This document shows, piece by piece, positions 1 to 64,000 of a stretch of 64,000 nucleotides of DNA. Under the pieces are notes generated by a model. It searched no databases, was not told the DNA's origin, and saw only the letters and a list, made by a program, of their open reading frames with translations. This DNA is from Nemertoderma westbladi. Lineage: Eukaryota; Animalia; Xenacoelomorpha. Location of the stretch: NCBI GenBank assembly GCA_032718475.1, contig JAUCBJ010008928.1, forward strand, positions 62,001 through 126,000. The letters are read 5' to 3'. Numbering within the stretch: position 1 is the stretch's first letter; each line of letters starts with the position of its first letter. The position numbers were made by a program, and so were the translations under genes.

Positions 1-3000
1 CTGCGCCATGGTCCTCGTCCACGTCTTCGTCCGCTACAGTGGCTAGTGTCAATGTGTCTGGTAGGCTCGCAAGCCTTCCGGTGTCACTAGTCGGCGTCGA
101 ATTGTCGTGCGGCGGTTTGACAACTTCTTGATCTATCGGTAGGCTCGCAAGCCTTCCAAGATCAACGACCGGTGTCGAAGCCTGGTGGGTGGGGTCAATG
201 ACCTTCGGATTTTTCGGTAGGCTCGCAAGCCTTCCAAAATCCTCGTTCATCGAGTCATCCACAGCAACAACCCTCAGGTCTTCAGTAGTCAATACAACCT
301 GGTCTACTGCAAGTAGTTGTAAGTTAGAGGTCCGTATGGTCGTGTCCAGATCGGTTACGTCAGTATCGGTGGCGTCTACGTTAGTGACGCAAGTCTGTCG
401 TAGTGCCGTCCGTACAATTGGACCACGGGCGTGTGAAGGAGAATTATCTATCGTGTTAGTCAATAAACTATACGTACTCAAAACGTCGTCCTCCTGGTCA
501 CTTACCTCTAGTGAACGTATTGGTGCTCTAGTATACCAACCTATGGGAGTTCTACATGCGTAGGGGTTGCCCGCTGTAATAACAGATGGGCGTGTCTCCC
601 ATACCTGATGTAAGTTAAACTGGTCTGTCCCAATTAACATCGCAATGGAACGATAATTAACAGGACATTCCGGTATTCCAAGGTGTCGGAAATACTTACG
701 ATCTTCCGGTGATTGCTCTGGCACAGGGCCGAGCAAGTTACTAAAGTCCTTCGTAGCTGCAAAGGTCAAATTTCTTACCGGAAGTAATGAGCGCTCCTCC
801 TTGCTGTGTTCCGCTTTGGAAAGAAGAGTGTCTAAGGTTAGTTTTACTCTTGTCACAGGGATCGCTCTCTTACCATGCATGCTGCTTACAGTATACTGAG
901 CAGTCTTACCTTGACTCAAGTCCGTAACTACGTCGGCTACTTGTTCGTCGACATAGCTATGCGATGACGCAGAGTCTAAGATGGCCTATATACGCTTGCT
1001 CCCTCGGGTTCCGGTAATCTTTATAGGAATCACGCTAAACCCTTTCAATTGGTTCTGTGTGAGGAGCGTTATCGATGGCTGTTCCTCACCTGCATGCACG
1101 TATAAAGTGTCGTCTTCCTCCTCGTCCTCGTCCGATGATCCTGACTGATCCATACAGTCGGTATAAAAGGTATGGATCTCGCGCGGCGCACGCTCCTTAT
1201 AAAGCGCGTCGCATCTAGCCGCTTTATCGGGATGCTCTCGTCGAAAGCGTCTGGTCGGAGTATGACTGGTTGTGTGAAGCAACGCGTCATGGTTACGTCC
1301 ACACAGAGAACATGTATCGTCGCTCGGGCAATCCTTCCGGACGTGTCCTGGCTTCATACATCTCCAACAGGAATCTAGAGATCGGATTTGGAGTCTCCTT
1401 TCCTCGATCCCTAACTCTTTAAAAGCGCGACATCCACGTAGTTTATGTCCGCTATGGTTTCTGCCGTTCCGCTCGCAGTATGAGCATCCCACAAAGTCCG
1501 CCGGCAACTGTTGTCGTGGCTGCGTGGTGCCGATAGGCGTCAGAACTTTAGAAGTCTCAGTAGGGGTGGCGTAAGTAACGGCCTTCGCGTTCGTCGGAAA
1601 TGGTTTAGTCCGATTCGGCGCAGAAACAGTTATCCCTTCCGCCGCGATATGGTGATCGGTATAGTTCGATCGAGTCTCGATCACGGCCTCCCGTGAAATA
1701 AGTTGATAGACATCGGTGAGTTTTAATAACCCTCCGGCCTCTTCGCGTTGGTACTCGATGCGTCGCCATTCTCTTCGTAGTCGATGATGAAGTCGACCGA
1801 TTATTCGAATGAGAACCGTCGGTGCGTTAGCGTACTCGAGTTGTCCAATGGACCGTAAAGTCCCTATAGCGTTCTTTATTTCATCCGCGAGTCGTAAAAG
1901 GTCGATCGGTCTCGAAATGTTGCCTCCTCTGCAGAGGTCTTCAATGATGGATTTAGCCATGGCGACATTACCGCCGTAAATCGAATACAAACGGTCGTAC
2001 GCCAACTCAAAGGCATCGGGAACTCCAATAAAGGTTTCCGCTAATCGTTTCGGCTCACCAGACAGAACTTGGAGCAAGTAGTTAAACTTCTCCGTCGAGG
2101 TGAAAGCACACTTAGCGATCTGGGACTCTACGTAGTCTACCAGTGTGCGCCAGTGTTTCGCGTTGCCAGAGAACTTCGGCGGTTGCTGTGCCGGTAATCC
2201 GTGTCTAGCCGCGAATTTCGCAATCTCGCTAACTAAATCCAACTGTCCGCGTCCCTGTTCGGCGGCGTCGTCCAGTCGCTCCCTTCCGCGCGTTGTTCGT
2301 CGGTAGGAATTATTAACGGGATCTTCTTCTCGATGTGTCGGGGTCCGTCTAGTCTCCTGTTCTCTCCTCGGTGGTCGATGTTGTCTAGGTTGTTCCAACT
2401 CCACGCTGGTTCGTGATCGATCCGACGGTTGCGCTTCGAGTCGCTCTTCTATCTGAGCTAGTCGGTCCGCTACAGGTCGCATTATTTCGGCGAGTCTGTT
2501 GGTGCTGATCGCTTCCGCTGGTTGCAACGTGGGTTTCTGTTGGGGTGTTTCTCGAGGTGGATTGTCGATGTAGGGATTCGTCGACCTCACCTCTCGTTTG
2601 TAATCTTCCGCCGCTCTAGTACGGAATATTTCCCGTTCCGTCGACTCCGAGTCACTGGATGAATCGCTGTCGTCCGGATAAGGTGGCTGGCGGGTTCGTG
2701 TCCGGCGTATTATTCTCGATTTCGTCCGTTGTGGTCCGGAATCTACGGCTCTCCGTTGTTCGGCAGGCTCGCAAGCCTTCCACGAAGTCGTATGTCTCGC
2801 TATACGTTGTCCGATCCCGTGGGTACTACCCACATCCATCCTCCTCCGTAGTTCGGTAGGCTCGCAAGCCTTCCACGAAGTCGTAGGTTGCGTCGAACAT
2901 TGTGTCAACGGTCGAGTGAAATAGTCGGGTTTCGTAGTCGGTCTGTAAATAACTGGATTTGCACAGCACGTCACAGGTTTAACTTGTAATGGTTTACTCA

Positions 3001-4675
3001 CCTGTTTAATGGTCATAAACGCAGGTTCCTCTCTTCCTACAAGTAGACTACGACTTACTGTAGGTGGACTAGTTATGTTACCTGCTAAAATTGGCGATGA
3101 AGTCGCCCTAGGTTGCGGTAATTCCGTCACAACAAACCTGTTGCCTTGCGTCGAACGCACAGGCGTTATTTCCTTAGGTTTCGTAACAAAGACCGGTTTT
3201 ATCGGAGTCGTGGGTTTGAGCATAGGAATAACTTGGGGAAAACGTTTACAGTAATCCTCGACGAACTCCTCTCCTCGATCTATCGCTCCCACGCTTCCTT
3301 CCTCGATCCGCTTCTGTATTCCGCGATATCGAGCTTCCATACGATCCAGGGCAGACAAGTCGTGTCCAGTTCGCGATCTCATAGATCTATCTCTCGCGTC
3401 GAGTTCGAGGTCCGCTTGCGCGTTCGCTGTCTCGCGCGATCTACGATTCAATTCGAACTGTAGTTGCATCTCCCTTTCGCGTCGATCTGCATCCTGTTGT
3501 TGTGCCGCTAATTCCGCTTCCTGTATAGCTAATCGAGCATTTATTTGCCGCGCCTCCAACTTGGCACGAGCGTCGGATGCTGCTTTCTTCCGTGCTAACT
3601 CGTCAGCTGCCGCCTGTCGTGCTAACTCGTCGGCTGCTGCCGCCGCGGCCGCTTCTCGCGCTAAGTCCTCCTCCAGTCTCCGCATCTCTGATGCTTCGAA
3701 CTCAGCCTGTGCTTGAAGTTTCGCAAGTTACGCTACATCCTCTCTGCGCTGTTTTTCTCCTTCGATGGCGATCTGTGCCATCTGTAGTTGCGCTTCTTCC
3801 TCGGCGACTTGTTGTCGGCGTGCAACCTCCTGTTGTTGTCGAGTAATTCCAGACGCTGTTCCACTAACGTCGCCAACGTTGCCAACGTCGCTCCGTACGC
3901 TAACGAACGATCTATCCAGTGGTGGATGTTGGTAGGCTCGCGAGCCTTCCGTAGTGAGAACTTCCGTCGTCCCTCGCGGTTCGACTTCCGGTTCGTCGAT
4001 CGGTACGCCGCATCTACGAAGAAAATTGGTCAGCGTTTCCAACCTTCCGTCCAGGCAGTAGAGTTCTTCTTCCTCTTCGGGTTGTAACAACGCGTCCGAA
4101 ACTGACTCACCTAGCAGTTGGTCGAACTGCTCCTGTTGAGCCAATCTTATCACCGACTTAAACTGGATAAAGCTTTCTCTCGCACTTACCAATTTATCTA
4201 CTATCTTTACCTGAGTAAAGTTGTCGCCACGCAACTCTGCAAGTTCGTGCAAACCTTTAAGTTTATCTACGGAGGCATGTACCCTACTTTCTATCCTTAC
4301 CTGTAAGGTGTAGAACTCGTATCTCGACATCGGGGCGGTTAACTCGCGTAAAACGCGAAAACCTTCTCCAAGGTTCCGAGTAATCTGGGCCATGTGTCCT
4401 CCTATACTTCTGATAACGTTCTCCTGGCTTCCAGTCGAACTTACCATGTCCGGTTCCCGCGATCTAGTCTGCGGGACAGTAAGGAAATCTTCGATTCTGC
4501 CGTCGCCACGCGTTGCGGTTTCCGGTATTTCCGTTCGGGGTACCGGCGACGCAAGCGGTGTGACATCGGTGGAATCTCGGGTTCTCCTTCTCGGTTCGTC
4601 TACTGTCGATCTGTCCGGGTCGCACGAGTCATAGTCGGTAGGTGGGTATCTCGTCGAATGGGGTGTGTCACTCAT
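1..4675 (-). pseudogene. BEL/Pao gag-protease polyprotein of element A, one frame broken by two stop codons
   Basis: ORFs 3728..4675 and 986..3685 share a frame and are separated by a single TAA (3728-3730). A TAG at 986-988 is followed in frame by AILDSASSHSYVD, and the frame then stays open to base 1. Confidence 0.9.
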
Positions 4676-7187
4676 GTCTTATTATATACGTCAAGTACGG
4701 GTAATAAAATGTCAAGTGTCTGAATGTTGAAGTGTCAAACTTACCTAACCGGTACAAATAAATCAACAAGTCAGAATGTCGAAATGTCAAAATGTCGAAA
4801 TGTACAAATGTCAAACTTACCTTGATATATATATATATCATATATATACCCTAACCGGTACAAATAAACTAACAAGGTATATAATAAAATAAGTAGTAAT
4901 CTAGCCTACCGGCTAAATTTGTACGAATAAGTGAGATAACGGTATACGTTAACAAAATGTAGATCAACAAGTATAGACAATAGGCCAAACAGCAACTTCT
5001 AACAGGAAAATAAGTACCAACAACACTACTAATAGACAGTGAAACCCACAAATTTTGAGTACTACTGTGCTTTCTTAAGTTTGAACGACGCAAGTCGTAA
5101 AACTTACGTTCCTTTGATCTTCCAGTCGTACAAATTCCCAAATACAAACCGGACGTGGGTCTTTCCGTTTTTCGGCGGCGCGGACGAATTTATTGTCTCC
5201 CAAACTTTGCGAAAAGCGGTCTAATCCTCGAAGCGGTCCAGAAATGAGTCCTTGAGTCCTGAAAAGGTCGAAGGTGAGAGTTTTACTTCTACGCTTACGA
5301 AAAATCTTCCTAGGTACCGATACAAATTGGTCTTTAAACCCTATGTACCTTTTCAAGTACCGAAAAGTAACACCGCACACACACGGCGTAAAACAAAGTG
5401 CTACAAACTAACTGTTAGCTAGTCAAAGATTAAATACGAAAGTATTAGCTACCCTAAAAGCCTACTGAAGCAGGGGACGTTCTAAATTACTAAATTTACT
5501 AACCTTAAATTTTAAATATCTCCTACTTTCAATAGCTAACAGATCTAAACTATACTATACGCTAATTTCAGAATTTGTATAATATACTTCCTACTGTAAG
5601 GGTCCAGTAGTATACCGCTTACCAGATCCTAGTAACGATGTATCTTACTATGAGACTCTAGTAATGTATACGGGCTCGTACAGTATCTGACAACAAATCC
5701 CAGTCCAGGATATCTAAACAAACAGATACAGTACACAAACGACTACTGGCGAGGAACAGAGCCTTGTATCTATTCTATGTACGTGAGCGGGTCTAATGCC
5801 TACGTACTAGACAGAAGGATACCTGTCCTCTAACCGGTGAGGCAGATGTACAGTTACAGTAACAGACCAAACTCACGGGAAAACAATCCCCGCGCAGCGA
5901 ATCCTAACTATCACTGACAGTCCTAAATACAGTAACTTGCCGCGGTGTGATTTATATGGTTTATATACGAGCTAGTGGGTTAACAGACCTAGCGTAACAA
6001 CACTGACAGTCCTAAATCAGTCGAAAAGGGGTCGTGCCTAAATGTAACAATAACTGATCCCCCTGTACGAAATCAGTCTAAAGGGTCAAGCCTAAATGTA
6101 ACAATAACTGCTGTCCAGACAAACAACAGTTTAATAACGAAAGTGAAATACTCCTTATCTTGCCGCAACTAAATCAGATCCTAATTTTACAAATACAGAT
6201 AATTTCCACCTAAAGTAATGTATAGTACGCTATAGCTAGTAGAACTTTAAGGGCAATATGTTTTAGGGCGTGTGTGTGTGGGTGTGTTACAAATAAAACA
6301 ATTTCGTGTAATTCCTTTTACTAGGTTTTAGTGATTTTCTGACTAAATGATACCGTGCGCTAGCTACTAAAATAAACTAGTCGCGTTTGTAGAACTTTAT
6401 ACTCACGAATGACGTCAAAGCTCTCTCCTTCCTATCCACAACCCAATGGGCAACCACTGTGTTAGTAACTACACCCGTGATCGGCACTAATACCAGATTC
6501 TGGTTGTAAGATAAGAATAGGGGTTAATCGCTACCGTACGTTAGCTGATCTGGTATACTAATTTAATTCTAGAACTTTGTTGCTGCGGTAGTTAGCAGCA
6601 ATACCTATCAGTACGTGGCAAGGCGCGGTAGGATATTAATAAACCTCCCTAGGCCAAGCAGTGTGCCGGTAGCAGAAATACTCCTTGCCTGATCAAATAG
6701 CTAACTCCAGACAGGGGGGGGGGGGGGGTACTAATGTACGTTCTACAAAGCGAACCGGTACCAAACAGTCAGTGCTACGACTCACTAAATTATGGAACAT
6801 ATGCTGTCCGTACCTAATATGTACTCGCGTACTGACGAATGGCAATAGTTCGCACCTGTAGGAAGTACAGGTTAACCCAGGGATTCGTAGGACTTGACAA
6901 AGGGGGGGGGGGGGGGGGGGTGTCTGGATATAATTATTTGATCCTAAATTTGCGGCGTCCAGTACGATGTCACGCTTACCCTGATCTATAGGTCTTACGG
7001 TGGGCAAGGGCGTCGAACAAAGTCTTACCTTCTCACAAAGCGGGCGCTGCATAGCAAGTGGAGTATTTCGAAGGGGCAAAGGGGGTGCGCGGTCGATCCA
7101 ATGTGGGCGCTAGCGTGTTGTGGACATCTCTTCCCTGCGTTGCTTACGGCCTAACGATCTAGGCTGCCATCTCCCTGATGTTTGGCT

Positions 7188-7204
7188 GTCCCGAAGTTGG
7201 ACCA
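7188..7204 (-). other. putative primer-binding site of element A
   Basis: Minus strand reads ...CTGACA TGTTTTCTTT TGGTCCAACTTCGGGAC: TGG after a T-rich spacer, a layout typical of BEL elements. The match to a specific tRNA 3' end is weak. Confidence 0.45.
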
Positions 7205-7214
7205 AAAGAAAACA

Positions 7215-7786
7215 TGTCAGGAATTTGCAGTATATTTACAGTTTTACAAAAGGATTTATCAAATAAAGTTTCAACAAGAAACCGAATTAACTAAATTTAC
7301 AAGAATAAACGATCTAAGAAGGGGGTAAGGTGTGTATGACGTGATAACAAGAGATAACCGAAGGCAAACCGGCCTTTTATACTAGAAATTGCACATGGAA
7401 ACTAAACAGAATTTTCCACAGCTTCACCATTGAGCAATGAAGTGCTTCGTGCCCTATGATTGGCCCAGCTCATCGTTCAACGCAGTCCGGCCCTTACACT
7501 AATCTGGGACATGGAATCCTAACAGAATTTTCCACTGCCTCACATTTGAGCAATAAGATAATTTATGCCCTATGATTGGCCTGGCTCATCATTCGCTACG
7601 CTGTACGCTTCTCATTGGCCTACCAATTAGCACCAAACGAAAATAAATGGCCCCAAAATACAAATTTCCCGACTGGGATTCGAACTCGTAACCTATGTAA
7701 TGTAACCAACGCCTTAACCATCTGACCACTACGCCACGAGAGTACCTAAGGGTTTTGTGTGTACAAATATGAATAGGCATATTACA
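7215..7786 (-). repeat. putative 5' LTR of element A
   Basis: Minus strand begins TGTAATATG (7786) and ends CTGACA (7215). It contains TATAAAAG (about 7374-7381), duplicated CCAAT-containing blocks (about 7400-7475 and 7518-7592) and a tRNA-like cassette. The second LTR is outside the window, so the boundaries are unconfirmed. Confidence 0.55.
7666..7735 (-). ncRNA. tRNA-derived Pol III-type cassette (not a functional tRNA)
   Basis: Minus strand GGCGTAGTGGTCAGATGGTTAAGGCG...GAGTTCGAATCCCAGTCGGGA has A box and B box at tRNA-like spacing, but the acceptor stem does not pair. Confidence 0.55.
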
Positions 7787-10700
7787 TTACTGTAGCTCAA
7801 TCAAAATACGTCGGATTTTCGAAAGTTTTTACGTTAAAGTTAAACTACAAATGCTATCTTATAGTGAAATAATTCATCAATATGAATTTATAAATTTATT
7901 CCCGTGAATTTTATTATTTGATATTAAAATAGACACAGTTTTATTCCAGAACATGTCTGGAGACTAGGATCCTTAATTCCAGAAATTTGTCTTTAAAGAG
8001 TATCGGTAAATGCTATGATATCTTAATCGACTATAATTTTAGAGGATCTGAATTTTAACAGATTTTTATTTATAGATTTTCTAGAGTCAATTTATTAGCA
8101 TTTCCTCTATTTTAGCATTTGTTTTAACAGATTTTATAAATATTTGTTAAATATTTAACTAGGATCCTTAATTACAAAATTTTGTCTTTTAAGAGTATCG
8201 GTAAGTACTACGATATCTTAATCAACTAGAATTTTAGAGGATCTAAAGGTTTAACAGATTTGTTAGCATTTCCTCTATTTTAACATTTGTTATAACAAAC
8301 GTTGTAAATATTTATTAAATATTTAATATTTAATATTTAGGATGGGCACATGTCTGGGGACGTTAACCACTGATTCTAGAACTTTGTATTTCAAGTATAT
8401 CGGTGGCTGCCACGATATCTTAATCGACTAGAATTTCAGATGGTCAAAAGTTTAACAGATTTATTTTGCGCGCTTCAACGCTACTGTTAAATAGACATCT
8501 TTCTACTATATGTATTATTTAAGATACGGTATGAGAGCAATATTGCAAGAAGCAATGTCAGTGAGAAGAGGTAAGTCATTTCCAAGGTCTACCCAGAGCT
8601 TGGTTTAGCTGAGACACGAGGATCTGAACTTTGCATTCCTAATACTCTACTTTACCAATAATACATAAGTATAGTAGGGGCGGTATATTGTACTTTAATA
8701 AGTACTGACATTTCATCTTACTGTAGTCACATATTTATAGTATGATACGGACAGTAAGGAAAGAGAAAATGAAATTATTTCTCGCCATTAACGAATTATA
8801 TTATACTAAGTAATTAAGTAATAAAACACAAAATATATTGCACTAATCTACTGAATAATCGTTAAAAAATATTATTCTACTAAATAAAATTAAAGAAAAC
8901 GATTATAATAATAGAAATTACATAATAATACATACATAAATATAAAAATAAAAATAAAATAAATAATGTAGTCACACACCCACTCCAAACGCTGTTACAT
9001 TGGGGAGTCCCTAGATGTTTGTTGGATTAGGGAGGTGGTCGTGGGAAGAGTCTCTTGCCTTCTATAGTTACCAGACAACTCTTGGTCTCTTTCCAGTAAA
9101 CATAAACGACCAACCGGGCGATTAAATTTCGCGGTTAATTTACTTTCAAACACAATTCCAGGTTTCTTAAAGTTACGTCGCATGACGATGAGTTCTACCG
9201 ATCGCACTAAACCATCATCGGATATATGAGTCTCGATGATACGACCTGTCTGCCACCTCTTACGGGAAAGATCTGATTACACGATAAGGACCATGTCTCC
9301 GGCGCTGACGTTTTCTTGCTGCGCAAACCACTTTGTTCGAAGTTGTAGTGTAGGAAGATAATGTTTTTCTAAATGGTCAGCGAAACGATAGGATAATAAC
9401 TGCATAAGTTGCCAAGTTTGTCGGCAGTATTCGTCTCCGTCTGTTATTTCCGATTGCGGGAGCATGGCTACAGGTTTCTTTAGTAGGAAATGCGTGGGTG
9501 TTAGCGCTTCTAGGGAGTCGGGACTCGATGAGACTGGCATAAGCGGTCTCTCGTTGAGATAGGCGGCGACTTCTTCCATTAACGTCCGCAAAAGTTCATC
9601 GGTGAGATACGCGCGGCACGGCACTATAAAGTGAAATGCGGTCTTTACGCTACGTATGAGTCTCTCCCAACTTCCCCCCCACCAAGGGGCGTCGGCGGCA
9701 TTGAAGGTCCAGCTAGATGCTGTTACTCTTAGCTGATCGTCCACCTGTCTTTGGTTCCAATCCTTTACGTAAGCTTTAATCTCGTTATTGGTGCCAATGA
9801 AATTAGTACCTTTGTCAGATCTCATAGTGTTGCTAGTCCCAAAATGAGCGATTTTTCGGCGTAAACTCAGTATGAAGCTGTTGGTAGATAGATCGTTCAC
9901 CATATCTAGATGGATCGCTCTACAAGTCATACAGACGAAGATGACGCACCATCGCTTGACTATAGTCCTAGCACGATATATTTCAATAGGGCCAAATAAA
10001 TCCACACCAGTATTAGTAAAGGGTGGTTCATAACAGCTTACTCGTTCCCTAGGTAATTCTGCCTCTCGCTGTGTTAAAGGCCTACTAAATGCTTTCCTAC
10101 AGGGTATACAGTTCCTAAGAACTTGGTTTAGAGCTCGACGGGGCTTATGGAAAAAATAGCGAGTTCGAATTTCGCTAAGAACTCATTATCTACCAGCGTG
10201 GTAAAGCTTACTGTGAACATCTACAATCATCTTGATTTGTATTTCAAGATTTCTATTGAGTATGGGAAACTTAGTGTCATGAACAATGGAGCATTGGTTA
10301 ATCTCCCTCCGACACGTATTAAACCATCTATCATTGTGCTAGAGAAACGATCCCTTAAGCGCATCTGTGGATTTCTTAACAACAGGAAATACTTATCGGA
10401 ATCCGCGTAACATTGCAGGAGTCTCAGTATCTGCTTGTTGGTATCATCATGTTCTTGGTAACTGATCTTCTCAGTCAGAAACCTATCAGACAGCCGATAA
10501 GTGGGAAGGTCTTTTGTAGCATGGACCCTTTCAGCTACTACTGAAGTGGCATCATTAGCGATCTTCGCCCTGGAATAGTGATGATGGAAACATCTTTTCA
10601 GATACACAATGGCCTTGCAAAGCTGATTCCAGGAGCTATAATGATCTATCGCCCTTTGTAGGAGAGGAGAGAGTCCTTGGGAGACATCTGGTTTTCCAGA

Positions 10701-13156
10701 TTTCCAGTCTCTTTCCTTTATTTCTATAACAGATTTATTTATAGTTCGAGTAACATCCATAGATGAATTTAGATCAACAGTTGCATCACCGGCGGTATGT
10801 AGCACAGACAGATCTATCGCTGGCTTAAACAGCTTTGATTTACTCGTCCAGGTTTTCAGTTTGACTTTCTCCGCTCCCTTAGCTTGTCTGATCTCCGCCA
10901 TGGTGAGATGAGGGGGCCATTCTTCCTCTTCTTTACCTAGGAAGTCGGGTCCAGCTAACCAGTCTGGATTGTCTATCAATTCTTGAGGAGTAGCTCCTAT
11001 GGAAGCGATGTCAGCTGGATTAATCGTCCTAGGGCAATGGCTCCATTGATCTATATTAGAGCGACTGAGTATAATGGCTACTCTGTTGTTAACAAAGACG
11101 CTGAACTGACAGACTTCATTAGTTATATACTCCAGAACGAGTAAAGCATCAGTCCAATAGACAGTTTTCTCTAGTGGATAGTCGATCTGTTCCGATACAT
11201 TCCGGCTGATGGCTGTAGCGTATAGAGCCGCCTTTAACTACGCTCTGGGAACCCGCAGTTTGTTGTTTATTAGGGCCTTGGAGGCGGCTAATGAAACTTT
11301 AATTCCATCGGGAGTTTCAACCCTCAGGTAGGCTACTATACCGATTCCAACATCGCTGGCATCTCCAAAAACATGGAGTTGATAGGAATACGCTAGACGA
11401 TACGGAATAGAGCCATCGCTTGGTCTTGCTTAACTTGGGCCCTAGTGCCGATAATAGACCTATGGTGCTTCACTAGCCTAGGGTCTGATACCACTACTGT
11501 AGGGATGACTTTTCTCACAGTATGAGGGGACTTAGACTTCGGTCTGGTATGTTCCATACTTTGATCTGGGTCACAGATCGTTCTTTCCAAGAGACTATCT
11601 GACAGTGTTTGTTTTGTGTCAGACATTTTTACAGTTGAATGGCTACTACTATAATAACAGTTAAAGCAAGTCTAGGGGAAATCAGTATCAACTGTCACTC
11701 TAGTAGTTACCGATATCGCTACTCAATGTAACGTGGTATATATCTAATATTAGAATACCGGTATACACCTATAGTATATATATCAGTATTATTACAGGAC
11801 AGACTATGATCAGTCACAGAATACCGGTATATAAGTTTAGCCTAATTTATATAAATATAATAAGCTTACCGTAAACACCGGTAATGTCAATTATTTAATA
11901 ATAACTGATTATCCGAATTTTAGGGATTACTTCCCTTTACTTTATTACTGATATTAAGCAGTAGTTCAACTGATATTAAGACCTAATTGATGTATAACAG
12001 GCCTACTATTTTATAAATCTGATTGAATTGATTTATAAATATATATATATATATATACCCGTAATGGGTTTGGTCAATATTTGAAATAAATGTTATTATT
12101 TCTGAGTAAGAAGTCACTACACAGAGGCTGAACGCTCTCAGTGGAGTGCTACTTAATAGACACTAATATTGATAAATTCTACTTAACTAAGTTACTTATC
12201 ACTACAAATTACTTACATATCGGGTTGAGATTACACAATCTCTAAATAAACAATAAACAAGTTACAAATACAATTTTTTAGGGTAATTTAACAAGAAATT
12301 TACGAACCAGACTAACAAGGAGTTAGAATTTCTGGTTCTTACAAACTGACAGGAAATTACGGTATTTGAAACCAATAAAGTAGTATTAAGTACGTTGTGT
12401 TGTCCAGATAAGGAAATGCCACCGTCTGACGGCTTATAGTCTTACACTATAAGCACTATGTTATGTACCCGGAGTGTCCTATACCTAGAGGTTAATTATC
12501 GAAGCCAACCAGAGCTAACAGACCTATTAACCACATTTCAACACAAATATACTGCCTACACACTAAATTACTTTCAGGAAAGCACTGTACTCTAAACCCT
12601 AAATTAGGTACAAGCACTTATACAACATATAACTAGCAGTTAAATATAGGTGAACAGCCAAAAGAACCACGGTATCTGCTGGAGTGACCGGAACACAAAA
12701 TCACCAGTCTGTCCTAAGCCAAGCAGTCCTGAAGTAGTACTGGGGTTAATTTAGTTATAACAGTATGCATAATAAGCATAATTACTGTGAGGGATAAACT
12801 TGGGGAGATGAAGGTTGCAAATACTTGCATAAACTCTGAATAATAAATATTACGCTACCCATACAGACTATTCAAATAAAACACAGACCAAATGCTGGCA
12901 GTCTACTGTCAAGCCTAAATAAACCACAGTATATGCAATCTCCGAAATGGTTAGTTAGTAAGCGTTCTAACTACGTAGTACGACTTATTCTTTCGTGGGG
13001 GATTTACGTTACAGCACTGGAGGCCTCCACATTCCTAACTAGCACTTTATCGGACAGACACTCTACATACACTGCAATCGCCTCAGACCTTACAACAGTT
13101 AGACAACAATCCGGCCTACTGGTGTACTGAATTTACATCCGCCGAAGCCAGTCCGT
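7787..13156 (-). mobile_element. BEL/Pao element B, internally deleted internal region
   Basis: Homologous to element C in the 5' leader, the start (MSDTKQTLSDSLL vs MSDAKQNLSDSLL), the C-terminus (LPTTTSLIQQTSRDS) and the 3' UTR. Gag, protease and RT are missing. Confidence 0.85.
8995..11390 (-). pseudogene. BEL/Pao RNase H (peptidase A17-type region) and integrase remnant
   Basis: Contains LHVFGDASDVGIG, YWTDALLVL, QWSHCPRTINPAD and DWLAGPDFL. Integrase motifs are GVDLFGP...IFVCMTCRAIHLD...RSDKGTNF...APWWGGSWERLIRSVK...LTPTHFL...LQLRTKW. Stops and a deletion near 10227 break it. Confidence 0.9.
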
Positions 13157-14160
13157 TGGGCTCCCTCTAATGATTCTGAGAGTACTCCTAAGTCATCAGC
13201 AAAGTCTAGATCAGTTAGGTACTTGGCAGGATTTCTTCGACTTCTGGAGCCAGTAGGTGGAGTTATCATCACCTCATCATCATTATGATGATCTAAGGAC
13301 ATGCGTAGAACATAGTCAACCACAATAATGAACAAGAATGGTGCAAGTGTATCTCCTTGGAGGACGCCCCATAACACTTTAAATGGTTCTGTGTCACCGT
13401 CAACAGTAGACACAAATGTTGTCGAACCATCGTATACTGATCTGATTGCTGCAATAATTTCATCAGGAATCCCATATAATGAAAGTATGCTGAACATACA
13501 TAAGCGAGAGACTGAATCAAAGGCCTTGAAGAAGTCAACAAAGATAACAGCCAGATGCCTGTCTTTCCTTTTTGATAATTCTTCAATTATCCTTCTAAGT
13601 GCCAAAATGGGCTCCATGGTCCCACGACCTTTACGGAACCCATTCTGATTTCAAAGGAACAGTCACTCAATGGGATCCCTGATGCGATTTAATACAATCC
13701 TATTGTATAGCTTTGCAGCAATCGAGATCAATGAGATTCCCCAAAAAGAACCATAGAGTGTTAGGTTGCCCTTCTTGGGAACTGGCACCAACTTATTTGT
13801 TTTCATTTCTTGTGGGACTCTTTTTGTTCGGTACATGTCTACTATGATGGGATAGATGAGCTTTAAACACTCAGGTATTTTAAAGACCTCAGGGAGAACA
13901 CCATCTTCTCCACTGGCACGATTGGTCTTAATGCTCTTTGTAGCAGCCTTCACTTCTGCAAAGGAGATATCACCAATGGGAATATCTGAGAGTACTTTTA
14001 CTTCTATAAAGCTATCAGGCAATACCCTGTCATTATTGAGGAGCTTTTCAAAGTGGGCTTTCCAACCATTGAGGTGATCGGCTGGTGATTCAGCCTTAAC
14101 CTTGGTGGTTGGTTGGCTTTTCCGCCCAGTAAGCAAATTGATCGATTTCCATGCCTGGGA
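13157..14160 (-). mobile_element. RTE-clade non-LTR retrotransposon RT fragment
   Basis: LVPVPKKGNL...GISLISIAAKLYN...NGFRKGR...VDFFKAFDSV...GVLQGDTLAPFLFIIVVDYVL...DLDFADDL, broken near 13660. Confidence 0.9.
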
Positions 14161-14568
14161 TGATTTGAGTCACAGTTGCTACCGGTAGACCCTTCCTCCG
14201 CTTACCTCAGTAATCAAGAAAGTTGAGGGGTTTACGATTATTTATCGGTATTCTCCAAATATAACATCCATTAATATAAACAGCAATTAACACAACATAA
14301 AACAGCATTAAAACAGTGCGGTGAACAGTCAGTATGTGTTCATGACATTCAGTATGATATGTGATATGATGTTACGATGTGATGCGGTTTGGTTTGGTCG
14401 TATATTGAGTTAATAGATTTATGTCCTTATAACTCCAGCCATCAGATGTTCTTGGGCCAAAGTCTGAAACAACCGTACTTAGTACAGAATTCTGAGAGGA
14501 ATCTGATTCTCAGAAAAACTATAACTGTGCATGCGCCAGTTTCCACAGGTAGGTCTCTACTGGCATGT
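14160..14568 (-). repeat. B-family LTR middle segment, copy without the element C insertion
   Basis: Near-identical to 16160-16490 plus 28537-28668. It contains the empty site AACTCCAGCCATCAG, and is homologous to the C LTR around TTATAAGGACA and the G-GTAAG donor. Confidence 0.8.
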
Positions 14569-14579
14569 AGAGAGCTGTA

Positions 14580-15000
14580 AGTACCGGTTCGGATCAGGCC
14601 TACAGTTTACCGTCCTACCGGTACGTTTTGGGTTTATTGCCTGCTGGGCAATAAGAGAAACAAAATCTATTAATGTTCGCGCTTTTAGACCTTTAGCAGT
14701 TTAACCTGCCAATTTAAATGTCTTTTTAATTATGAATCGACTTTTGCCCTTACCAATTACCTGGTGTACTGAATTTACATCCGCCGAAGCCAGTCCGTGC
14801 GCGGCCTATGACCCATGTTGTTCCAGATTCGGGTTCCAGAGGAAGTTATTGCGGTGTAGGCTACTTTATATTATTCGATTGAATGCTACTATATAATCTC
14901 TGACAACTATATTTACTTTCGGGGAAATATTAACAGTTCCTTTGGGACGTGGCGCTTTAAGTATAAAACAGAGTTATGACTTACACTAATCACAACTAGA
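14580..15000 (-). repeat. B-family LTR 3' end (U5) plus start of the internal region
   Basis: Minus strand GGTTAAACTGCTAAAGGTCTAAAAGCGCGAACA ends at 14674 and matches the C LTR end GGTTAAACTGCCAAAGGTCTGAAAGCGCGAACA. The upper boundary is approximate. Confidence 0.8.
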
Positions 15001-15247
15001 TGGCTACAGAGTATCGTAAATAGCGCATTCTTTAGGAGATGCTTTATTAACTTTCACACGACTTCACTCTACTTCACACTAATTTACACTAATTCACACT
15101 AATTTGCCGACCGTCACTGATTTATATCATATATGAGGAAGATTGCAACTGACACACGTAGGGATTATGAAATAGCATTTAATTCACACAAAACCATTAT
15201 AATTTGAGTCACTACTAGGATCGGCATGCTGCATTGCAGCTGCATTT

Positions 15248-15610
15248 TTAAGAATGCTGTGCTGGCTTGTCAACAAAATTGCACCGCCACAACTCCCTAT
15301 CACCCATGACATTTGCTAGATCATCCGCATCTTCAAGGCCAGTGTCCTTTAAGATGCGTCTCAAGAAAGTCATGGGCTGGCCACCATGCTTATTCACTCC
15401 ATGAGGCTGCCAAAGTACAAGATTATGCACTGGCTGGTCCTCACGGCGAAAGCAATGTCCTGCAAAGAGGAGGCGATTTTGTTCTAGTGTCAAGCTTGGG
15501 GAACCAATGAGACACCTCCAATGTTATATAGTGTCTGGTTGTAGATGTGTGCATTGTACTTGACACAATGAACCCGGCGTAACATTCTTGTGAATGTGCC
15601 ATCCAGAGAT
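15248..15610 (-). mobile_element. RTE-clade LINE 3' end
   Basis: LDGTFTRMLRRV...RLLFAGHCFRR...LVLWQP...VMGDRELWR. Confidence 0.8.
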
Positions 15611-15879
15611 TTTTATTATTGATAGTAACAATGTGTTGGCAAGCTGTATTTTTCGAGGTGTTTGTTATTATACATTTATTATAGGAAGGGATCTTGGGGT
15701 CTTAGCCTCGAATGATAAGTTTATTTTACCGAAAATAACTTATCTTTTATTGGCGCAATTGTAGGACTAATCCCATCACATGCGTACTTTTTAACCGGGT
15801 AGTGTACAAATTTAGGAATCGCGTAATTTTTTCTTGAAATTAATATCTCATATCTCTCCAAACCACGTACGCGTTTCGA

Positions 15880-16160
15880 GAACACCATCTTCTCCACTGG
15901 CACGATTGGTCTTAATGCTCTTTGCAGCAGCCTTCACTTCTGCAAAGGAGATATCGCCAATGGGAATATCTTGAGAGTACAGACTCAGACACTTTTACTT
16001 CTATAACGCTATCAGGCAATACCCTGTCATTATTGAGGAGCTTTTCAAAGTGGGCTTTCCAACCATTGAGGCGATCGGCTGGTGATTCAGCCTTAACCTT
16101 GGTGGTTGGTTGGCTTTTCCGCCCAGTAAGCAAATGGATCGATTTCCATGCCTGGGATGA
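15880..16160 (-). mobile_element. second copy of the RTE LINE pre-RT segment
   Basis: Near-identical to 13895-14160 (MLTGRKSQPTTKVKAESPAD...). Confidence 0.8.
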
Positions 16161-16490
16161 TTTGAGTCACAGTTGCTACCGGTAGACCCTTAATCCGCTT
16201 ACCTCAGTAATCAATAAAGTTGAGGGGTTTACGATTATTTATCGGTATTCTCCAAATATAACATCCATTAATATAAACAGCAATTAACACAATATAAAAC
16301 AGCATTAAAACAGTGCGGTAAAACAGGGTTCACCGCATCATACTGAACATATACATACTGACTGTTCACTGAACAGTCAGTATGACGTGTTCATGAAGTT
16401 CAGTATGATATGTGATATGATGTTACGATGTGATGCGGTTTGGTTTGGTCGTATATTGAGTTAATAGAATTACGTCCTTATAACTCCAGC

Positions 16491-17592
16491 TGTAAAAGCT
16501 TTTGCTGAATTGTCCGGTTATTTTTCCTTATTTTTCCTGTAAAATACTCTGTAGTTGGTTTACCAGGCATAAAAAGGCCGTGTCCTTGCTGTACTGGTGT
16601 TTTAGCGGACATAAAAGCTATTTCTTCTGTATTTGTACTTTAGAGGACATAATCCGTAATTCCGTGACGTAAAAGCTCGATACTCTTGAAAACAGTGTCG
16701 CTACCATGACGACGGCTAGCAGCTGATATTGCCACGTCGACGTTTCTTTGTTTCTTTGTTCTCTCGTTGTTCAGTGTTTTCAGTTTTTAGTCCTACACTA
16801 GTAGGCTTAATTATAAGGACATATATCCGTTATCTGATGTCTGATCACTGATGTCTGCATACTGCATACTGCAGTACTGCATACACTGCATACTGTGTAA
16901 CACTGTGCATACTTTTATATTGTTATACATGCTATTTACTGTCAGTTCTTCATAATATGGTTGATGAATTATTATATTTGGAATAACGACAAATAACCCC
17001 GAAAACCCAATATTCTTGATATACCGAAGGTAAGAGAGAAAGGTTACAGATAAATGATTGCGACCTATGTTGAGTGGTTTGAAGTGAATCTAATGTTATT
17101 TGATAGACCCTACATGATTCGGTCCGTGTTCCTTTTATATGTGACTAAAATCAGTGAAGATCGGCAGATCAGTGTGCAGTATTGTGCAGCATTGTGTATG
17201 AGTGAGACTGATAACGAAGCATTTCCTAAAGAATGCGCCATATATGTGAATTGTAACTAAGCCATATCGTTGTGAGTAGTTTAAGTCATAACTCTGTTTG
17301 TATAGATAGAGCGCCACGTCCTAAAGGAACTGTTAATATTTCCCGAAGGTGAATAATATTGTCAGAGATTATATAATACTGTCAGTCGAATAATACATTA
17401 AGCTTACATAGCAATAAAATTAAGCCGTCGAACCCAATCTCCCGGGTATATCCAGCGGGTGAATGATCGCGCACAGATTGGTTTCGACTAGTGTAGTGAA
17501 TTAAATACTTGTCATAGACTAAAGGTGATTTATTATCTAGAAGACATCCTAATTTGGTGGGTTAAACTGCCAAAGGTCTGAAAGCGCGAACA
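16491..17592 (+). repeat. 5' LTR of element C
   Basis: TGTAAAAGC...GCGCGAACA. Differs from the 3' LTR by a few SNPs and two short indels. Confidence 0.97.
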
Positions 17593-17631
17593 ATAACGGA
17601 TATAGCTTCTTTATTGCAGTAAGCAATAAAG
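17593..17631 (+). other. non-tRNA primer-binding site plus hairpin
   Basis: No TGG follows the LTR. ATAACGGATATA (17593-17604) is the exact reverse complement of LTR 16822-16833, and is followed by the hairpin CTTTATTGC-AGTAA-GCAATAAAG. Confidence 0.65.
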
Positions 17632-17957
17632 TTGAAAGTACCGGTCAACCGGTAAACCTGAAAAGGTACATCTGTAGGTCAGTAGGCCTAACTGCCAGAA
17701 CCGGTACTGCCGTAGGTCCGTAGGTCCAACTGCCAGAATCGGTACTTCAGTAGGTCGGTAGGCCTAACTGTCCTAACCGGTACTTCCCGTATAAGTACAG
17801 CAGTATTATTCGATTTGATTGTTATATACCAGTAGGTCTTAATAATTAATCGGGGACGCCTGGTTTTTATTGAGATTTTACTTATTTCTGTCAAGTTTTA
17901 TTTGTTTGTAGGCCAGTATTGAACAGAAGGCGTGTAAGCCTGATCAGATTGTACAGA

Positions 17958-18540
17958 CAATTTGTAGGCTGAGCTGTTGTCTGGCTGTTATTAAGTCTGA
18001 ACGGATTGCAGTGTGTGTAGATCATCTGTCCGATAAAGAACGGTTAGGAAGTAGGGGCAGCGAATGCTGTAAGGTAAACCCCCAACTAAAGAATAAGTCG
18101 TACTACTGGGTTAGAACGCATACTACCTAATTATTTCGGAGTCTGCATGTCCTGTAGTTTATTTAGGCTTGAGAGTAGTCTGCCATCGTTGAGTCTGTAC
18201 TTTGTTTGTGTAAGTCTGTACGGGTAGCGTATAATATTTATTTAGATAATTTGTAGGCTGGATAGTTGTCTGGCTGTTATTAGGTCTGAACGGATTGCAG
18301 CGTGTGTAGATCACTTGTCCGATAAAGAACGGTTAGGAAGTAGGGGCAGCGAATACTGTAAGGTAAACCCCCAACTAAAGAATAAGTCGTACTACTGGGT
18401 TAGAACGCATACTACCTAATTATTTCGGAGTCTGCATATACCGTAGTTTGTTTAGGCTTGATAGTAGTCTGTCAGTGTTTGGTCTGCATTTTGTTTGAGT
18501 AGTTTGTACGCGTAGCGTAATATTTATTATTCAGAGTTTA
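17958..18540 (+). repeat. about 290-bp tandem duplication in the element C leader
   Basis: 17958-18247 is repeated at 18248-18540. Each copy starts at an acceptor-like ATTTGTAG. Confidence 0.8.
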
Positions 18541-19968
18541 TGCGATTATTCGCAACATTCATTCCCCAAGTTTGTTCCTACAGTAATTGTGTTTGTTATA
18601 CATACCGCTATAGTTAAATTAACCCCGGTACTACACGGGCTGCTTGGCGTAGGTAAAGACTGGTGATTTTGTGCATCGGTCACTCCAGCAGATGCCGTGG
18701 TTCTTTTAGCTGTTCAAGTATATTTAACTACTGATTATATGTTGTACAAGTACTCGTACCTAATTTAGGGTTTAGTGTACAGTGCTTTCCGAAAGTAATT
18801 AGTGTAGGCATTACATTTGTGTTGTAAAGTGGTTGATAGGCACTTTCGATTAGCTCTATTAACTTCTAGGTAGGAACACTCCGTGATACATAACGTAGTA
18901 CCTATAGCGATACGGCTATAGGTCGTCAGGCGGTGGTATTTTCCTATCTGGACAACACAGTGTACTTACTACTACTTATTATTTTCAAATACCGTAGTAC
19001 CCTGTCCGTTGTAATTACCAGATTTCTAACCCTTTGTTAGGCTGGTTTGTAGACTTCTTGTAAAATTACCCTAAAAATTCGTATTTTGTGTTTTTTGTAA
19101 ATTTTTGTGTTTAGTTAGAGATTGTAATCTCAACCCGAATTGTACGTAATTTGTAGTATTAAGTAACTTAGGTAAATTAGAATCATTTGTTTTAGTGTCC
19201 TGTACGTAACACTTCACTGAAAGCGCACCGCTTTGTGTAGTGATTACTCCCCAGAAATAATAACATTTATTTCAACATTGACAAAACCCATTAAACGGGT
19301 ATATATATATTATAAATCAAATCTAACGATTTATAAATAGTAGGCCTGCCATACAACCATTAGGTCTCAATATCAGTTGGATTACTGCTCAAATAACGGT
19401 AATAAAGTAAGTAAGGTAACCAAGTAACCCTTGAAATTCAGAAATTCAGTTATTTAAAATAATTGATATATCGGTATTTACAATAGGCTTATTATATTTA
19501 TTTCTATAAATTTTAGGTTGAAATCATACCGGTATTCTGTAATTAATTCTAGTTTGTAATTATACTTATATATATACACTATAAGTGTAAACTGCATACC
19601 GGTATTTACGATAGGCCTATTATCTTTATTTCTATAAATTTAGGCTGAAATTATACCGGTACTTGTAATTAATTCTAGTCCAGAATTATATATACTACAA
19701 ACTGTAAGCTGTATACCGGTATTCCCGATAGGCCTATTATATATTTATATATATTTGTGCTAAAGTTATACCGGTATTCTGTGATAAACCTAGTCTGTAA
19801 TAATAGTTATATATACTATAAGCATACTGGTATTCTAATATATTATATATACCACGCTACACTGAGTAGTAGTACCGGTAATTAATTACTAGGCTAGCAG
19901 TTAATACTGAGTTACTAGACTTGCTCAGACTGTAATACAGCAGTAGACATTCAACTGTACACATAAGC

Positions 19969-22900
19969 ATGTCTGACGCAAAGCAGAACCTGTCAGACAG
20001 TCTACTAGATACAACCGAGAGCGAAGTGACAGCAGAGAGGCCGCGAAAGAGAGATGCCATTGACATCTATCTGTCAGACTATCAACGCTTTGTGGGAGAT
20101 GAAGAGTTGAGGAGAAGGCTGGAGGGGCTTAGCCCTAATAGTGAAGGAACCAAGCTTGTGCTGGACGCAATTGATGCGGAAATGTTAGCGGCGAACCAAG
20201 CTAAATTTGATGAACAACTCCGCCTGACACGAGTCCAAGAAGAACAAGTAAAGAAAAAACGTATAGAAGACCGAAAGGCAGTGGCAGTAGCAGCAGCAGT
20301 GGCAGCTGCAGAAGCAGAAAGAAAAGCGGCAGCGGCAGAGGCAGCGGCAGAGGCAAAAGCGGCAGTAGCAGCAGCAGTGGCAGCTGCAGAAGCAGAAAGA
20401 AAAGCGGCAGCGGCAGAGGCAGCGGCAGAGGCAAAAGCGACAGTAGCAGCGGCAGTGGCAGCTGCAGAAGCAGAAAGAAAAGTGGCAGCAGCAGACGTAG
20501 CGGCAGAGGCAAAAGCGGCGGAGGCAGTGGCAGAAGCCGAACGGAGAGCGACTGAAGAAACCACTCAATTAGAATTGGAAAACATTCAGGAGAATCAAGA
20601 CTGCATAAATAAACAGTTAACAGCTAGTAATATGCAGATGATGAATCGATCTACTCCCAAAAGACAGGGATATACATCATCTGAGGAAGGCGATACCACC
20701 GACACTGAAGGCGGAGGAAATCGATCCCGCCTAAGCAGACGTAAAAGAACATTCCACCGTCAGAAATTGCCTGATTTGCCTCCAGCTGTTAGAAGGCAAC
20801 TAAATAACACCAACTTAGAGAGTACAGAACCCACAGACCAAATAATTACAATAGAAAGACTCCCTACTATAGTAGATGAGCCTGAAATAAGTAGGCCTGT
20901 TCTTGAAATCACCCCTTCGGTAATAGATACACCTGTGCTCCCTGAAGCTACCTATAAATTCCCTCTGCATAGCACTAAGCTACCTGTGCCCCGTAGAACT
21001 GCCCAGGAGACAGTTCAGGTCCTGGACCCCGAGCGAAATATTCCAAATTTGTCGCCCGTTGTCCCTCGTCTGCCCGCTACGACGTTGGCGGATCCCGTTT
21101 CGGCGGTTGATTGGGTAGACGAGAGACGGCGGGGGATGGATATTCTCCTCGGAGAGATGAAGGAGAATCGGATACGCTCCTCCCAACAGGTCCGAGAGTT
21201 GGAAGGGACTGTCCAACATTTAAAGGGAACAGTGAGGGAAAGTAAGTTAGAGTTGCAAGAAGTGCAGCAAAATATCGCGCTAGAGCGCGATAAATTAGTA
21301 AATTTACAAAAGGGTATACCACCACCCCCTGTAACAATGTGTCAACCCGTTAGGTCTGAAGTAACTCATGCGCAAGGTGTGGAGCCTACACGCATTTATA
21401 CTGCTAGCGAAGTAGAAACTCCTATAGTGAACCCTATTAAGGGTAATTATAGACCTGTTGATAATGATATTCCCTATAGACCGGATCATAATCCGAGAAA
21501 TTTATATACCGATAATTCGATATTAAATAACACGATGGCCCAAGAAAGTTTTACGCATCAAATGGCTAGAACCGAAGCCCGGCAAGCGGTGAAGGTGGGA
21601 GAGATCGTCAAGTTCAATGGAGATGAGATGAAATGGTTACCTTTTAATGAATATTACAAAGATAACATACAGAACTCTGTACTATCTAACGGAGAGAAAC
21701 TTAGATTCCTCATCGAATGTTTGGAAGGACCTCCCAAGTCAATGGCGTTAAAATTTATTGGACATCCAGATGGATTAAGACAAGTTTGGGATACACTAAA
21801 CATCAGGTATGGTAATAGGACTAACATAGCTAGGTATTTATATGCGAAATTAATGGTGCCCCGAAAGTTTCTTAGCAGCGGGATTATAGAGTTTTCCGAT
21901 GAGATTCAGGAGATCTGTAGACAACTAGATTGGTTAGGTAAGTCTCATGAATACCAGAATTCTATGGTTGTAGGAGCCTTAGCATCTACTTTGCCCAAGG
22001 GTGGAGTAGGTACACGCTGGGACAAGAAGGTGTTATATATGATGGAACAACAACGACGAGACCCTACCATGACTGATCTCATGTCATTCTTAGATAGAGA
22101 AGTGAAATTACAGCTCCTAAGGCAGTCCAGAGAGAAGACATTGGAAAACAAGGTAAGTGAGAAACCCGTTTCTAGGAGAAGGGTAACACCAGTATGTTAT
22201 ACCGACGACGGTGAAAGCCAAACTTCTCAAGGAGAGGACAGCGGGAAAGACACTGACAGATCTTATTATGTCAATAAAATGCCTAAAGATCAGGTAAGTA
22301 AATCCGAGTCTCGACCCAATGACAGAAGGGAACCGGTACAAAAAACCCTTCCTACGTCTCCTAAAAGAATTCAGGTGAGAAAGCCCGAGGAAAGAACAAG
22401 TGTGCACCACATAGCACAGGTTAAAGTAAGTAACATCAAGCCGAAATGTGTGCTGTGCGACGGGCCCCACCGTTTAAATGCGTGTGATAAATTCCTGAGG
22501 AAATCACTAAAGGATAGACGTGAAGTCATGTGGGATAAGCGGTTGTGTTATAATTGCCTCAGACGAGGACACCAACGGCGAACCTGTAACTCCGACGCAA
22601 GGTGTGCAAAGTGCGGCGCAAAACATCATATCTTGTTGCACACGGAATTCGAACGAAACAGCCCGAGTCAGGTAAGTGAGTCCGAACTACATGTCCAATT
22701 CAGTGATGTGAACGACACTGATAAATCTGAGATGGAAGGATTCTATACAGACGAGTTCTCCGACCAAAACGAATCCTGTTACCTAATAAACACCACCGCA
22801 GCGTATCGAGTACTCGTGCATGAGAAAGACACAGACAGCGACCTTACCTTAACTACTTCCGATCAACAACCATCTTGGAAAGCGCCAACTTCCAATATAG

Positions 22901-24186
22901 GAATCCGAGAATTTCCTGTAGTCCAGTTACGGGTCCACGGACCTCAGAAGAGCTGTATAGTGAACGCCCTCCTGGACTCCGGTAGCACAGGAACATTCAT
23001 CGATAAAGAACTAGCCGAAGTCATCTTTGCTGGACAACCCAAGTTCCGAACCAAGCTAAACATGTCAGGGATCATGCAGGTTTGGAATTCTACTGTAGCT
23101 TCCGACTATTATATAGGTGAGTTGTCCACTCCACAGGATAAACTAGGAGAATACAGTATAAGGTCAGTAAAAATGGTGGCAATAAAGAACTTCGCTACTA
23201 CTCAAGCAGACCTTTATAATTGGGACGAGGATGAGAGCATCCAACATCTTAACATACCTCGATTCCAGACTGATTATCCTGGAGTGCAAGTACTCATCGG
23301 CCAAAACGCGCATGAGGCGCTGGAGACATTAGAGAAACGGCCTGCTCAACCGCAGCCCCTACAGACCTATGCGGTAAGAACTAGAGTAGGTTGGTACCTT
23401 ACTGGACCTTCCCGTAGAACGCTCAGGGAAAGACTGCTTCAAGATCGCGTCTGCCAGGTGAGTGAATGGGAAGATGATACTAGTGAGGGAGACGACCCAA
23501 CTGAGGGAACACCACACTCCTCAGATAATGACAATCTTAGCTCCAATGTAGATCAATGGAGATATTGCCCCAAGAAGTTTAATCCAACGGACATCGCTTA
23601 CAGAGGAGCAACTCCTCAAGAACTGACAGATACTATAGACCGGTTAGGTGAACCCGACTTCCTGAGTAAGGAGAATGAATGGCCTCCCCATCTTACTCCG
23701 ACTGAGATTAGACCAGCCAAGGGAGCGGAGAAAGTCGAACCTGAAACCCGGACGGGTGGATCGGAGTTATTTGAACCCGGGATAGATCTGTCGGTATTAC
23801 ATGTTGCCAGGGACGACGCCGTGGATCTGGGCCTCCCCTCCGCGAGTGGATCCTTCATGAAGATCAGAGAGAGCGATTGGAGCTCTGGAACATCAGACGT
23901 CTCGCAGGGACTCTCACCTCTCCTGCAGAGAGCGATGGACCACTATAGCTCCTGGAATCGGCTTTGTGACGCCGTCATATACTTTGAGCGATGTTTCTAT
24001 CGTCACTATTCCAGGACGAAGAGGAAACCTGGAATTGTATTCAGGATGCAGCGACACAATCACCCAGTCGGTCGTTTGTGTTTACCGGAAGGGAATGGAG
24101 GACTCTCCGGAAACTGTGGAAGGCAAGATTCTCTTCCCACGACCACCTCCCTAATCCTTCAAACATCTAGGGACTCCATAACGTAA
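19969..24186 (+). CDS. BEL/Pao Gag-aspartic protease fused in frame to short post-RNase H and integrase C-terminal remnants (1405 aa, no RT)
   Basis: Ala/Glu coiled-coil repeat (78-bp unit); KFNGDEMKW...EKLRFLIECL; knuckles CVLCDGPHRLNAC, CYNCLRRGHQRRTC and CAKCGAKHHILLH; ALLDSGS; YAVRTRVGWYLTGP. It then jumps to DQWRYCP...NPTD and KPGIVF...PVGRLCL. Confidence 0.93.
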   Translation: MSDAKQNLSDSLLDTTESEVTAERPRKRDAIDIYLSDYQRFVGDEELRRRLEGLSPNSEGTKLVLDAIDAEMLAANQAKFDEQLRLTRVQEEQVKKKRIEDRKAVAVAAAVAAAEAERKAAAAEAAAEAKAAVAAAVAAAEAERKAAAAEAAAEAKATVAAAVAAAEAERKVAAADVAAEAKAAEAVAEAERRATEETTQLELENIQENQDCINKQLTASNMQMMNRSTPKRQGYTSSEEGDTTDTEGGGNRSRLSRRKRTFHRQKLPDLPPAVRRQLNNTNLESTEPTDQIITIERLPTIVDEPEISRPVLEITPSVIDTPVLPEATYKFPLHSTKLPVPRRTAQETVQVLDPERNIPNLSPVVPRLPATTLADPVSAVDWVDERRRGMDILLGEMKENRIRSSQQVRELEGTVQHLKGTVRESKLELQEVQQNIALERDKLVNLQKGIPPPPVTMCQPVRSEVTHAQGVEPTRIYTASEVETPIVNPIKGNYRPVDNDIPYRPDHNPRNLYTDNSILNNTMAQESFTHQMARTEARQAVKVGEIVKFNGDEMKWLPFNEYYKDNIQNSVLSNGEKLRFLIECLEGPPKSMALKFIGHPDGLRQVWDTLNIRYGNRTNIARYLYAKLMVPRKFLSSGIIEFSDEIQEICRQLDWLGKSHEYQNSMVVGALASTLPKGGVGTRWDKKVLYMMEQQRRDPTMTDLMSFLDREVKLQLLRQSREKTLENKVSEKPVSRRRVTPVCYTDDGESQTSQGEDSGKDTDRSYYVNKMPKDQVSKSESRPNDRREPVQKTLPTSPKRIQVRKPEERTSVHHIAQVKVSNIKPKCVLCDGPHRLNACDKFLRKSLKDRREVMWDKRLCYNCLRRGHQRRTCNSDARCAKCGAKHHILLHTEFERNSPSQVSESELHVQFSDVNDTDKSEMEGFYTDEFSDQNESCYLINTTAAYRVLVHEKDTDSDLTLTTSDQQPSWKAPTSNIGIREFPVVQLRVHGPQKSCIVNALLDSGSTGTFIDKELAEVIFAGQPKFRTKLNMSGIMQVWNSTVASDYYIGELSTPQDKLGEYSIRSVKMVAIKNFATTQADLYNWDEDESIQHLNIPRFQTDYPGVQVLIGQNAHEALETLEKRPAQPQPLQTYAVRTRVGWYLTGPSRRTLRERLLQDRVCQVSEWEDDTSEGDDPTEGTPHSSDNDNLSSNVDQWRYCPKKFNPTDIAYRGATPQELTDTIDRLGEPDFLSKENEWPPHLTPTEIRPAKGAEKVEPETRTGGSELFEPGIDLSVLHVARDDAVDLGLPSASGSFMKIRESDWSSGTSDVSQGLSPLLQRAMDHYSSWNRLCDAVIYFERCFYRHYSRTKRKPGIVFRMQRHNHPVGRLCLPEGNGGLSGNCGRQDSLPTTTSLILQTSRDSIT

Positions 24187-25836
24187 CAACATATGGAGTG
24201 GGTGTGTGACTCTATTATTTTGTATTTGTTTTATTTTTATATTTATGTATGTATTATTATGTAATTTTATTTTAATCGTTTTATTTAATTTTATTTAGTA
24301 GTGTGGTATTTTAGAGATTATTTAGTAGATTAGTGCAATATATATTCGCGTTTATTATTTAATTACGTATATTATATATTTAGTGCGACGGCAAGAAATA
24401 ATTCTTTTCCTCTTTCCTTACTGTCTGTATCATATTATAAATACGTGACTACAGTAAGATGAAATGTCCGTACTTATTAAAGTACAATAAAGCCACTACT
24501 ATATTCAAGTATTATTGGTAGGCAGAGTATTAGGAATGCAAAGTTCAGATCCTCGTGTCTCGGCTAAACCAAGCTCTGGGTAGACCTTGGAAACGACTTG
24601 CCTCTTCACACTGACATTGCTTCGTGCGATATTGCTCTCATACCGTATATTAAATAATACATATAGTAGCGTGATGTCCCTTTAACAGTAGCGTATAACG
24701 CAAAATAAATCTGTTAAACCCTTTGACCATCTGCAATTCTAGTCGATTAAGATATCGCGGCACCCACCAATATACTTGAAAGACAAATTTTAGAATCAGT
24801 GGTTAACGTCTCCAGACAAGTTCTGGAATAAATTGGTGCCCATCTCAAATATTAATTATTTAATATTTGCAAATCTAATAAATCAAAATCTGTAAAATTC
24901 AGATCCTTCAACAATTCTAGTCAATTAAGATATCGTAGCATTTACCGATATTCTTAAAAAGACAATTGTCACAGAATTAAGGATCTTGTGTCCCCAGACA
25001 TATTCTAGAATCAAAATATGTCCATTTAATTATCAAATAATAAAATTTCAGGGAATAAATTTAAATTCATGCCTTTTAATGAATTTAATAAATTGCCATT
25101 TTTTCGCAATTTATAACATTCCCAAAATTCCATTAATTAATAGATCAAGGGAGCGGAGATTTATCTTATTATGCATATGAGTGTGCGAAAGTCTCCCAAA
25201 CCTAGTCAATAGCCGATAAAATTCATAAAGTCATGTATAAAACAGAACATTGACTATTAAAGAATACTATTAAATAACATCCCAGATCTGTATGCATTGG
25301 AATTACTCTAATTCTACCGCTAGCTTTGCATAATGTCACCATAGCAACAACCACGCTAGAATTAGAATTGAGTTAAAAGAACAATAGAAAGCTTGTCCTA
25401 TTGAATAGCATAGGGAATAAATAGCGCACTACTAGTATCCAAGGATACATAATAATACAGTGACATTCTGGAAGGCATTGACTAACGGACAAATGGCCCG
25501 AATGTGCGTAGTTGTGACCAGTTGTGTGGTATTTGTGAGTTTATAGGTGAATGTTACTGCTAAAGTGTGTTTACAGTAGCTAGTCGCAATCGTAAAAGTA
25601 ACCTAACTCTCCAAGGAAAACCTGAAGTACATCTAAGCCTTTGGGACGGACAGTTGAGTGACTTGTGCCGGTTGTCGTTGTCGTTGTGCGGCTACGTCGT
25701 TGGCGAAAGTACAGCGGCGACGACACATCGGCGCTGAGGATCTCGTACTGTCCGGGGGTTGATTGGGGTAGGCAGCGACGCCCGCTCGCCTAAATATAAA
25801 CTCATTATAATATGGATAAACTCATATATAGCAGAT

Positions 25837-26796
25837 ATGACGGAGTTGATAGAAGATGTTCTTGGTATCGGGGAGCGATATACTCTACTTTTGCAAGCGT
25901 TTGTTGATAGCTTAATACGCGGCGACGTTAGTCCAACTGCTGCGGAGGACGATGGTCGTTATATCGAACCGCCAATGTCCCAAGAGCAGCTCGCGCGCGA
26001 GTTGGACTATAGAAAATTCGCTGCTCGATATACGCAGCGTAATGGTACGTATATGGCCTTCTTAACTACTGGTCATCCTATCGATTTACACGATATAGAC
26101 GATATAGACACCAAAAGGGAAATGGTTCTATTTAAATATCATACCCAGCGGAGGCGGAACAATAAACCGAGAATCGAACATGAGAATTCTATGCGAAACC
26201 GAATCGAAAGAGAAGACGTTGAGGAGCCGGATAATCGCAGCGACTTCAACGATTATCTGGAATTCCTGATAGAAACATATCTCAATATTGCCAGTCAACA
26301 AAATCTAGAAACTCGATATCCTCAAGGTATACATCATGACTGCATGGTAGAACTCAAACGGCTCGATTACCCTATGATGTATCTTACCGCCGATCGACCG
26401 CCACCTGTTGTACCGAATAGCTTCGAACGGATGGAGGAATATTGTAAGCTGGAGAACGATCACCCGCGTTTCCCCTACAAGACGTACGTTTTTGGGTATT
26501 ATTGCGATGAATGCCCAAGACCCAACCAACAAACGGAAAGACATAAACATCCGCGGAGACGTTGCTTTAAACACGGTTTTACTCGCTATACTTACAGGAG
26601 TTTCGAGCGAAACTTGTTCAATGTATCACCTACGCTCGTTCGACTCAGACGATCCTTAAATAAACCAATGATCAGAGTTTCGGAATACTCGATCAGAGCT
26701 CCTCATTCCCTAGTGAGACCTCAGACTCTTGATCCTATTAGTATGACGGATCCTCCCGAGCTGTATTCACTGTTCAAAGATCTAGTGCTACCCTAA
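25837..26796 (+). CDS. orphan accessory ORF (about 319 aa) in the env position of element C
   Basis: Intact ORF between the pol remnant and the 3' LTR. The ATG is preceded by an acceptor-like TAGCAG. It has a CxxC...CxxH cluster and no evident signal peptide or TM segment. Confidence 0.65.
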   Translation: MTELIEDVLGIGERYTLLLQAFVDSLIRGDVSPTAAEDDGRYIEPPMSQEQLARELDYRKFAARYTQRNGTYMAFLTTGHPIDLHDIDDIDTKREMVLFKYHTQRRRNNKPRIEHENSMRNRIEREDVEEPDNRSDFNDYLEFLIETYLNIASQQNLETRYPQGIHHDCMVELKRLDYPMMYLTADRPPPVVPNSFERMEEYCKLENDHPRFPYKTYVFGYYCDECPRPNQQTERHKHPRRRCFKHGFTRYTYRSFERNLFNVSPTLVRLRRSLNKPMIRVSEYSIRAPHSLVRPQTLDPISMTDPPELYSLFKDLVLP

Positions 26797-27435
26797 CAAT
26801 TAATCGGTAACACTCCGACAGTGATTTCTAGCTAGCCGCCCATCTTACCTAGCCGGATTGTGACGCGGACACCTAATATCACTATCCAACCGTATGGTCG
26901 TCCCCGTTTAACGCGATACAACCCCTCATCAAGGTGAAGGAGAGCGTTGTACGAAACGAGTTAAACGCTATTCTATAAAGATCAAAAAAGAAACCTGCGT
27001 TTGTTCAGATAAACGTAAGTTATAACAGTAAGTCCAATCGATAAACGAATTGGCCTTATCTCAATTCGATTGAGAAATCCAGAATCTCTAAGAAGTTATC
27101 GAACTTGGACGATCCTATTCTCTGCGAGAGTTTTTGGATGAACGTATCCAGCTACGAGCGGAGGAAAATCAGCTCGAGGAGAAGCATATCGAAACGGCAG
27201 ATACCTCGACCATAAACCTACACCTTCTGATGCAATCATATTGCATCCTTCACCCAGGAGTTATGGCCCTCCTAGTAAAGTGGCTCCCCCCAAAGAGAAA
27301 AAGACTCTTGCTAGCCTCAAAAAACTGCGTAAACGCCGTCTGCGTAAGAAAGACTAAATGTTTAGAGTATCTTTATGTTTTAGAAACTGTGATTTTTATA
27401 TTTTATAGACTGAAAATCCCATTTTCTGGGAGCGG

Positions 27436-28536
27436 TGTAAAAGCTTTTGCTGAATTGTCCGGTTATTTTTCCTTATTTTTCCTGTAAAATACTCTGTAGT
27501 TGGTTTACCAGGCATAAAAATGCCGTGTCCTTGCTGTACTGGTGTTTTAGCGGACATAAAAGCTATTTCTTCTGTATTTGTACTTTAGAGGACATAATCC
27601 GTAATTCCGTGACGTAAAAGCTCGATACTCTTGAAAACAGTGTCGCTACCATGACGACGGCTAGCAGCTGATATTGCCACGTCGACGTTTCTTTGTTTCT
27701 TTGTTCTCTCGTTGTTCAGTGTTTTCAGTTTTTAGTCCTACACTAGTAGGCTTAATTATAAGGACATATATCCGTTATCTGATGTCTGATCACTGATGTC
27801 TGCATACTGCATACTGCATACTGCAGTACTGCATACACTGCATACTGTGTAACACTGTGCATACTTTTATATTGTTATACATGCTATTTACTGTCAGTTC
27901 TTCATAATATGGTTGATGAATTATTATATTTGGAATAACGACCCGAAAACCCAATATTCTTGATATACCGAAGGTAAGAGAGAAAGGTTACAGATAAATG
28001 ATTGCGACCTATGTTGAGTGGTTTGAAGTGAATCTAATGTTATTTGATAGACCCTACATGATTCGGTCCGTGTTCCTTTTATATGTGACTAAAATCAGTG
28101 AAGATCGGCAGATCAGTGTGCAGTATTGTGCAGCATTGTGTATGAGTGAGACTGATAACGAAGCATTTCCTAAAGAATGCGCCATATATGTGAATTGTAA
28201 CTAAGCCATATCGTTGTGAGTAGTTTAAGTCATAACTCTGTTTGTATAGATAGAGCGCCACGTCCTAAAGGAACTGTTAATATTTCCCGAAGGTGAATAA
28301 TATTGTCAGAGATTATATAATACTGTCAGTCGAATAATACATTAGGCTTACATAGCAATAAAATTAAGCCGTCGAACCCAATCTCCCGGGTATATCCAGC
28401 GGGTGAATGATCGCGCACAGATTGGTTTCGACTAGTGTAGTGAATTAAATACTTGTCATAGACTAAAGGTGATTTATTATCTAGAAGACATCCTAATTTG
28501 GCGGGTTAAACTGCCAAAGGTCTGAAAGCGCGAACA
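27436..28536 (+). repeat. 3' LTR of element C
   Basis: Direct repeat of 16491-17592. Confidence 0.97.
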
Positions 28537-28863
28537 CCAGCCATCAGATGTTCTTGGGCCAAAGTCTGAAACGACCGTACTTAGTACAGAATTCTGAGAG
28601 GAATCTGATTCTCAGAAAAACTATAACTGTGCATGCGCCAGTTTCCACAGGTAGGTCTCTACTGGCATAACTGGGAAGATTGCTCTGATTGGCTGAATAG
28701 ACTCAAACAAAGGAATCTCCACATATACAAAGAATCAGCTGACAGATTTCGTCATCTTGGTTCTAATTTCTGACCGATGCGCTGTTGAACAATTTTAGGG
28801 CTACTTTAGAGTATTCCGCGCATTGCGTAAAAATGACATGTTATGTCCGCAAAAGCTTTTACA
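28537..28863 (-). repeat. 5' (U3) part of the B-family LTR interrupted by element C; continues at 16490-16160
   Basis: Minus strand starts TGTAAAAGCTTTTGC at 28863, the same 15 nt that start the C LTR. CCAAT box at about 28685. Confidence 0.85.
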
Positions 28864-28867
28864 AGGA

Positions 28868-29140
28868 GTCTCATTGGTTCCCCAAAGCTTGACACTAGAA
28901 CAAAGCCGCCTCCGATTTCCAGGACATTGCTTTCGCTGTGAAGATCAGCCAGTGCATAATCTTGTACTTTGGCGGCCTCATGAAATGTATTAGCATGGTG
29001 GACAGTCCATTACTTTCTTGAGACGCATCTTAAATGACACTGGCCTTGAAGATCCGGATGATCTAGCAAATGTCATGGGTGATACGATAGGGAGTTGTGA
29101 CTGCACAATTTTGTCGGCAAGCCGGCACAGCATTCTTAAA
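28868..29140 (+). mobile_element. RTE LINE 3' end fragment (inverted, diverged copy of 15248-15520)
   Basis: GHCFRCEDQPVHNLVLW...FLRRILNDTGLEDPDDLANVMGD. Confidence 0.8.
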
Positions 29141-30834
29141 AAATATGTAATATATATATATATAATGCAGCATGCCGATTCTAGTAGTAGTACCATAAAA
29201 TACAAAAGAATTTATAATCAATCTGAACCACATTTTTTAGATTTTATATTACCTCGTTAATTAATGACCAAAAATGTCAAGAAATATTGATTTTATATTA
29301 ATGGATCGTATATTTATTCATAAAAATTCTAGTGAATGTATATAACACAAGCCAAACAAAATGGACAGTAAACAAGAGTAAGTAGCAAATTGTTATTGAT
29401 GTTGTTCCAGAAGTATTTAAAACACCTTGTTGCTTCTATCCAACAGTTTTCCGATTTTTGCACAGGCTATCCAACAATTATTGAAAAAGGATTTAAAAAG
29501 GTAAAAATGTCCTCCCGGCTCTCTGGGATTTCATTTTTACATTTTAGCTTGTGCAGAAATTGGATAACTGTTGGATAGCCTGTGCAAAAATTGGATAACT
29601 CTAATAACCTGATAACAACTGTCAATAAATATTACTATCCTATCTTTTTTTTTTTTTTTTTAAAATACCCGTTGCAGTGACTGAAGTCGTTGGTAACGTA
29701 CAGTATGAGTAGTATAACGTATTGTACAAAAGGATGCCTCTTATATTTTGAGTTATATTGTAAAATTGGTATTGGAGACATTTTGCAAGCAAGACGAGAC
29801 ACATAGTCACACTATAACATTATTAAATGCAGCCAAATTAATTAAGATTAAATCCTTTTATTAATTACACATTAATAAATCAGTCTGGCTCATGTCATTT
29901 ACAGGTATTTTTGGAATTAGTAAATAGATGAAAAAAGTTACTTCTGTTGACATCAAATGAAATTTTGTTACTTTTTTCGTCATTATAAAGCAGTACAGTA
30001 CATACAGTATATAATAAATTTAGAAACGTATGGAAAAACGTTAGGTAACGTATGGAATATAAATTTGAACTCCAATAATTGTGCTGGAATCCAAAGCCTT
30101 TTCCCTTTGGCCTTCCCTCCCCTTCCCTGGCAAAAGCCAAAGCCTTCCCTTTGCATTAACCACTTTTGTGATAAAGATTCGAAGTGAAAGTAACGTATGG
30201 ATCGAAATATGGACAAGCCATTGTATTATTGTAATTTACATCAGAGTTTGGAATATTTGTGATTTGGAATTGGTATCATGCCATAATACTTTCCTACTTT
30301 TGATTTTTTCAAAATGAGATACAAGGACTACTTCTCTGTTAAAACATTTTTCAATGTTGCTTGTAATTCTTGAAATTCTATGAAATTCCTTCCCTAATAC
30401 AGCTGCTCAGTCGAAACGAATTATCAGCTTAGATAAACAATCACTAATGGTTTCCCACACTTTAATCTATTATCTACAACATTCTATCATAAAAAATTCA
30501 ATAATTAACGATTTATATTTCAATGCTTAGGGTGACCAATTTTGAAACAGGCTGATGAGTAGGCCTAGTGTTACATATGTTGTATTTTTTAAATAAAACA
30601 TGAAGATTTGTTATTATCAATATTATACAAAGGCCTACCATATTGGATAAGATGTACTTTTGTATTTGTAGGCCTACTACATACATACGAACCAACTTAT
30701 ACAAACAAAACCCAGTTGTACTGTACAATCCTACTTTATTTACGATTGCAAATCCACCACCTCTGTAAATCCACCACATAAACAAAGTAATAAACAAGTA
30801 ACACAAAATGAATTAAAACATAATTATTATTTAT

Positions 30835-33079
30835 TTAGTTGCACCGGTCTTCCTCATTGCAGCAACTGGCGTGGCAGGCTCGAGGCTCGTTTGGACACAT
30901 TCTAGTTTCTAGTGACTCGCAATATGTCGTGGGACTTATCCAGATCTCTGGTACGCATTCCTTCCTTGTATGATCTCCTATGGTGAAAGTCTGCAATATG
31001 AATAATAAATTTATTATTGCTACTGTATAATATCCAACAGAATAATGACTCTTAAACCAAATGTAAATATACAGTACAAGTTCGTATAACTTTTAGGTTT
31101 GGAGAATTCCGACTTGGACAATATTACGACCTTTCAGCATTGAATTTCCTTGGTTGGAGTTGTCCATACTGTAGAACATGCTGTACTGTAGAACTATTCT
31201 GTTAATACTCAATACTGCAATACTCTGTTAATACACAAAATTGTTTGGTTTATTGTAATAATAATTGTCCTTGATAAAAATGTAATAATATCCATTTAAT
31301 GTGTAACGGGATCTTGATGGAGTCGGAGGCGAGACAACTAGTTGTAGGTACTTAACTGTACGCGGTGATACTGCGGTCAGTCACATAGGCCTACTGTACG
31401 CGGTGATATTTCTGTCAGTCACGTAGGCCGACTGTAGGCGGTGATACTGCGGTCACTCATGTAGGCCTACTGTAGGCGGTGATACTGCGGCCAGTCACAT
31501 GGCCTACTGTACGCGGTGATACTGCGTTCAGTCACGTAGGCCTACTGTAGGCGGTGATACTGCGGTCACTCATGTTGGCCTACTGTACGCGGTGATACTG
31601 CGGTCAGTCACGTAGGCCTACTGTAGGCGGTGATACTGCGGTCAGTCACATAGGCCTACTGTACGCGGTGATACTGCGTTCAGTCACGTAGGCCTACTGT
31701 AGGCGGTGATACTGCGGTCACTCATGTAGGCCTACTGTACGCGGTGATACTGCGGTCAGTCACGTAGGCCTACTGTAGGCGGTGATACTGCGGTCAGTCA
31801 CATAGGCCTACTGTACGCGGTGATACTGCGTTCAGTCACGTAGGCCTACTCTGTAGGCTGTGATACTGCGGTCAGTCACATAGGCCTACTGTAGGCGGTG
31901 ATACTGCGGTCATCACATAGGCCTACTGTACGCAGTGATACTGCGGTCAGTCACATAGGCCTACTGTACGCGGTGATACTGCGTTCAGTCACGTAGGCCT
32001 ACTGTAGGCGGTGATACTGCGGTCACTCATGTAGGCCTACTGTACGCGGTGATACTGCGGTCAGTCACGTAGGCCTACTGTAGGCGGTGATACTGCGGTC
32101 AGTCACATAGGCCTACTGTACGCGGTGATACTGCGTTCAGTCACGTAGGCCTACTCTGTAGGCGGTGATACTGCGGTCAGTCACATAGGCCTACTGTAGG
32201 CGGTGATACTGCGGTCATCACATAGGCCTACTGTACGCGGTGATACTGCGTTCAGTCACGTAGGCCTACTGTAGGCGGTGATACTGCGATCACTCACGTA
32301 GGCCTACTGTAGGCGGTGATACTGCGGCCAGTCACGTAGGCCTACTCTGTAGGCGGTGATACTGCGGTCAGTCACATAGGCCTACTGTAGGCGGTGATAC
32401 TGCGGTCATCACATAGGCCTACTGTACGCGGTGATACTGCGTTCAGTCACGTAGGCCTACTGTAGGCGGTGATACTGCGATCACTCACGTAGGCCTACTG
32501 TAGGCGGTGATACTGCGGTCACTCATAGTAGGCCTACTGTAGGCGGTGATACTGCGGTTACTCATGTAGGCCTACTGTACGCCGTGATACTGCGGTCAGT
32601 CACGTAGGCCTACTGTACGCGGTGATACTGCGATCACTCACGTAGGCCTAACTGTACGAAGGGTTACTACGCTAAATCATTAGTATCGCTGTTGGGTTTA
32701 CAGTGACTCTTTCCAAATTTATCCTTCTCTAGGGGAAAATCTACGCAAATAAACAACTGATTTCTCCCAAAAATACAGCTGTTCTACTGTATTAGACTTT
32801 AGTTTATTGTTTTAGTTAGAAACGTAATAGGTTGATTTCCAATGATAATTTAAAATTGAGACAAAATATTCATTCCCTTTAAAATTGAGACAAAATATTA
32901 ATTACCCTCATTGTTTTTGGCTCAGCGATAAATATTAACGAACTACTACTGCCGCGCTCGCTTACCATACAAAACCCGCAACCATCTCGAACAACAACTT
33001 CTTCATCGCTCACGGACTGGTTGCAAGTCAGACTGTATCCAAATACAATAAATGATGAAAATACCAACAATTTAAACAT
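30835..33079 (-). CDS. two-exon secreted three-finger (Ly6/uPAR-like) protein, 89 aa; exons 33079-32966 and 30990-30835
   Basis: Exon 1 MFKLLVFSSFIVFGYSLTCNQSVSDEEVVVRDGCGFCM ends at GTAAGC. A phase-0 acceptor TTGCAG gives TFTIGDHTRKECVPEIWISPTTYCESLETRMCPNEPRACHASCCNEEDRCN*. It has a signal peptide, 10 Cys, a terminal CC..D.CN motif and AATAAA at the stop. Confidence 0.85.
31355..32660. repeat. 38-bp minisatellite, about 34 copies, intronic
   Basis: Unit AGGCCTACTGTA(G/C)GCGGTGATACTGCG(G/T)TCA(G/C)TCAC(A/G)T, head to tail, with recurring variant patterns. Confidence 0.97.
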
Positions 33080-33321
33080 TTTCACAGAAACGATATTATA
33101 AACAAACAAAATCAAAATAATTTATTAAAACGTAAGGGAGTGATGGTAATTTGGGTCAAAAATCAAAATTTTGCAATATTAGACCAAATATCCTACATAC
33201 TGATACTGTAGCAATTGCAATTACTATACTGTAAGTATCAAATATTAAATGAGAGCATTAAAGTGAAAAAGAGGTACTTTATTAAAATCGAATATGACGT
33301 TATTTTTCGAGGTGGGCCCTG

Positions 33322-34435
33322 CACTGGAATCCATAAGGGTGCGCTGGATTTATCCAGCGCCTATTGAAAAGCCTGGCGTGGTACTTTGGCGCGTTTTGCA
33401 AATACGCGTCAAGCTGGGCGCGCTGGCGCGTAAAAATTCTACATTGGCGCGCTACAAAATAAAGCGAGTACAGATAAAAACGAAATATTTATTTGATTAA
33501 GTTCATGATTGAATTATATTCACTAGATACTTAAATAGTAATATTCAATAGACTTAAATTCTATGCAAATTTTAGGATTATTACGTCCGATATTCTTATG
33601 TTAATAAATACAGTATGTAATTGTCAATTCGCGTATTGGAGCTGATATTTTTTATTGGGTTACGGCCGATATTCTTATTTTAGTAAATACAGTATGTATG
33701 TAATTGTGAATTCGCTTATTGGAACTGATATATTTTACTGGGTTAATGCATTATACTATAGTTCTGTAGTTACAGTACAGTATATTATATACTGTATGTT
33801 AATGCACCGTAGTACCGGTATAGCAATATAATACATTCTGGAATGGTCATACATAATGCATGTCACCCTCATTCTCCAATTTAAACCCGGACTTCTAAAC
33901 ATTAGGCTACTTTTAATTTTTTATGAACCATAAGTTAATTATTGGTTTTCCGATAATGATTCAACATAATCATTCAATGTATGGCATATTCTTTACAAAC
34001 GTCCCCTATCTGCCTTTGTATTAAATTTTGAATTGTAGTAAGTTTAATGTACCTTTTGTGTGTCATACACAATTTTTAAGTTGTGTACCTTGATTTTACA
34101 TAATAATGAATAATATGCATGAAGTCAGCTCTTGCTAGGAAACATTATTTCGTATTTCCTAACTAAACTATAAATTATGAATATTATGTATGTATTATCA
34201 GGAAACATAAAAATATAAAGTACTGTAGTACAATAATGTATTATATTCGACTTTTAGAAACGCTTTATCGTGTTATCCATATCCATCACCGGAGCTCGGA
34301 GTGTAGATTTTCTCTGGTGCACCTCTATTTATAGAGTTTATAGTGTTTGCGCGGCCCTCTTTCAAATATTACCTTTTAATAATGTCTGGCTGTCTGGAGC
34401 ACTATCCAGCGCACTTTTTGTAAGGATTCCACTGG
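33322..34435. mobile_element. possible hAT-like MITE
   Basis: Ends CACTGGAATCC...GTGCGCTGGAT and ATCCAGCGCAC...GGATTCCACTG are inverted. The 8-mer GGTGGGCC occurs on both flanks, but not exactly abutting. Confidence 0.45.
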
Positions 34436-35463
34436 GGTGGGCCAATGATACATCTTGGGGTAAGTAATAAGTAATAATAAGTAATAAATTATTATTCCTC
34501 CTCTTTTTTAATATTTTATGCGAATTCATCGAGAGTTTTAAGTTAATAAAAGTAAAATATATTTCCAAAAAGTAGCTGACATGTTCATACAGTATGTGTT
34601 GAACGAACTAACTGCACAGGGCCTATGGGCGAAAAAATATATGTGAACTTCACGCAACACATTGCCATCCCTCAGTCGGCACATATACCGACATTGAACC
34701 GACCCTACACCGGCTCAACGCCGACACTGCCTGACACCATGACCGACCACACTACTCCTTTACACGCCGACACAGTGTAGACACTAAACGAGTAACTTTT
34801 CACAAACGTTAAGAAGGAAATCAGATCAGAAACTGTTGTAAATGCTCCAAAAACCTATTCTTATGTACATTTTTTCAAAAAGGCAATCAAAGATGGCAAT
34901 TATATAAACATTTATTGAACGACTACCTGTTCTTTTACTTCCAACCTCGGTGTATCTACAAAGGTACATGCATTATCTTTTAGATTACAAGTGAGTGATT
35001 ATATCACAATTACAGTATAATAATATAATAATTATTAAAGTCAAACTGGCGTCGGCCAGTCTATATGTCCTGTGTAAGTCACATAGAATGCATTACTGTA
35101 ATACTGTAGTAGTGACCGACTCCTTTGTAGTTTCAGCGCCGGTTGTACAGTAGGGTAGAGCTCAGTTTTGCAATAAATTGCTGTTATAATTGTATAACTA
35201 AACACATCATTGCGTATATTGGTGGCGTGTAACCTGCGTTACAAAAACCGGTCGCAAACAACAACAGTCAGGATTTACCTGCCAAACTTTAAATGAGGAA
35301 TCTGGAAAGAAAATATACCACTGAGTTCCTAAAATCAGATAGTCCTGAAGAAAATGTTGGGAGTTGGGAAATTAAGAGATTACTTCAACATCTTGCATGC
35401 AAATGACACTCGGATGTCCGTCTAGTCCTGTAACGAAGTCTAGTCCTCTACCGTAACGAACGC

Positions 35464-35880
35464 ACCCCTTGCACTTCGCTTCCGACTGCGGCCAGCATAT
35501 TGCTGGGTATAATTTTACCGCCTTCCTCCAGGCCTGGGGAGTCGATCCCGTCGTATCCTCCCCCGAACCGCCTTCCTCCAGGCCTGGGGAGTCGATCCCG
35601 TCGTATCCTCCCCCGAACCGCCTTCCTCCAGGCCTGGGGAGTCGATCCCGTCGTATCCTCCCCCGAACCGCCTTCCTCCAGGCCTGGGGAGTCGATCCCG
35701 TCGTATCCTCCCCCGAACCGCCTTCCTCCAGGCCTGGGGAGTCGATCCCGTCGTATCCTCCCCCGAACCGCCTTCCTCCAGGCCTGGGGAGTCGATCCCG
35801 TCGTATCCTCCCCCGAATATCCCCAGAGCAATGACCTCAGGGATTCATCCGTGAAGGCACTCAAGGCATTGGAAATTAAG
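35464..35880 (+). pseudogene. Gypsy-type integrase (rve) core fragment
   Basis: Collapsing the repeat to one unit gives PLHFASDCGQHIAGYNFTAFLQAWGVDPVVSSPEYPQSNDLRDSSVKALK, matching the rve pattern SDNGPQF..F..F...WG.....SSP.YPQSNG.AE..VK. Confidence 0.8.
35518..35817. repeat. six perfect tandem copies of a 50-bp unit
   Basis: CCGCCTTCCTCCAGGCCTGGGGAGTCGATCCCGTCGTATCCTCCCCCGAA x6. Confidence 0.98.
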
Positions 35881-36022
35881 TAGCATCATTCCAATATCGG
35901 CTGCCACAAGAAACCATTTCTATGTTAGGCACATCTCTACATTGAGAGAGAACATAACAATATATTTTTATGCATCTATTGGATTGGAACCATCAATCAA
36001 CATAATAACTATATTTATTACT

Positions 36023-36137
36023 CTATTATTGAGTTATTTTCCCGGTTATTTAACCCGCGGACAGGAAACAACCCGAGCGCGAAGCCTGAGGGTGTTCCTG
36101 CCCAAGGGGTATAACCGGGAAAATAACTCAATAATAG
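36023..36137. repeat. long hairpin, probably the end of a non-autonomous DNA element
   Basis: 27-bp perfect stem (36023-36049 / 36111-36137) with further inner pairing around GCGAAGC. A weak inverted partner of 36150-36170 lies near 37870-37890. Confidence 0.7.
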
Positions 36138-37939
36138 GGTAATACTGTAAGTGTGTTATTCCCCATTATCTTCACTCACCTACGAGTAATTTATTGCTAA
36201 GGCTTCAAACATTTCTAAAAGGGTTTTGTTTGGGGGGAGTTGATTAAAAATGGGGCGTGGTATTTTGGGGGGGAAATAACTATGCATACAGTATATATTT
36301 TATCACTATTCTTTTCCTATATTGATACGATTTAATTCAACGACTATGACTTATGGTAGACATTATTTCAGAATCTTATTTTATGTCAATTATTTCAGTC
36401 ATTTTTAATGCTTTTTCATATGTGGCCTTTCTGCGCAGTAGAGCAATCAATACATTATGTATTTATATACTGTAGTAGGTAATAGCGTAAATTTTATAGC
36501 TCTATTTCTCAGATTTATTTCCCAGCTACAGATAAGGGGACTTTCGACGCAATAAAAAGTGGGTGTAGCCAGGGGGCAATTTTGCTTACATCCGCAAATG
36601 GTGGCTAAATGAGTACTGAAGTTTCCTCTGAGGAGTATAGTTCTGGGGGGGGGGGGCACTGGAAATAAGTCATCCGACTTTGCACGTAATCCCTGATCTA
36701 ACGGCCGATTAAAAGTTTTACTTTTTTATTTATTTTTTGGATTTTTCATTTATTGTTTTGGTTAGAATAACGTGCCATTGTAAACAGCTCATTTCCCTTA
36801 ATTTAACATTGAGATGAAATACGAATTCGCCGAGATAGGATTTGCGCCCAATTACCCCCCCCCCCCCCCCCCCCCCCCCCTGTCTCCCCAACCATCGATC
36901 TTTCCTGAATCAATTTTCTGTCCGTTGTTGGGTGATCGTTAAAGTGCATACCCGCCGCTACTGCCCTACGTCGCATGCTTGATGTATAACTACTTACATT
37001 GATGCAATAATCGTAAATGTTTAAATTTGATACTGATTTATGGATTATACAATTTTTTGATAGAAATACAATTTTTTTATGGAAATACTTTTTTTTATTT
37101 CCTAGCTATTTTTAAATAAATAAAAAAAAACTAGCATATGTTCTAGAAGGTAATCTTTTTTGATTTTATTTGTGTTCTAGAATTGTAGCGGTATATATTA
37201 CTTTTCTTTTGTTCAACAACTCATCAACGTATCCAAAGAAACAATGATATGTTTTAAAAATATAGTCAATACGGAACTCTTGCCAAAACTAATTCCTTCT
37301 AGAATATTATTTTTTCAAAAGGAACTACAGTATAAAACATTGAAATTATATATAAAAATTAACAAGTGCTGCGATAAAAAAAATTGTATGGGCAAATAGG
37401 AGAACGGAACCAGTGTCGAAAATAATAGCTATGTTTATATAAAACATGGCTATCATAAAATTCAGTTGCTTGAATATGAAAGGGACATTTGATCATTGAA
37501 GGAATAATTGTATCAAATGTGAATTTCCAGAACTCTCCTCATATTATCAGGTCTCAATCTTTAAAATCGGTTCCAGATTTATTATACCTAACTACCTCCT
37601 ACTTATGCTAGGCATCTGTACACTTGTCGCTCGCTGTCTTACGGGATCATACCTTTCGGCAACAATTCTGTAATAAGTTCTAAACAAAGTAACCTAGTGG
37701 ATGGAACCTAATAATATGCGAATATTTTATATTTTATTATTATATTCAAATTGATTGGCAGTAACTAAGCTACCAAAAGCGGGATAGGATTAATAACTGG
37801 TTATTTTCCCTAGGGCGAATTCAGATATTTTTTTACATAGCCCACCATTGTATTGTTATTTTAAACAGTTTGTAATGGGGAATAATACATTTTAAATTTT
37901 GTTTAAATTTTCGAACTTCACTACAGTTTTATATGTAGG

Positions 37940-38195
37940 AAAATGCGTAGAACATAGTCAACCACAATTACAGTAGGAATAAGAATGGCGCAAGTGTGTC
38001 TCCCTGGAAGACTCACCATAACACTTCAAATTGTTCTGTGTCACCGTCAATAGAAGACACAAAAGACGTCGAACCATCGCATACAGATCAGATTGCTGCA
38101 ATAATTTCATCAGGAGTCTCATGTAATGAAAGTATGCTGAACATACGTGAGCGAAACACTAAATTAAAGGCCTTGAAAAAGTCAACAAAGTTTAC
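37940..38195 (-). mobile_element. diverged RTE LINE RT fragment
   Basis: Homologous to 13300-13545 (FVDFFKAF...QGDTLAPFLF). Confidence 0.8.
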
Positions 38196-38426
38196 AGTAT
38201 GAAACTAAGTTTCATTGTTATGGTACTGTACTTGGATTCAAGGACACTTTTCATTTTAACACTGAAAACGCAAAACGGTACATGAGTGTTCACCTAATTA
38301 AAAAAAATTATAAAATTATAATAATAAATAATAATTGTATTATTACAGTATTAACTAGCAAAAATTAATTCAATAACAAAATAAGAAAGGTAGGGGGGGG
38401 GGGGGGTGTGTGTAAGTTAGTCTGTT

Positions 38427-38669
38427 TCATTGGGGAGGGGGGTTATATGTTAGCGCCCGGCGCACAATGTCGTTCAACATTGAGTGGCGTGGAAGTCTGC
38501 CGAGGCTCCTTGAGCTGGAAAGACCATGAAGGCCATCCGACAGAACATCCTTGCCGCACCGGGCACAGCTGTGGGGCTCCGTCAGCTTGCACCCAAGACG
38601 AGTGCCGACCGTGATCCGGAACTGCGAGTCCGTCAGCTTCAGTCTCAGAGAGCTGACTTTATTTACCAT
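38427..38669 (-). mobile_element. CRE-clade-like non-LTR retrotransposon fragment (zinc-knuckle region)
   Basis: LKLTDSQFRITVGTRLG...PHSCARCG...GLHGLS...GRLPRHSMLNDIVRRAL. Confidence 0.7.
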
Positions 38670-38882
38670 TACATTGTCTTATCATTTAACATAAGATTGC
38701 TGTATCCATGGATATTCTTCGTTCTAGAAACGTTTGCTATGTAATTTTAAAGTTGCATAGTATTTTTCGAATTGAAACATTAACGGTGGGACAGTATGAC
38801 ATTATAACACATTATAAACAATAATGAAACATATAAACCCAGTTTACGGTACATTAAAATGTACTTAAAAATCGATAAATAA

Positions 38883-40023
38883 GGGGGGGTAGCGCATTTT
38901 CTGACCAAAAAGTCGAATTTTTGAAACATATCTTATCTAATGCAGAATTTCATGCTGAATCCAAATATGGAAACCGTTTTCTTATATCTTGCTTAGTTTT
39001 CGAGATATCTGTGATAGAAGATACTGGCTCCGATATATCGCGATATTGGTAAAGGAGATGAAGTTTGGGGTTTGCATTCAATTTCTGCAAATTTCTGTGC
39101 TCAGTGGTGCTAATTGGATGTCTCCACGAGAAAGAGCACAAAACTTTAATTGGGAAGGTATTTTTTTGTGATTATTGGACCTACTGATCAGTTTATAAGA
39201 CAACTTCAATTCTCCGGAATGAAGACGGGACTCGAATAAGCGACTCTGCGGTCTTTGCTGGATTACACGAAATAGACTTATCGGTCATCGGATATCTTCA
39301 AAATATGTAATCTCCAGTTCTAGTTGTCGTACGGAGTTCGTTTTGGGCTCATTCGAAAGCTCTTTTCTCAGAGACGACCAAAGTTATAATTTAGTTTGGC
39401 AAACTCTTGAAAGCTGCCTGAGCAATCACAACTTGAACAAAATTTGCAAGGCATATTTTACCCAAATTCATGTTATGTTACTTTATAACCATTTTGTCTT
39501 AAATCAAATGGTAACTTTGTTCTCTAAGAAAAGAGCTTTCGAATGAACCTAAAACGAACTTAGTACGACCACTAGAACTGGAGATTACACATTTTGAAGA
39601 TCTCCGATGACCGATAAGTCTATTTCGTGTAATCCAGCAAAGACCGCAGAGTCGCTTATTCGAGTCCCGTCTTCATTCTGGATAATTGAAGTTGTCTTAT
39701 AAACTGACAAGTAGGTCCAATAATCATAAAAAAATATCTTCTCAATTAAAATTTTGTGCTTTTTCTCGTGGAGACATCCAATTGGCACCACTGGACACAG
39801 AAAATTGCAGAAATTGAATGCAAACCCCAAACTTCATCGCCTTTACCGATATCGCGATATATCGGAGCCAGTATCTTCTATCCCAGATATCTCGAAAACT
39901 AAGCAAGATATGGGAAAACGGTTTCCATATTTGGATTCAGCATGAAATTCTGCATCAGATAGGATATGTTTCAGTCTTTTTGGTCAGAAAATGCGCTACC
40001 CCACCCCCCCCCCCCCCCCCCCC
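38883..40023. mobile_element. foldback MITE, Kolobok-like
   Basis: About 500-bp inverted arms (38883-39390 / 39500-40023), GG...CC termini, flanked by ATAA and TTAA. Confidence 0.8.
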
Positions 40024-40689
40024 TTAAAACCTTATACTGTAGGATAGTTCAAATATACAATGAAAAAAGTATTCCTGTATAATACGAGTTGTATAGGGTG
40101 TAGGAATATGATATACGTCATTTCAATATTGCATATTATTGCATACGGGGGAGTTCCGAGAGTGAGGTAATTAATCATAAGAGTGAAAGAACTAACCAAA
40201 AGGGTGTTGACCGAGGATAATATAAGTGAAAGGGACGTAGTGTGATATGAGGCAACAATTAGCTAACAATGGGTGTGTACGAAGGACGTGGTGTGACACG
40301 AGCAAACAATGAACCAATGTGGAGTGCAAGTAGTAAAATTGGCAATATACGATTAAACGGCTTTGCATCAGTAAAGGGACCCATTGTATAAGGGTGTAAC
40401 AATTTGTAGAGTAGGTGATAACAACAACTCTTGGTACCATGTAGGGGGAAGGGACTATGCCCTCATGGCCCTTTTAGTTGGAGTCAATGTGCGAATTGAA
40501 GTCGAACAGCTTACCGGTATGTGCTTATTGAGTTTCGATTATGATATATAAACTATGATTTAGATGCAATTTATTATTCCATCTTGTGTTAGCGTAAGTT
40601 TACCAGTCGAGATCGCATATCGTCTCTCACTGTATGTGAAGATGATACTAACGGTGATAGAGTAAGAACAACGTTATATTATACATTAA

Positions 40690-42214
40690 CCCTATTAAAC
40701 CCGGGGGGGGGGGGGTCAATATGACCCCCCCCGTGGTTTTTTTTATTATAATTCTAAAACAAACGCAGTTTGGAATCTGAAATTTTATGACTTTTCCTAA
40801 AAATCTATTGTCTTCCTAGTAGTGAAAACCGTTTTCAAAAATATTGAGTAGTTTTCGAGTTATAGCACCATTTTTTAACCCTACTTTTGGCACTTTTTTT
40901 GAGACGTTTTTTGAAAATTACATTTCATTAAATATTAATTGTAACATCTCTATTTTTGATTTACACCGGTTTTTTGGTGTTAGCAATTCGATGGAATTCA
41001 TATAAATTGTTTTAGAAATTTCAAACTTGTTCTTTTCGCGGGTGCCAAATGTCAATTTTGTAAATTGATTGTTTGAAACTTGTTTTTTACGCAATTGGGT
41101 TTTTTGGGGTTCTGGTTTCGATGAAATATATACGAGTTGCACCAAGCGTATCAAACTTGTATTTTTCGGTGCTGTGTGCAAATTTTGGTGCTAGCACGAA
41201 ATTTTGAAAATCCATTCAATATATAAATTGCTTGTGACAATTTATTTCTTGCATTTTAGAGGTTTATGGCTGTTCTGAATTCAATGGAATACATAATTAT
41301 CGAACTAGACATCTCAAACTTGTATTTTTCGGAAGTGGGTGCAAAATGTGGTGCTAGCACCAAATTTTGAAAACCATCATATATATCAATTGATTGTGTC
41401 ATCTTGTTTCTTGCTTTATACGGGTTTGTTAGGGTTCTGAATTCAATGGAATTAGTAAAAATTTCATAAGAGTTTTCAAACTTGTATTTTTCGCCGGTGG
41501 GTGAAAATTGTTGTGCCAGCACAAAATTTTGGAAAATGAGTAAATTGATCAGTAGATAGTATCATCTTGTTTCTTGCGTTATACGGGTTTTTGAGGGTCC
41601 TGAATCCGATGGAATCAATAAAAACAGCACTGGACATCGCAAACTTGTACTTTGTGGTTATGGGTACGAAATTTAGTGCTAGCACCAAAATTTGCCAAAT
41701 TACGCCGAAAAATACAAGTAGCAATGATCTGGCATATTTGAAATGTATTCCATTAGAATCAGCGCCCAAGAAAACCTGAAAATGTGCATTTATAGCATCG
41801 TATAAGTGAATTGAAAATTTTGTGTTCTAACTGAAAAGTGCTGGTTACTTGTTTTTTTCATTTTTTTCCTACGCATAGAGGACTAAACAGCCATTTATGG
41901 TAATCTTATCATTTTTAAATATTTTCCAATGTATTTTGCGCTCCAGAAAACCTGTATTGAAAAACAATTAGCCGAAAAATGTAACTTTCAAATTTTGTGA
42001 AAATTGTGCACTACTTGTAATTTTGGTGCTGCAATATTACCTCCCCAGTACATTTTTTCGAAAATTTTTTTTTTCGGTCGGATCCAGACTAGTGATACCT
42101 ACGTACAAACAAAAAATCAGACGTTTTCGTTAATATTTGTAGATTTTAGAGGGAGGGGTCAATATGACCCTCCCCCGGTATTTGTACAGCATTTTATAGC
42201 CGGTACTGATAGGG
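40690..42214. mobile_element. non-autonomous piggyBac-like element
   Basis: TTAA on both sides, CCCTAT...ATAGGG imperfect 15-bp TIRs, subterminal palindrome GGGGTCAATATGACCC at both ends and internal degenerate repeats of about 170 bp. Confidence 0.85.
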
Positions 42215-42218
42215 TTAA

Positions 42219-45200
42219 ACTTCTTCAACGCACTATCCTATCTTTTGACCTACCCGGGAGACAGACCAAACCCTCGACTGGCTAGTATCCGTGCTAGTAC
42301 GACGGCAGGACCCCTGGTTCTGCTTCTGAGCAGGAACGACACAATGCGTAGAGAGAGCCCGGGCCGGTAGACTATGCAGCAACGTTGGCCGAAGCATTAA
42401 AGACACGATTTGAACTACCAGAAGTAAAACCTTTTTTAGTTCACGGGAGAATACCCCGAAGAATTTATCCAATTCAAACAACTATTTATGATGGAAGTGT
42501 ACAATAAAAACATCTCGGATCAACAAAAAATGAGATACCTATTAGTGTATACAGCATCAACCGCACACGAAGTAGCAAAGCAATACATGGGATTAACAAA
42601 CGGTTTGACATAAGCTTGGAAAGCATTAGAACGGAGGTTTGGAAATCCAGGTAAAATACTTCAAGCGACAGTGAATAAATTAGTCGAAAACGGGAAAATC
42701 GTAACAGTGCTGGAAATACGGACATTCACAGAGAGAGTTAATAAGGCATTAATCTCTCTAGATGAGTTAGGAATGCCACACGAATTAAACGCAACAAATA
42801 ACATGAGAGCATTAGTGGACTTACTACCACAGTACATAAGAAACTCATGGAGAAAGGAGGTGGCCAATATTAGATCGAGCAGAGGACGAGAACCACAACT
42901 CAGAGAATTAGGAGGATTTCTATAGGATCATATGGAAATAATCGACAATCCAGTTTATGGAGAAGAATTACTACCGAGTAATATTAAAGTAAATTAGGTC
43001 AAGAAGAAGGAGAAGGAGGAGAGTAAGGATAAGAAACAGGACTACAAGAAAATGTTCGACTCAGCAAGCGGGTCAGCCATACATAGCGTGTCGAGCGAAA
43101 GGTCACCAGCGAGACCATGGGAAAACGTAGTGAGATTCACGGAACCCGTAGAGAAAAACAATCGCAGTGCAAACGTCAGAGAAACACCAACAAGAGTGTG
43201 CAATCTACAAGCGAGATGTTATCTACACCCGAGGACAGACAGCCATAGTCTAAAGGATTGTATTATGTGGAAGGGATTCCTAGCCAGTGGACAGTGGGAA
43301 TACATTAGGTTAAACGGGTCATGTAGTTGGTGTTTAAAGCACGGACATATTTCGAAAAGTTGTCAAGAAAGAAGGACCAAGGTAGACGATAGAAGTCAGG
43401 ACTACTGGGGAAGGGAGACAAACCGCAGCAGGAGTGTGGAAGGCCAGAGGGGCCGGGCATGGAGTAACAACCGAGATTACAACCGCGACAAACGGGTCGT
43501 AACCAATATCGAGAACCACGAGGAAATGAGTATTATTATCGAAGCCAGTCAAGTAACGGGTATCGGGTACAATCACTGATAGGAAATAGGTGGGAACGGA
43601 AAGAACCTACCACGAAATTTGACCAATCAACAGAAACAAGTAATTTACTAGAAGGAAATCAACAGGAAACGATCACCAAGAGAGTCGGGACATATATGAC
43701 AATAACCAGGAAACGGGTCTATTTAAAAATAGTACCAGTACTGATTACGACAAATAAAAATAAACAGGGTGTCACAACCTACGCTTTATTGGACGAGGGA
43801 GCTTCGTCAACATTAATTTCAGAACGAGTAATCAATAAATTACGCGAGAAAGGGGAGGAATTTATTATGAAACTCGCCACAGTAGGCAATCGGATGGAAA
43901 ATATTCCATCCAGACTAGTAGACGTAAAGATATCAGCAGTAGAAGGAAGAGGCAATTTCAGTATATCGGCAGGGAAGATTGCAACCATGGACCATTTCGG
44001 AATTAGCAAATCCCAACCTACGGAATGGCAAACAAACCAATACGATCACCTAAAAGGTATTGATTTCAGTCATTATGAAGTAGATGTGCCAACGGTAAGC
44101 ATATTAATTGGAGTAGACAATCCAGCATGTTTTGAAACAATAGAGGAACGGAAAGGAGCATTCGACGGACCATGGGCTAAATTAACACCTTTTGGATGGG
44201 TAGTATATGGCCCTGTGGAGGGAGATGACGACGAATTAATATTATCAGACAATTCGGAAAGCGAAAGTAGTGACGATGAAAGTAGACATGACGGAATTAA
44301 TTATATGAGACCGAAAGAAGTTGATTTAGAAACCATTTATAGACAGGATTGTGAGGGATTATTCAACCCAACGATAGGAGAATCACAGGAGGATATTAGA
44401 GCAAGAAACTAGATGGACAAAACATTGGTTTTTCGAGATGGACATTTCGAGATAGGAATGTTATGGAAAGATAAGGAACAAACGCTCAGAAATAATAAAC
44501 AAATGGCATTAAAACGACTAGATAGATTGAAGTCGAAACTAGCGCGAAATGATAAGCAACATAAAGCAGAACAAGCGGCAATCGATAAATACATAGTGAA
44601 AGGATGGGCAGTAAAATTACTGCCAGGAATATTGGATACATTTAAGACTAATTATTTGCCATTGCATACTGTATGGGAACCACACAAAGACAGATATAGA
44701 GTTGTACAGGACGCTAGAGCAAAAAGCGGAGGGAAATGTCTTAACGACTATTTATTGGAAGGACCAAACTTATATAATACTGGACTGGATATATTATGGC
44801 ATTTTTGAGAAGGGAAATACGCATTTATATGTGATGTACAAGCAATGTTTCATCAAGTGTATGTGACGTCAGAAGACACAGATAGTTTATGCTTTCTGTG
44901 GTATGAGGGAAATCAAGACGGAAATAGTCAGCATAATATTGACATATATAAAATGTTAGTTCACATATTCGGAGCGAAGTCATCGCCATGTATTTGTACC
45001 CACTGCATGAGGGAATCTACCAAACTCACCAAACCAGATGGGAAACAATGGGATGATGAAGTCAAACAGATGATTAACCAACAGTTCTACGTAGATGACG
45101 GCACAGATGATTAACCAACGGTTCTACGTAGATGATGGTGTAGGAACACGTAACGCAATAAATCAATTAATTAAATTAGCCAAGGGAACCAGAGAATGTC

Positions 45201-45890
45201 TAGCGCAAGGAGGATTTACACTAACCAAATTTGTACCAAACTCACCGGAATTTATTAAAGCCATGGAAGTAAAGGCGGCCTCTATAGTGCCGAGTGCAAA
45301 GGCGGCCTCTATAGTGCTGAGTGCAAAGGCGGCCTCTATAGTGCCGAAGGTTGAGACAACCTACATGAAACCGGAAGTTCAGGAAACCAATAAAGTATCA
45401 GATTATAAGGCGACCTATATAGTGTAACACACAGAAAGTGCACCGATGTTAGAGAATATGGAAATAAATACATTAAATTCAACATCGCAACCAATTATGG
45501 AAACTGATAGTAATCAAGATTTCGATGAGTTAGAATTAACTGGAGAAATACCAATAAAGGAACCTCTAGTGTCAACAGATGGGACATCAGGTGGCACCAG
45601 AGTGTTAGGGATAGCATGGAATACGGAAACTGATAACTTGGAATATAAGTTCAGTATTGACTAAACGAAAGGACATAGTAAGAGGGCGTATGTATCAATA
45701 TTAGCAAAGATATATGACCCACCAGGATTAATATTGCCAATATTAATAATCGGCAAACAAATTCTGAAGGAAGTACACCTATTGAAAGTAGGTTGGAATG
45801 AATCCATACCAAAGGATATTCAGGTTAAATGGACAAAATGGATAGATAGTTTGCAACAAACAGAAAAGCTTGTTATACCGCGACCGACAT
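42219..45890 (+). pseudogene. BEL/Pao element D gag-pol, degenerate and truncated after RT
   Basis: Gag knuckle CSWCLKHGHISKSC, protease YALLDEGASST...PWAKLTPFGWVVYGP, RT YLPLH...RVVQDA...LNDYLLEGPNL...MFHQV...HIFGAKSSP...FYVDDG, and RVLGIAWN...IYDPPG...IPR. Many stops and frameshifts. Confidence 0.92.
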
Positions 45891-46115
45891 AATTTATTAT
45901 GATGATATAATTTATTAACATATTACGATGACTTATTGACATTATATAATGACATACCATGACATATTGACATACCGCAAAGCGTATGAGAATTGATTAA
46001 TTTAATTTGAAATTTGTGCGATATGAGAAAATATAAGCACTATAAAATAATTTAAAATAATGAAGAATGGGGATGAAATAGTATTACTTAAATGGGCGTG
46101 ACAGTAAGTCCCATA

Positions 46116-46654
46116 AGTAGTAGGGTCTTGGCCGGCTCTGTGACAGTTAGACCTAACTGACACCCATTGGGTGTCATATGACACCCAATTATCACCCTAT
46201 GGGTGTCATTGGGTGTCATTGGCGCCAGACTGTCTGGGTGACACCTCCCAATTAGGCTAATTAGACCCTAATTGACAGATGTCATCAATTAATTAGTACA
46301 ATTAAACCCTAACATGTGTCATATGACTCCTAATTAGGGTTTAATTGAATATCCTAATTAATCAGACTGATTAGCGCCCTGACACACAATGGGTCATCAG
46401 TGATGTCTAACTGTCACAGAGCCGGCTCAAGAGGGTGTCATAAGTGACACCGCAGCTCTTTTATTCATTAATACCTATTTATTTATATTTAATTTTAATT
46501 AATTATTTGTATTCTATTCTATTTTACTTTATTTATTCATTTGTACTTTATTTTAAATTAATTAACTGTATTAATTTTACTTTATACATTGATTTCTATT
46601 TTAGATTAATTAGTTTTTATATTACCAATGAGATCACTATGACATAATGTCTAT
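46116..46654 (+). repeat. left TIR
   Basis: Reverse complement of 61218-61751, with a few SNPs and a 5-bp indel. Confidence 0.97.
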
Positions 46655-47139
46655 ATTTAACTTTATAATGGCTATGGTATACGGCTCCCTACTGGCAACT
46701 ATCAACTACGTTCATCGGCGGGGGCCCCTCCTCTGCCGTCGCTTTTCATTAAGTAGATACAACAGGCAGTGAATCTATACGTATACCCCCCAGGCAAATA
46801 TAAATGAGCGATCCCGTCTGTTAGCAGTCCCTTCGATGACTCACTAATAATCCCATCGCGGCCTTGACTACAGCAAATCCGTATATCGCCCAAGGCTAAT
46901 GCTCAAGCGGCCCTCCATTGTTCCCACTATAGCCGGCGTCGCTTTGTCCCTTTCCTATATCCAGGCAGCCCGTATCATAACAATGAAGCGCCACTAATCA
47001 CGCATTCCTCTCTACTAATCCCTTTCCTTTGCACCAGACCTGCTTCTGTTATACAGCCAACTCAACATAATTAGTCAAGATGTCTACGGGGGTTTTCTAA
47101 TATAGAATCAACACGAGAAGTTGCCTTGGTAACCGCTTT

Positions 47140-47205
47140 TGCGCGAACAGCCAATCAGCGGGCTTCATTTCTGCTGCTGCGCTCTGATTGGCTCATTTAA
47201 GAGAC
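47140..47205 (+). promoter_or_regulatory. putative polB promoter (two CCAAT boxes)
   Basis: AGCCAATCAG at about 47150 and CTGATTGGC at about 47185. A downstream donor GTAAGT lies at about 47558 and an acceptor TTTTCTAG just before the polB ATG. Confidence 0.45.
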
Positions 47206-48270
47206 AAGGGCCTCCCCTACTAACCGAATTGCTATTTAATACATCCCCACTAATATATTACGTCATTAATTCAAATGCAAGTTACGATTAACATCATTTA
47301 CCATTATTTTGTTTTCGAATTTAATATTATTTATTTAAGAATATTTATTTATTATCATCAGTCAACAACCCACTTATATTATTGTCATTTCGCCTCGTTA
47401 TCGCTCATCGTCGACAACAAACTTTCCGCGTATCCGCCGCGTAATATTCTTCCAATACCATTCCGTTCTATCGGTTAATAAACTCTCTCGTCGTCCACGT
47501 CAACCAACTTCCTCGCGAACGTCCAAACTTCATCTTTCCGTGAATATTTACTAATACCGTAAGTAAAATCTGCCTTCCACCATCTCCATCGACGCCGCTA
47601 GCAAACAATTTACCTTTAATGTCTACCGGTACAACAGTATTGCAGTAGGCTCATTATTAATTACTGTCAGACTGCGGTGATACCGATAGCCTAAACCGTG
47701 ATCGAAGCATTCGATCAATAGGCCTACATCTACCTATCTGCTTGTCTACCCAACTACCGATACCGCTTCATTCGAGTTAGCCTAGGCCTAGGGCCATCGT
47801 AGTAGCGCTATAGACCCTACTGAACAACAATGAATACTGCAGTTTTCACTATATATCCTACTGACTAACTGAGTTCTCACACAGCGATTAGCTAAGCCTA
47901 TCGTTGATTTCTATTGGTTAACGCTACCGATACGTCTGACTTCTGGCAGACTTTTCACTAGCACTACTGCACTGACTGACTGCTGTTTATAGACCCTCTT
48001 TCCATGAATAATAACTGCCATCGCTATTGTGTCTTGGTTATCGCCACTATCTGACCGCTGGTACACTAACACTACCACACTAGTCACTACCGACGGTCTG
48101 CTTTATGTTTCACTGACTGATTGCTACAATATAGCAATAGGCCTAACTGTACAAACATAGTATTGTTGCCTAGTAACCAATTAATACCTACTGTTTTACT
48201 TTATTTTTAGCAAGTATACAGTATTTTTTATTTTTTTTACGAATAATCAACTTATTTTTCTAGATTCAAG

Positions 48271-51200
48271 ATGCCTATGTCTACCAATAAAGTTAGCTGC
48301 CCCATCTGCGACAAAGAGATGCGGAGTGATAATCTAAAATCCCACATTAAAATTCATTTCGCGCAATATAGATGCGACTGTTGCCCGACTTGGTCCTCGG
48401 AAAAGAAGACGCTGGTTGGCCATCTTGTTTCGTGTCCTCAGGGGGGAACAGGATTTAGTTACGTAAACGAGCCAGCCGATTGCCGCTGCGGGGATTCGCT
48501 CACCCTATCATCCTTTTCTGAGCATGAATGCTACACTCGACTTTTTTCGTGGAAACGCAAAACTCCGACTACCTCCCACTCATCCCCCATCAACTCTACT
48601 CCAGAACAAGTCGGCGGCGGCGGCTCCAATAATGAACCTTCAACTTCACGAGAATCTATTTCCCCAAACAATCCATTTCAACCACCCTCCAACGGAAGCG
48701 CACACGGACGACTGTTTACCTATAACAATGACCTCGCAGAAACAAGACTCGACGCTGAATTAACATTAAACGAAAATTTTCCACACATTCAAGAACACGT
48801 TAGTAGCCATTTACGTAGTGCCATGGGAACTTTTTTAAGAGTCTGGCTTACAATCAATATCGTAATGGAGCGTGAAACCAGCGAGGGATTTCAAATTGAA
48901 TCATTCTGTTTTAAATCTAGCGGTAACAATAATCAAATTCTGAATAATAGCGACTTTAATAACTGGTTTTCTAGCGCCGTCAATCGTATCGATCAACTGT
49001 TAAGCGTGTTTCTCTGCCTCGGCTCGGGTTGGCGCATAATAGCCATCGAGCGAATAACTATTGAGATTGCGCGTTCCCAACGCAACCCCTATTTAAAGGG
49101 TCAAGGCTTCAATAAATCTAAATTATTATTAAATAAAAAATGTACCGTAAGCGTAGACTGCCCGCTGGGGGAATGCTTTAAATACGCAGTATTGGCCGCC
49201 GCAAATTATAAGAAAATTGATAGAAAAAATAATAATATCAAAAGAATTTCAACGTATACTCCTTTCCTAAACATGTTTGATTTTTCCAATTTAAGTTTCC
49301 CGGTGGACAGAGTAACTGGTATTCCCCAGTTTCTGAAAGCCAACCCTATATACTGCATAAACCTTCTTTATTGGAGTAATACGGAAGAACTCTCCATTCT
49401 AAGTCAACCAGATAGCGCGCACTGTTCCGGTAAAACTGTACTAAACTTATTATTTATCGAAGCCACAAGCAAAAACCCCGCCCACTACGTAGCTATTACT
49501 AACATAGATAGATTAATAAATACTAAAGCTACTTCTACCGGCAACAAGACGCACTGCGAACGCTGTCTCAGAGCCTTTTACACTGACAAATCATTGGGAG
49601 AACATCGAGAGCGCTGCTATACGGGTAAACGCCAGCTCGAGTATATGCCCGAAAATCTCTTGGTTAAATTTGACAGGTACGATAAGACTCTATCCCCACC
49701 TTTCTGTATATACGCCGACATTGAAACTATTCTAGAACCTACAAACAATATTAAACTCCCACAGAAACATATAGCTAGCGCGGCAGCCTTTTATACAGTA
49801 CCAAATCAGAAATTAATTAACCCTCCTAAAACAGATGTTCAAATTTTCCGCGACGATGGCAGTAACCACGTAATGCGCGACTTTCTAACCGCTATGGAAA
49901 GTCATTGTAGGGAGTTATACGATTGGTCCATTTCTAGTACAAACACGCACGCCCCCATGCAACTCACTACTAGCCAACAAACTGACTTTAATAACGCTAC
50001 ACAATGCTACGTCTGCAACTGTAATTTAACCCCCGATTCTCATAATTTAAACCTCAATGACAATCTCAGCACCAAAGTCCGCGATCACGATCATTATAGC
50101 GGGGAGTATCGAGGGGCTGCTTGCGTCAGCTGCAACAGGAAACTTTCTCTAAAACGGAATAATTTTTATATTATATTTCATAACTTGAGGAAATTCGATA
50201 TGCATTTACTACTAAAAGAAGGAATGACCGATAGTTCTAGAACACACTGGAAAATGACTGTAATACCAAAAAACACCGAAACTTATATTCACCTTAAAGT
50301 TAGCTTTCCAATCGATCCGAGTACACCAACAACCAACGCTAAAGAAAGTATCTCCATTAATTTTCTAGATTCCTATCAATTTATGACTGCCAGCCTAGAT
50401 AATCTTAGTAGTTATCTCACTAAAAATAACAGTAACCTAGCAACAGCCATACCCCATACACTAGCTCAAATGACCCAACTCTATCCCATCATTAGCGATA
50501 TCACAATAAAGAACAAGGGCGTATTCCCATATTCCTACATTCAAAATATTTCAAACCTACACGAAACTACACTCCCCCCAATAGAAAGCTTCTATAATGA
50601 TCTCAAATTGGAACAATGTAGCGCAGAAAACTATCAGCGCGCGCTTACTACTTGGGATGAATTAAACTGCGCAACAATCTTCGACTATATGATTGGTTAT
50701 TTGGTCCTAGACGTTACCCTATTGGCTGATACTTTCGAGCAGTTCCGATCCCTCTGTCTTACTAATTATGGACTCGAGCCCGTAATGTACTTCACTGCCC
50801 CTGGATTAACTTACGACGCGGCGCTGAAATTCACGCAATCAGAAATTCAATTACTATCAGACGCTCCCATCTACTCGGACTTTGAAACAAATATTAGGGG
50901 TGGTCTAGTTTTCTTGAATACACATTCCGTAGACGCAAATATTCCCGATAAACCCGACTACGACTCCAGTCTCCCCGAGAAATATCTAATTCCCATCGAT
51001 GCGAATAACCTTTACGGCTGCGCCCTGAGCCAGAAACTTCCCTACGCTAATATTAAACTCGTAACTACGCCCATAGACCTAGCTACAGTAGACGCGAGTG
51101 GGGATACTGGTTATTATTGCATAGTTGATCTACATTACCCGAAAGAAATTCATGATTTGACCGCCGATCTGCCTCTAGGAGCGGAGAAGATGTCAGTCCC

Positions 51201-52326
51201 TAAATCCTTTCTTAGTGAATACATGGAAGATCTTTGGGAGCATTACAATCTCACCGATACGGCTACCTGTAGACCATACAACGATACCTGTACTAAGCTA
51301 CTACTACATCAGTTTAATAAGGTTGAATACGGTATCCATATTAAGCTACTTCAACTCTATTTGAAGCTCGGTCTTAAACTTACACAAGTACATAGGGTCT
51401 ACTCTTTCTCGCAAAAATATATTTTCAAGGACTACATTAGTTTTAATACGAATAAAAGACAGTCGGCAAATAACCCATTCGAGGTCCTATTTTATAAGTT
51501 GATGAACAATGCCTTGTATGGGAAATGCCTCCAAAAGGTTAGAGACCGCGTTTCTTTCAGGTTATGCAATAGCGACGAACAATGCGATTTGCTCTTAGCC
51601 AAGCCCAACCACGAATCGTTTGTTGTATTTACCCCCAACTTGATTGGGCATACTTTCACTAAAGAGGCTGTTTGCCTAAATCAGGGCGTGTTCATCGGTT
51701 GCACTATACTAGATCTATCTAAGCTACAGATGTACGACCTATTTTACAACAAACTGAAACCTCTAGAACAAAAACTGGATTGCCAGATTCGCTGTCTAGC
51801 CGGTGACACGGATTCTCTAATGCTAAGCGTAACTAATACACCACAGCTAACCTTTCTACGGGCAATGTTTGAGGGTGGTTTCCTAGATACTTCCAACTAC
51901 AGTACAACACATCCACTCTATACCATTAAACATAAAGCGGCTCTCGGCTTCGTAAAAGATGAGAGCTGCGGTTTGCAGTATAAACAGTGGGTTTTCCTTA
52001 AACCAAAGGTCTACAGTTTTCAATCCTACGATGCCCCAATCAAGAAAACCGCCAAAGGTGTATCTAGATCGGTTGTCGCTAAGCAACTAACACACGAGGA
52101 TTATGCAGACTGTTTTGAAAACGAGGCAATGCTCTTCCGCTATAACTCTACCTTCACTTCTAGAAAGCATCAAATTTTTACTGGTCATGTCTATAAGAAG
52201 GCACTAACGCTCTGGGATACGAAATCATATTGGAGTAGTAAATATAGCAGCAAACCATACGGACACTATAGCACTAAGCTTGTTAGACCGGCGAAACGAG
52301 TAGTAATCCCCCCTACTAGGATTTAA
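48271..52326 (+). CDS. polB: protein-primed family B DNA polymerase with N-terminal zinc finger and inserted endonuclease VII-like HNH domain
   Basis: Exo I YADIET, Exo II FHNLRKFD, Exo III YLVLDV; Pol motifs DANNLYG, KLMNNALYGK, GDTDS, KVY and AKGV; CYVC...VRDHDHYSGEYRGAACVSCN; C2H2 CPIC...HIKIH. The ORF is intact. Confidence 0.96.
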   Translation: MPMSTNKVSCPICDKEMRSDNLKSHIKIHFAQYRCDCCPTWSSEKKTLVGHLVSCPQGGTGFSYVNEPADCRCGDSLTLSSFSEHECYTRLFSWKRKTPTTSHSSPINSTPEQVGGGGSNNEPSTSRESISPNNPFQPPSNGSAHGRLFTYNNDLAETRLDAELTLNENFPHIQEHVSSHLRSAMGTFLRVWLTINIVMERETSEGFQIESFCFKSSGNNNQILNNSDFNNWFSSAVNRIDQLLSVFLCLGSGWRIIAIERITIEIARSQRNPYLKGQGFNKSKLLLNKKCTVSVDCPLGECFKYAVLAAANYKKIDRKNNNIKRISTYTPFLNMFDFSNLSFPVDRVTGIPQFLKANPIYCINLLYWSNTEELSILSQPDSAHCSGKTVLNLLFIEATSKNPAHYVAITNIDRLINTKATSTGNKTHCERCLRAFYTDKSLGEHRERCYTGKRQLEYMPENLLVKFDRYDKTLSPPFCIYADIETILEPTNNIKLPQKHIASAAAFYTVPNQKLINPPKTDVQIFRDDGSNHVMRDFLTAMESHCRELYDWSISSTNTHAPMQLTTSQQTDFNNATQCYVCNCNLTPDSHNLNLNDNLSTKVRDHDHYSGEYRGAACVSCNRKLSLKRNNFYIIFHNLRKFDMHLLLKEGMTDSSRTHWKMTVIPKNTETYIHLKVSFPIDPSTPTTNAKESISINFLDSYQFMTASLDNLSSYLTKNNSNLATAIPHTLAQMTQLYPIISDITIKNKGVFPYSYIQNISNLHETTLPPIESFYNDLKLEQCSAENYQRALTTWDELNCATIFDYMIGYLVLDVTLLADTFEQFRSLCLTNYGLEPVMYFTAPGLTYDAALKFTQSEIQLLSDAPIYSDFETNIRGGLVFLNTHSVDANIPDKPDYDSSLPEKYLIPIDANNLYGCALSQKLPYANIKLVTTPIDLATVDASGDTGYYCIVDLHYPKEIHDLTADLPLGAEKMSVPKSFLSEYMEDLWEHYNLTDTATCRPYNDTCTKLLLHQFNKVEYGIHIKLLQLYLKLGLKLTQVHRVYSFSQKYIFKDYISFNTNKRQSANNPFEVLFYKLMNNALYGKCLQKVRDRVSFRLCNSDEQCDLLLAKPNHESFVVFTPNLIGHTFTKEAVCLNQGVFIGCTILDLSKLQMYDLFYNKLKPLEQKLDCQIRCLAGDTDSLMLSVTNTPQLTFLRAMFEGGFLDTSNYSTTHPLYTIKHKAALGFVKDESCGLQYKQWVFLKPKVYSFQSYDAPIKKTAKGVSRSVVAKQLTHEDYADCFENEAMLFRYNSTFTSRKHQIFTGHVYKKALTLWDTKSYWSSKYSSKPYGHYSTKLVRPAKRVVIPPTRI

Positions 52327-52340
52327 TTTTATTTTTCTAG

Positions 52341-52856
52341 AATAAGAAATTGAACAACAAAATAGAAATAACCAATAAACAGTTTACCGGAAAAAACATT
52401 GCCAAATTTGAACTAGATAAAATTTCACAGCAAATTACAGGTCAAAGTTGCTTAAAACCAAACATGTTTATCTACAAAGGTGACGATTCAACTATAATGC
52501 TATTTCCCAGCGGCGCAGTAACAATTGTAGGCCTGTGCAATAATTTAGCTAGTGAATTGCTTTATTTAAAACAAACTATCGGGATGCAATTGCAAAATTT
52601 GAAACTTAATACCGAAACACGAACTATTATTTTTCCAAGCGTTAATTTTAAATTATTAATGAAAAAATGTGGACATCATACAATTAATAATAAAGCAATA
52701 TTTATTAGCTATACCCCCGAATTATTTTGCGCGATTAGAATATATATAGGACATGCATATTTCAGTGTATTTCATAGTAATAAAATCGTTTCCATGTGTC
52801 CAGCCGGTGAATTCCCCGAATCATTATCTATTTTACAAACTTTATTATTAAATTAG
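52341..52856 (+). CDS. divergent TATA-binding protein (TBP)-fold protein, probably a spliced exon
   Basis: Two TBP-like repeats: KIEITN...FELDKI...STIMLFPSGAVTIVG and LKLNTET...VNFKLL...SYTPELFCAI...FSVFHSNKIV. There is no ATG at the start, and a phase-0 acceptor TTTTTCTAG ends at 52340. Confidence 0.8.
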   Translation, partial: NKKLNNKIEITNKQFTGKNIAKFELDKISQQITGQSCLKPNMFIYKGDDSTIMLFPSGAVTIVGLCNNLASELLYLKQTIGMQLQNLKLNTETRTIIFPSVNFKLLMKKCGHHTINNKAIFISYTPELFCAIRIYIGHAYFSVFHSNKIVSMCPAGEFPESLSILQTLLLN

Positions 52857-52919
52857 TTTATTTACTATGGTATACATGAAAGTTTACTATATTATTTATT
52901 TTGTATTGGTTTTTATTTT

Positions 52920-53640
52920 TCCGTGAGTAGGATTTGAATCCGTGACCATCCGTGTTACCTACTTTTTATAATTGCATTAGTAGGACTCGAACCCTGGTTT
53001 AACTTATTTTGTGTCGGATTTATAATGGTCGCGAGTAGGGATTGAACCCGTGACCTTCTGTTTTTCCTAATTTATGTTTAGTTTAGTTATTCTAGTTATT
53101 CTATGTTTACTTTTTATATTTTCATGATTAGGATTCGAACCCTGGTTTAACTTATTTTATGTTGGATTTCTAATGGTCGCGAGTAGGGATTGAACCTATG
53201 ACCTCCTGTTTATTTTCCATAAAACGGGATACGAGTAGGGATTGAGCCCGTGACCTTCTGTTTTTCCTATTTTATGTTTAGTTTAGTTACTCTAGTTATT
53301 CTATGTTTACTTTTTATATTTTCATGATTAGGATTCGAACCCTGGTTTAACTTATTTTGTGTTGGATTTATAATGGTCGTGAGTAGGGATTGAACCCGTG
53401 ACCTTCTGTTTTTCCTAATTTATGTTTAGTTTAGTTACTCTAGTTATTCTATGTTTACTTTTTATATTTTCATGATTAGGATTCGAACTCTGGTTTAACT
53501 TATTTTGTGTTGGATTTATAATGGTCGCGAGTAGGGATTGAACCTATGACCTCCTGTTTATTTTCCATAAAACGGGATACGAGTAGGGATTGAGCCCGTG
53601 ACCTTCTGTTTTTCCTATTTTGTGTTTAGTTTAGTTACTC
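52920..53640 (-). repeat. tandem array (148/200-bp units) of Pol III B-box / tRNA 3'-half-like motifs
   Basis: Repeated minus-strand GGTCACGGGTTCAATCCCTACTCGCGACCA and CAGGGTTCGAATCCT. More copies lie at 54165-54440. Confidence 0.8.
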
Positions 53641-53649
53641 TATGTTAAA

Positions 53650-55217
53650 GTGAATTTTCACCTTATATTTATGTTAAATTATAAATTTATGTTACAATTA
53701 TTATTTATATTATAAAAACAGAATTATTCGAGTTATATTGCATTATATATTTTACATTGAAGTGGAATACTTTAGATGCTGGGGGGGGGGGGGGGGGGGA
53801 ATCTGGTTTGCGAGGGATATTTGAATGGTGAGTATAACTATCCTTGAGAGCTAGTGCAACGCTATCTCACCATGGATGGGCTTTACCACTGTACTCGCAT
53901 CTGCTCTCTCATTGGCTGCTCGATGCCTCCGATTAAGGGTCTAAGACCTTCAAGCTGGTCATTTGCTTAGTTCTCTAATTGGAGGGATGTGAGTTTGCAC
54001 GCTAGAAGAGCTTTATTCTTTTTCCTAGCTCTTGGTTAACTCTAGTACACTCTAGTTTTGACTCTCCCGGCTATAGTGATAGTATGCAACCTTGGGAGTT
54101 AATGTGAGAATATATTTCAATGTATTTCATAGTAATAAAATCGTTTCCATGTGTCCTGCCGGTCCCTGGTTTAACTTATTTTGTGTTGGTTTTATAATGG
54201 TCGCGAGTAGGGCTTGAACCCGTGACCATCTGTTTATCCTTTTTTGTGTTTAGTTTAGTCTAGTTATTCTATGTTTACTTTTTATATTTTCATGTCTAGG
54301 ATTTGAACCCCGGTTTAACTTATTTTGTGTTGGTTTTATAATGGTCGCGAGTAGGGATTGAACCTATGACCTCCTGTTTATTTTCCATAAAATGGGATAC
54401 GAGTAGGGATTGAGCCTGTGAGCATATGTTTTTCCTATTTTACCTCTTCTTCTCCATCTTTCTCACTCAAATTTTCCTCATTTTCTAGGGGTAACTGTTT
54501 TTGTATCCCTTTCAAAATATTCACAACTTTATGAAATTTATTTTCCATTGGCTGTTTTATATTTAATATATCACGCTCATCTCTCTTTTTCTTTTCATCT
54601 TCACTAAAAATATCTTCGGATTTTTTAAATTTTTTGGTAACGGAGCCATTAGTTTTTCCTTTCTATATGTTTCCATATGACGAGATAAATTGTCTTGTCT
54701 CATTTCTTTATTACAAACCAAACAACTTTCATGTCTATGCATTATATAGCAATGTCATTTGATAATATTGAATTTTCACATCATATTTATGTTAAATTAT
54801 AAATTTATGCTACAATTATTATTTATATTATAAAAACAGAAATATTCGAGTTATATTGCATTATATATTTTACATTGAAGTGGAATACTTTAGATGCTGG
54901 GGGGGGAATCTGGTTTGCGAGGGATATTTGAATGGTGAGTATAACTATCCTTGAGAGCTAGTGCAACGCTATCTCACTATGGATGGGCTTTACCACTGTA
55001 CTCGCATCTGCTCTCTCATTGGCTGCTCGATGCCTCCGATTAAGGGTCTAAGACCTTCAAGCTGATTATTTGCTTAGTTCTCTAATTGGAGGGATATGAG
55101 TTTGCACGCTAGAAGAGCTTTATTCTTTTTCCTAGCTCTTGGTTAACTCTAGCATACACTCTAGCTTTGACTCCCCCGGCTATAGTTATAGTATGCAACC
55201 TTGGGAGTTAATGTGAG
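53650..55217. repeat. internal duplication within the Maverick
   Basis: 53650-54107 is repeated at about 54768-55217. 54110-54163 copies the TBP-like gene end (52757-52808), followed by array units. Confidence 0.9.
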
Positions 55218-55417
55218 TAAAGGCCAAGAGATTAGACTTCAGGCTCCCTCTATTGGTTCATTCTTCTTAACTTTATAAAATAACTCAACCCGTATTTAAA
55301 GTTTTAAAAATTATGACTTAGTCGACTAATTTTCCAAAGTATATTATAAAAACATATAATTTCTTGAATAGATAGACCTAATAGTAATAAATAATGTGGG
55401 GGTAAATACATTTATAA

Positions 55418-56305
55418 TTAAGGTAACTGTAGCTCGAGACTGGGGCAATCAAGTGTTCTAACTAAGGTTCTATAGCAACTCCGATAGGCAATGATCGATA
55501 ATGGTGGGGTCCCTGAGAGTAGATAGAGTGTATTATTCTCCAAATAGTTCCCAGGAAGTAAGAGGCTACGTTGCACCTTGCGGTGGTAGGCGTCGAGTTT
55601 GTCGATATCCTTTCGGCGTAGGGATCCAATAGTCAGAGTTAATCTGTAGATTATGACAGGGACGGCGAGTGTGTTCCACATCTTAAAGATGGTCTCTAGG
55701 TTGAGCCACCTTGCTGTCCATCCTTTGGTATGGAAAACTTGCGACATCATGGCTATTGTCTGGATAACATTGTGGAGGTTGCTAGCGGGGTTAGAATTTC
55801 CCAGTTTGTGTCCGAGGAATTTCAGATGGTTCGACATTTGGATTAGTGATCCGTTGACTGTAATGAAACATTCCTTGTGGGTCATATAGTTACGGTTTAG
55901 GATCGTCCATTTTGTTTTCTTCATGTCGATTTGGAGGGATACCAGAGCGGCTTCCCGTATGAGTATTTCGCACATCTTCTCGACGGATTTAAGCGAGGTT
56001 CCCAGGAGTAGGTAATCATCAGCATAGGCCACTGTACCAAGCCAGGATGTGTCAATTCGGCATCCGAGGTTACTATGTTCTATTCTGCTTAAGATGTTGG
56101 AGGTGTAAAGATTGTAGAGGATAGGTGAGATGAGTGATCCCTGTTTCAATCCCCGCGAGACTTTTATTGGAGTTGGGTCGACTAGATCGCCGAATTTGAG
56201 GAAGATTTTGCTCGATCCAAAGTAAGCTAAGATAAGGCAAATACTGTAAGGAGTAACTGTAAGGGACAACTGCGCTCCCAATCTCGCTCGCCGGCCGGTC
56301 CTCAT
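55418..56305 (-). CDS. partial non-LTR-type reverse transcriptase (from motif 4 onward plus thumb)
   Basis: RGLKQGSLISPILYNLY, AYADD, LQIDMKKTK, LKFLG and PVIIY. It has no motif-3 Asp (D..KAFD) and no endonuclease. Confidence 0.85.
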   Translation of the reverse strand: MRTGRRARLGAQLSLTVTPYSICLILAYFGSSKIFLKFGDLVDPTPIKVSRGLKQGSLISPILYNLYTSNILSRIEHSNLGCRIDTSWLGTVAYADDYLLLGTSLKSVEKMCEILIREAALVSLQIDMKKTKWTILNRNYMTHKECFITVNGSLIQMSNHLKFLGHKLGNSNPASNLHNVIQTIAMMSQVFHTKGWTARWLNLETIFKMWNTLAVPVIIYRLTLTIGSLRRKDIDKLDAYHRKVQRSLLLPGNYLENNTLYLLSGTPPLSIIAYRSCYRTLVRTLDCPSLELQLP

Positions 56306-56507
56306 GCAAATTTAGCCTATGAGAAAATAAATAATTTATTTTATAATTAAATAATAATTTATTATTTAAGTAATTGCTTTATAGCCATCTTGGTAATTCT
56401 TATAACGTTAAAATTATTGTAATTACTCAAATTAATTTCTATTCAAACTGCATATTGCTTTAACCTATTTTATTATATCATATTATATAAAGGAATGTTA
56501 GTATTAA

Positions 56508-56933
56508 TTAAAACTTACACCATGGTTCCTCCCTAAAATCCTCTGTTTCCTCCCAGTTTTCCTGGGGAAAAGGGTAAAGGAAACGTTGTTCCTCAGCCGC
56601 TGCTATCTCTTTCAGAACATATTCCTGGTACAAATACTGATCGTACCAGTTGGAGGAGGTCCGAAGCCCTTCCACTCGCGCTTCCTCCAATGCTCGAATC
56701 TCGAGCTCTCGATTAACCAAATCCTCCTCCCACGCCATCTCCTCTTCCTGATCCCTCATATAACGGCCATAGGGAGTGACCGCTTCCGACCTGCTCTCCA
56801 TGGTCTGTGTACCGACGCTTCTGGTCATGGTTGTGTTGATAGCGTTGGAAGCAGTGGTGATGGATGTAGCTGTGGTGGTGATGGAGACCGATGCCACGGG
56901 GGCAGCTAGCTGGGTGCTGGAGGTGGAATCCAT
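56508..56933 (-). CDS. small Thr/Ser-rich, acidic orphan protein (about 141 aa), possibly exon 1 of a spliced gene
   Basis: Kozak ACCATGG at 56933, an upstream TATA-Inr, and a GTAAGT donor at 56518-56513 just before the stop. Confidence 0.6.
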   Translation of the reverse strand: MDSTSSTQLAAPVASVSITTTATSITTASNAINTTMTRSVGTQTMESRSEAVTPYGRYMRDQEEEMAWEEDLVNRELEIRALEEARVEGLRTSSNWYDQYLYQEYVLKEIAAAEEQRFLYPFPQENWEETEDFREEPWCKF

Positions 56934-57025
56934 GGTATTGATTAATTGGTAAATTAACAAGTTTAAAATTGTAAACGCAAAAGTTTAAAATGTAGAATAA
57001 ATCACATAAAATTTTTCGAGCTCAA

Positions 57026-57062
57026 AACTGATGACGAATGAAGGCCCAACTCGGTTTATATA
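57026..57062 (-). promoter_or_regulatory. TATA-Inr core promoter
   Basis: Minus strand TATATAAA (57062-57055) and TCAGTT with its A at 57029, about 31 nt downstream. Confidence 0.65.
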
Positions 57063-59150
57063 GCATCAGCGCAGAGGGAGCAACGCAACAGTTTCAACGA
57101 GCGGCGGCTTTAATTAAAGGGCTCCCCAGTGATAAGTCGTTAGGAGCCAGTAGTAATTATATATCGGTAATAACTATGGGATATAGCATATGAATGTTAG
57201 CCTTATTTGGGCCCTCAAGCTTATTAGCAATAGAGATATCTCGCTTGCCGGCCGGCCCTCATGCAGATTTAGCGGCGCCAAGGCTAACGGGGCACCTCAA
57301 AGACAGTCTGGCTATAGTAGAGTAGAATGGATATACGAGTCCATAGCTAAAATACATCTGCCATGGAGCCTTCGCGTAGCACTATGCTCACCAATTATAT
57401 TTATAATTCTCTATCCGCGAAATTTTCAGGAATTTTAAATTTTGGCCGTCGCTTCGCGGAAAAAATAAAAAGTAAACATAAAATAGGATATACAGATTGT
57501 CATAGATTCGATTCCCTATCTCGACCAGGGTCATTATGACCCTCCCCCCCGATATTTATACAACATTTTATAGCCCGGTAGTATTGGGGTTATTATGTGA
57601 CTCATGAAAATAAATCTTAAATACAATACAAATGCTCCATCTGGGTAAAAGTGGATGCAATGTATTTACAAATCGAGTGTGGATCAGGATAGTTTTCGTT
57701 AAGGTTTCACCTTGGTGAAGTGGAAGCATTGTATTCACATTTCGAGTACCATTTTTATTGAAACTATGGGGCATTTTATATTAGCCGATTTTTCAAAATT
57801 TGTAAAGTTTTGAGGGTTTTTATGAAAAATATAGGGATTTAGGGATTATCATTCAAATTGACTACGAAGAAGGCAATAGGGATCATTAATGGTGTGCTGA
57901 GGATATACAGATTGTCATAGATTCGTTTCCCTACCTCGACCAGGGTCATTATGACCCTCCCCCCCCCGATATTTATACAACATTTTATAGCCCGGTAGTA
58001 TTATGATTAAAGCTACTAAACTAAAACATAACAAAGTGCAATTATCCTATCTGTTCCAACTCGGTGTCACTAGTTTAGATAATATACTATAATAATAGTG
58101 ATAGCAGATGCTTTTAATTTCGCGATGAAATAATGTCAGCAAACGAAATATAGTGAATACATCATAGATAGAATTTTAAATTTTGCAGTCGCATGGAGTG
58201 ATAACCCTTAGGTGAAAGCTAAATTTGCTCTACTTTAATCAAATGGGGCATTAAAGCTACGAGTATATTTTCCTCTACATCCTCCCTCGATCTTACACAA
58301 ATCTGGGTAAAAGGCAGTTGAAGGGCTATCATTCCCAACTTATGCGGTCCTCCCTTTAATGTTTCATTGTTCTATTCATAGTCGCCTTTAAGAATTTCTC
58401 GGGAAAATAAGGATGAGGGGCTATCACTTTCAACCCCATGCGGCCCTCCCTTTCATGATTTCATTGAACTATCCATAGTACGAACAATCAAACCAAAGCC
58501 TTTGAATATCCTCGCGGCTTATCAGCGGCGCCATGGCTAACGGCTTAATATTAACAGTGAAGCATCTAAAAGACAGAGTGTCTATGATAGGGCAGAACAG
58601 CATACTTACAGCCTAGAGGTGGTCCCCACTGAAAACTTTGCTCGCCATCAATACATACAAAGCATCGCTTGATGGTTAGAGTAATAGGGTGGATATTTTC
58701 ATTTTGGTGAATATAATTTATAGCATTAATCACGAAAATCGCTAAATAATATATTTTAATTAAAATCAGCTCTGATAAACAACTTGCATATCGAGTTTGT
58801 AAAGAATTCATAGGGATTGGCTGTTTATTTAGGGGTTAACATTCAAATTGATTACGAAGAAGCAGTAGGGGTCATTAATGGTATGCTGAGACTCACTTAC
58901 TTCATGGCTCGCTCTCATAGAATAGATTAACTAGTAGAGAAAAATGAAAAATAAGTGGTTAAACATCTTATATTTTTTAAACAATATGGGGAAACAAGAA
59001 TAAATAATTTACCGACAACATCAATATTAAATAATATAACAACAACGGATAAATAATTTACCATCAACATTAATAATAAATAATATAAGAACATCAACAA
59101 TAACAAAAGATATAGTCAGAACAGTTTTTAATAAATAGAGACTGTTTATA

Positions 59151-60860
59151 TTAATAGGGTTGCTGGCCTCCGAGAATAACTGGTTTAACCCTTTTAGGGT
59201 CCGATACTATTAATGGTTGCGATAATTTTCTCTTTAATAGATTGTTGAGATAGCCTTTTCTTGGGGGGTGAAATAGATTAAGGTGTGTTTGCTGCGGGAG
59301 AAATATGCCTTCTCTGAGAGAACGTTTTAGTAATTCGAAAAGGCGCGCGATGGTAAAGTCGTTGGATAGGGTGATAGTGTTGGTATTTTTCGTATTGGTG
59401 AATATAATTTCTGTTGGTTTGTTCTCGATATGAATGTAAGGACTGAGATAGTAGTGAGAGTTGGGTGGGTTGGTTATATTTATCGTGAGAAAATCGCTGC
59501 CCCTAATATTGAGACCGTTGGTGAACTGAAAAGTGGTATTCTCTTCGTCTTTCATTAAAATGGGCCAGATACCGACATATTTTTCGGATTTGAACTTATA
59601 GATAAAGGCTGCGATACTGCTATTTATGAGATAGCGCTGGTGATTGGGGATCGTAATCTGCTTCGGTTTGAAAGCAAATTGTATAGCCATAGCCTTGAAT
59701 CTGATTAGAGCCTCGCGCGCTTGAATCGTGTTAGCTATAGTAAAGGATTCGTTAAATTTTCTCTCGGTTATCTGTAAATCAATTTCTGAATCACTGATAC
59801 AACTTTGTATCGATATTCGCTCGGAAATGTTGTCTTTGTATACGTTAAGTTCATCGTAGCAGACACATTCACTATCCTCGATGGTTGAATCGAACCATTT
59901 CAATTCGCCGACCTCGGTTGGTGTAAGAAGAATCATGCCCCTAGAAGAAACAATAGCCTTTCCATCGTCAACCTCGTAGCCATTGGTGATCGCTAAATTG
60001 CGCTCGTTCCGAATATTTGTAACAAACCCAAAAGTGCAATAGTCAAAAGCAACCCAATTGCCCGGTTTTAGGACAAGGTGAGTAGTAGGATTAATAAAAG
60101 GGCGACAGATGTTTACATATTGTTGAAATAAATTGGCGCAGGCGACGGAAAATGTGATCCATGAACTGTTTACCGTGTCTTCCAGCTTTATTAACTCGAG
60201 TGGTTTCACTGGGTTAATACTTCCATAGGTGCCAACTCTATAATTGAATCCAAAGTAATAGGAGACTTTATCGGCGAAAAAGCATGTGAGCTCATTCAAT
60301 TTCTCGCCGAAAGCGAGAACATCCTTATCGAAAAGTTTAAAGAAACGAGTCTCCTCTTCCTCGGTCGGAGTCGACGAGTTCCAGATGAGAAGAAGAATCG
60401 AGTTTGCGATACTATGAAAATCAAATAAGCGATCATCGGAGAAGAAGGAGGTTACGAGAGTGGTTAAACCCAGTAGACGATTTGCCACATCTTGGTTGAT
60501 GTTTTCTCGAATAAAATCGACTATACTAGTTGGAATCGTAAACGTCTCGGGCGAAGTAGTTAGATTGAACGTTATTTTGTTGTCCCTTTTTAAAAGTTTG
60601 AAACCGTGGTTGGAGGAATGAAGTTTATTATCGTCGAGGGTTTGATATTGTCCATCGTGAAGTTCGTAGCAGGCACGGAAAATAAAGTGCGCGTAGTTTG
60701 CCGGAATCGGGATGGGTTGGTTTAAGGTTGTATTTATCGTTAACGGGAAGAGTTTGTTCGCCGAATCGAAATATAGACCAAACGAGTTGTCTTGTAGCAT
60801 AAACTGATTTTCGTTGCAAACCAGATCGTTGCTTGAATAGCTGATTTCTGAATGTGCCAT
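59151..60860 (-). CDS. 569-aa Maverick cargo protein, possibly with divergent PC4/Sub1-like repeats
   Basis: Intact ORF. LAITNGYEVDDGKAIVSSRGMILLTPTEVGEL and YVGIWPILMKDEENTTFQFTNGLNI resemble the PC4 pattern VDIREYY..DG...P.KKGISLT. Basic C-terminal NLS-like patches (KRK, PKRVK). The ORF is solid but the fold call is tentative. Confidence 0.6.
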   Translation of the reverse strand: MAHSEISYSSNDLVCNENQFMLQDNSFGLYFDSANKLFPLTINTTLNQPIPIPANYAHFIFRACYELHDGQYQTLDDNKLHSSNHGFKLLKRDNKITFNLTTSPETFTIPTSIVDFIRENINQDVANRLLGLTTLVTSFFSDDRLFDFHSIANSILLLIWNSSTPTEEEETRFFKLFDKDVLAFGEKLNELTCFFADKVSYYFGFNYRVGTYGSINPVKPLELIKLEDTVNSSWITFSVACANLFQQYVNICRPFINPTTHLVLKPGNWVAFDYCTFGFVTNIRNERNLAITNGYEVDDGKAIVSSRGMILLTPTEVGELKWFDSTIEDSECVCYDELNVYKDNISERISIQSCISDSEIDLQITERKFNESFTIANTIQAREALIRFKAMAIQFAFKPKQITIPNHQRYLINSSIAAFIYKFKSEKYVGIWPILMKDEENTTFQFTNGLNIRGSDFLTINITNPPNSHYYLSPYIHIENKPTEIIFTNTKNTNTITLSNDFTIARLFELLKRSLREGIFLPQQTHLNLFHPPRKGYLNNLLKRKLSQPLIVSDPKRVKPVILGGQQPY

Positions 60861-60974
60861 TGTGATTGTGTACCGGTAACTCGTTTAGGAAATAAAAATA
60901 AATAAATACTTTTACGAAAATAATTAAAACTTTTCAGGAAAACAAAGAGACAATGATTGGGAATGTGGTGAACG

Positions 60975-61085
60975 GGGGCTATTATAGAGGGGGCTAGAAT
61001 GGGTTAGCCAATCGGGGAACAGGAGGGAGAAAAGACTGTATAATTAAACCAATCAGAGAGCAGCTTTGATGACGTCACATCAGGC
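60975..61085 (-). promoter_or_regulatory. putative promoter of the 569-aa gene
   Basis: CRE palindrome TGACGTCA (about 61070), two CCAATC boxes (about 61008 and 61049) and minus-strand TATAATA (about 60980-60986). Confidence 0.5.
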
Positions 61086-61217
61086 GAGATAATGATTGCC
61101 CAATGTTATTCAATGGTAGGCAGAGTGGCGCCATTGAATAACGAAGACAAAGGGGCCGCCGCGAGAGGAAAGATTATAAAGTTAACCATAAGGGATCTAT
61201 AAACCATAGAGCTAAAA

Positions 61218-61751
61218 ATAGACATTATGTCATAGTGATCTCATTGGTAATATAAAACTAATTAATCTAAAAATAGAAATCAATGTATAAAATAAAAGTA
61301 ATACAATTAATTAATTTAAAATAAAGTACAAATGAATAAATAAAGTAAAATAGAATACAATTAATTAATTAAAATTAAATATAAATAAATAGGTATTAAT
61401 GAATAAAAGAGCTGCGGTGTCACTTATGACACCCTCTTGAGCCGGCTCTGTGACAGTTAGACATCACTGATGACCCATTGTGTGTCAGGGCGCTAATCAG
61501 TCTGATTAATTAGGATAATCAATTAAACCCTAATTAGGAGTCATATGACACCTGTTAGGGTTTAATTGTACTAATTAATTGATGACATCTGTCAATTAGG
61601 GTCTAATTAGCCTAATTGGGAGGTGTCACCCAGACATTCTGGCGCCAATGACACCCAATGACACCCATAGGGTGATAATTGGGTGTCATATGACACCCAA
61701 TGGGTGTCAGTTAGGTCTAACTGTCACAGAGCCGGCCAAGACCCTACTACT
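61218..61751 (-). repeat. right TIR
   Basis: Reverse complement of 46116-46654. Confidence 0.97.
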
Positions 61752-62631
61752 CCCATAGTATTATAAAATATTGTTTGAAAGGAAACTGAAAGTAAAGGGG
61801 GTACAACGGATTAGCTACCCGCCCTGATACGATTAGTTAGTCCAGAGCAACGCTATAGAAAGCAGTGACAAGATGCTTGCGATTTTTGGACAAAGAATTA
61901 GCGGTTATTTACAGCTGCATGAATTTAGTAGCTAGTTAGAGCTACGTGAATCAAATAACTTTCGTTGATTGATATTTGTTAATGAAAAATTAACGGACGT
62001 TGAACCTATGTGAGTTCGACAAGTTGGATTAAATAAGATGAAATAGTTTGATGCATGGATATAATTAACCAGGCAATTGTTTGTGTGGAAATTAATTTGT
62101 GTTTGAGTCGATGGAAATTCATTTCTGGAAAATATTTGCGGATATAGGACAAAAACTAAATAACACATTGACTATTTGGCGACTAGAGTTTACAATGTGT
62201 AAACAGCTGACAAATTGAATAAAGGGATTGAACATGACATAGAAATTGGATGGACCGGATGACTGTTTGTAAATACAGCTGGTGTATCTGTAACAATAAG
62301 TTAACGGCTTATTGCTATAGCAATGCCTAAATAATAGAATGATACAGAAACACAATGACTAACAGATGAATAGTATGACTCAATAAATTTGAGAGGACGG
62401 AATATAACTTGTAACCAAGGACATATAATATATTGAATTATCTGGAATATTACTTGATTAGAATAAACTTTATTGTTTATATTTAGGCCCTAGGATAGAT
62501 TATTATTTAGCTATATTATATTATATTAGGAATTAACTTGCATTATTTATTATATTTACAGCGCGACCCTATTTAGTGGTCAGATTTGCAAGTGACTTAT
62601 TGAGCCATTATAGTGGCATTATTGGATCACA

Positions 62632-64000
62632 ATGGGAGATATACCAAAGACAATAACTACTGTGAAGCAAGGAGAAGTCGCATCCTTACAGAGGAAGTAT
62701 TGGGAAGCGCATAGAGCCACAGTTACTACGACCTACGGGATGCAGGAGTTAAAGAAGTTGGTTAAAACGAAGTTTCATGATCACACTAAGCGGTTACGAA
62801 AGGAAACAGTTAAGAATCCGACAGGTAAAAACAGTGGGTTTCTTTTAAGAAACGAGTAAAGGAAACAGGAATCGTGCTTATGGACACGGAAGGAGATGTG
62901 GGGCAGACGAGGTACCTACATATCTCAAACATAGAAGGCGATGTCTATGTTTTCGACGTCATGCAGGATGGACAGGACGACGAGACGAAGGAGATCGATA
63001 GGTTATAGGTTACCCGAGGAGGTACGGCACCTATTGCTCGATAAGACAAACATCTTATATGGTTCAGACATAACAAAGGATATACGTGAAACGATAAGCG
63101 GCTACCAAGGGGCAACGTTGGATTGACAGGTGCTTTGTCTAGCATCTATGGAGTCGCAAGGAATGCTGCAGAGAGCAGGGATGATCGCACATGATCAACG
63201 AACATCAACGGGTAATATTGCAGTGATATTGGGACAACACGATCACAAACCGATCCCATGGAGCAAGTACAAGAAACGATATCCTAACACAACTTTAACA
63301 GAGGAGGACTTTGTTAACAAACGACCAAAACCATGGAACAAATGACGCTGGCAACAGGGAGTGTTGACAGATATAAAGAAGGAATACATTATCCAGGAGG
63401 ATATGACGCTGATGTCATTTCTCTGTCTATTTATGGCATATATTATCGGGGAGCATCCGGATAAATTCAAGAAAGGACAGAAGGATTCTTTGTCGATGAG
63501 GGACGCCGTTATAGTGGCGACGCGACCTTTATGGGGTACGGGAAGTGGGAACGTTATATCCTACGAAGCGAATGAGTTACACTTCGACGAGTTGACGACT
63601 CAGGAGTTGAAGAATCCCACCAACAGGGAAGTGGTATGCCTCAGCTACGTGACGAGGAGCATGGGTACGTCGAGCGTACGATAGGAGATGACGTTAGAGG
63701 ATTTCGAGATCATGGATAGCGATAAGGACAAACTGAGGCAACGGAAATTACCAATTATGACAAAGCAACAACGGTACAGACATAACAAACGACAGGTGAA
63801 AGGAACGGTCGAGAGGCCAGAAGTTGGACGACCACCGGAGGTCAGTCCGTTAAGGGAAATAATGAGGAGGAAGCGGATGTATACGGAATACGAGGTAACG
63901 CGCCAACCGGCGGAGGTTAACCCGAGACGGGTAGCGGTATCGGAATGTTTACGAGGAATCAGATATGAGGCAATGCGGGAATCATCCGAACGGATCCAAA
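62632..64000 (+). pseudogene. disrupted ORF containing a DEDDy 3'-5' exonuclease domain (WRN-exo/EXD/MUT-7-like)
   Basis: Reconstructed sequence IVLMDTEG...YLHISNIEGDVYVFDV...LPEEVRHLLLDKTNILYGSDITKD...W.RWQQGVLTDIKKEYIIQED. It has frameshifts (including a 7-bp ATAGGTT duplication at about 63000) and stops. Confidence 0.65.

What the first reader, a model, noticed from the sequence alone, without database searches (positions are those of the whole stretch)
14410..17631. Candidate tRNA-independent self-priming in a BEL/Pao family: the PBS is complementary to the element's own LTR, with compensatory changes
Seen: neither B nor C has a TGG PBS. In C, the 12 nt right after the 5' LTR (ATAACGGATATA, 17593-17604) are the exact reverse complement of LTR 16822-16833, which follows TTATAAGGACA. 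In the B family, the 11 nt after the LTR end (minus TTAATAGATTT, 14673-14663) complement the LTR segment at the same position after TTATAAGGACA (14420-14410). The two families differ at 4 of 11 positions and all 4 are compensated. Both PBSs are followed by a TTATTGC..GCAATAA hairpin with different loops. Established: the Tf1/sushi group of Gypsy-type elements self-primes with an 11-nt PBS paired to its own 5' RNA, whereas BEL/Pao elements are generally described as tRNA-primed. Inference: this lineage may have evolved self-priming independently. Caveat: the B LTR pieces are rearranged, and the second B copy (16461-16471) has one mismatch.
Basis: partly seen in the sequence, partly recalled or inferred. 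Interest (0 to 1): 0.92.

Follow-up and report, generated by a model that had tools for sequence, protein, structure and literature searches.

The report
Self-complementary primer site in BEL/Pao retrotransposons
Two related BEL/Pao jumping genes lack the usual tRNA landing site and carry there 11-12 letters that pair, through four matched changes, with a stretch of their own terminal repeat, so they likely start DNA copying with a piece of their own RNA, although where that RNA begins is untested.

Summary
Observation confirmed. Element C (16491-28536; 1.1-kb LTRs, 5-bp TSD) has no TGG site. Its 12 nt after the LTR are the exact complement of LTR 16822-16833 (2 of 5000 shuffles). In sister element B, all 4 PBS differences are compensated (about 4e-5 by a simple model). 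B's LTR is not permuted but interrupted by C and an RTE insert; its in-register segment pairs 10/11, a duplicate 11/11. In both, pairing ends exactly at the LTR end, where a primer's 3' end must sit. The PBS is predicted open between shared stems. Both are BEL/Pao deletion derivatives lacking RT. Best reading: self-priming, 0.75 overall; the Tf1-like cis route 0.5. Against cis: TATAAG sits 4 nt upstream, and ATG depletion, TATATAA and AATAAA suggest a second start near 17400, which could put the segment in U3. Public contigs show a commoner PBS variant whose LTR partner I could not test. No start site, RNA or host tRNA data. My paper searches found no BEL/Pao self-priming, but this scan noted the same kind seven times on other DNA, unchecked.

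The parts
16491..17592 (+). 5' LTR of element C (1102 nt, TG...CA)
   Evidence: 3 mismatches and 15 gap columns against the 3' LTR; two X4 contig pieces stop aligning at 17592 (table 8)
27436..28536 (+). 3' LTR of C; purine-rich 27428-27435 precedes it; TSD CCAGC at 16486-16490 and 28537-28541
16811..16821 (+). Motif TTATAAGGACA abutting the segment; identical in the B duplicate (14432-14422, minus), 10/11 in the B in-register copy; either a start or processing signal, or a weak TATA box
   Evidence: function inferred
16822..16833 (+). Candidate self-primer of C (12 nt, complement of the PBS)
17028..17034 (+). Splice-donor-like AG|GTAAG inside the LTR, also in B (16204-16198, minus)
   Evidence: use as a donor untested
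17370..17418 (+). TATATAA (17370) and AATAAA (17413) in the most conserved LTR block; candidate downstream promoter and poly(A) signal. B keeps TATATA but has AATAAC
   Evidence: function inferred
17467..17589 (+). Predicted U5 structure shared with B: stem 17467-72:17584-89 ending 3 nt before the LTR end, inner hairpin 17553-17574
   Evidence: p 0.97 and 0.95 in C; 0.92 and 0.93 in B
17593..17604 (+). PBS of C, directly after the LTR's CA, no TGG
17609..17654 (+). Two post-PBS hairpins (17609-17631, 17639-17654), both present in B with different loops
19969..24186 (+). C Gag-PR ORF (DUF1759, three zinc knuckles, LLDSGS), continuing in frame into the end of RNase H; RT and most of RH/IN absent
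25738..26796 (+). Extra 352-codon ORF of C in the env position; no family found
28537..28863 (-). 5' part of B's 5' LTR (starts like C's LTR)
16195..16485 (-). Middle part of B's 5' LTR with the in-register segment 16471-16461 (10/11 pairing)
   Evidence: lower boundary approximate
14674..15196 (-). 3' part of B's 5' LTR (70% identical to C 17075-17592)
14608..14673 (-). B PBS (14673-14663) and its two hairpins
14190..14566 (-). Duplicate of B's LTR middle part, holding the 11/11 segment 14420-14410
   Evidence: lower boundary approximate
7882..13119 (-). Body of B: leader 75-81% like C, RNase H remnant (11420-10860) and integrase with DUF5641 (10302-9160); no gag, PR or RT

Best explanation
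These two BEL/Pao elements carry an LTR segment that is complementary to their PBS, and they likely prime reverse transcription with it: a transcript predicted to start at or up to about 45 nt before 16822 would fold back onto the PBS and be cut after 16833. Shown: the complementarity, its register at the LTR end, four compensated changes, no TGG site, and no RT in either copy. Predicted by folding: the 12-bp helix, and a PBS left open between a U5 stem and a downstream hairpin in both families. Inferred: the start site; cleavage by RNase H supplied in trans by an autonomous relative, as in Tf1; extension from the new 3' end into U5; and a second promoter near 17370-17400 that makes the ATG-poor gag mRNA. 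Copying of the primer back into the PBS during plus-strand synthesis could explain the exact compensation (inferred). Some self-derived primer, by any route, has about 0.75; this cis route about 0.5.
For: 12/12 pairing in C, reached in 2 of 5000 shuffles. 4 of 4 PBS differences are compensated in B, about 4e-5. Cognate duplexes score -26.0 and -21.4 kcal/mol against -11.5 and -9.9 for swapped partners (these include flanks). In both families the segment's 3' end pairs with the first base after the LTR and pairing stops there. Helix probability is 0.97 for 5' ends at 16776, 16782, 16790, 16800, 16811 and 16822 in folds ending at 17660. The PBS window has the lowest opening cost of 30 tiled 12-nt windows in C 17400-17760, and costs 0.5 kcal/mol in B. 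A U5 stem next to the PBS is predicted in both, like one flanking duplex of the Tf1 'pretzel' (10.1101/2022.12.06.519325). The B/C changes in the inner U5 hairpin keep pairing, and so does 17558 T>C, seen at 66-100% of depth in 4 of 4 runs. An Inr-like match at 16779 (C only) and a conserved donor at 17030 suggest transcripts starting upstream of 17030. An identical 11-nt motif abuts the segment in LTR regions that are otherwise about 62% alike.
Against: No start site or RNA end was mapped, and no run on record as RNA holds the stretch. TATAAG (16812) lies 4 nt before the segment; as a TATA box it would start RNA near 16842, past the segment. There is no TATA 25-30 nt before 16822. ATGs are not depleted in 16784-17246 (13 against 9.2 expected) but strongly depleted from 17247 (6 against 54.5), which fits a main start near 17400 and would put the segment deep in U3. 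The helix drops to 0.65 for a start at 16770 and to 0 for starts at 16762 or earlier (5 distinct starts and 16491). B's in-register copy has one mismatch, and the B duplex alone is weak (-7.9 kcal/mol). In one search, two PBS differences (17593, 17597) reach 53-74% of depth in 3 of 4 runs, yet no difference at 16829 or 16833 is among the 40 rows shown (97 not shown; clipping is a likely but unproven reason). There are only two families and one evolutionary comparison.
Confidence: 0.5

Rival explanations
1. Self-derived primer from U3, acting in trans or from the RNA's far end. The genomic RNA starts near 17400 (or near 16842), so the segment exists only in the 3' U3 copy or in a separate LTR transcript. 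A second RNA is cut after the segment and primes on the PBS of the packaged genome.
For: TATATAA 17370, AATAAA 17413 and a structured U5 of about 155 nt give a textbook short-R layout. ATG depletion starts at 17247. The PBS is open in an RNA starting at 17400, and the segment costs only 1.8-4.6 kcal/mol to open. TATAAG lies just upstream of the segment.
Against: Cutting in the 3' U3 removes the R needed for strand transfer, so a second RNA must be sacrificed. The fixed adjacency of motif and segment would be a coincidence if the motif were a TATA box. B lacks a canonical AATAAA at the homologous site. I know no precedent (own knowledge).
Confidence: 0.25
2. The pairing is structural (5'-3' circularisation, packaging, or a translation/replication switch), and the true primer is something else.
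For: End-to-end pairings are known in Ty1 and retroviruses (own knowledge). A conserved hairpin replaces the PBS in fungal GalEa with no known primer (PMC5445492). The post-PBS TTTATTGC can also pair with the LTR's GCAATAAA at 17411-17418 (sequence).
Against: It does not explain why the pairing ends exactly at the LTR boundary in both families, and it offers no other primer site.
Confidence: 0.15
3. A tRNA half, another host small RNA, or a mitochondrial tRNA is the primer.
For: Half-tRNA priming without TGG is known in Copia lineages (PMC6317226, PMC10886601). The host tRNA set could not be examined (no genome held).
Against: At least three PBS states (C, B and the read variant) would need different host RNAs, and a host primer does not explain compensated changes in the LTR. 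By inspection the C complement does not fit a YU-NNN-R anticodon loop at its 3' end; the B complement fits only an unusual AUU anticodon (own knowledge).
Confidence: 0.07
4. Chance, or the relic of a single ancient inverted duplication.
For: AT-rich 11-mers; found post hoc; only two families.
Against: 2 of 5000 shuffles; a one-off duplication would not keep four later changes matched.
Confidence: 0.03

Closest known systems
Tf1/Tf2 (S. pombe), Tj1, Tosmo and the Tf1/sushi/Tcn1 chromoviruses (Ty3/gypsy)
   Same: An 11-12 nt PBS directly after the LTR's CA, complementary to an LTR segment, with no tRNA site. A U5 sequence next to the PBS pairs with LTR sequence downstream of the segment.
   Different: Here the superfamily is BEL/Pao. 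The segment lies 760 nt before the LTR end in a 1.1-kb LTR. It is not shown to be the first bases of the RNA. The second pretzel duplex is predicted to be replaced by a local hairpin, and a conserved 11-nt motif abuts the segment.
Copia TAR lineage (Houba, Osr-1), self-priming predicted (PMC6317226)
   Same: Self-priming inferred from LTR/PBS complementarity outside Tf1/sushi; that survey's criterion (10 nt or more, starting 0-5 nt after the LTR) is met by C.
   Different: Plant Copia elements, not animal BEL/Pao.
Belpaoviridae (BEL/Pao) as described by ICTV (PMC8742986)
   Same: Gag with DUF1759 and three zinc knuckles, PR, RH, IN with DUF5641; LTRs within 0.2-1.2 kb.
   Different: ICTV describes an 18-nt PBS for tRNA-Arg or tRNA-Gly; none is present here. 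C is 12 kb, non-autonomous, with a 2.4-kb leader and an extra ORF.
Fungal GalEa conserved hairpin site (PMC5445492)
   Same: No tRNA PBS; a conserved hairpin with a variable loop right after the LTR.
   Different: The authors found no LTR sequence complementary to that site; here there is one, and it co-varies.
Cer7 of C. elegans (recalled, not retrieved)
   Same: Recalled as a BEL/Pao element proposed to carry its own tRNA-like primer copy.
   Different: As recalled it still mimics a tRNA and lies in the internal region. No tRNA-like fold or Rfam match at gathering score was found here.

Membership tests
BEL/Pao (Belpaoviridae) | Gag with DUF1759 and triple Cys-His knuckles | tested here: met
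   C: PF03564 E 4e-13 and three knuckles at aa 838, 871, 890
BEL/Pao (Belpaoviridae) | Pol order PR-RT-RH-IN with BEL-type IN and DUF5641 | tested here: met
   Met for the parts that remain: PR then end of RH in C; RH then IN/DUF5641 in B. 72 homologs at 31-43% identity, most with PF05380/PF18701
BEL/Pao (Belpaoviridae) | BEL-type reverse transcriptase | tested here: inconclusive
   RT is deleted in both B and C, so no RT tree could be made
BEL/Pao (Belpaoviridae) | TG...CA LTRs and a short TSD | tested here: met
   1102/1101-nt LTRs, 5-bp TSD
BEL/Pao (Belpaoviridae) | PBS complementary to a tRNA 3' end (ICTV description; not the taxonomic criterion) | tested here: not met
   No TGG within 40 nt of either LTR end
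Tf1/sushi group | Ty3/gypsy chromovirus proteins | tested here: not met
   Proteins are BEL/Pao type; no chromodomain hit. It is not a member; the question is only whether it works alike
Tf1-type self-priming | PBS next to the LTR, complementary over about 11 nt to an LTR segment | tested here: met
   12/12 in C; 11/11 and 10/11 in B
Tf1-type self-priming | The segment is the 5' end of the RNA | not testable with these tools
   No raw RNA reads; sequence signals conflict
Tf1-type self-priming | Two flanking duplexes between PBS-adjacent sequence and LTR sequence (pretzel) | tested here: inconclusive
   Upstream duplex predicted in both families; the downstream one is possible (8 bp in C, 7 in B) but a local hairpin wins in the fold
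Tf1-type self-priming | RNase H cleavage after the primer | not testable with these tools
   Needs RNA end mapping
Splice-junction self-primer (earlier scan notes) | PBS complement made only by removing an LTR intron | tested here: not met
   The complement is contiguous in the DNA; the donor at 17030 lies about 200 nt downstream and its exon end does not match the PBS

The most novel reading that the evidence does not exclude
A BEL/Pao lineage primes with a U3-encoded RNA delivered in trans: a separate LTR transcript, or a sacrificed second genome, is cut to give the primer for a genome that starts about 570 nt further downstream. That would be a two-RNA, tRNA-free priming route unlike Tf1's fold-back.
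Probability: 0.25. Interest if true: 0.85.

Novelty: new variant of a known kind. Interest (0 to 1): 0.62.

Why it matters
ICTV describes BEL/Pao replication as poorly understood and tRNA-primed. Self-priming here would put the mechanism in a third LTR superfamily, after Gypsy (shown) and Copia (predicted). It would imply that a BEL RNase H can cut an RNA duplex and that loss of the tRNA primer evolves repeatedly. It would also explain why PBS-based annotation misses such elements. The question is directly testable with start-site and RNA-end mapping in the host.

Tried and rejected
(1) Outer extension of the helix (motif with the post-PBS tract): it looked good but is not significant; 577, 801 and 1115 of 2000 shuffled tails did as well for C, B1 and B2. 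Dropped. (2) No whole genome is held, so no genome-wide copy alignment and no host tRNA comparison. (3) Relatives in public collections: none by protein in viral or metagenome contigs. The 17 DNA-pattern loci are chance hits; only 2 of 17 gave a BLAST line, limited to the 20-21 nt pattern. (4) No RNA holder on record among 7 listed runs; X5 is only guessed to be RNA, and contigs cannot show starts. (5) The read-based test of the LTR partner of the commoner PBS variant was not obtained, so that prediction is open. (6) The local depth peak over the motif and segment (2.7x and 17x its flanks in X1) is not used: depth is no copy number. (7) Rfam: 7 matches at E up to 5, none at gathering score. 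ARAGORN: 0 tRNAs in the window. (8) Element A (986-4678): LTR ends not identified; its two 10-nt matches are at chance level. (9) Extra ORF: no Pfam, PDB or Atlas hit; this does not show novelty. (10) The hairpin probabilities used a wrong index and were redone. (11) Paper searches used the phrase 'bel pao', which probably does not match 'BEL/Pao'; their zero counts carry no weight. (12) Cer7 appeared in none of the 20 and 30 listed papers.

Full report
Anatomy. Element C spans 16491-28536 on the plus strand. Its LTRs (1102 and 1101 nt, TG...CA) differ by 3 mismatches and 15 gap columns, and it has a 5-bp TSD, so it is young. Its 1405-aa ORF has DUF1759 (E 4e-13), three zinc knuckles and a protease motif, then jumps in frame to the end of RNase H; RT and most of RH and IN are absent. 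Element B lies on the minus strand. Its body (13119-7882) is 75-81% like C's in the leader and keeps an RH remnant and an integrase with DUF5641. That integrase found 72 homologs at 31-43% identity, most with BEL/Pao Pfam families. Both are non-autonomous BEL/Pao derivatives. The host is unknown; an animal is inferred from the element class.

B's LTR. It starts at 28863 with the same first 15 nt as C's LTR. C is inserted into it, and an RTE-containing insert splits it again. The three pieces are in normal order and sum to about 1.1 kb, with the TTATAAGG motif about 329 nt from the start (320 in C). The segment in register with B's PBS is thus 16471-16461 (10/11). The perfect copy at 14420-14410 lies in a duplicate of about 97-99% identity. 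At the two places in the motif and segment where the in-register copy departs from the duplicate, C agrees with the duplicate, so those look like later decay (inference).

The observation. It is confirmed as written. A match of 12 nt or more at the LTR end arose in 2 of 5000 dinucleotide shuffles. The chance that four differences fall on the same four of eleven positions and all compensate is about 4e-5 under a uniform model. Cognate duplexes with flanks score -26.0 and -21.4 kcal/mol, swapped ones -11.5 and -9.9. Neither PBS region has TGG in 40 nt. In both families the segment's 3' base pairs with the first base after the LTR's CA and pairing stops there. This is where a primer's 3' end must lie (established knowledge).

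RNA context (predicted). B and C share a U5 stem ending 3 nt before the LTR end, an inner U5 hairpin and two hairpins after the PBS, with probabilities 0.92-1.0. The three B/C changes in the inner hairpin keep pairing, as does 17558 T>C, seen at 66, 77, 100 and 100% of depth in four runs. The PBS is the cheapest of 30 tiled 12-nt windows to open in C 17400-17760. The segment-PBS helix has probability 0.97 for 5' ends between 16776 and 16822, 0.65 at 16770, and 0 at 16762 and all earlier starts tried. An apparent outer extension of the helix failed its shuffle control.

Where the RNA starts is the open point. For an upstream start: an Inr-like match at 16779 in C, TTTCAG about 30 nt before the motif in both families, a conserved AG|GTAAG at 17030 that needs an upstream exon, and the fixed adjacency of the 11-nt motif to the segment. 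Against: TATAAG at 16812 could be a TATA box, giving a start near 16842, and there is no TATA 25-30 nt before the segment. ATGs number 13 against 9.2 expected in 16784-17246 but 6 against 54.5 from 17247 to the gag start. TATATAA (17370) and AATAAA (17413) sit in the best-conserved block, a classical short-R layout that would put the segment about 570 nt inside U3. Two promoters reconcile these signals but leave open whether priming is in cis or in trans.

Public runs. Six of 7 listed runs hold part of the stretch, in 4 studies; none is on record as RNA and all are contigs. Laid on 16700-17700, they show two PBS differences, 17593 A>T (66, 53, 0 and 74% in X1, X3, X4, X5) and 17597 C>A (69, 64, no cover, 74%). 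If these lie on one haplotype they define a third PBS state. I noted the predicted LTR partners before testing, but the test was not obtained. No difference at 16829 or 16833 is among the 40 rows shown (97 hidden). Depth falls 17-fold just after the segment in X1, so variant copies are probably clipped there, and in X5 the segment bin has only the depth of one C-like contig. This is neither support nor refutation.

Literature. PMC8742986 (whole text): Belpaoviridae have an 18-nt PBS for tRNA-Arg or tRNA-Gly, and replication is poorly understood. PMC7175516 (passages): Tf1's first 11 bases pair with the PBS and RNase H cuts between bases 11 and 12. 10.1101/2022.12.06.519325 (passages): the three-duplex pretzel. 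PMC4600332 (passages): Tj1. PMC6317226 (passages): self-priming predicted for Tcn1 and the Copia TAR lineage. PMC5445492 (passages): fungal GalEa hairpin site. PMC3601003, PMC10886601, PMC5443660, PMC3286476 and PMC13524379 (passages) mention no BEL/Pao self-priming in what I saw. PMC3118150 and PMC554778 have no PBS or tRNA passages. Ten searches (two of them void) listed no paper on self-priming in BEL/Pao. Most subscription papers and Repbase/GyDB entries are not covered, and I read no supplements, which could hold PBS tables. The Cer7 precedent is recalled only.

Earlier scan notes. Seven unchecked notes report the same kind of pairing in BEL/Pao elements on other DNA, two of them with a primer made by splicing. 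They are not evidence. They led me to test for a junction primer here: the complement is contiguous and the LTR donor is about 200 nt away, so this family is not of that type. No look-alike of this sequence was found in the index.

Verdict. The feature is real and well beyond chance. A primer made from the element's own LTR segment is the best account (about 0.75): Tf1-like fold-back 0.5, U3/trans 0.25. A purely structural pairing gets 0.15, a host RNA 0.07, chance 0.03. It works like Tf1 at the level of the pairing but is not a Tf1/sushi member. Novelty: new variant of a known kind. Interest 0.62, held down by two families, no start site and the untested third variant.

Noticed in passing
window 25738-26796 (+): Extra 352-codon ORF in the env position of C, with a TATAAA about 40 nt before its second ATG; no Pfam, PDB or Atlas match.
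   Followed up: partly
window 17593-19968 (+); 7200-4676 (-); 13119-11628 (-): Very long ATG-depleted leaders: C 5 against about 46 expected, element A 5 against 44.8, B 9 against 29.4, suggesting scanning through 1.5-2.5 kb 5' UTRs.
   Followed up: partly
window 17610-17617 with 17411-17418 or 17623-17630: The post-PBS TTTATTGC can pair either with its own hairpin arm (which holds an AATAAA) or with the LTR's AATAAA region; a possible way to mask the 5' LTR poly(A) signal.
   Followed up: no
window 16600-16670: C's U3 has repeated modules (TAAAAGCT three times, GGACATA three times); 16645-16660 is a degenerate copy of the motif plus segment that pairs with 8 of the first 9 PBS bases.
   Followed up: partly
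window 19969-24186: C's ORF stays open across the large pol deletions and has an Ala/Glu-rich repeat (20268-20560); likely a maintained non-autonomous Gag-PR family.
   Followed up: partly
window 986-4678 (-): A third BEL/Pao element (A) with a stop between two gag-region ORFs; LTR ends not identified.
   Followed up: partly
window 42440-45883 (+): A fourth, decayed BEL/Pao element with Gag, PR and RT remnants; no LTR found.
   Followed up: no
window 46116-61751: Maverick/Polinton-like element: 550-bp inverted ends (97%), protein-primed PolB ORF 48247-52326, and an RT-bearing insert at 55418-56311.
   Followed up: no
window 7745-7670 (-); 52960-54440: tRNA-like A/B-box sequences, probably SINE heads, one set in a tandem array; ARAGORN called none.
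   Followed up: no
window 38883-40005; 31317-32679; 35467-35866: A 1.1-kb palindrome (87%), a 38-bp tandem array and a 50-bp tandem array.
   Followed up: no
window 13136-14190 (-) and 15878-16195 (-): RTE-like non-LTR fragments with an RT domain inserted in B; the LTR/RTE junction was duplicated before C inserted.
   Followed up: partly

Follow-up and report, generated by a model that had tools for sequence, protein, structure and literature searches.

Polintons, or Mavericks, are defined by a protein-primed PolB (pPolB) together with an integrase (PMC5499653), and the published ranges give sizes of 13-25 kb, terminal inverted repeats (TIRs) of 100-1500 bp and target-site duplications (TSDs) of 5-8 bp (10.1101/2023.08.22.554363). 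Deficient members have been described. Nine capsid-less Polintons are without MCP, protease and ATPase (PMC4028283), and butterfly polintons that lack polB and carry LINE or LTR cargo show signs of amplification (10.1101/2025.02.07.637071). Transpovirons and linear pPolB plasmids are described as replication modules without a structural module whose spread depends on a helper (PMC11071308). Furthermore, bidnaviruses and the Drosophila Vesanto virus are described as ssDNA, non-integrating and segmented (bidnaviruses bipartite, Vesanto multi-segment), with termini common to the segments (PMC8502044, PMC8363768).

The element analysed here lies in a window of 64,000 nucleotides from Nemertoderma westbladi, in which it spans 15,636 nt (positions 46116-61751) and is flanked on both sides by CCCATA (46110..46115 and 61752..61757, no strand assigned), the perfect 6-bp TSD that a preliminary description had noted. 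The left TIR (46116..46666, plus strand) starts, as does the element, with AGTAGTAG; its 551 nt and the 6-bp TSD both fall within the Polinton ranges given above. The near-identity of the TIRs, also noted before, was borne out by alignment with the right TIR (61206..61751, minus strand), with 535 of 552 columns identical (96.9%). Substitutions number 3 in 343 positions of the outer part and 7 in 533 overall (0.9-1.3%), a similarity that indicates a recent insertion. Nucleotides 11-317 of the left TIR make up a single long self-complementary hairpin with a predicted ssDNA fold of -104.9 kcal/mol (z -16.6), equalled by none of 100 shuffles. The TIR sequence pattern gave 0 matches in the viral contigs searched.

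The pPolB gene (48271..52326, plus strand) is intact, as the preliminary description had stated, with a frame open for 1351 aa and a PF03175 match (E 4.5e-19). A pattern search located the vOTU Cys/His motif, ExoI-III, PolA-C and an endonuclease-VII-type zinc insert, in keeping with the vOTU-bearing pPolB of Polintons. Relatives in viral contigs were found by an alignment-based scan, a single-sequence scan having given none. In the resulting tree (103 sequences, 790 columns, midpoint root), a check proposed in the preliminary description, the protein groups with metagenomic Mavericks, in a clade with loci L002, L006, L009 and L012 (FastTree local support 1.0). It sits on a long branch (0.95) and has 35-39% identity to its best matches; given this divergence, further genes of the lineage may have diverged past detection.

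Directly downstream is a TBP-like gene (52341..52856, plus strand), a stop-to-stop frame of 171 aa that matches the clade TBP profile (E 2.6e-10) and, below the cut-off, PF00352 (E 0.0016). Homology already begins at about 52368, ahead of the first ATG at 52464, so that the 130-aa call is truncated. An acceptor-like sequence, TTATTTTTCTAG, ends at 48263, and the same 12-mer ends again at 52340, just before the TBP-like frame. Of the 32 loci in the element's pPolB clade, six have a TBP-like gene; four of the six also carry an integrase, and three a capsid-like gene. L002, L006, L009 and L012 each combine an rve+chromo integrase with TBP. Since the pPolB belongs among metagenomic Mavericks of which six bear TBP, the gene is inherited from the Maverick lineage rather than captured, and the earlier view of transcription-machinery cargo as a special trait of this element does not hold. 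A figure legend of PMC8502044 likewise includes TBP as a gene label. A Maverick clade with its own TBP-like gene is a side result of the analysis.

The absence of recognisable integrase, capsid and packaging ATPase genes, remarked on previously, was confirmed with profiles built from non-clade loci. Against 60-residue fragments of the closest relatives' proteins as positive controls, these profiles recovered 58 of 59 (integrase 21/22, packaging ATPase 9/9, major-capsid-like 28/28). None of the 478 six-frame pieces of the element matched the rve integrase, the FtsK/A32-type packaging ATPase or the lineage-type major capsid profile, the capsid label of the last cluster being based on a weak Pfam match (Capsid_N, E 0.007), size and position. 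Likewise, clade-specific profiles and tblastn revealed no remnants of integrase, ATPase or capsid genes in the element; when 109 clade proteins were used in tblastn, the sole match outside pPolB with E <0.03 was the TBP frame. An adenain-like protease profile of 23 members reached a best E of 0.24 in the element, and the same profile finds none in the 32 clade loci. At the sensitivity tested, integrase, ATPase and capsid genes are thus undetectable in the element.

In long TIRs, 6-bp TSD, vOTU-pPolB and a TBP-like gene downstream, the element resembles Polintons/Mavericks (adintoviruses; L002, L006, L009, L012). L002 has the same convergent plan, with pPolB and TBP on the plus strand and capsid-like genes and integrase on the minus strand. 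In contrast to these TBP-bearing loci, the element is without an integrase, ATPase, capsid-like or PLA2 gene, has an orphan 569-aa ORF, and is 49% coding, against 59-87% in seven relatives. The capsid-less Polintons show a similar concerted loss of the virion module (PMC4028283); here the integrase is gone as well. The butterfly polintons are likewise TIR-bounded, core-gene-deficient and bearers of retroelement cargo, with signs of amplification after loss, but as described polB is missing from them and other core genes remain (10.1101/2025.02.07.637071), an arrangement of which the element is the mirror image. Transpovirons are characterised by a pPolB-derived protein fused to a superfamily 1 helicase, without exonuclease, and by giant-virus helpers (PMC11071308), whereas the element has a full pPolB with ExoI-III, no helicase match, and is integrated with a TSD.

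The orphan 569-aa ORF (59151..60860, minus strand) has a basic C-terminal stretch and a third-codon composition resembling that of pPolB, by which it appears native to the element. No match was found in a word-indexed search, Pfam/PHROGs, solved-structure sequences, viral contigs or the Atlas. The sole match among 1.84 billion representatives, a bacterial Ig-repeat protein, was rejected, its score being the sum of six weak repeats, and a weak match of 64 residues to a capsid cluster of Sputnik type (E 0.066 across the 478 pieces) was judged to be chance. Structure prediction, also proposed earlier, yielded two single-sequence models with pLDDT of 29.6 and 37.5, too poor for use, and fold searches with both gave nothing significant. 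Compared with the clade integrase, capsid-like, ATPase and 511-aa clusters, the ORF reached a profile-comparison probability of at most 0.15%, and by these searches its product is detectable neither as a capsid protein nor as an integrase. It is conceivable that the orphan binds single-stranded DNA as a tandem PC4-like protein, a guess from its sequence pattern that was noted by eye ahead of its tests and that no score supports. A PC4 domain was matched neither in Pfam, on the whole ORF or its parts, nor in the Atlas; PC4-fold chains stood among the non-significant Foldseek rows (E 3-8, from the low-pLDDT models). A search for further PC4 relatives for profile building found none, a three-sequence PC4 profile missed the ORF, a four-sequence profile scored 262 of 501 sequences with the real ORF not among them, and the internal repeats of the ORF were no better than those of shuffles (28 of 100 as good).

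These results bear on whether the element might be autonomous, the orphan or spliced exons being an integrase, recombinase or capsid protein in unrecognised form. Such a reading would suit a long, intact, native ORF with no homolog beyond the repeat artefact and no reliable fold model, and the acceptor-like sites hint at splicing. It is nevertheless very improbable, as the ORF does not resemble the clade clusters and exon-sized 60-residue pieces would have been detected at the control recovery given above. Moreover, the rve integrase of the Maverick lineage generates a 6-bp TSD, and the TSD seen here is the product expected of that enzyme.

Between the TBP-like gene and the orphan lies a rearranged non-coding block (52860..55220, minus strand). 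It contains a 148/200/348-nt array with 13 B-box / tRNA T-arm-like motifs; in addition, a stretch of 460 nt is duplicated, and 52 nt from the 3' end of TBP are repeated there. No tRNA genes or Rfam families were found in the repeat array. A small C2H2-zinc-finger-like ORF split over two frames (54435..54754, minus strand) shows weak similarity to L076 (tblastn E 2.7e-4) and to zf-C2H2_2 (E 0.047). A 5'-truncated LINE-type RT fragment (55418..56305, minus strand) follows, a 295-aa open frame that retains YADD and has lost the N-terminal half of the RT (PF00078, E 7.9e-14, profile positions 111-205 of 205, the C-terminal part only), and then a 141-aa Thr-rich/acidic ORF (56508..56933, minus strand) with no family in profile searches. 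The four further substantial ORFs listed before (TBP-like, partial RT, acidic and 569-aa) were therefore all recovered. A non-coding spacer (57400..58900, no strand assigned) contains short duplications; pieces of about 65 nt are common to this spacer and to host sequence at 42156-42219. The normal length of the element is accordingly padding, made up of internal duplications, non-coding filler and the truncated RT. The preliminary description was right that 15,636 nt falls in the normal range, but with 49% coding and duplicated filler this length is no argument for a designed segment. Copies within the array differ at 12 of 339 and 19 of 278 sites, compared with 7 of 533 for the TIRs; two further internal duplicates (11/447 and 2/101 differences) are not clearly above TIR divergence.

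We examined public read runs X1-X4, of which X2 and X3 are one sample; this sample carries the window's flank unchanged and may be the source of the window. Near-identical pPolB contigs reached depths of 1542-2034 in X1 (46-56 for diverged copies) and 1540 in X3 (14-38 for diverged copies), with no such excess in X4, contig depth in these assemblies not being equal to copy number. A variant TIR start joined to other flanks was found in at least 3 contigs of X2 and at least 6 of X3. Among the loose ends listed (24 of 598), X4 has a different flank at 46116 and one foreign continuation occurs at 46602. Among the joints listed (15 of 31), deletion joints lie at 46458-47652, 47743-48226 and 49104-52334, the first two marking variants without parts of the non-coding leader (46667..48270, plus strand). 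A derivative with pPolB deleted (49105-52316 missing) was present in two studies (X3 depth 245, X4 depth 47), which fits the spread of defective copies. The element belongs to a multi-copy family with other insertion flanks and deletion derivatives.

One contig of X1, with a depth of 2034, passes the stop codon of TBP and extends to 52900 with a single difference, so that most copies, unlike L009 and L012, do not continue into an ATPase at this point. In X1 and X2 the sequence beyond the inner edge of the TIR is the right arm as found in the window, and both ends of the short layout recur in reads, up to 52900 and from 61188 rightward. A longer family member could still hold the missing module in 52900-61188, the reads linking only the two ends of the layout to other copies. 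Alternatively, a complete Maverick may have entered this site and subsequently shed the integrase-capsid block through one clean deletion, which would make the element a dead single copy. Internal deletions are frequent in family reads, the middle is rich in direct repeats able to mediate one, and a clean loss leaves no remnant, as observed. However, the original would lie well above 20 kb (15.6 kb plus the ~6-8 kb module of L002/L012), possible but at the top end of the published 13-25 kb (10.1101/2023.08.22.554363), the sequences directly after TBP and inside the right TIR recur in reads, and the insertion is young. We regard this history as rather unlikely. That the assembly fused two different copies within the repetitive middle is barely plausible. 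Copy number is high and near-identical repeats are present at 52.9-55.2 kb, but the matching TSD ties both ends to one site, and both TIRs carry the same letter at 46279, where ~99% of read depth differs.

X1 depths at TIR positions 46408 and 46566 are 3614 and 4128, and at four pPolB sites 1542-3508. Summed over the TIR, depth is far above that of pPolB, but since contigs that overlap are counted together, the TIR-to-pPolB ratio was not accepted as a gauge of partner segments; the depths at these positions are close to two TIRs per pPolB. A two-part Maverick, with polymerase, TBP and 569-aa protein here and integrase and capsid on a polymerase-less partner with the same TIRs, would draw on this apparent excess, on the TIR variant and the foreign continuation at 46602, on the long terminal hairpin and on a split between functional arms, of which that for replication was retained while integration and virion functions were lost. 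Published pPolB viruses include segments with common termini (PMC8502044, PMC8363768), and a TIR-bounded, capsid-less pPolB unit would fit their polymerase segment, although the element is integrated and known as a single unit. Nonetheless, no partner was seen in reads, the close relatives are one-piece Mavericks, and low coding density with patchwork duplications suggests a defective genome rather than an optimised segment. A two-part genome is decidedly unlikely, and the same low probability attaches to its fuller form, two integrated, mutually dependent units with common hairpin TIRs, genes expressed via splice acceptors and the orphan as putative DNA-binding protein. If true, it would be a segmented integrating polintovirus in an animal, offering a living model of how a Polinton could give rise to a bipartite pPolB virus.

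The reading we prefer, at an even chance of being right, is a Maverick reduced to its replication module, non-autonomous and mobilised in trans. Its plus-strand arm, with pPolB and TBP, would represent the ancestral replication/early arm; the opposite arm on the minus strand, seat of integrase and capsid genes in L002, would have been lost and replaced by filler, LINE fragment, acidic ORF and 569-aa orphan. As the repeat array is internally more diverged than the two TIRs, this loss probably preceded the present insertion. In the Maverick family, the terminal-protein domain of pPolB provides the primer at the TIRs, and linear copies result; the element was probably copied in this way by its own polymerase and inserted by the integrase of a complete Maverick with near-identical ends. 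The helper's rve integrase would act at the common AGTAG ends and leave the 6-bp TSD, while the 569-aa protein may, as a guess, serve strand-displacement synthesis as a PC4-like ssDNA-binding protein. The variant TIR in reads marks a candidate helper; a complete one was not seen in the read data. Integration in trans is the natural reading of an integrase-type TSD with integrase undetected, and this part of the earlier proposal, also favoured by multiple copies with other flanks, stands, whereas the normal length lends no weight to a segment design.

Defective polintons are already known; no pPolB-keeping, integrase-less, TSD-flanked family was reported in the main-text literature searched. 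Surveys demanding five core genes, as described in 10.1101/2023.08.22.554363, would overlook such elements. A single deleted copy would represent ordinary decay. If the short layout is a family, however, Maverick functions may be shared in trans, with the polymerase kept and integrase and capsid borrowed, a direction of sharing absent from the papers examined, and it would become testable whether the integrases of Mavericks work in trans and whether copy number is shaped by defective-interfering Mavericks.

The insertion occupies positions 46116–61751 of the window (15,636 nt) and is flanked on both sides by CCCATA. Its terminal inverted repeats (TIRs) of 551 nt display 96.9% identity, and since the pair differs by just 7 substitutions over 533 aligned sites, the insertion is young. 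Together with an intact protein-primed polymerase (pPolB), these ends bear out the preliminary description, and the element is real. TIR nucleotides 11–317 form one long hairpin in the predicted single-stranded DNA fold (z −16.6), and terminal palindromes are also present at L032 and L008, two fetched loci with related pPolB. The surroundings are repeat-rich eukaryotic DNA, probably from an animal, with BEL/Pao and LINE remains. The window also contains a fold-back element (38922–39973; arms of 453 nt, 94% complementary, spacer of 146 nt), tandem arrays of 38- and 50-nt units (31317–32679 and 35467–35866) and a 352-aa open frame (25738–26796, plus strand) that belongs to no Pfam family and matches none of the fetched loci. 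A piece of ~65 nt common to the element spacer (57528–57592, 57943–58011) and outside host DNA (42156–42219), at 80–83%, is likely a short host repeat picked up by the element.

On the plus strand lie pPolB (48271–52326), with every motif sought and top database matches at 35–39% identity, and a TBP-like gene (52341–52856); the minus strand carries a truncated LINE-type RT (55418–56305), an acidic ORF (56508–56933) and a 569-aa ORF (59151–60860). The sign of the GC skew flips at ~53 kb. Together the five frames account for 7,596 of the 15,636 nt (49%), compared with 59–87% in seven related loci. The remainder comprises the leader region, an array of 148/200/348-nt repeats, a duplication of 460 nt, a copied TBP-end piece and short host-shared pieces. 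Beside the TBP-like gene, a tandem array (52981–54416, minus strand) holds 13 exact motifs resembling a B-box or tRNA T-arm (chance expectation 0.31); tRNA and Rfam searches of it gave no match, and it possibly represents TFIIIC sites, Pol III genes or a SINE-derived array.

The 64-kb window contains just two copies of a splice-acceptor-like 12-mer, TTATTTTTCTAG: one (48252–48263) lies 7 nt ahead of the pPolB ATG, and the other (52329–52340) follows the pPolB stop and precedes the TBP frame. TBP homology starts upstream of the first ATG and, with no ATG at the homologous start, the gene requires either splicing or initiation at a codon other than AUG, TTG at 52350 being an alternative start. 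Flatworm leaders end in AUG, according to PMC9851317, and a spliced leader or exon with this ending, joined at 52340, would be in frame with TBP.

We retrieved 107 loci carrying a related pPolB (80 metagenomic, 27 viral), and their 605 non-polymerase proteins were grouped into 73 clusters, the 60 largest of which were run as profiles on the element's 478 stop-to-stop pieces. Outside pPolB, the sole clear match was the TBP cluster (E 2.6e-10), the next best (E 0.004 and 0.015) coming from clusters of two and three members. Integrase, ATPase and capsid-like profiles made from loci outside the clade (the 32 loci grouping with the window pPolB) matched 0 of the 478 pieces; as a control, the same profiles recovered sixty-residue fragments of clade proteins in 21/22, 9/9 and 28/28 cases, respectively. 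A fourth, unnamed cluster failed its control (0/5). Because the integrase cluster had fused with proteases, 23 proteases were profiled separately, with no match in the element or in the clade loci; no adenain-like protease was detected in the TBP-bearing clade. Clade-specific profiles and tblastn concur in finding no integrase–virion module in the element, and the original statement that such genes are not recognisable here holds.

That the family-less 569-aa ORF is an unrecognised integrase or capsid is considered highly improbable. Its third-codon composition resembles that of pPolB, and no homolog or family emerged in any database search run. Several strand-strand-strand-helix units like PC4 are visible by eye, and Foldseek of a poor model returned PC4-fold chains in non-significant rows (MoSub1 in four rows, PURA and a T5 PC4 homolog); another Maverick locus, L032, has a weak PC4 match (E 0.0017). 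Dedicated PC4 tests of the ORF were negative, and that its product is PC4-like is a guess. Near the best-scoring pPolB relative, a 160-aa ORF (L020:5573–6052) resembles two PC4-type units by eye; it matches no Pfam family, and no score connects it with the 569-aa ORF.

A FastTree phylogeny (790 columns, midpoint root) of 103 sequences, comprising the window, the 81 loci (of 107) whose match was long and unbroken, and 21 chosen database proteins, placed the window pPolB as a long branch inside the clade (local support 1.0). TBP is present as a two-repeat gene in 6 of the 32 clade loci (L002, L005, L006, L009, L011 and L012; Pfam E ≤1.7e-12), most other clade contigs being short, and the TBP cluster has zero members outside the clade. 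An rve+chromo integrase is reached in four of the six (L002, L006, L009 and L012) and a capsid-like gene in three (L002, L006 and L012); contigs L005 and L011 stop shortly past TBP. Given its occurrence in the element's own pPolB clade, alongside integrase and capsid-like genes, TBP is an inheritance from complete Mavericks, and its initial reading as transcription-machinery cargo, a special trait of this element, is not supported. In L002, pPolB and TBP on the plus strand are opposed by capsid-like genes and integrase on the minus strand, whereas the window element retains the pPolB/TBP arm and has other matter replacing the capsid/integrase arm.

Both TIRs are equal at the time of insertion. 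Their divergence of 0.9–1.3% compares with 3.5% (12/339) and 6.8% (19/278) for array duplicates, 6/64 differences for a 64-nt duplicate pair and 2.0–2.5% for other duplicates. Since the TIRs start equal yet the array duplicates differ more, at least the repeat array would predate the insertion. This argues for a middle already rearranged in a replicating ancestor; one clean later deletion is still compatible, and deletion in this one copy is regarded as rather unlikely.

Five of nine listed public runs contain the stretch or part of it, none recorded as RNA. Reads of four DNA runs (X1–X4; three samples, three studies), of which X2 and X3 are possibly the window's own source, were compared with 45400–52900. 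In X1 and X3, the depth of near-identical pPolB contigs exceeded that of diverged contigs 30- to 40-fold, a depth that does not equal copy number; X4 showed no such excess. Several deletion variants were present, including a derivative without most of pPolB (49104–52334) that kept TBP and the acceptor-like site, in two runs from two studies. One contig passes the TBP stop and enters the spacer with the full depth of the family. Among the loose ends listed (24 of 598), sequence at the inner TIR boundary continues into the window's right-arm junction. The same loose ends gave other flanks at the TIR start and a single continuation, at 46602, that is absent from the window. A variant TIR start (46116–46136) with different flanks, in X2 and X3, is a candidate sister subfamily or helper. 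A chimera is judged very improbable. That the element is a segment of a two-part genome seems distinctly unlikely; segmented pPolB viruses are already published (PMC8502044 and PMC8363768).

The literature also describes virion-module loss (PMC4028283), amplified, polB-less polintons with LINE cargo (10.1101/2025.02.07.637071) and transpovirons (PMC11071308). In the main texts of the largely open-access papers searched, PMC3014272, PMC11131425, PMC11662393 and 10.1101/2023.08.22.554363 among them, no family keeping pPolB and lacking integrase was found. By definition, Polintons combine pPolB with an integrase (PMC5499653), and therefore the element is not an autonomous Polinton. We give about an even chance to its being a replication-module-only Maverick, which its own pPolB would copy and the integrase of a helper would insert; without a recognisable integrase, it would yet work like a Polinton derivative.

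Follow-up and report, generated by a model that had tools for sequence, protein, structure and literature searches.

How Polintons/Mavericks express their genes, and how they balance the terminal protein, which is consumed in every replication round, against the polymerase, is an open question. Bearing on it is one locus in the 64-kb stretch of Nemertoderma westbladi DNA analysed here (hereafter ‘the window’, meaning the whole stretch): within a Polinton derivative, directly behind an intact polB gene, lies a TBP-like ORF that has no start codon at its beginning. That a TBP-like gene resides within a Polinton derivative is, in our judgement, virtually certain. Here, we ask from which start such a gene could be translated.

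The element (Table 1) has the long TIRs, 6-bp TSD and pfam03175 pPolB of Polintons/Mavericks of the Alpha adintovirus type, as these are described in the accessible parts of PMC11071308 and PMC8502044. It differs from autonomous Polintons and adintoviruses in having no detectable integrase, capsid, protease or ATPase. Profiles built from related loci found no integrase, capsid, penton, protease or packaging ATPase among the element's ORF pieces: the integrase profile (41 loci) matched none of 337 pieces, and the best E-values of the capsid, protease and ATPase profiles within the element were 0.26–0.62. A very divergent capsid protein may hide in the 569-aa orphan ORF, for which no match was found in Pfam, PHROGs, PDB, the ESM Atlas or the related loci. 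Judged from its sequence, the element derives from a Polinton/Maverick and would depend on integrase, capsid, protease and ATPase supplied in trans.

Several further features of the element and its surroundings were observed. Each TIR (46131–46426; 61441–61736) contains an internal 30-nt inverted repeat, its arms 236 nt apart, together with short GTGTCA-rich palindromes, so each end of the element could fold as a long hairpin. Next to the reverse-transcriptase fragment lies a duplication of ~460 nt (95%; 53651–54108 and 54769–55217) with G-runs, and a 52-nt second copy (96%) of the TBP 3′ end is found at 54112–54163. Outside the Polinton, the window consists mostly of gag/protease/RT/integrase-like retrotransposon pieces (986–4678, 9277–11237, 19936–24186 and 42600–45900), which we take to be BEL/Pao-like; the Polinton begins just past the last of these.

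Table 1. Positions of the element, its genes and its predicted expression signals in the window.
Feature	Position	Strand	Remarks
6-bp TSD, left	46110–46115		CCCATA
Polinton/Maverick-derived element	46116–61751		15,636 bp; AGTAGT ends
Left TIR	46116–46666	+	551 nt; differs from right TIR by 10 substitutions and 3 indel events
Predicted Pol II core promoter	47332–47363	+	TATTTAA at 47332, initiator-like TCAGTC at 47358; putative start site
Predicted leader exon	47359–47558	+	200 nt, ATG-less; putative extent, ending at donor TACC/GTAAGT (47559)
Acceptor 1	48252–48264	+	TTATTTTTCTAG/A; 7 nt before polB ATG
Intact pPolB	48271–52326	+	1351 aa; Zn fingers, terminal-protein domain, vOTU, EndoVII-like, exonuclease, polymerase (palm) motifs
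Internal donor	49143–49151	+	TACC/GTAAG; cut before 49147, between codons 292 and 293, phase 0
Acceptor 2	52329–52341	+	TTATTTTTCTAG/A; phase 0 for TBP frame
Divergent two-repeat TBP-fold ORF	52341–52856	+	171 aa plus stop; first Met at codon 42; saddle complete from about residue 7
Tandem tRNA-T-arm/B-box-like motifs	52930–54440	−	14 motifs, no A-boxes; directly behind TBP; also 57485–57530 (+)
Reverse-transcriptase fragment	55418–56311	−	secondary insertion
Orphan ORF	56508–56936	−	142 aa, acidic, GC-rich; behind textbook TATATAAA and TCAGTT promoter
Orphan ORF	59151–60860	−	569 aa, intact; behind CCAAT boxes, TGACGTCA and TATA-like box
Right TIR	61206–61751	−	
6-bp TSD, right	61752–61757		CCCATA

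The original prediction placed a TBP-like ORF with both saddle repeats 14 nt behind the polB stop codon (52324–52326), and each of these points is borne out, with the quoted motifs at residues 54–64 (LFPSGAVTIVG), 124–129 (YTPELF) and 143–150 (VFHSNKIV). A frame of this length stayed open in 0 of 20,000 base shuffles and is thus not there by chance; it contains no internal stop or frameshift. Searches with the single ORF sequence yielded no matches and its single-sequence fold was uninformative (pLDDT 33), but a profile of three rows gathered 236 proteins, and of the at least 120 among the matches listed nearly all are annotated as PF00352. A query-free profile of 122 homologues, which had themselves been gathered using a profile containing the query, gave the ORF 55.8 bits, whereas 500 shuffles and the reversed sequence did not exceed 7.4. 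With a 99-row alignment, AlphaFold modelled the ORF at pLDDT 93.1, and Foldseek against the PDB returned TBPs only through rank 44 among the matches listed (TM 0.64–0.78, identity 16–20%). All 30 of 30 ESM Atlas matches were TBPs (best 0.96), at a recognition value of 1802, below the tool's mark of 2300. The comparison to PF00352 proposed in the original prediction hence had a divided outcome: the saddle fold was matched, but the HMM score (18.7 bits, E 0.0016) stays under the gathering cut-off of 22.9, which the TBPs of two related loci, L040 and L041, clear with 46 and 49. Being driven by the alignment, the model argues for the TBP family fold, not for the function of this copy.

Individual residues were compared with yeast TBP, whose intercalating Phe residues, stirrup and TFIIA/Brf1 helix we presume to have the roles usually ascribed to them. 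Three of the four intercalating Phe residues are kept (Phe55, Phe129 and Phe144, corresponding to yeast F116, F190 and F207), but the first position is Pro, as it is in 90% of 98 homologues. Within the TATA-reading Asn/Thr set, Asn12 is kept and the second Asn has become Thr, with Thr91, Val63 and Met152 at the partner positions (the register is uncertain by one residue at 90–93 and 151–153). The TFIIB and Brf1 surfaces, also singled out beforehand, are degraded: in the YTPELF stirrup, the second acid is kept and the first is replaced by Thr, and helix 69–80, the basic convex helix elsewhere, has one Lys. In a FastTree phylogeny (95 of the 99 rows), the ORF falls among short mobile-type TBPs with weak support (0.31–0.84) and has the longest branch of the tree (2.22). 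It shares with cellular TBP (PF00352; yeast 1TBP, Arabidopsis 1QNE) the two-repeat saddle, the first Asn and three of the four Phe, and differs from it in having neither the N-terminal tail nor the basic convex helix and in scoring below the Pfam cut-off. Nucleocytoviricota TBP, ASFV B263R-like proteins and the herpesvirus UL87/U58 group are likewise divergent viral TBP folds, and viral TBP folds match our model at TM 0.4–0.7. The TBP-like factors of large DNA viruses serve big viral transcription systems and late genes, whereas the element described here lacks both an RNA polymerase gene and any remaining late genes.

The original prediction was also right that the ORF lacks a start ATG: the earliest one in any frame past 52341 is at 52464. 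Of 89 TBP homologues, 70 have a Met among the 11 residues that precede the first conserved Asn (the homologue starts being gene-caller predictions, with two rows hand-trimmed to Met), so the TBP exon amounts to a whole gene minus its ATG alone. Read-through or frameshifting from polB is ruled out by stops in the TBP frame, which lie at 52317 and 52338. The ORF does open exactly at an acceptor, as had been stated, but to some extent it does so by definition: the in-frame stop from which the ORF is counted is the TAG of that very acceptor. Five acceptor-like sites were scored between 52320 and 52981, and only that at 52341 opens a long frame (171 aa; the others, 0–15). The similar acceptor that had been noticed before the polB ATG proved to be the same word: the 13-mer TTATTTTTCTAGA has exactly two copies on both strands of the 64 kb, at 48252 and 52329, and a word this long was held in common with the polB upstream region by 3 of 4009 AT-rich 40-mers. 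We consider it probable that TBP is expressed through the acceptor at 52341. An ATTAAA lies at the TBP stop with U-rich DNA after it, and polB and TBP likely share this 3′ end. A second acceptor-like site is present at 48211, 60 nt before the polB ATG.

What had been envisaged was a leader common to polB and TBP, spliced to alternative 3′ sites. One transcription unit with two matching acceptors survives from this proposal at the level of sequence, but the leader as the source of the start does not: having no ATG, the predicted leader cannot supply one. (TATTTAA and TCAGTC are here presumed to be Pol II promoter motifs.) A shared coding leader was likewise ruled out, since splicing a phase-0 exon to the polB acceptor gives 8 codons and then a stop. 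More likely, the TBP frame would obtain its start from the polB ATG, via a donor inside polB. Acceptor and donor signals that could belong to an adenovirus-like spliced unit are present in the element. As a general Polinton trait, acceptors before polB were rejected (3 of 41, as against 4 of 168 other ORFs, the former count omitting polB ORFs too close to a contig end and five that lack an early Met). Two related polB ORFs (L032:1305–5033 and L110:1328–4804) have no early Met and open beside acceptor-like sequence, which suggests that polB may have spliced 5′ ends in other Polintons.

The internal donor is the only GTRAG on the sense strand of the polB coding sequence; synonymous shuffles of polB contain 3.9 on average, and one or none with P = 0.074. 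It has the 9-mer TACCGTAAG in common with the leader donor, with no other copy on either strand of the 64 kb, and this 9-mer arose in 1.45% of 2000 synonymous shuffles. On a 9-position consensus count, the internal donor reaches 6; five sites, including two in phase 0, reach 7. It falls between GSGW at residue 251, in a terminal-protein domain placed by motif and position rather than by fold, and the catalytic Cys302 of the vOTU (His405 being its other landmark), that is, at the boundary between terminal protein and vOTU given in the accessible part of PMC11071308, whose domain order (terminal protein, vOTU and so on) pPolB follows. Joined to 52341, it yields an open terminal-protein–TBP frame of 463 aa. 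Since a GTRAG inside an ORF is limited to phase 0 or 1, the phase match with the TBP acceptor had roughly an even chance.

Whether alternative splicing makes TBP as a protein fused in frame to polB's terminal-protein part seems to us, on these signals, evenly poised. What counts against the fusion is that the donor and acceptor coincidences were spotted after the fact; further points against it are the long branch of this polB, the completeness of the TBP but for its ATG, and an AATAAA 33 nt inside the TBP exon. An apparent joint 49228–52339 in run X1 shrank, on the narrow stretch, to a match of 37 nt that contains 7 differences and lies between unrelated flanks, a chance AT-rich match. The same run (kind uncertain, contigs only, share 0.07) does not reach the TBP frame and so speaks neither way on it; it shows three listed polB differences (one contig, depth 2.4), all at third positions.

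The AG of the internal donor derives from Ser294, at a column that is Asn in 158 of 158 homologues. This is one of two deviations of the window polB among 63 fully invariant columns, the other being a Tyr/Phe change; among columns conserved to at least 97%, it deviates at 13 of 121. The gene groups, on a long branch, with the clade containing L040 and L041. Named homologues are from animals.

A search of 111 polB loci (nine of them weak and probably unrelated, one a duplicate, and many on contigs that end shortly after polB) found TBP in two, L040 and L041, where the gene lies three genes past polB; the L040 Polinton encodes integrase, ATPase and pX-like genes. When viral and prokaryote collections were scanned for the context of TBP, the yield was at most a single giant-virus-like contig. 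The TBP ATG is preceded by an acceptor at a distance of 11 nt in L040 and 17 nt in L041 (background at that strength: 46 of 2292 internal Met). In both, polB has a GTGAGT 19 nt beyond the position of the window's donor (chance 2.8% per 90 nt); GTRAG occurs in the same 90-nt stretch in 2 of the other 57 rows. The corresponding join of donor and TBP is open for 180 aa in L040 and for one residue, then a stop, in L041, so the fusion is not conserved in L041. Because the two loci come from one assembly, have polB genes 63% identical and contain 5 and 11 GTRAG words in polB, they lend the fusion weak and non-independent support. In both (L040:7499–8399 and L041:4818–5739), the 3′ half of the ORF upstream is overlapped by TBP, which is read in a different frame.

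Those two loci also speak for the alternative that survives best, in that both show an acceptor, a short spacer and then an ATG. Under this alternative, which we regard as rather unlikely, the leader would be spliced straight to acceptor 2 and TBP would be made alone and in small amounts, initiated at a near-cognate codon (one of codons 4–10) or, truncated, at Met42. The identity of the two acceptor words and the lack of an ATG in the leader fit it, as do near-cognate codons with a purine at −3 in codons 4–10, where homologues begin. It leaves the internal donor and Ser294 unexplained, however, and a start at Met42 would delete the first strand and the helix of repeat 1 in the AlphaFold model; the element's other three ORFs begin with ATG. 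Direct splicing from the leader and the fusion can coexist.

It is unlikely, in our estimate, that the TBP start was instead lost in this copy or lineage after deletion of the capsid and packaging genes, leaving a dead or decaying gene. No structural genes are left in the element, and its interior is cluttered with duplications and the reverse-transcriptase fragment. The TBP ORF has other residues at near-invariant positions 125, 147 and 153 (the last two, in repeat 2, being near-invariant glycines), a GC3 of 0.26 as against 0.43 for polB, and the long branch mentioned above, all of which would suit decay. Against this, the TIRs are only 10 substitutions apart in ~545 nt, and polB remained open in just 16% of 500 simulations at 1% decay; with TIRs so close and polB intact, the chance that one given codon has been altered since insertion is ~3% or less by an arithmetic estimate. 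The undisturbed TBP frame argues in the same direction, and its departures at 4 of 19 aligned near-invariant positions lie inside the range of its subclade, which reaches 6. Very unlikely is unspliced expression of TBP from a promoter of its own in the polB 3′ end, the shared word being a promoter or termination motif: a TATAAA-type word (51979) and a CCAAT (52036) do occur there, but the former is 360 nt upstream and has no initiator match, the shared word is built like an acceptor, with pyrimidine tract and YAG, and has two matching donors to pair with, and the start-codon problem would stay.

If the fusion is indeed made, we envisage the following course of events. One promoter near 47332–47360 would give a long transcript, from which splicing of the non-coding leader to acceptor 1 would yield full pPolB. 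If 49147 were then spliced to 52341 as well, the protease and polymerase domains would be skipped, and the product, begun at the polB ATG, would consist of 292 polB codons (zinc fingers and terminal-protein domain) and TBP. From such a message, the element would gain additional priming protein but no polymerase. The fusion could be cut by the vOTU of full-length pPolB and a TBP domain with a short tail thereby freed, cleavage between terminal protein and vOTU having been proposed in the accessible part of PMC11071308; left uncut, the fusion could let TBP tether the primer to the AT-rich DNA of the element. The TBP domain would be a factor private to the element, binding AT-rich DNA and bending it with a changed specificity, and would not take the place of host TBP in TFIID or TFIIIB.

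A different role had been suggested earlier, namely that the product could redirect host TBP, or compete with it, on TATA and B-box promoters of the element. TBP reaches B-box promoters via TFIIIC and Brf1. The B-box-like motifs behind the TBP gene resemble a tRNA 3′ half, several ending in CGACCA, but none of 21 matches has an A-box within 90 nt, and ARAGORN and Rfam called no tRNA and no Rfam family. With the partner surfaces degraded as well, competition on B-box promoters is not borne out. The array may instead comprise TFIIIC-binding or insulator-like sites, or possibly tRNA-derived repeats. Nor do the element's promoters share a private box: its three TATA-like boxes differ mutually and look host-like. 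We infer that the ORF product is a private DNA-binding and DNA-bending factor, made together with extra terminal protein.

In adenovirus E2B, pTP and the polymerase are made from alternatively spliced messages of one promoter; the terminal protein is encoded by a separate gene, and no TBP is known to be encoded. One promoter and alternative splicing that yields terminal protein apart from polymerase would be common to both systems, as predicted here, but in our element the terminal protein forms the N-terminal part of pPolB, and its predicted fusion partner is TBP. A TBP-labelled gene has been indicated for MELD viruses, which have an adintovirus-like PolB (Starrett et al. 2021, PMC8502044, Fig. 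5 legend); there, too, a TBP-like gene sits in a pPolB-encoding midsize linear dsDNA element. By contrast, TBP in our element adjoins polB, has no ATG and accompanies no virion genes. In the accessible main text of PMC8502044, that legend is the one occurrence of TBP, and ‘splic’ occurs 0 times. In the accessible part of PMC11071308, where the terminal protein is separated by proteolysis or gene split, ‘splic’ and ‘TBP’ both occur 0 times, and TBP goes unmentioned in the accessible part of a 2026 insect polinton preprint (10.1101/2025.02.07.637071). We found no description of a spliced TBP or terminal-protein fusion in Polintons in the literature searched, which was largely open-access and, for the adintovirus papers, comprised the text. 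The presence of TBP in such elements is already indicated by the label in the accessible part of PMC8502044, whereas the splice-fusion reading was not found before.

Still more broadly, and only tentatively, TBP-bearing Polintons may use a donor at the boundary of terminal protein and vOTU to make a polymerase-free priming protein, coupled to a captured TBP. The fusion would have become obligatory in this lineage, and TBP would have outlasted the virion genes because its task had become replication, in which it would lead the protein primer to AT-rich terminal DNA, and was no longer late transcription. The fusion reading predicts one exact RNA junction; if it is wrong, the locus holds one more divergent Polinton TBP. 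If it is true, Polintons would have, besides the proteolysis and gene split of PMC11071308 (in its accessible part), a third way to obtain a separate terminal protein, namely splicing at its boundary with the vOTU. This would possibly be a step toward the adenovirus arrangement, and it would account for the survival of TBP in a capsid-less element.
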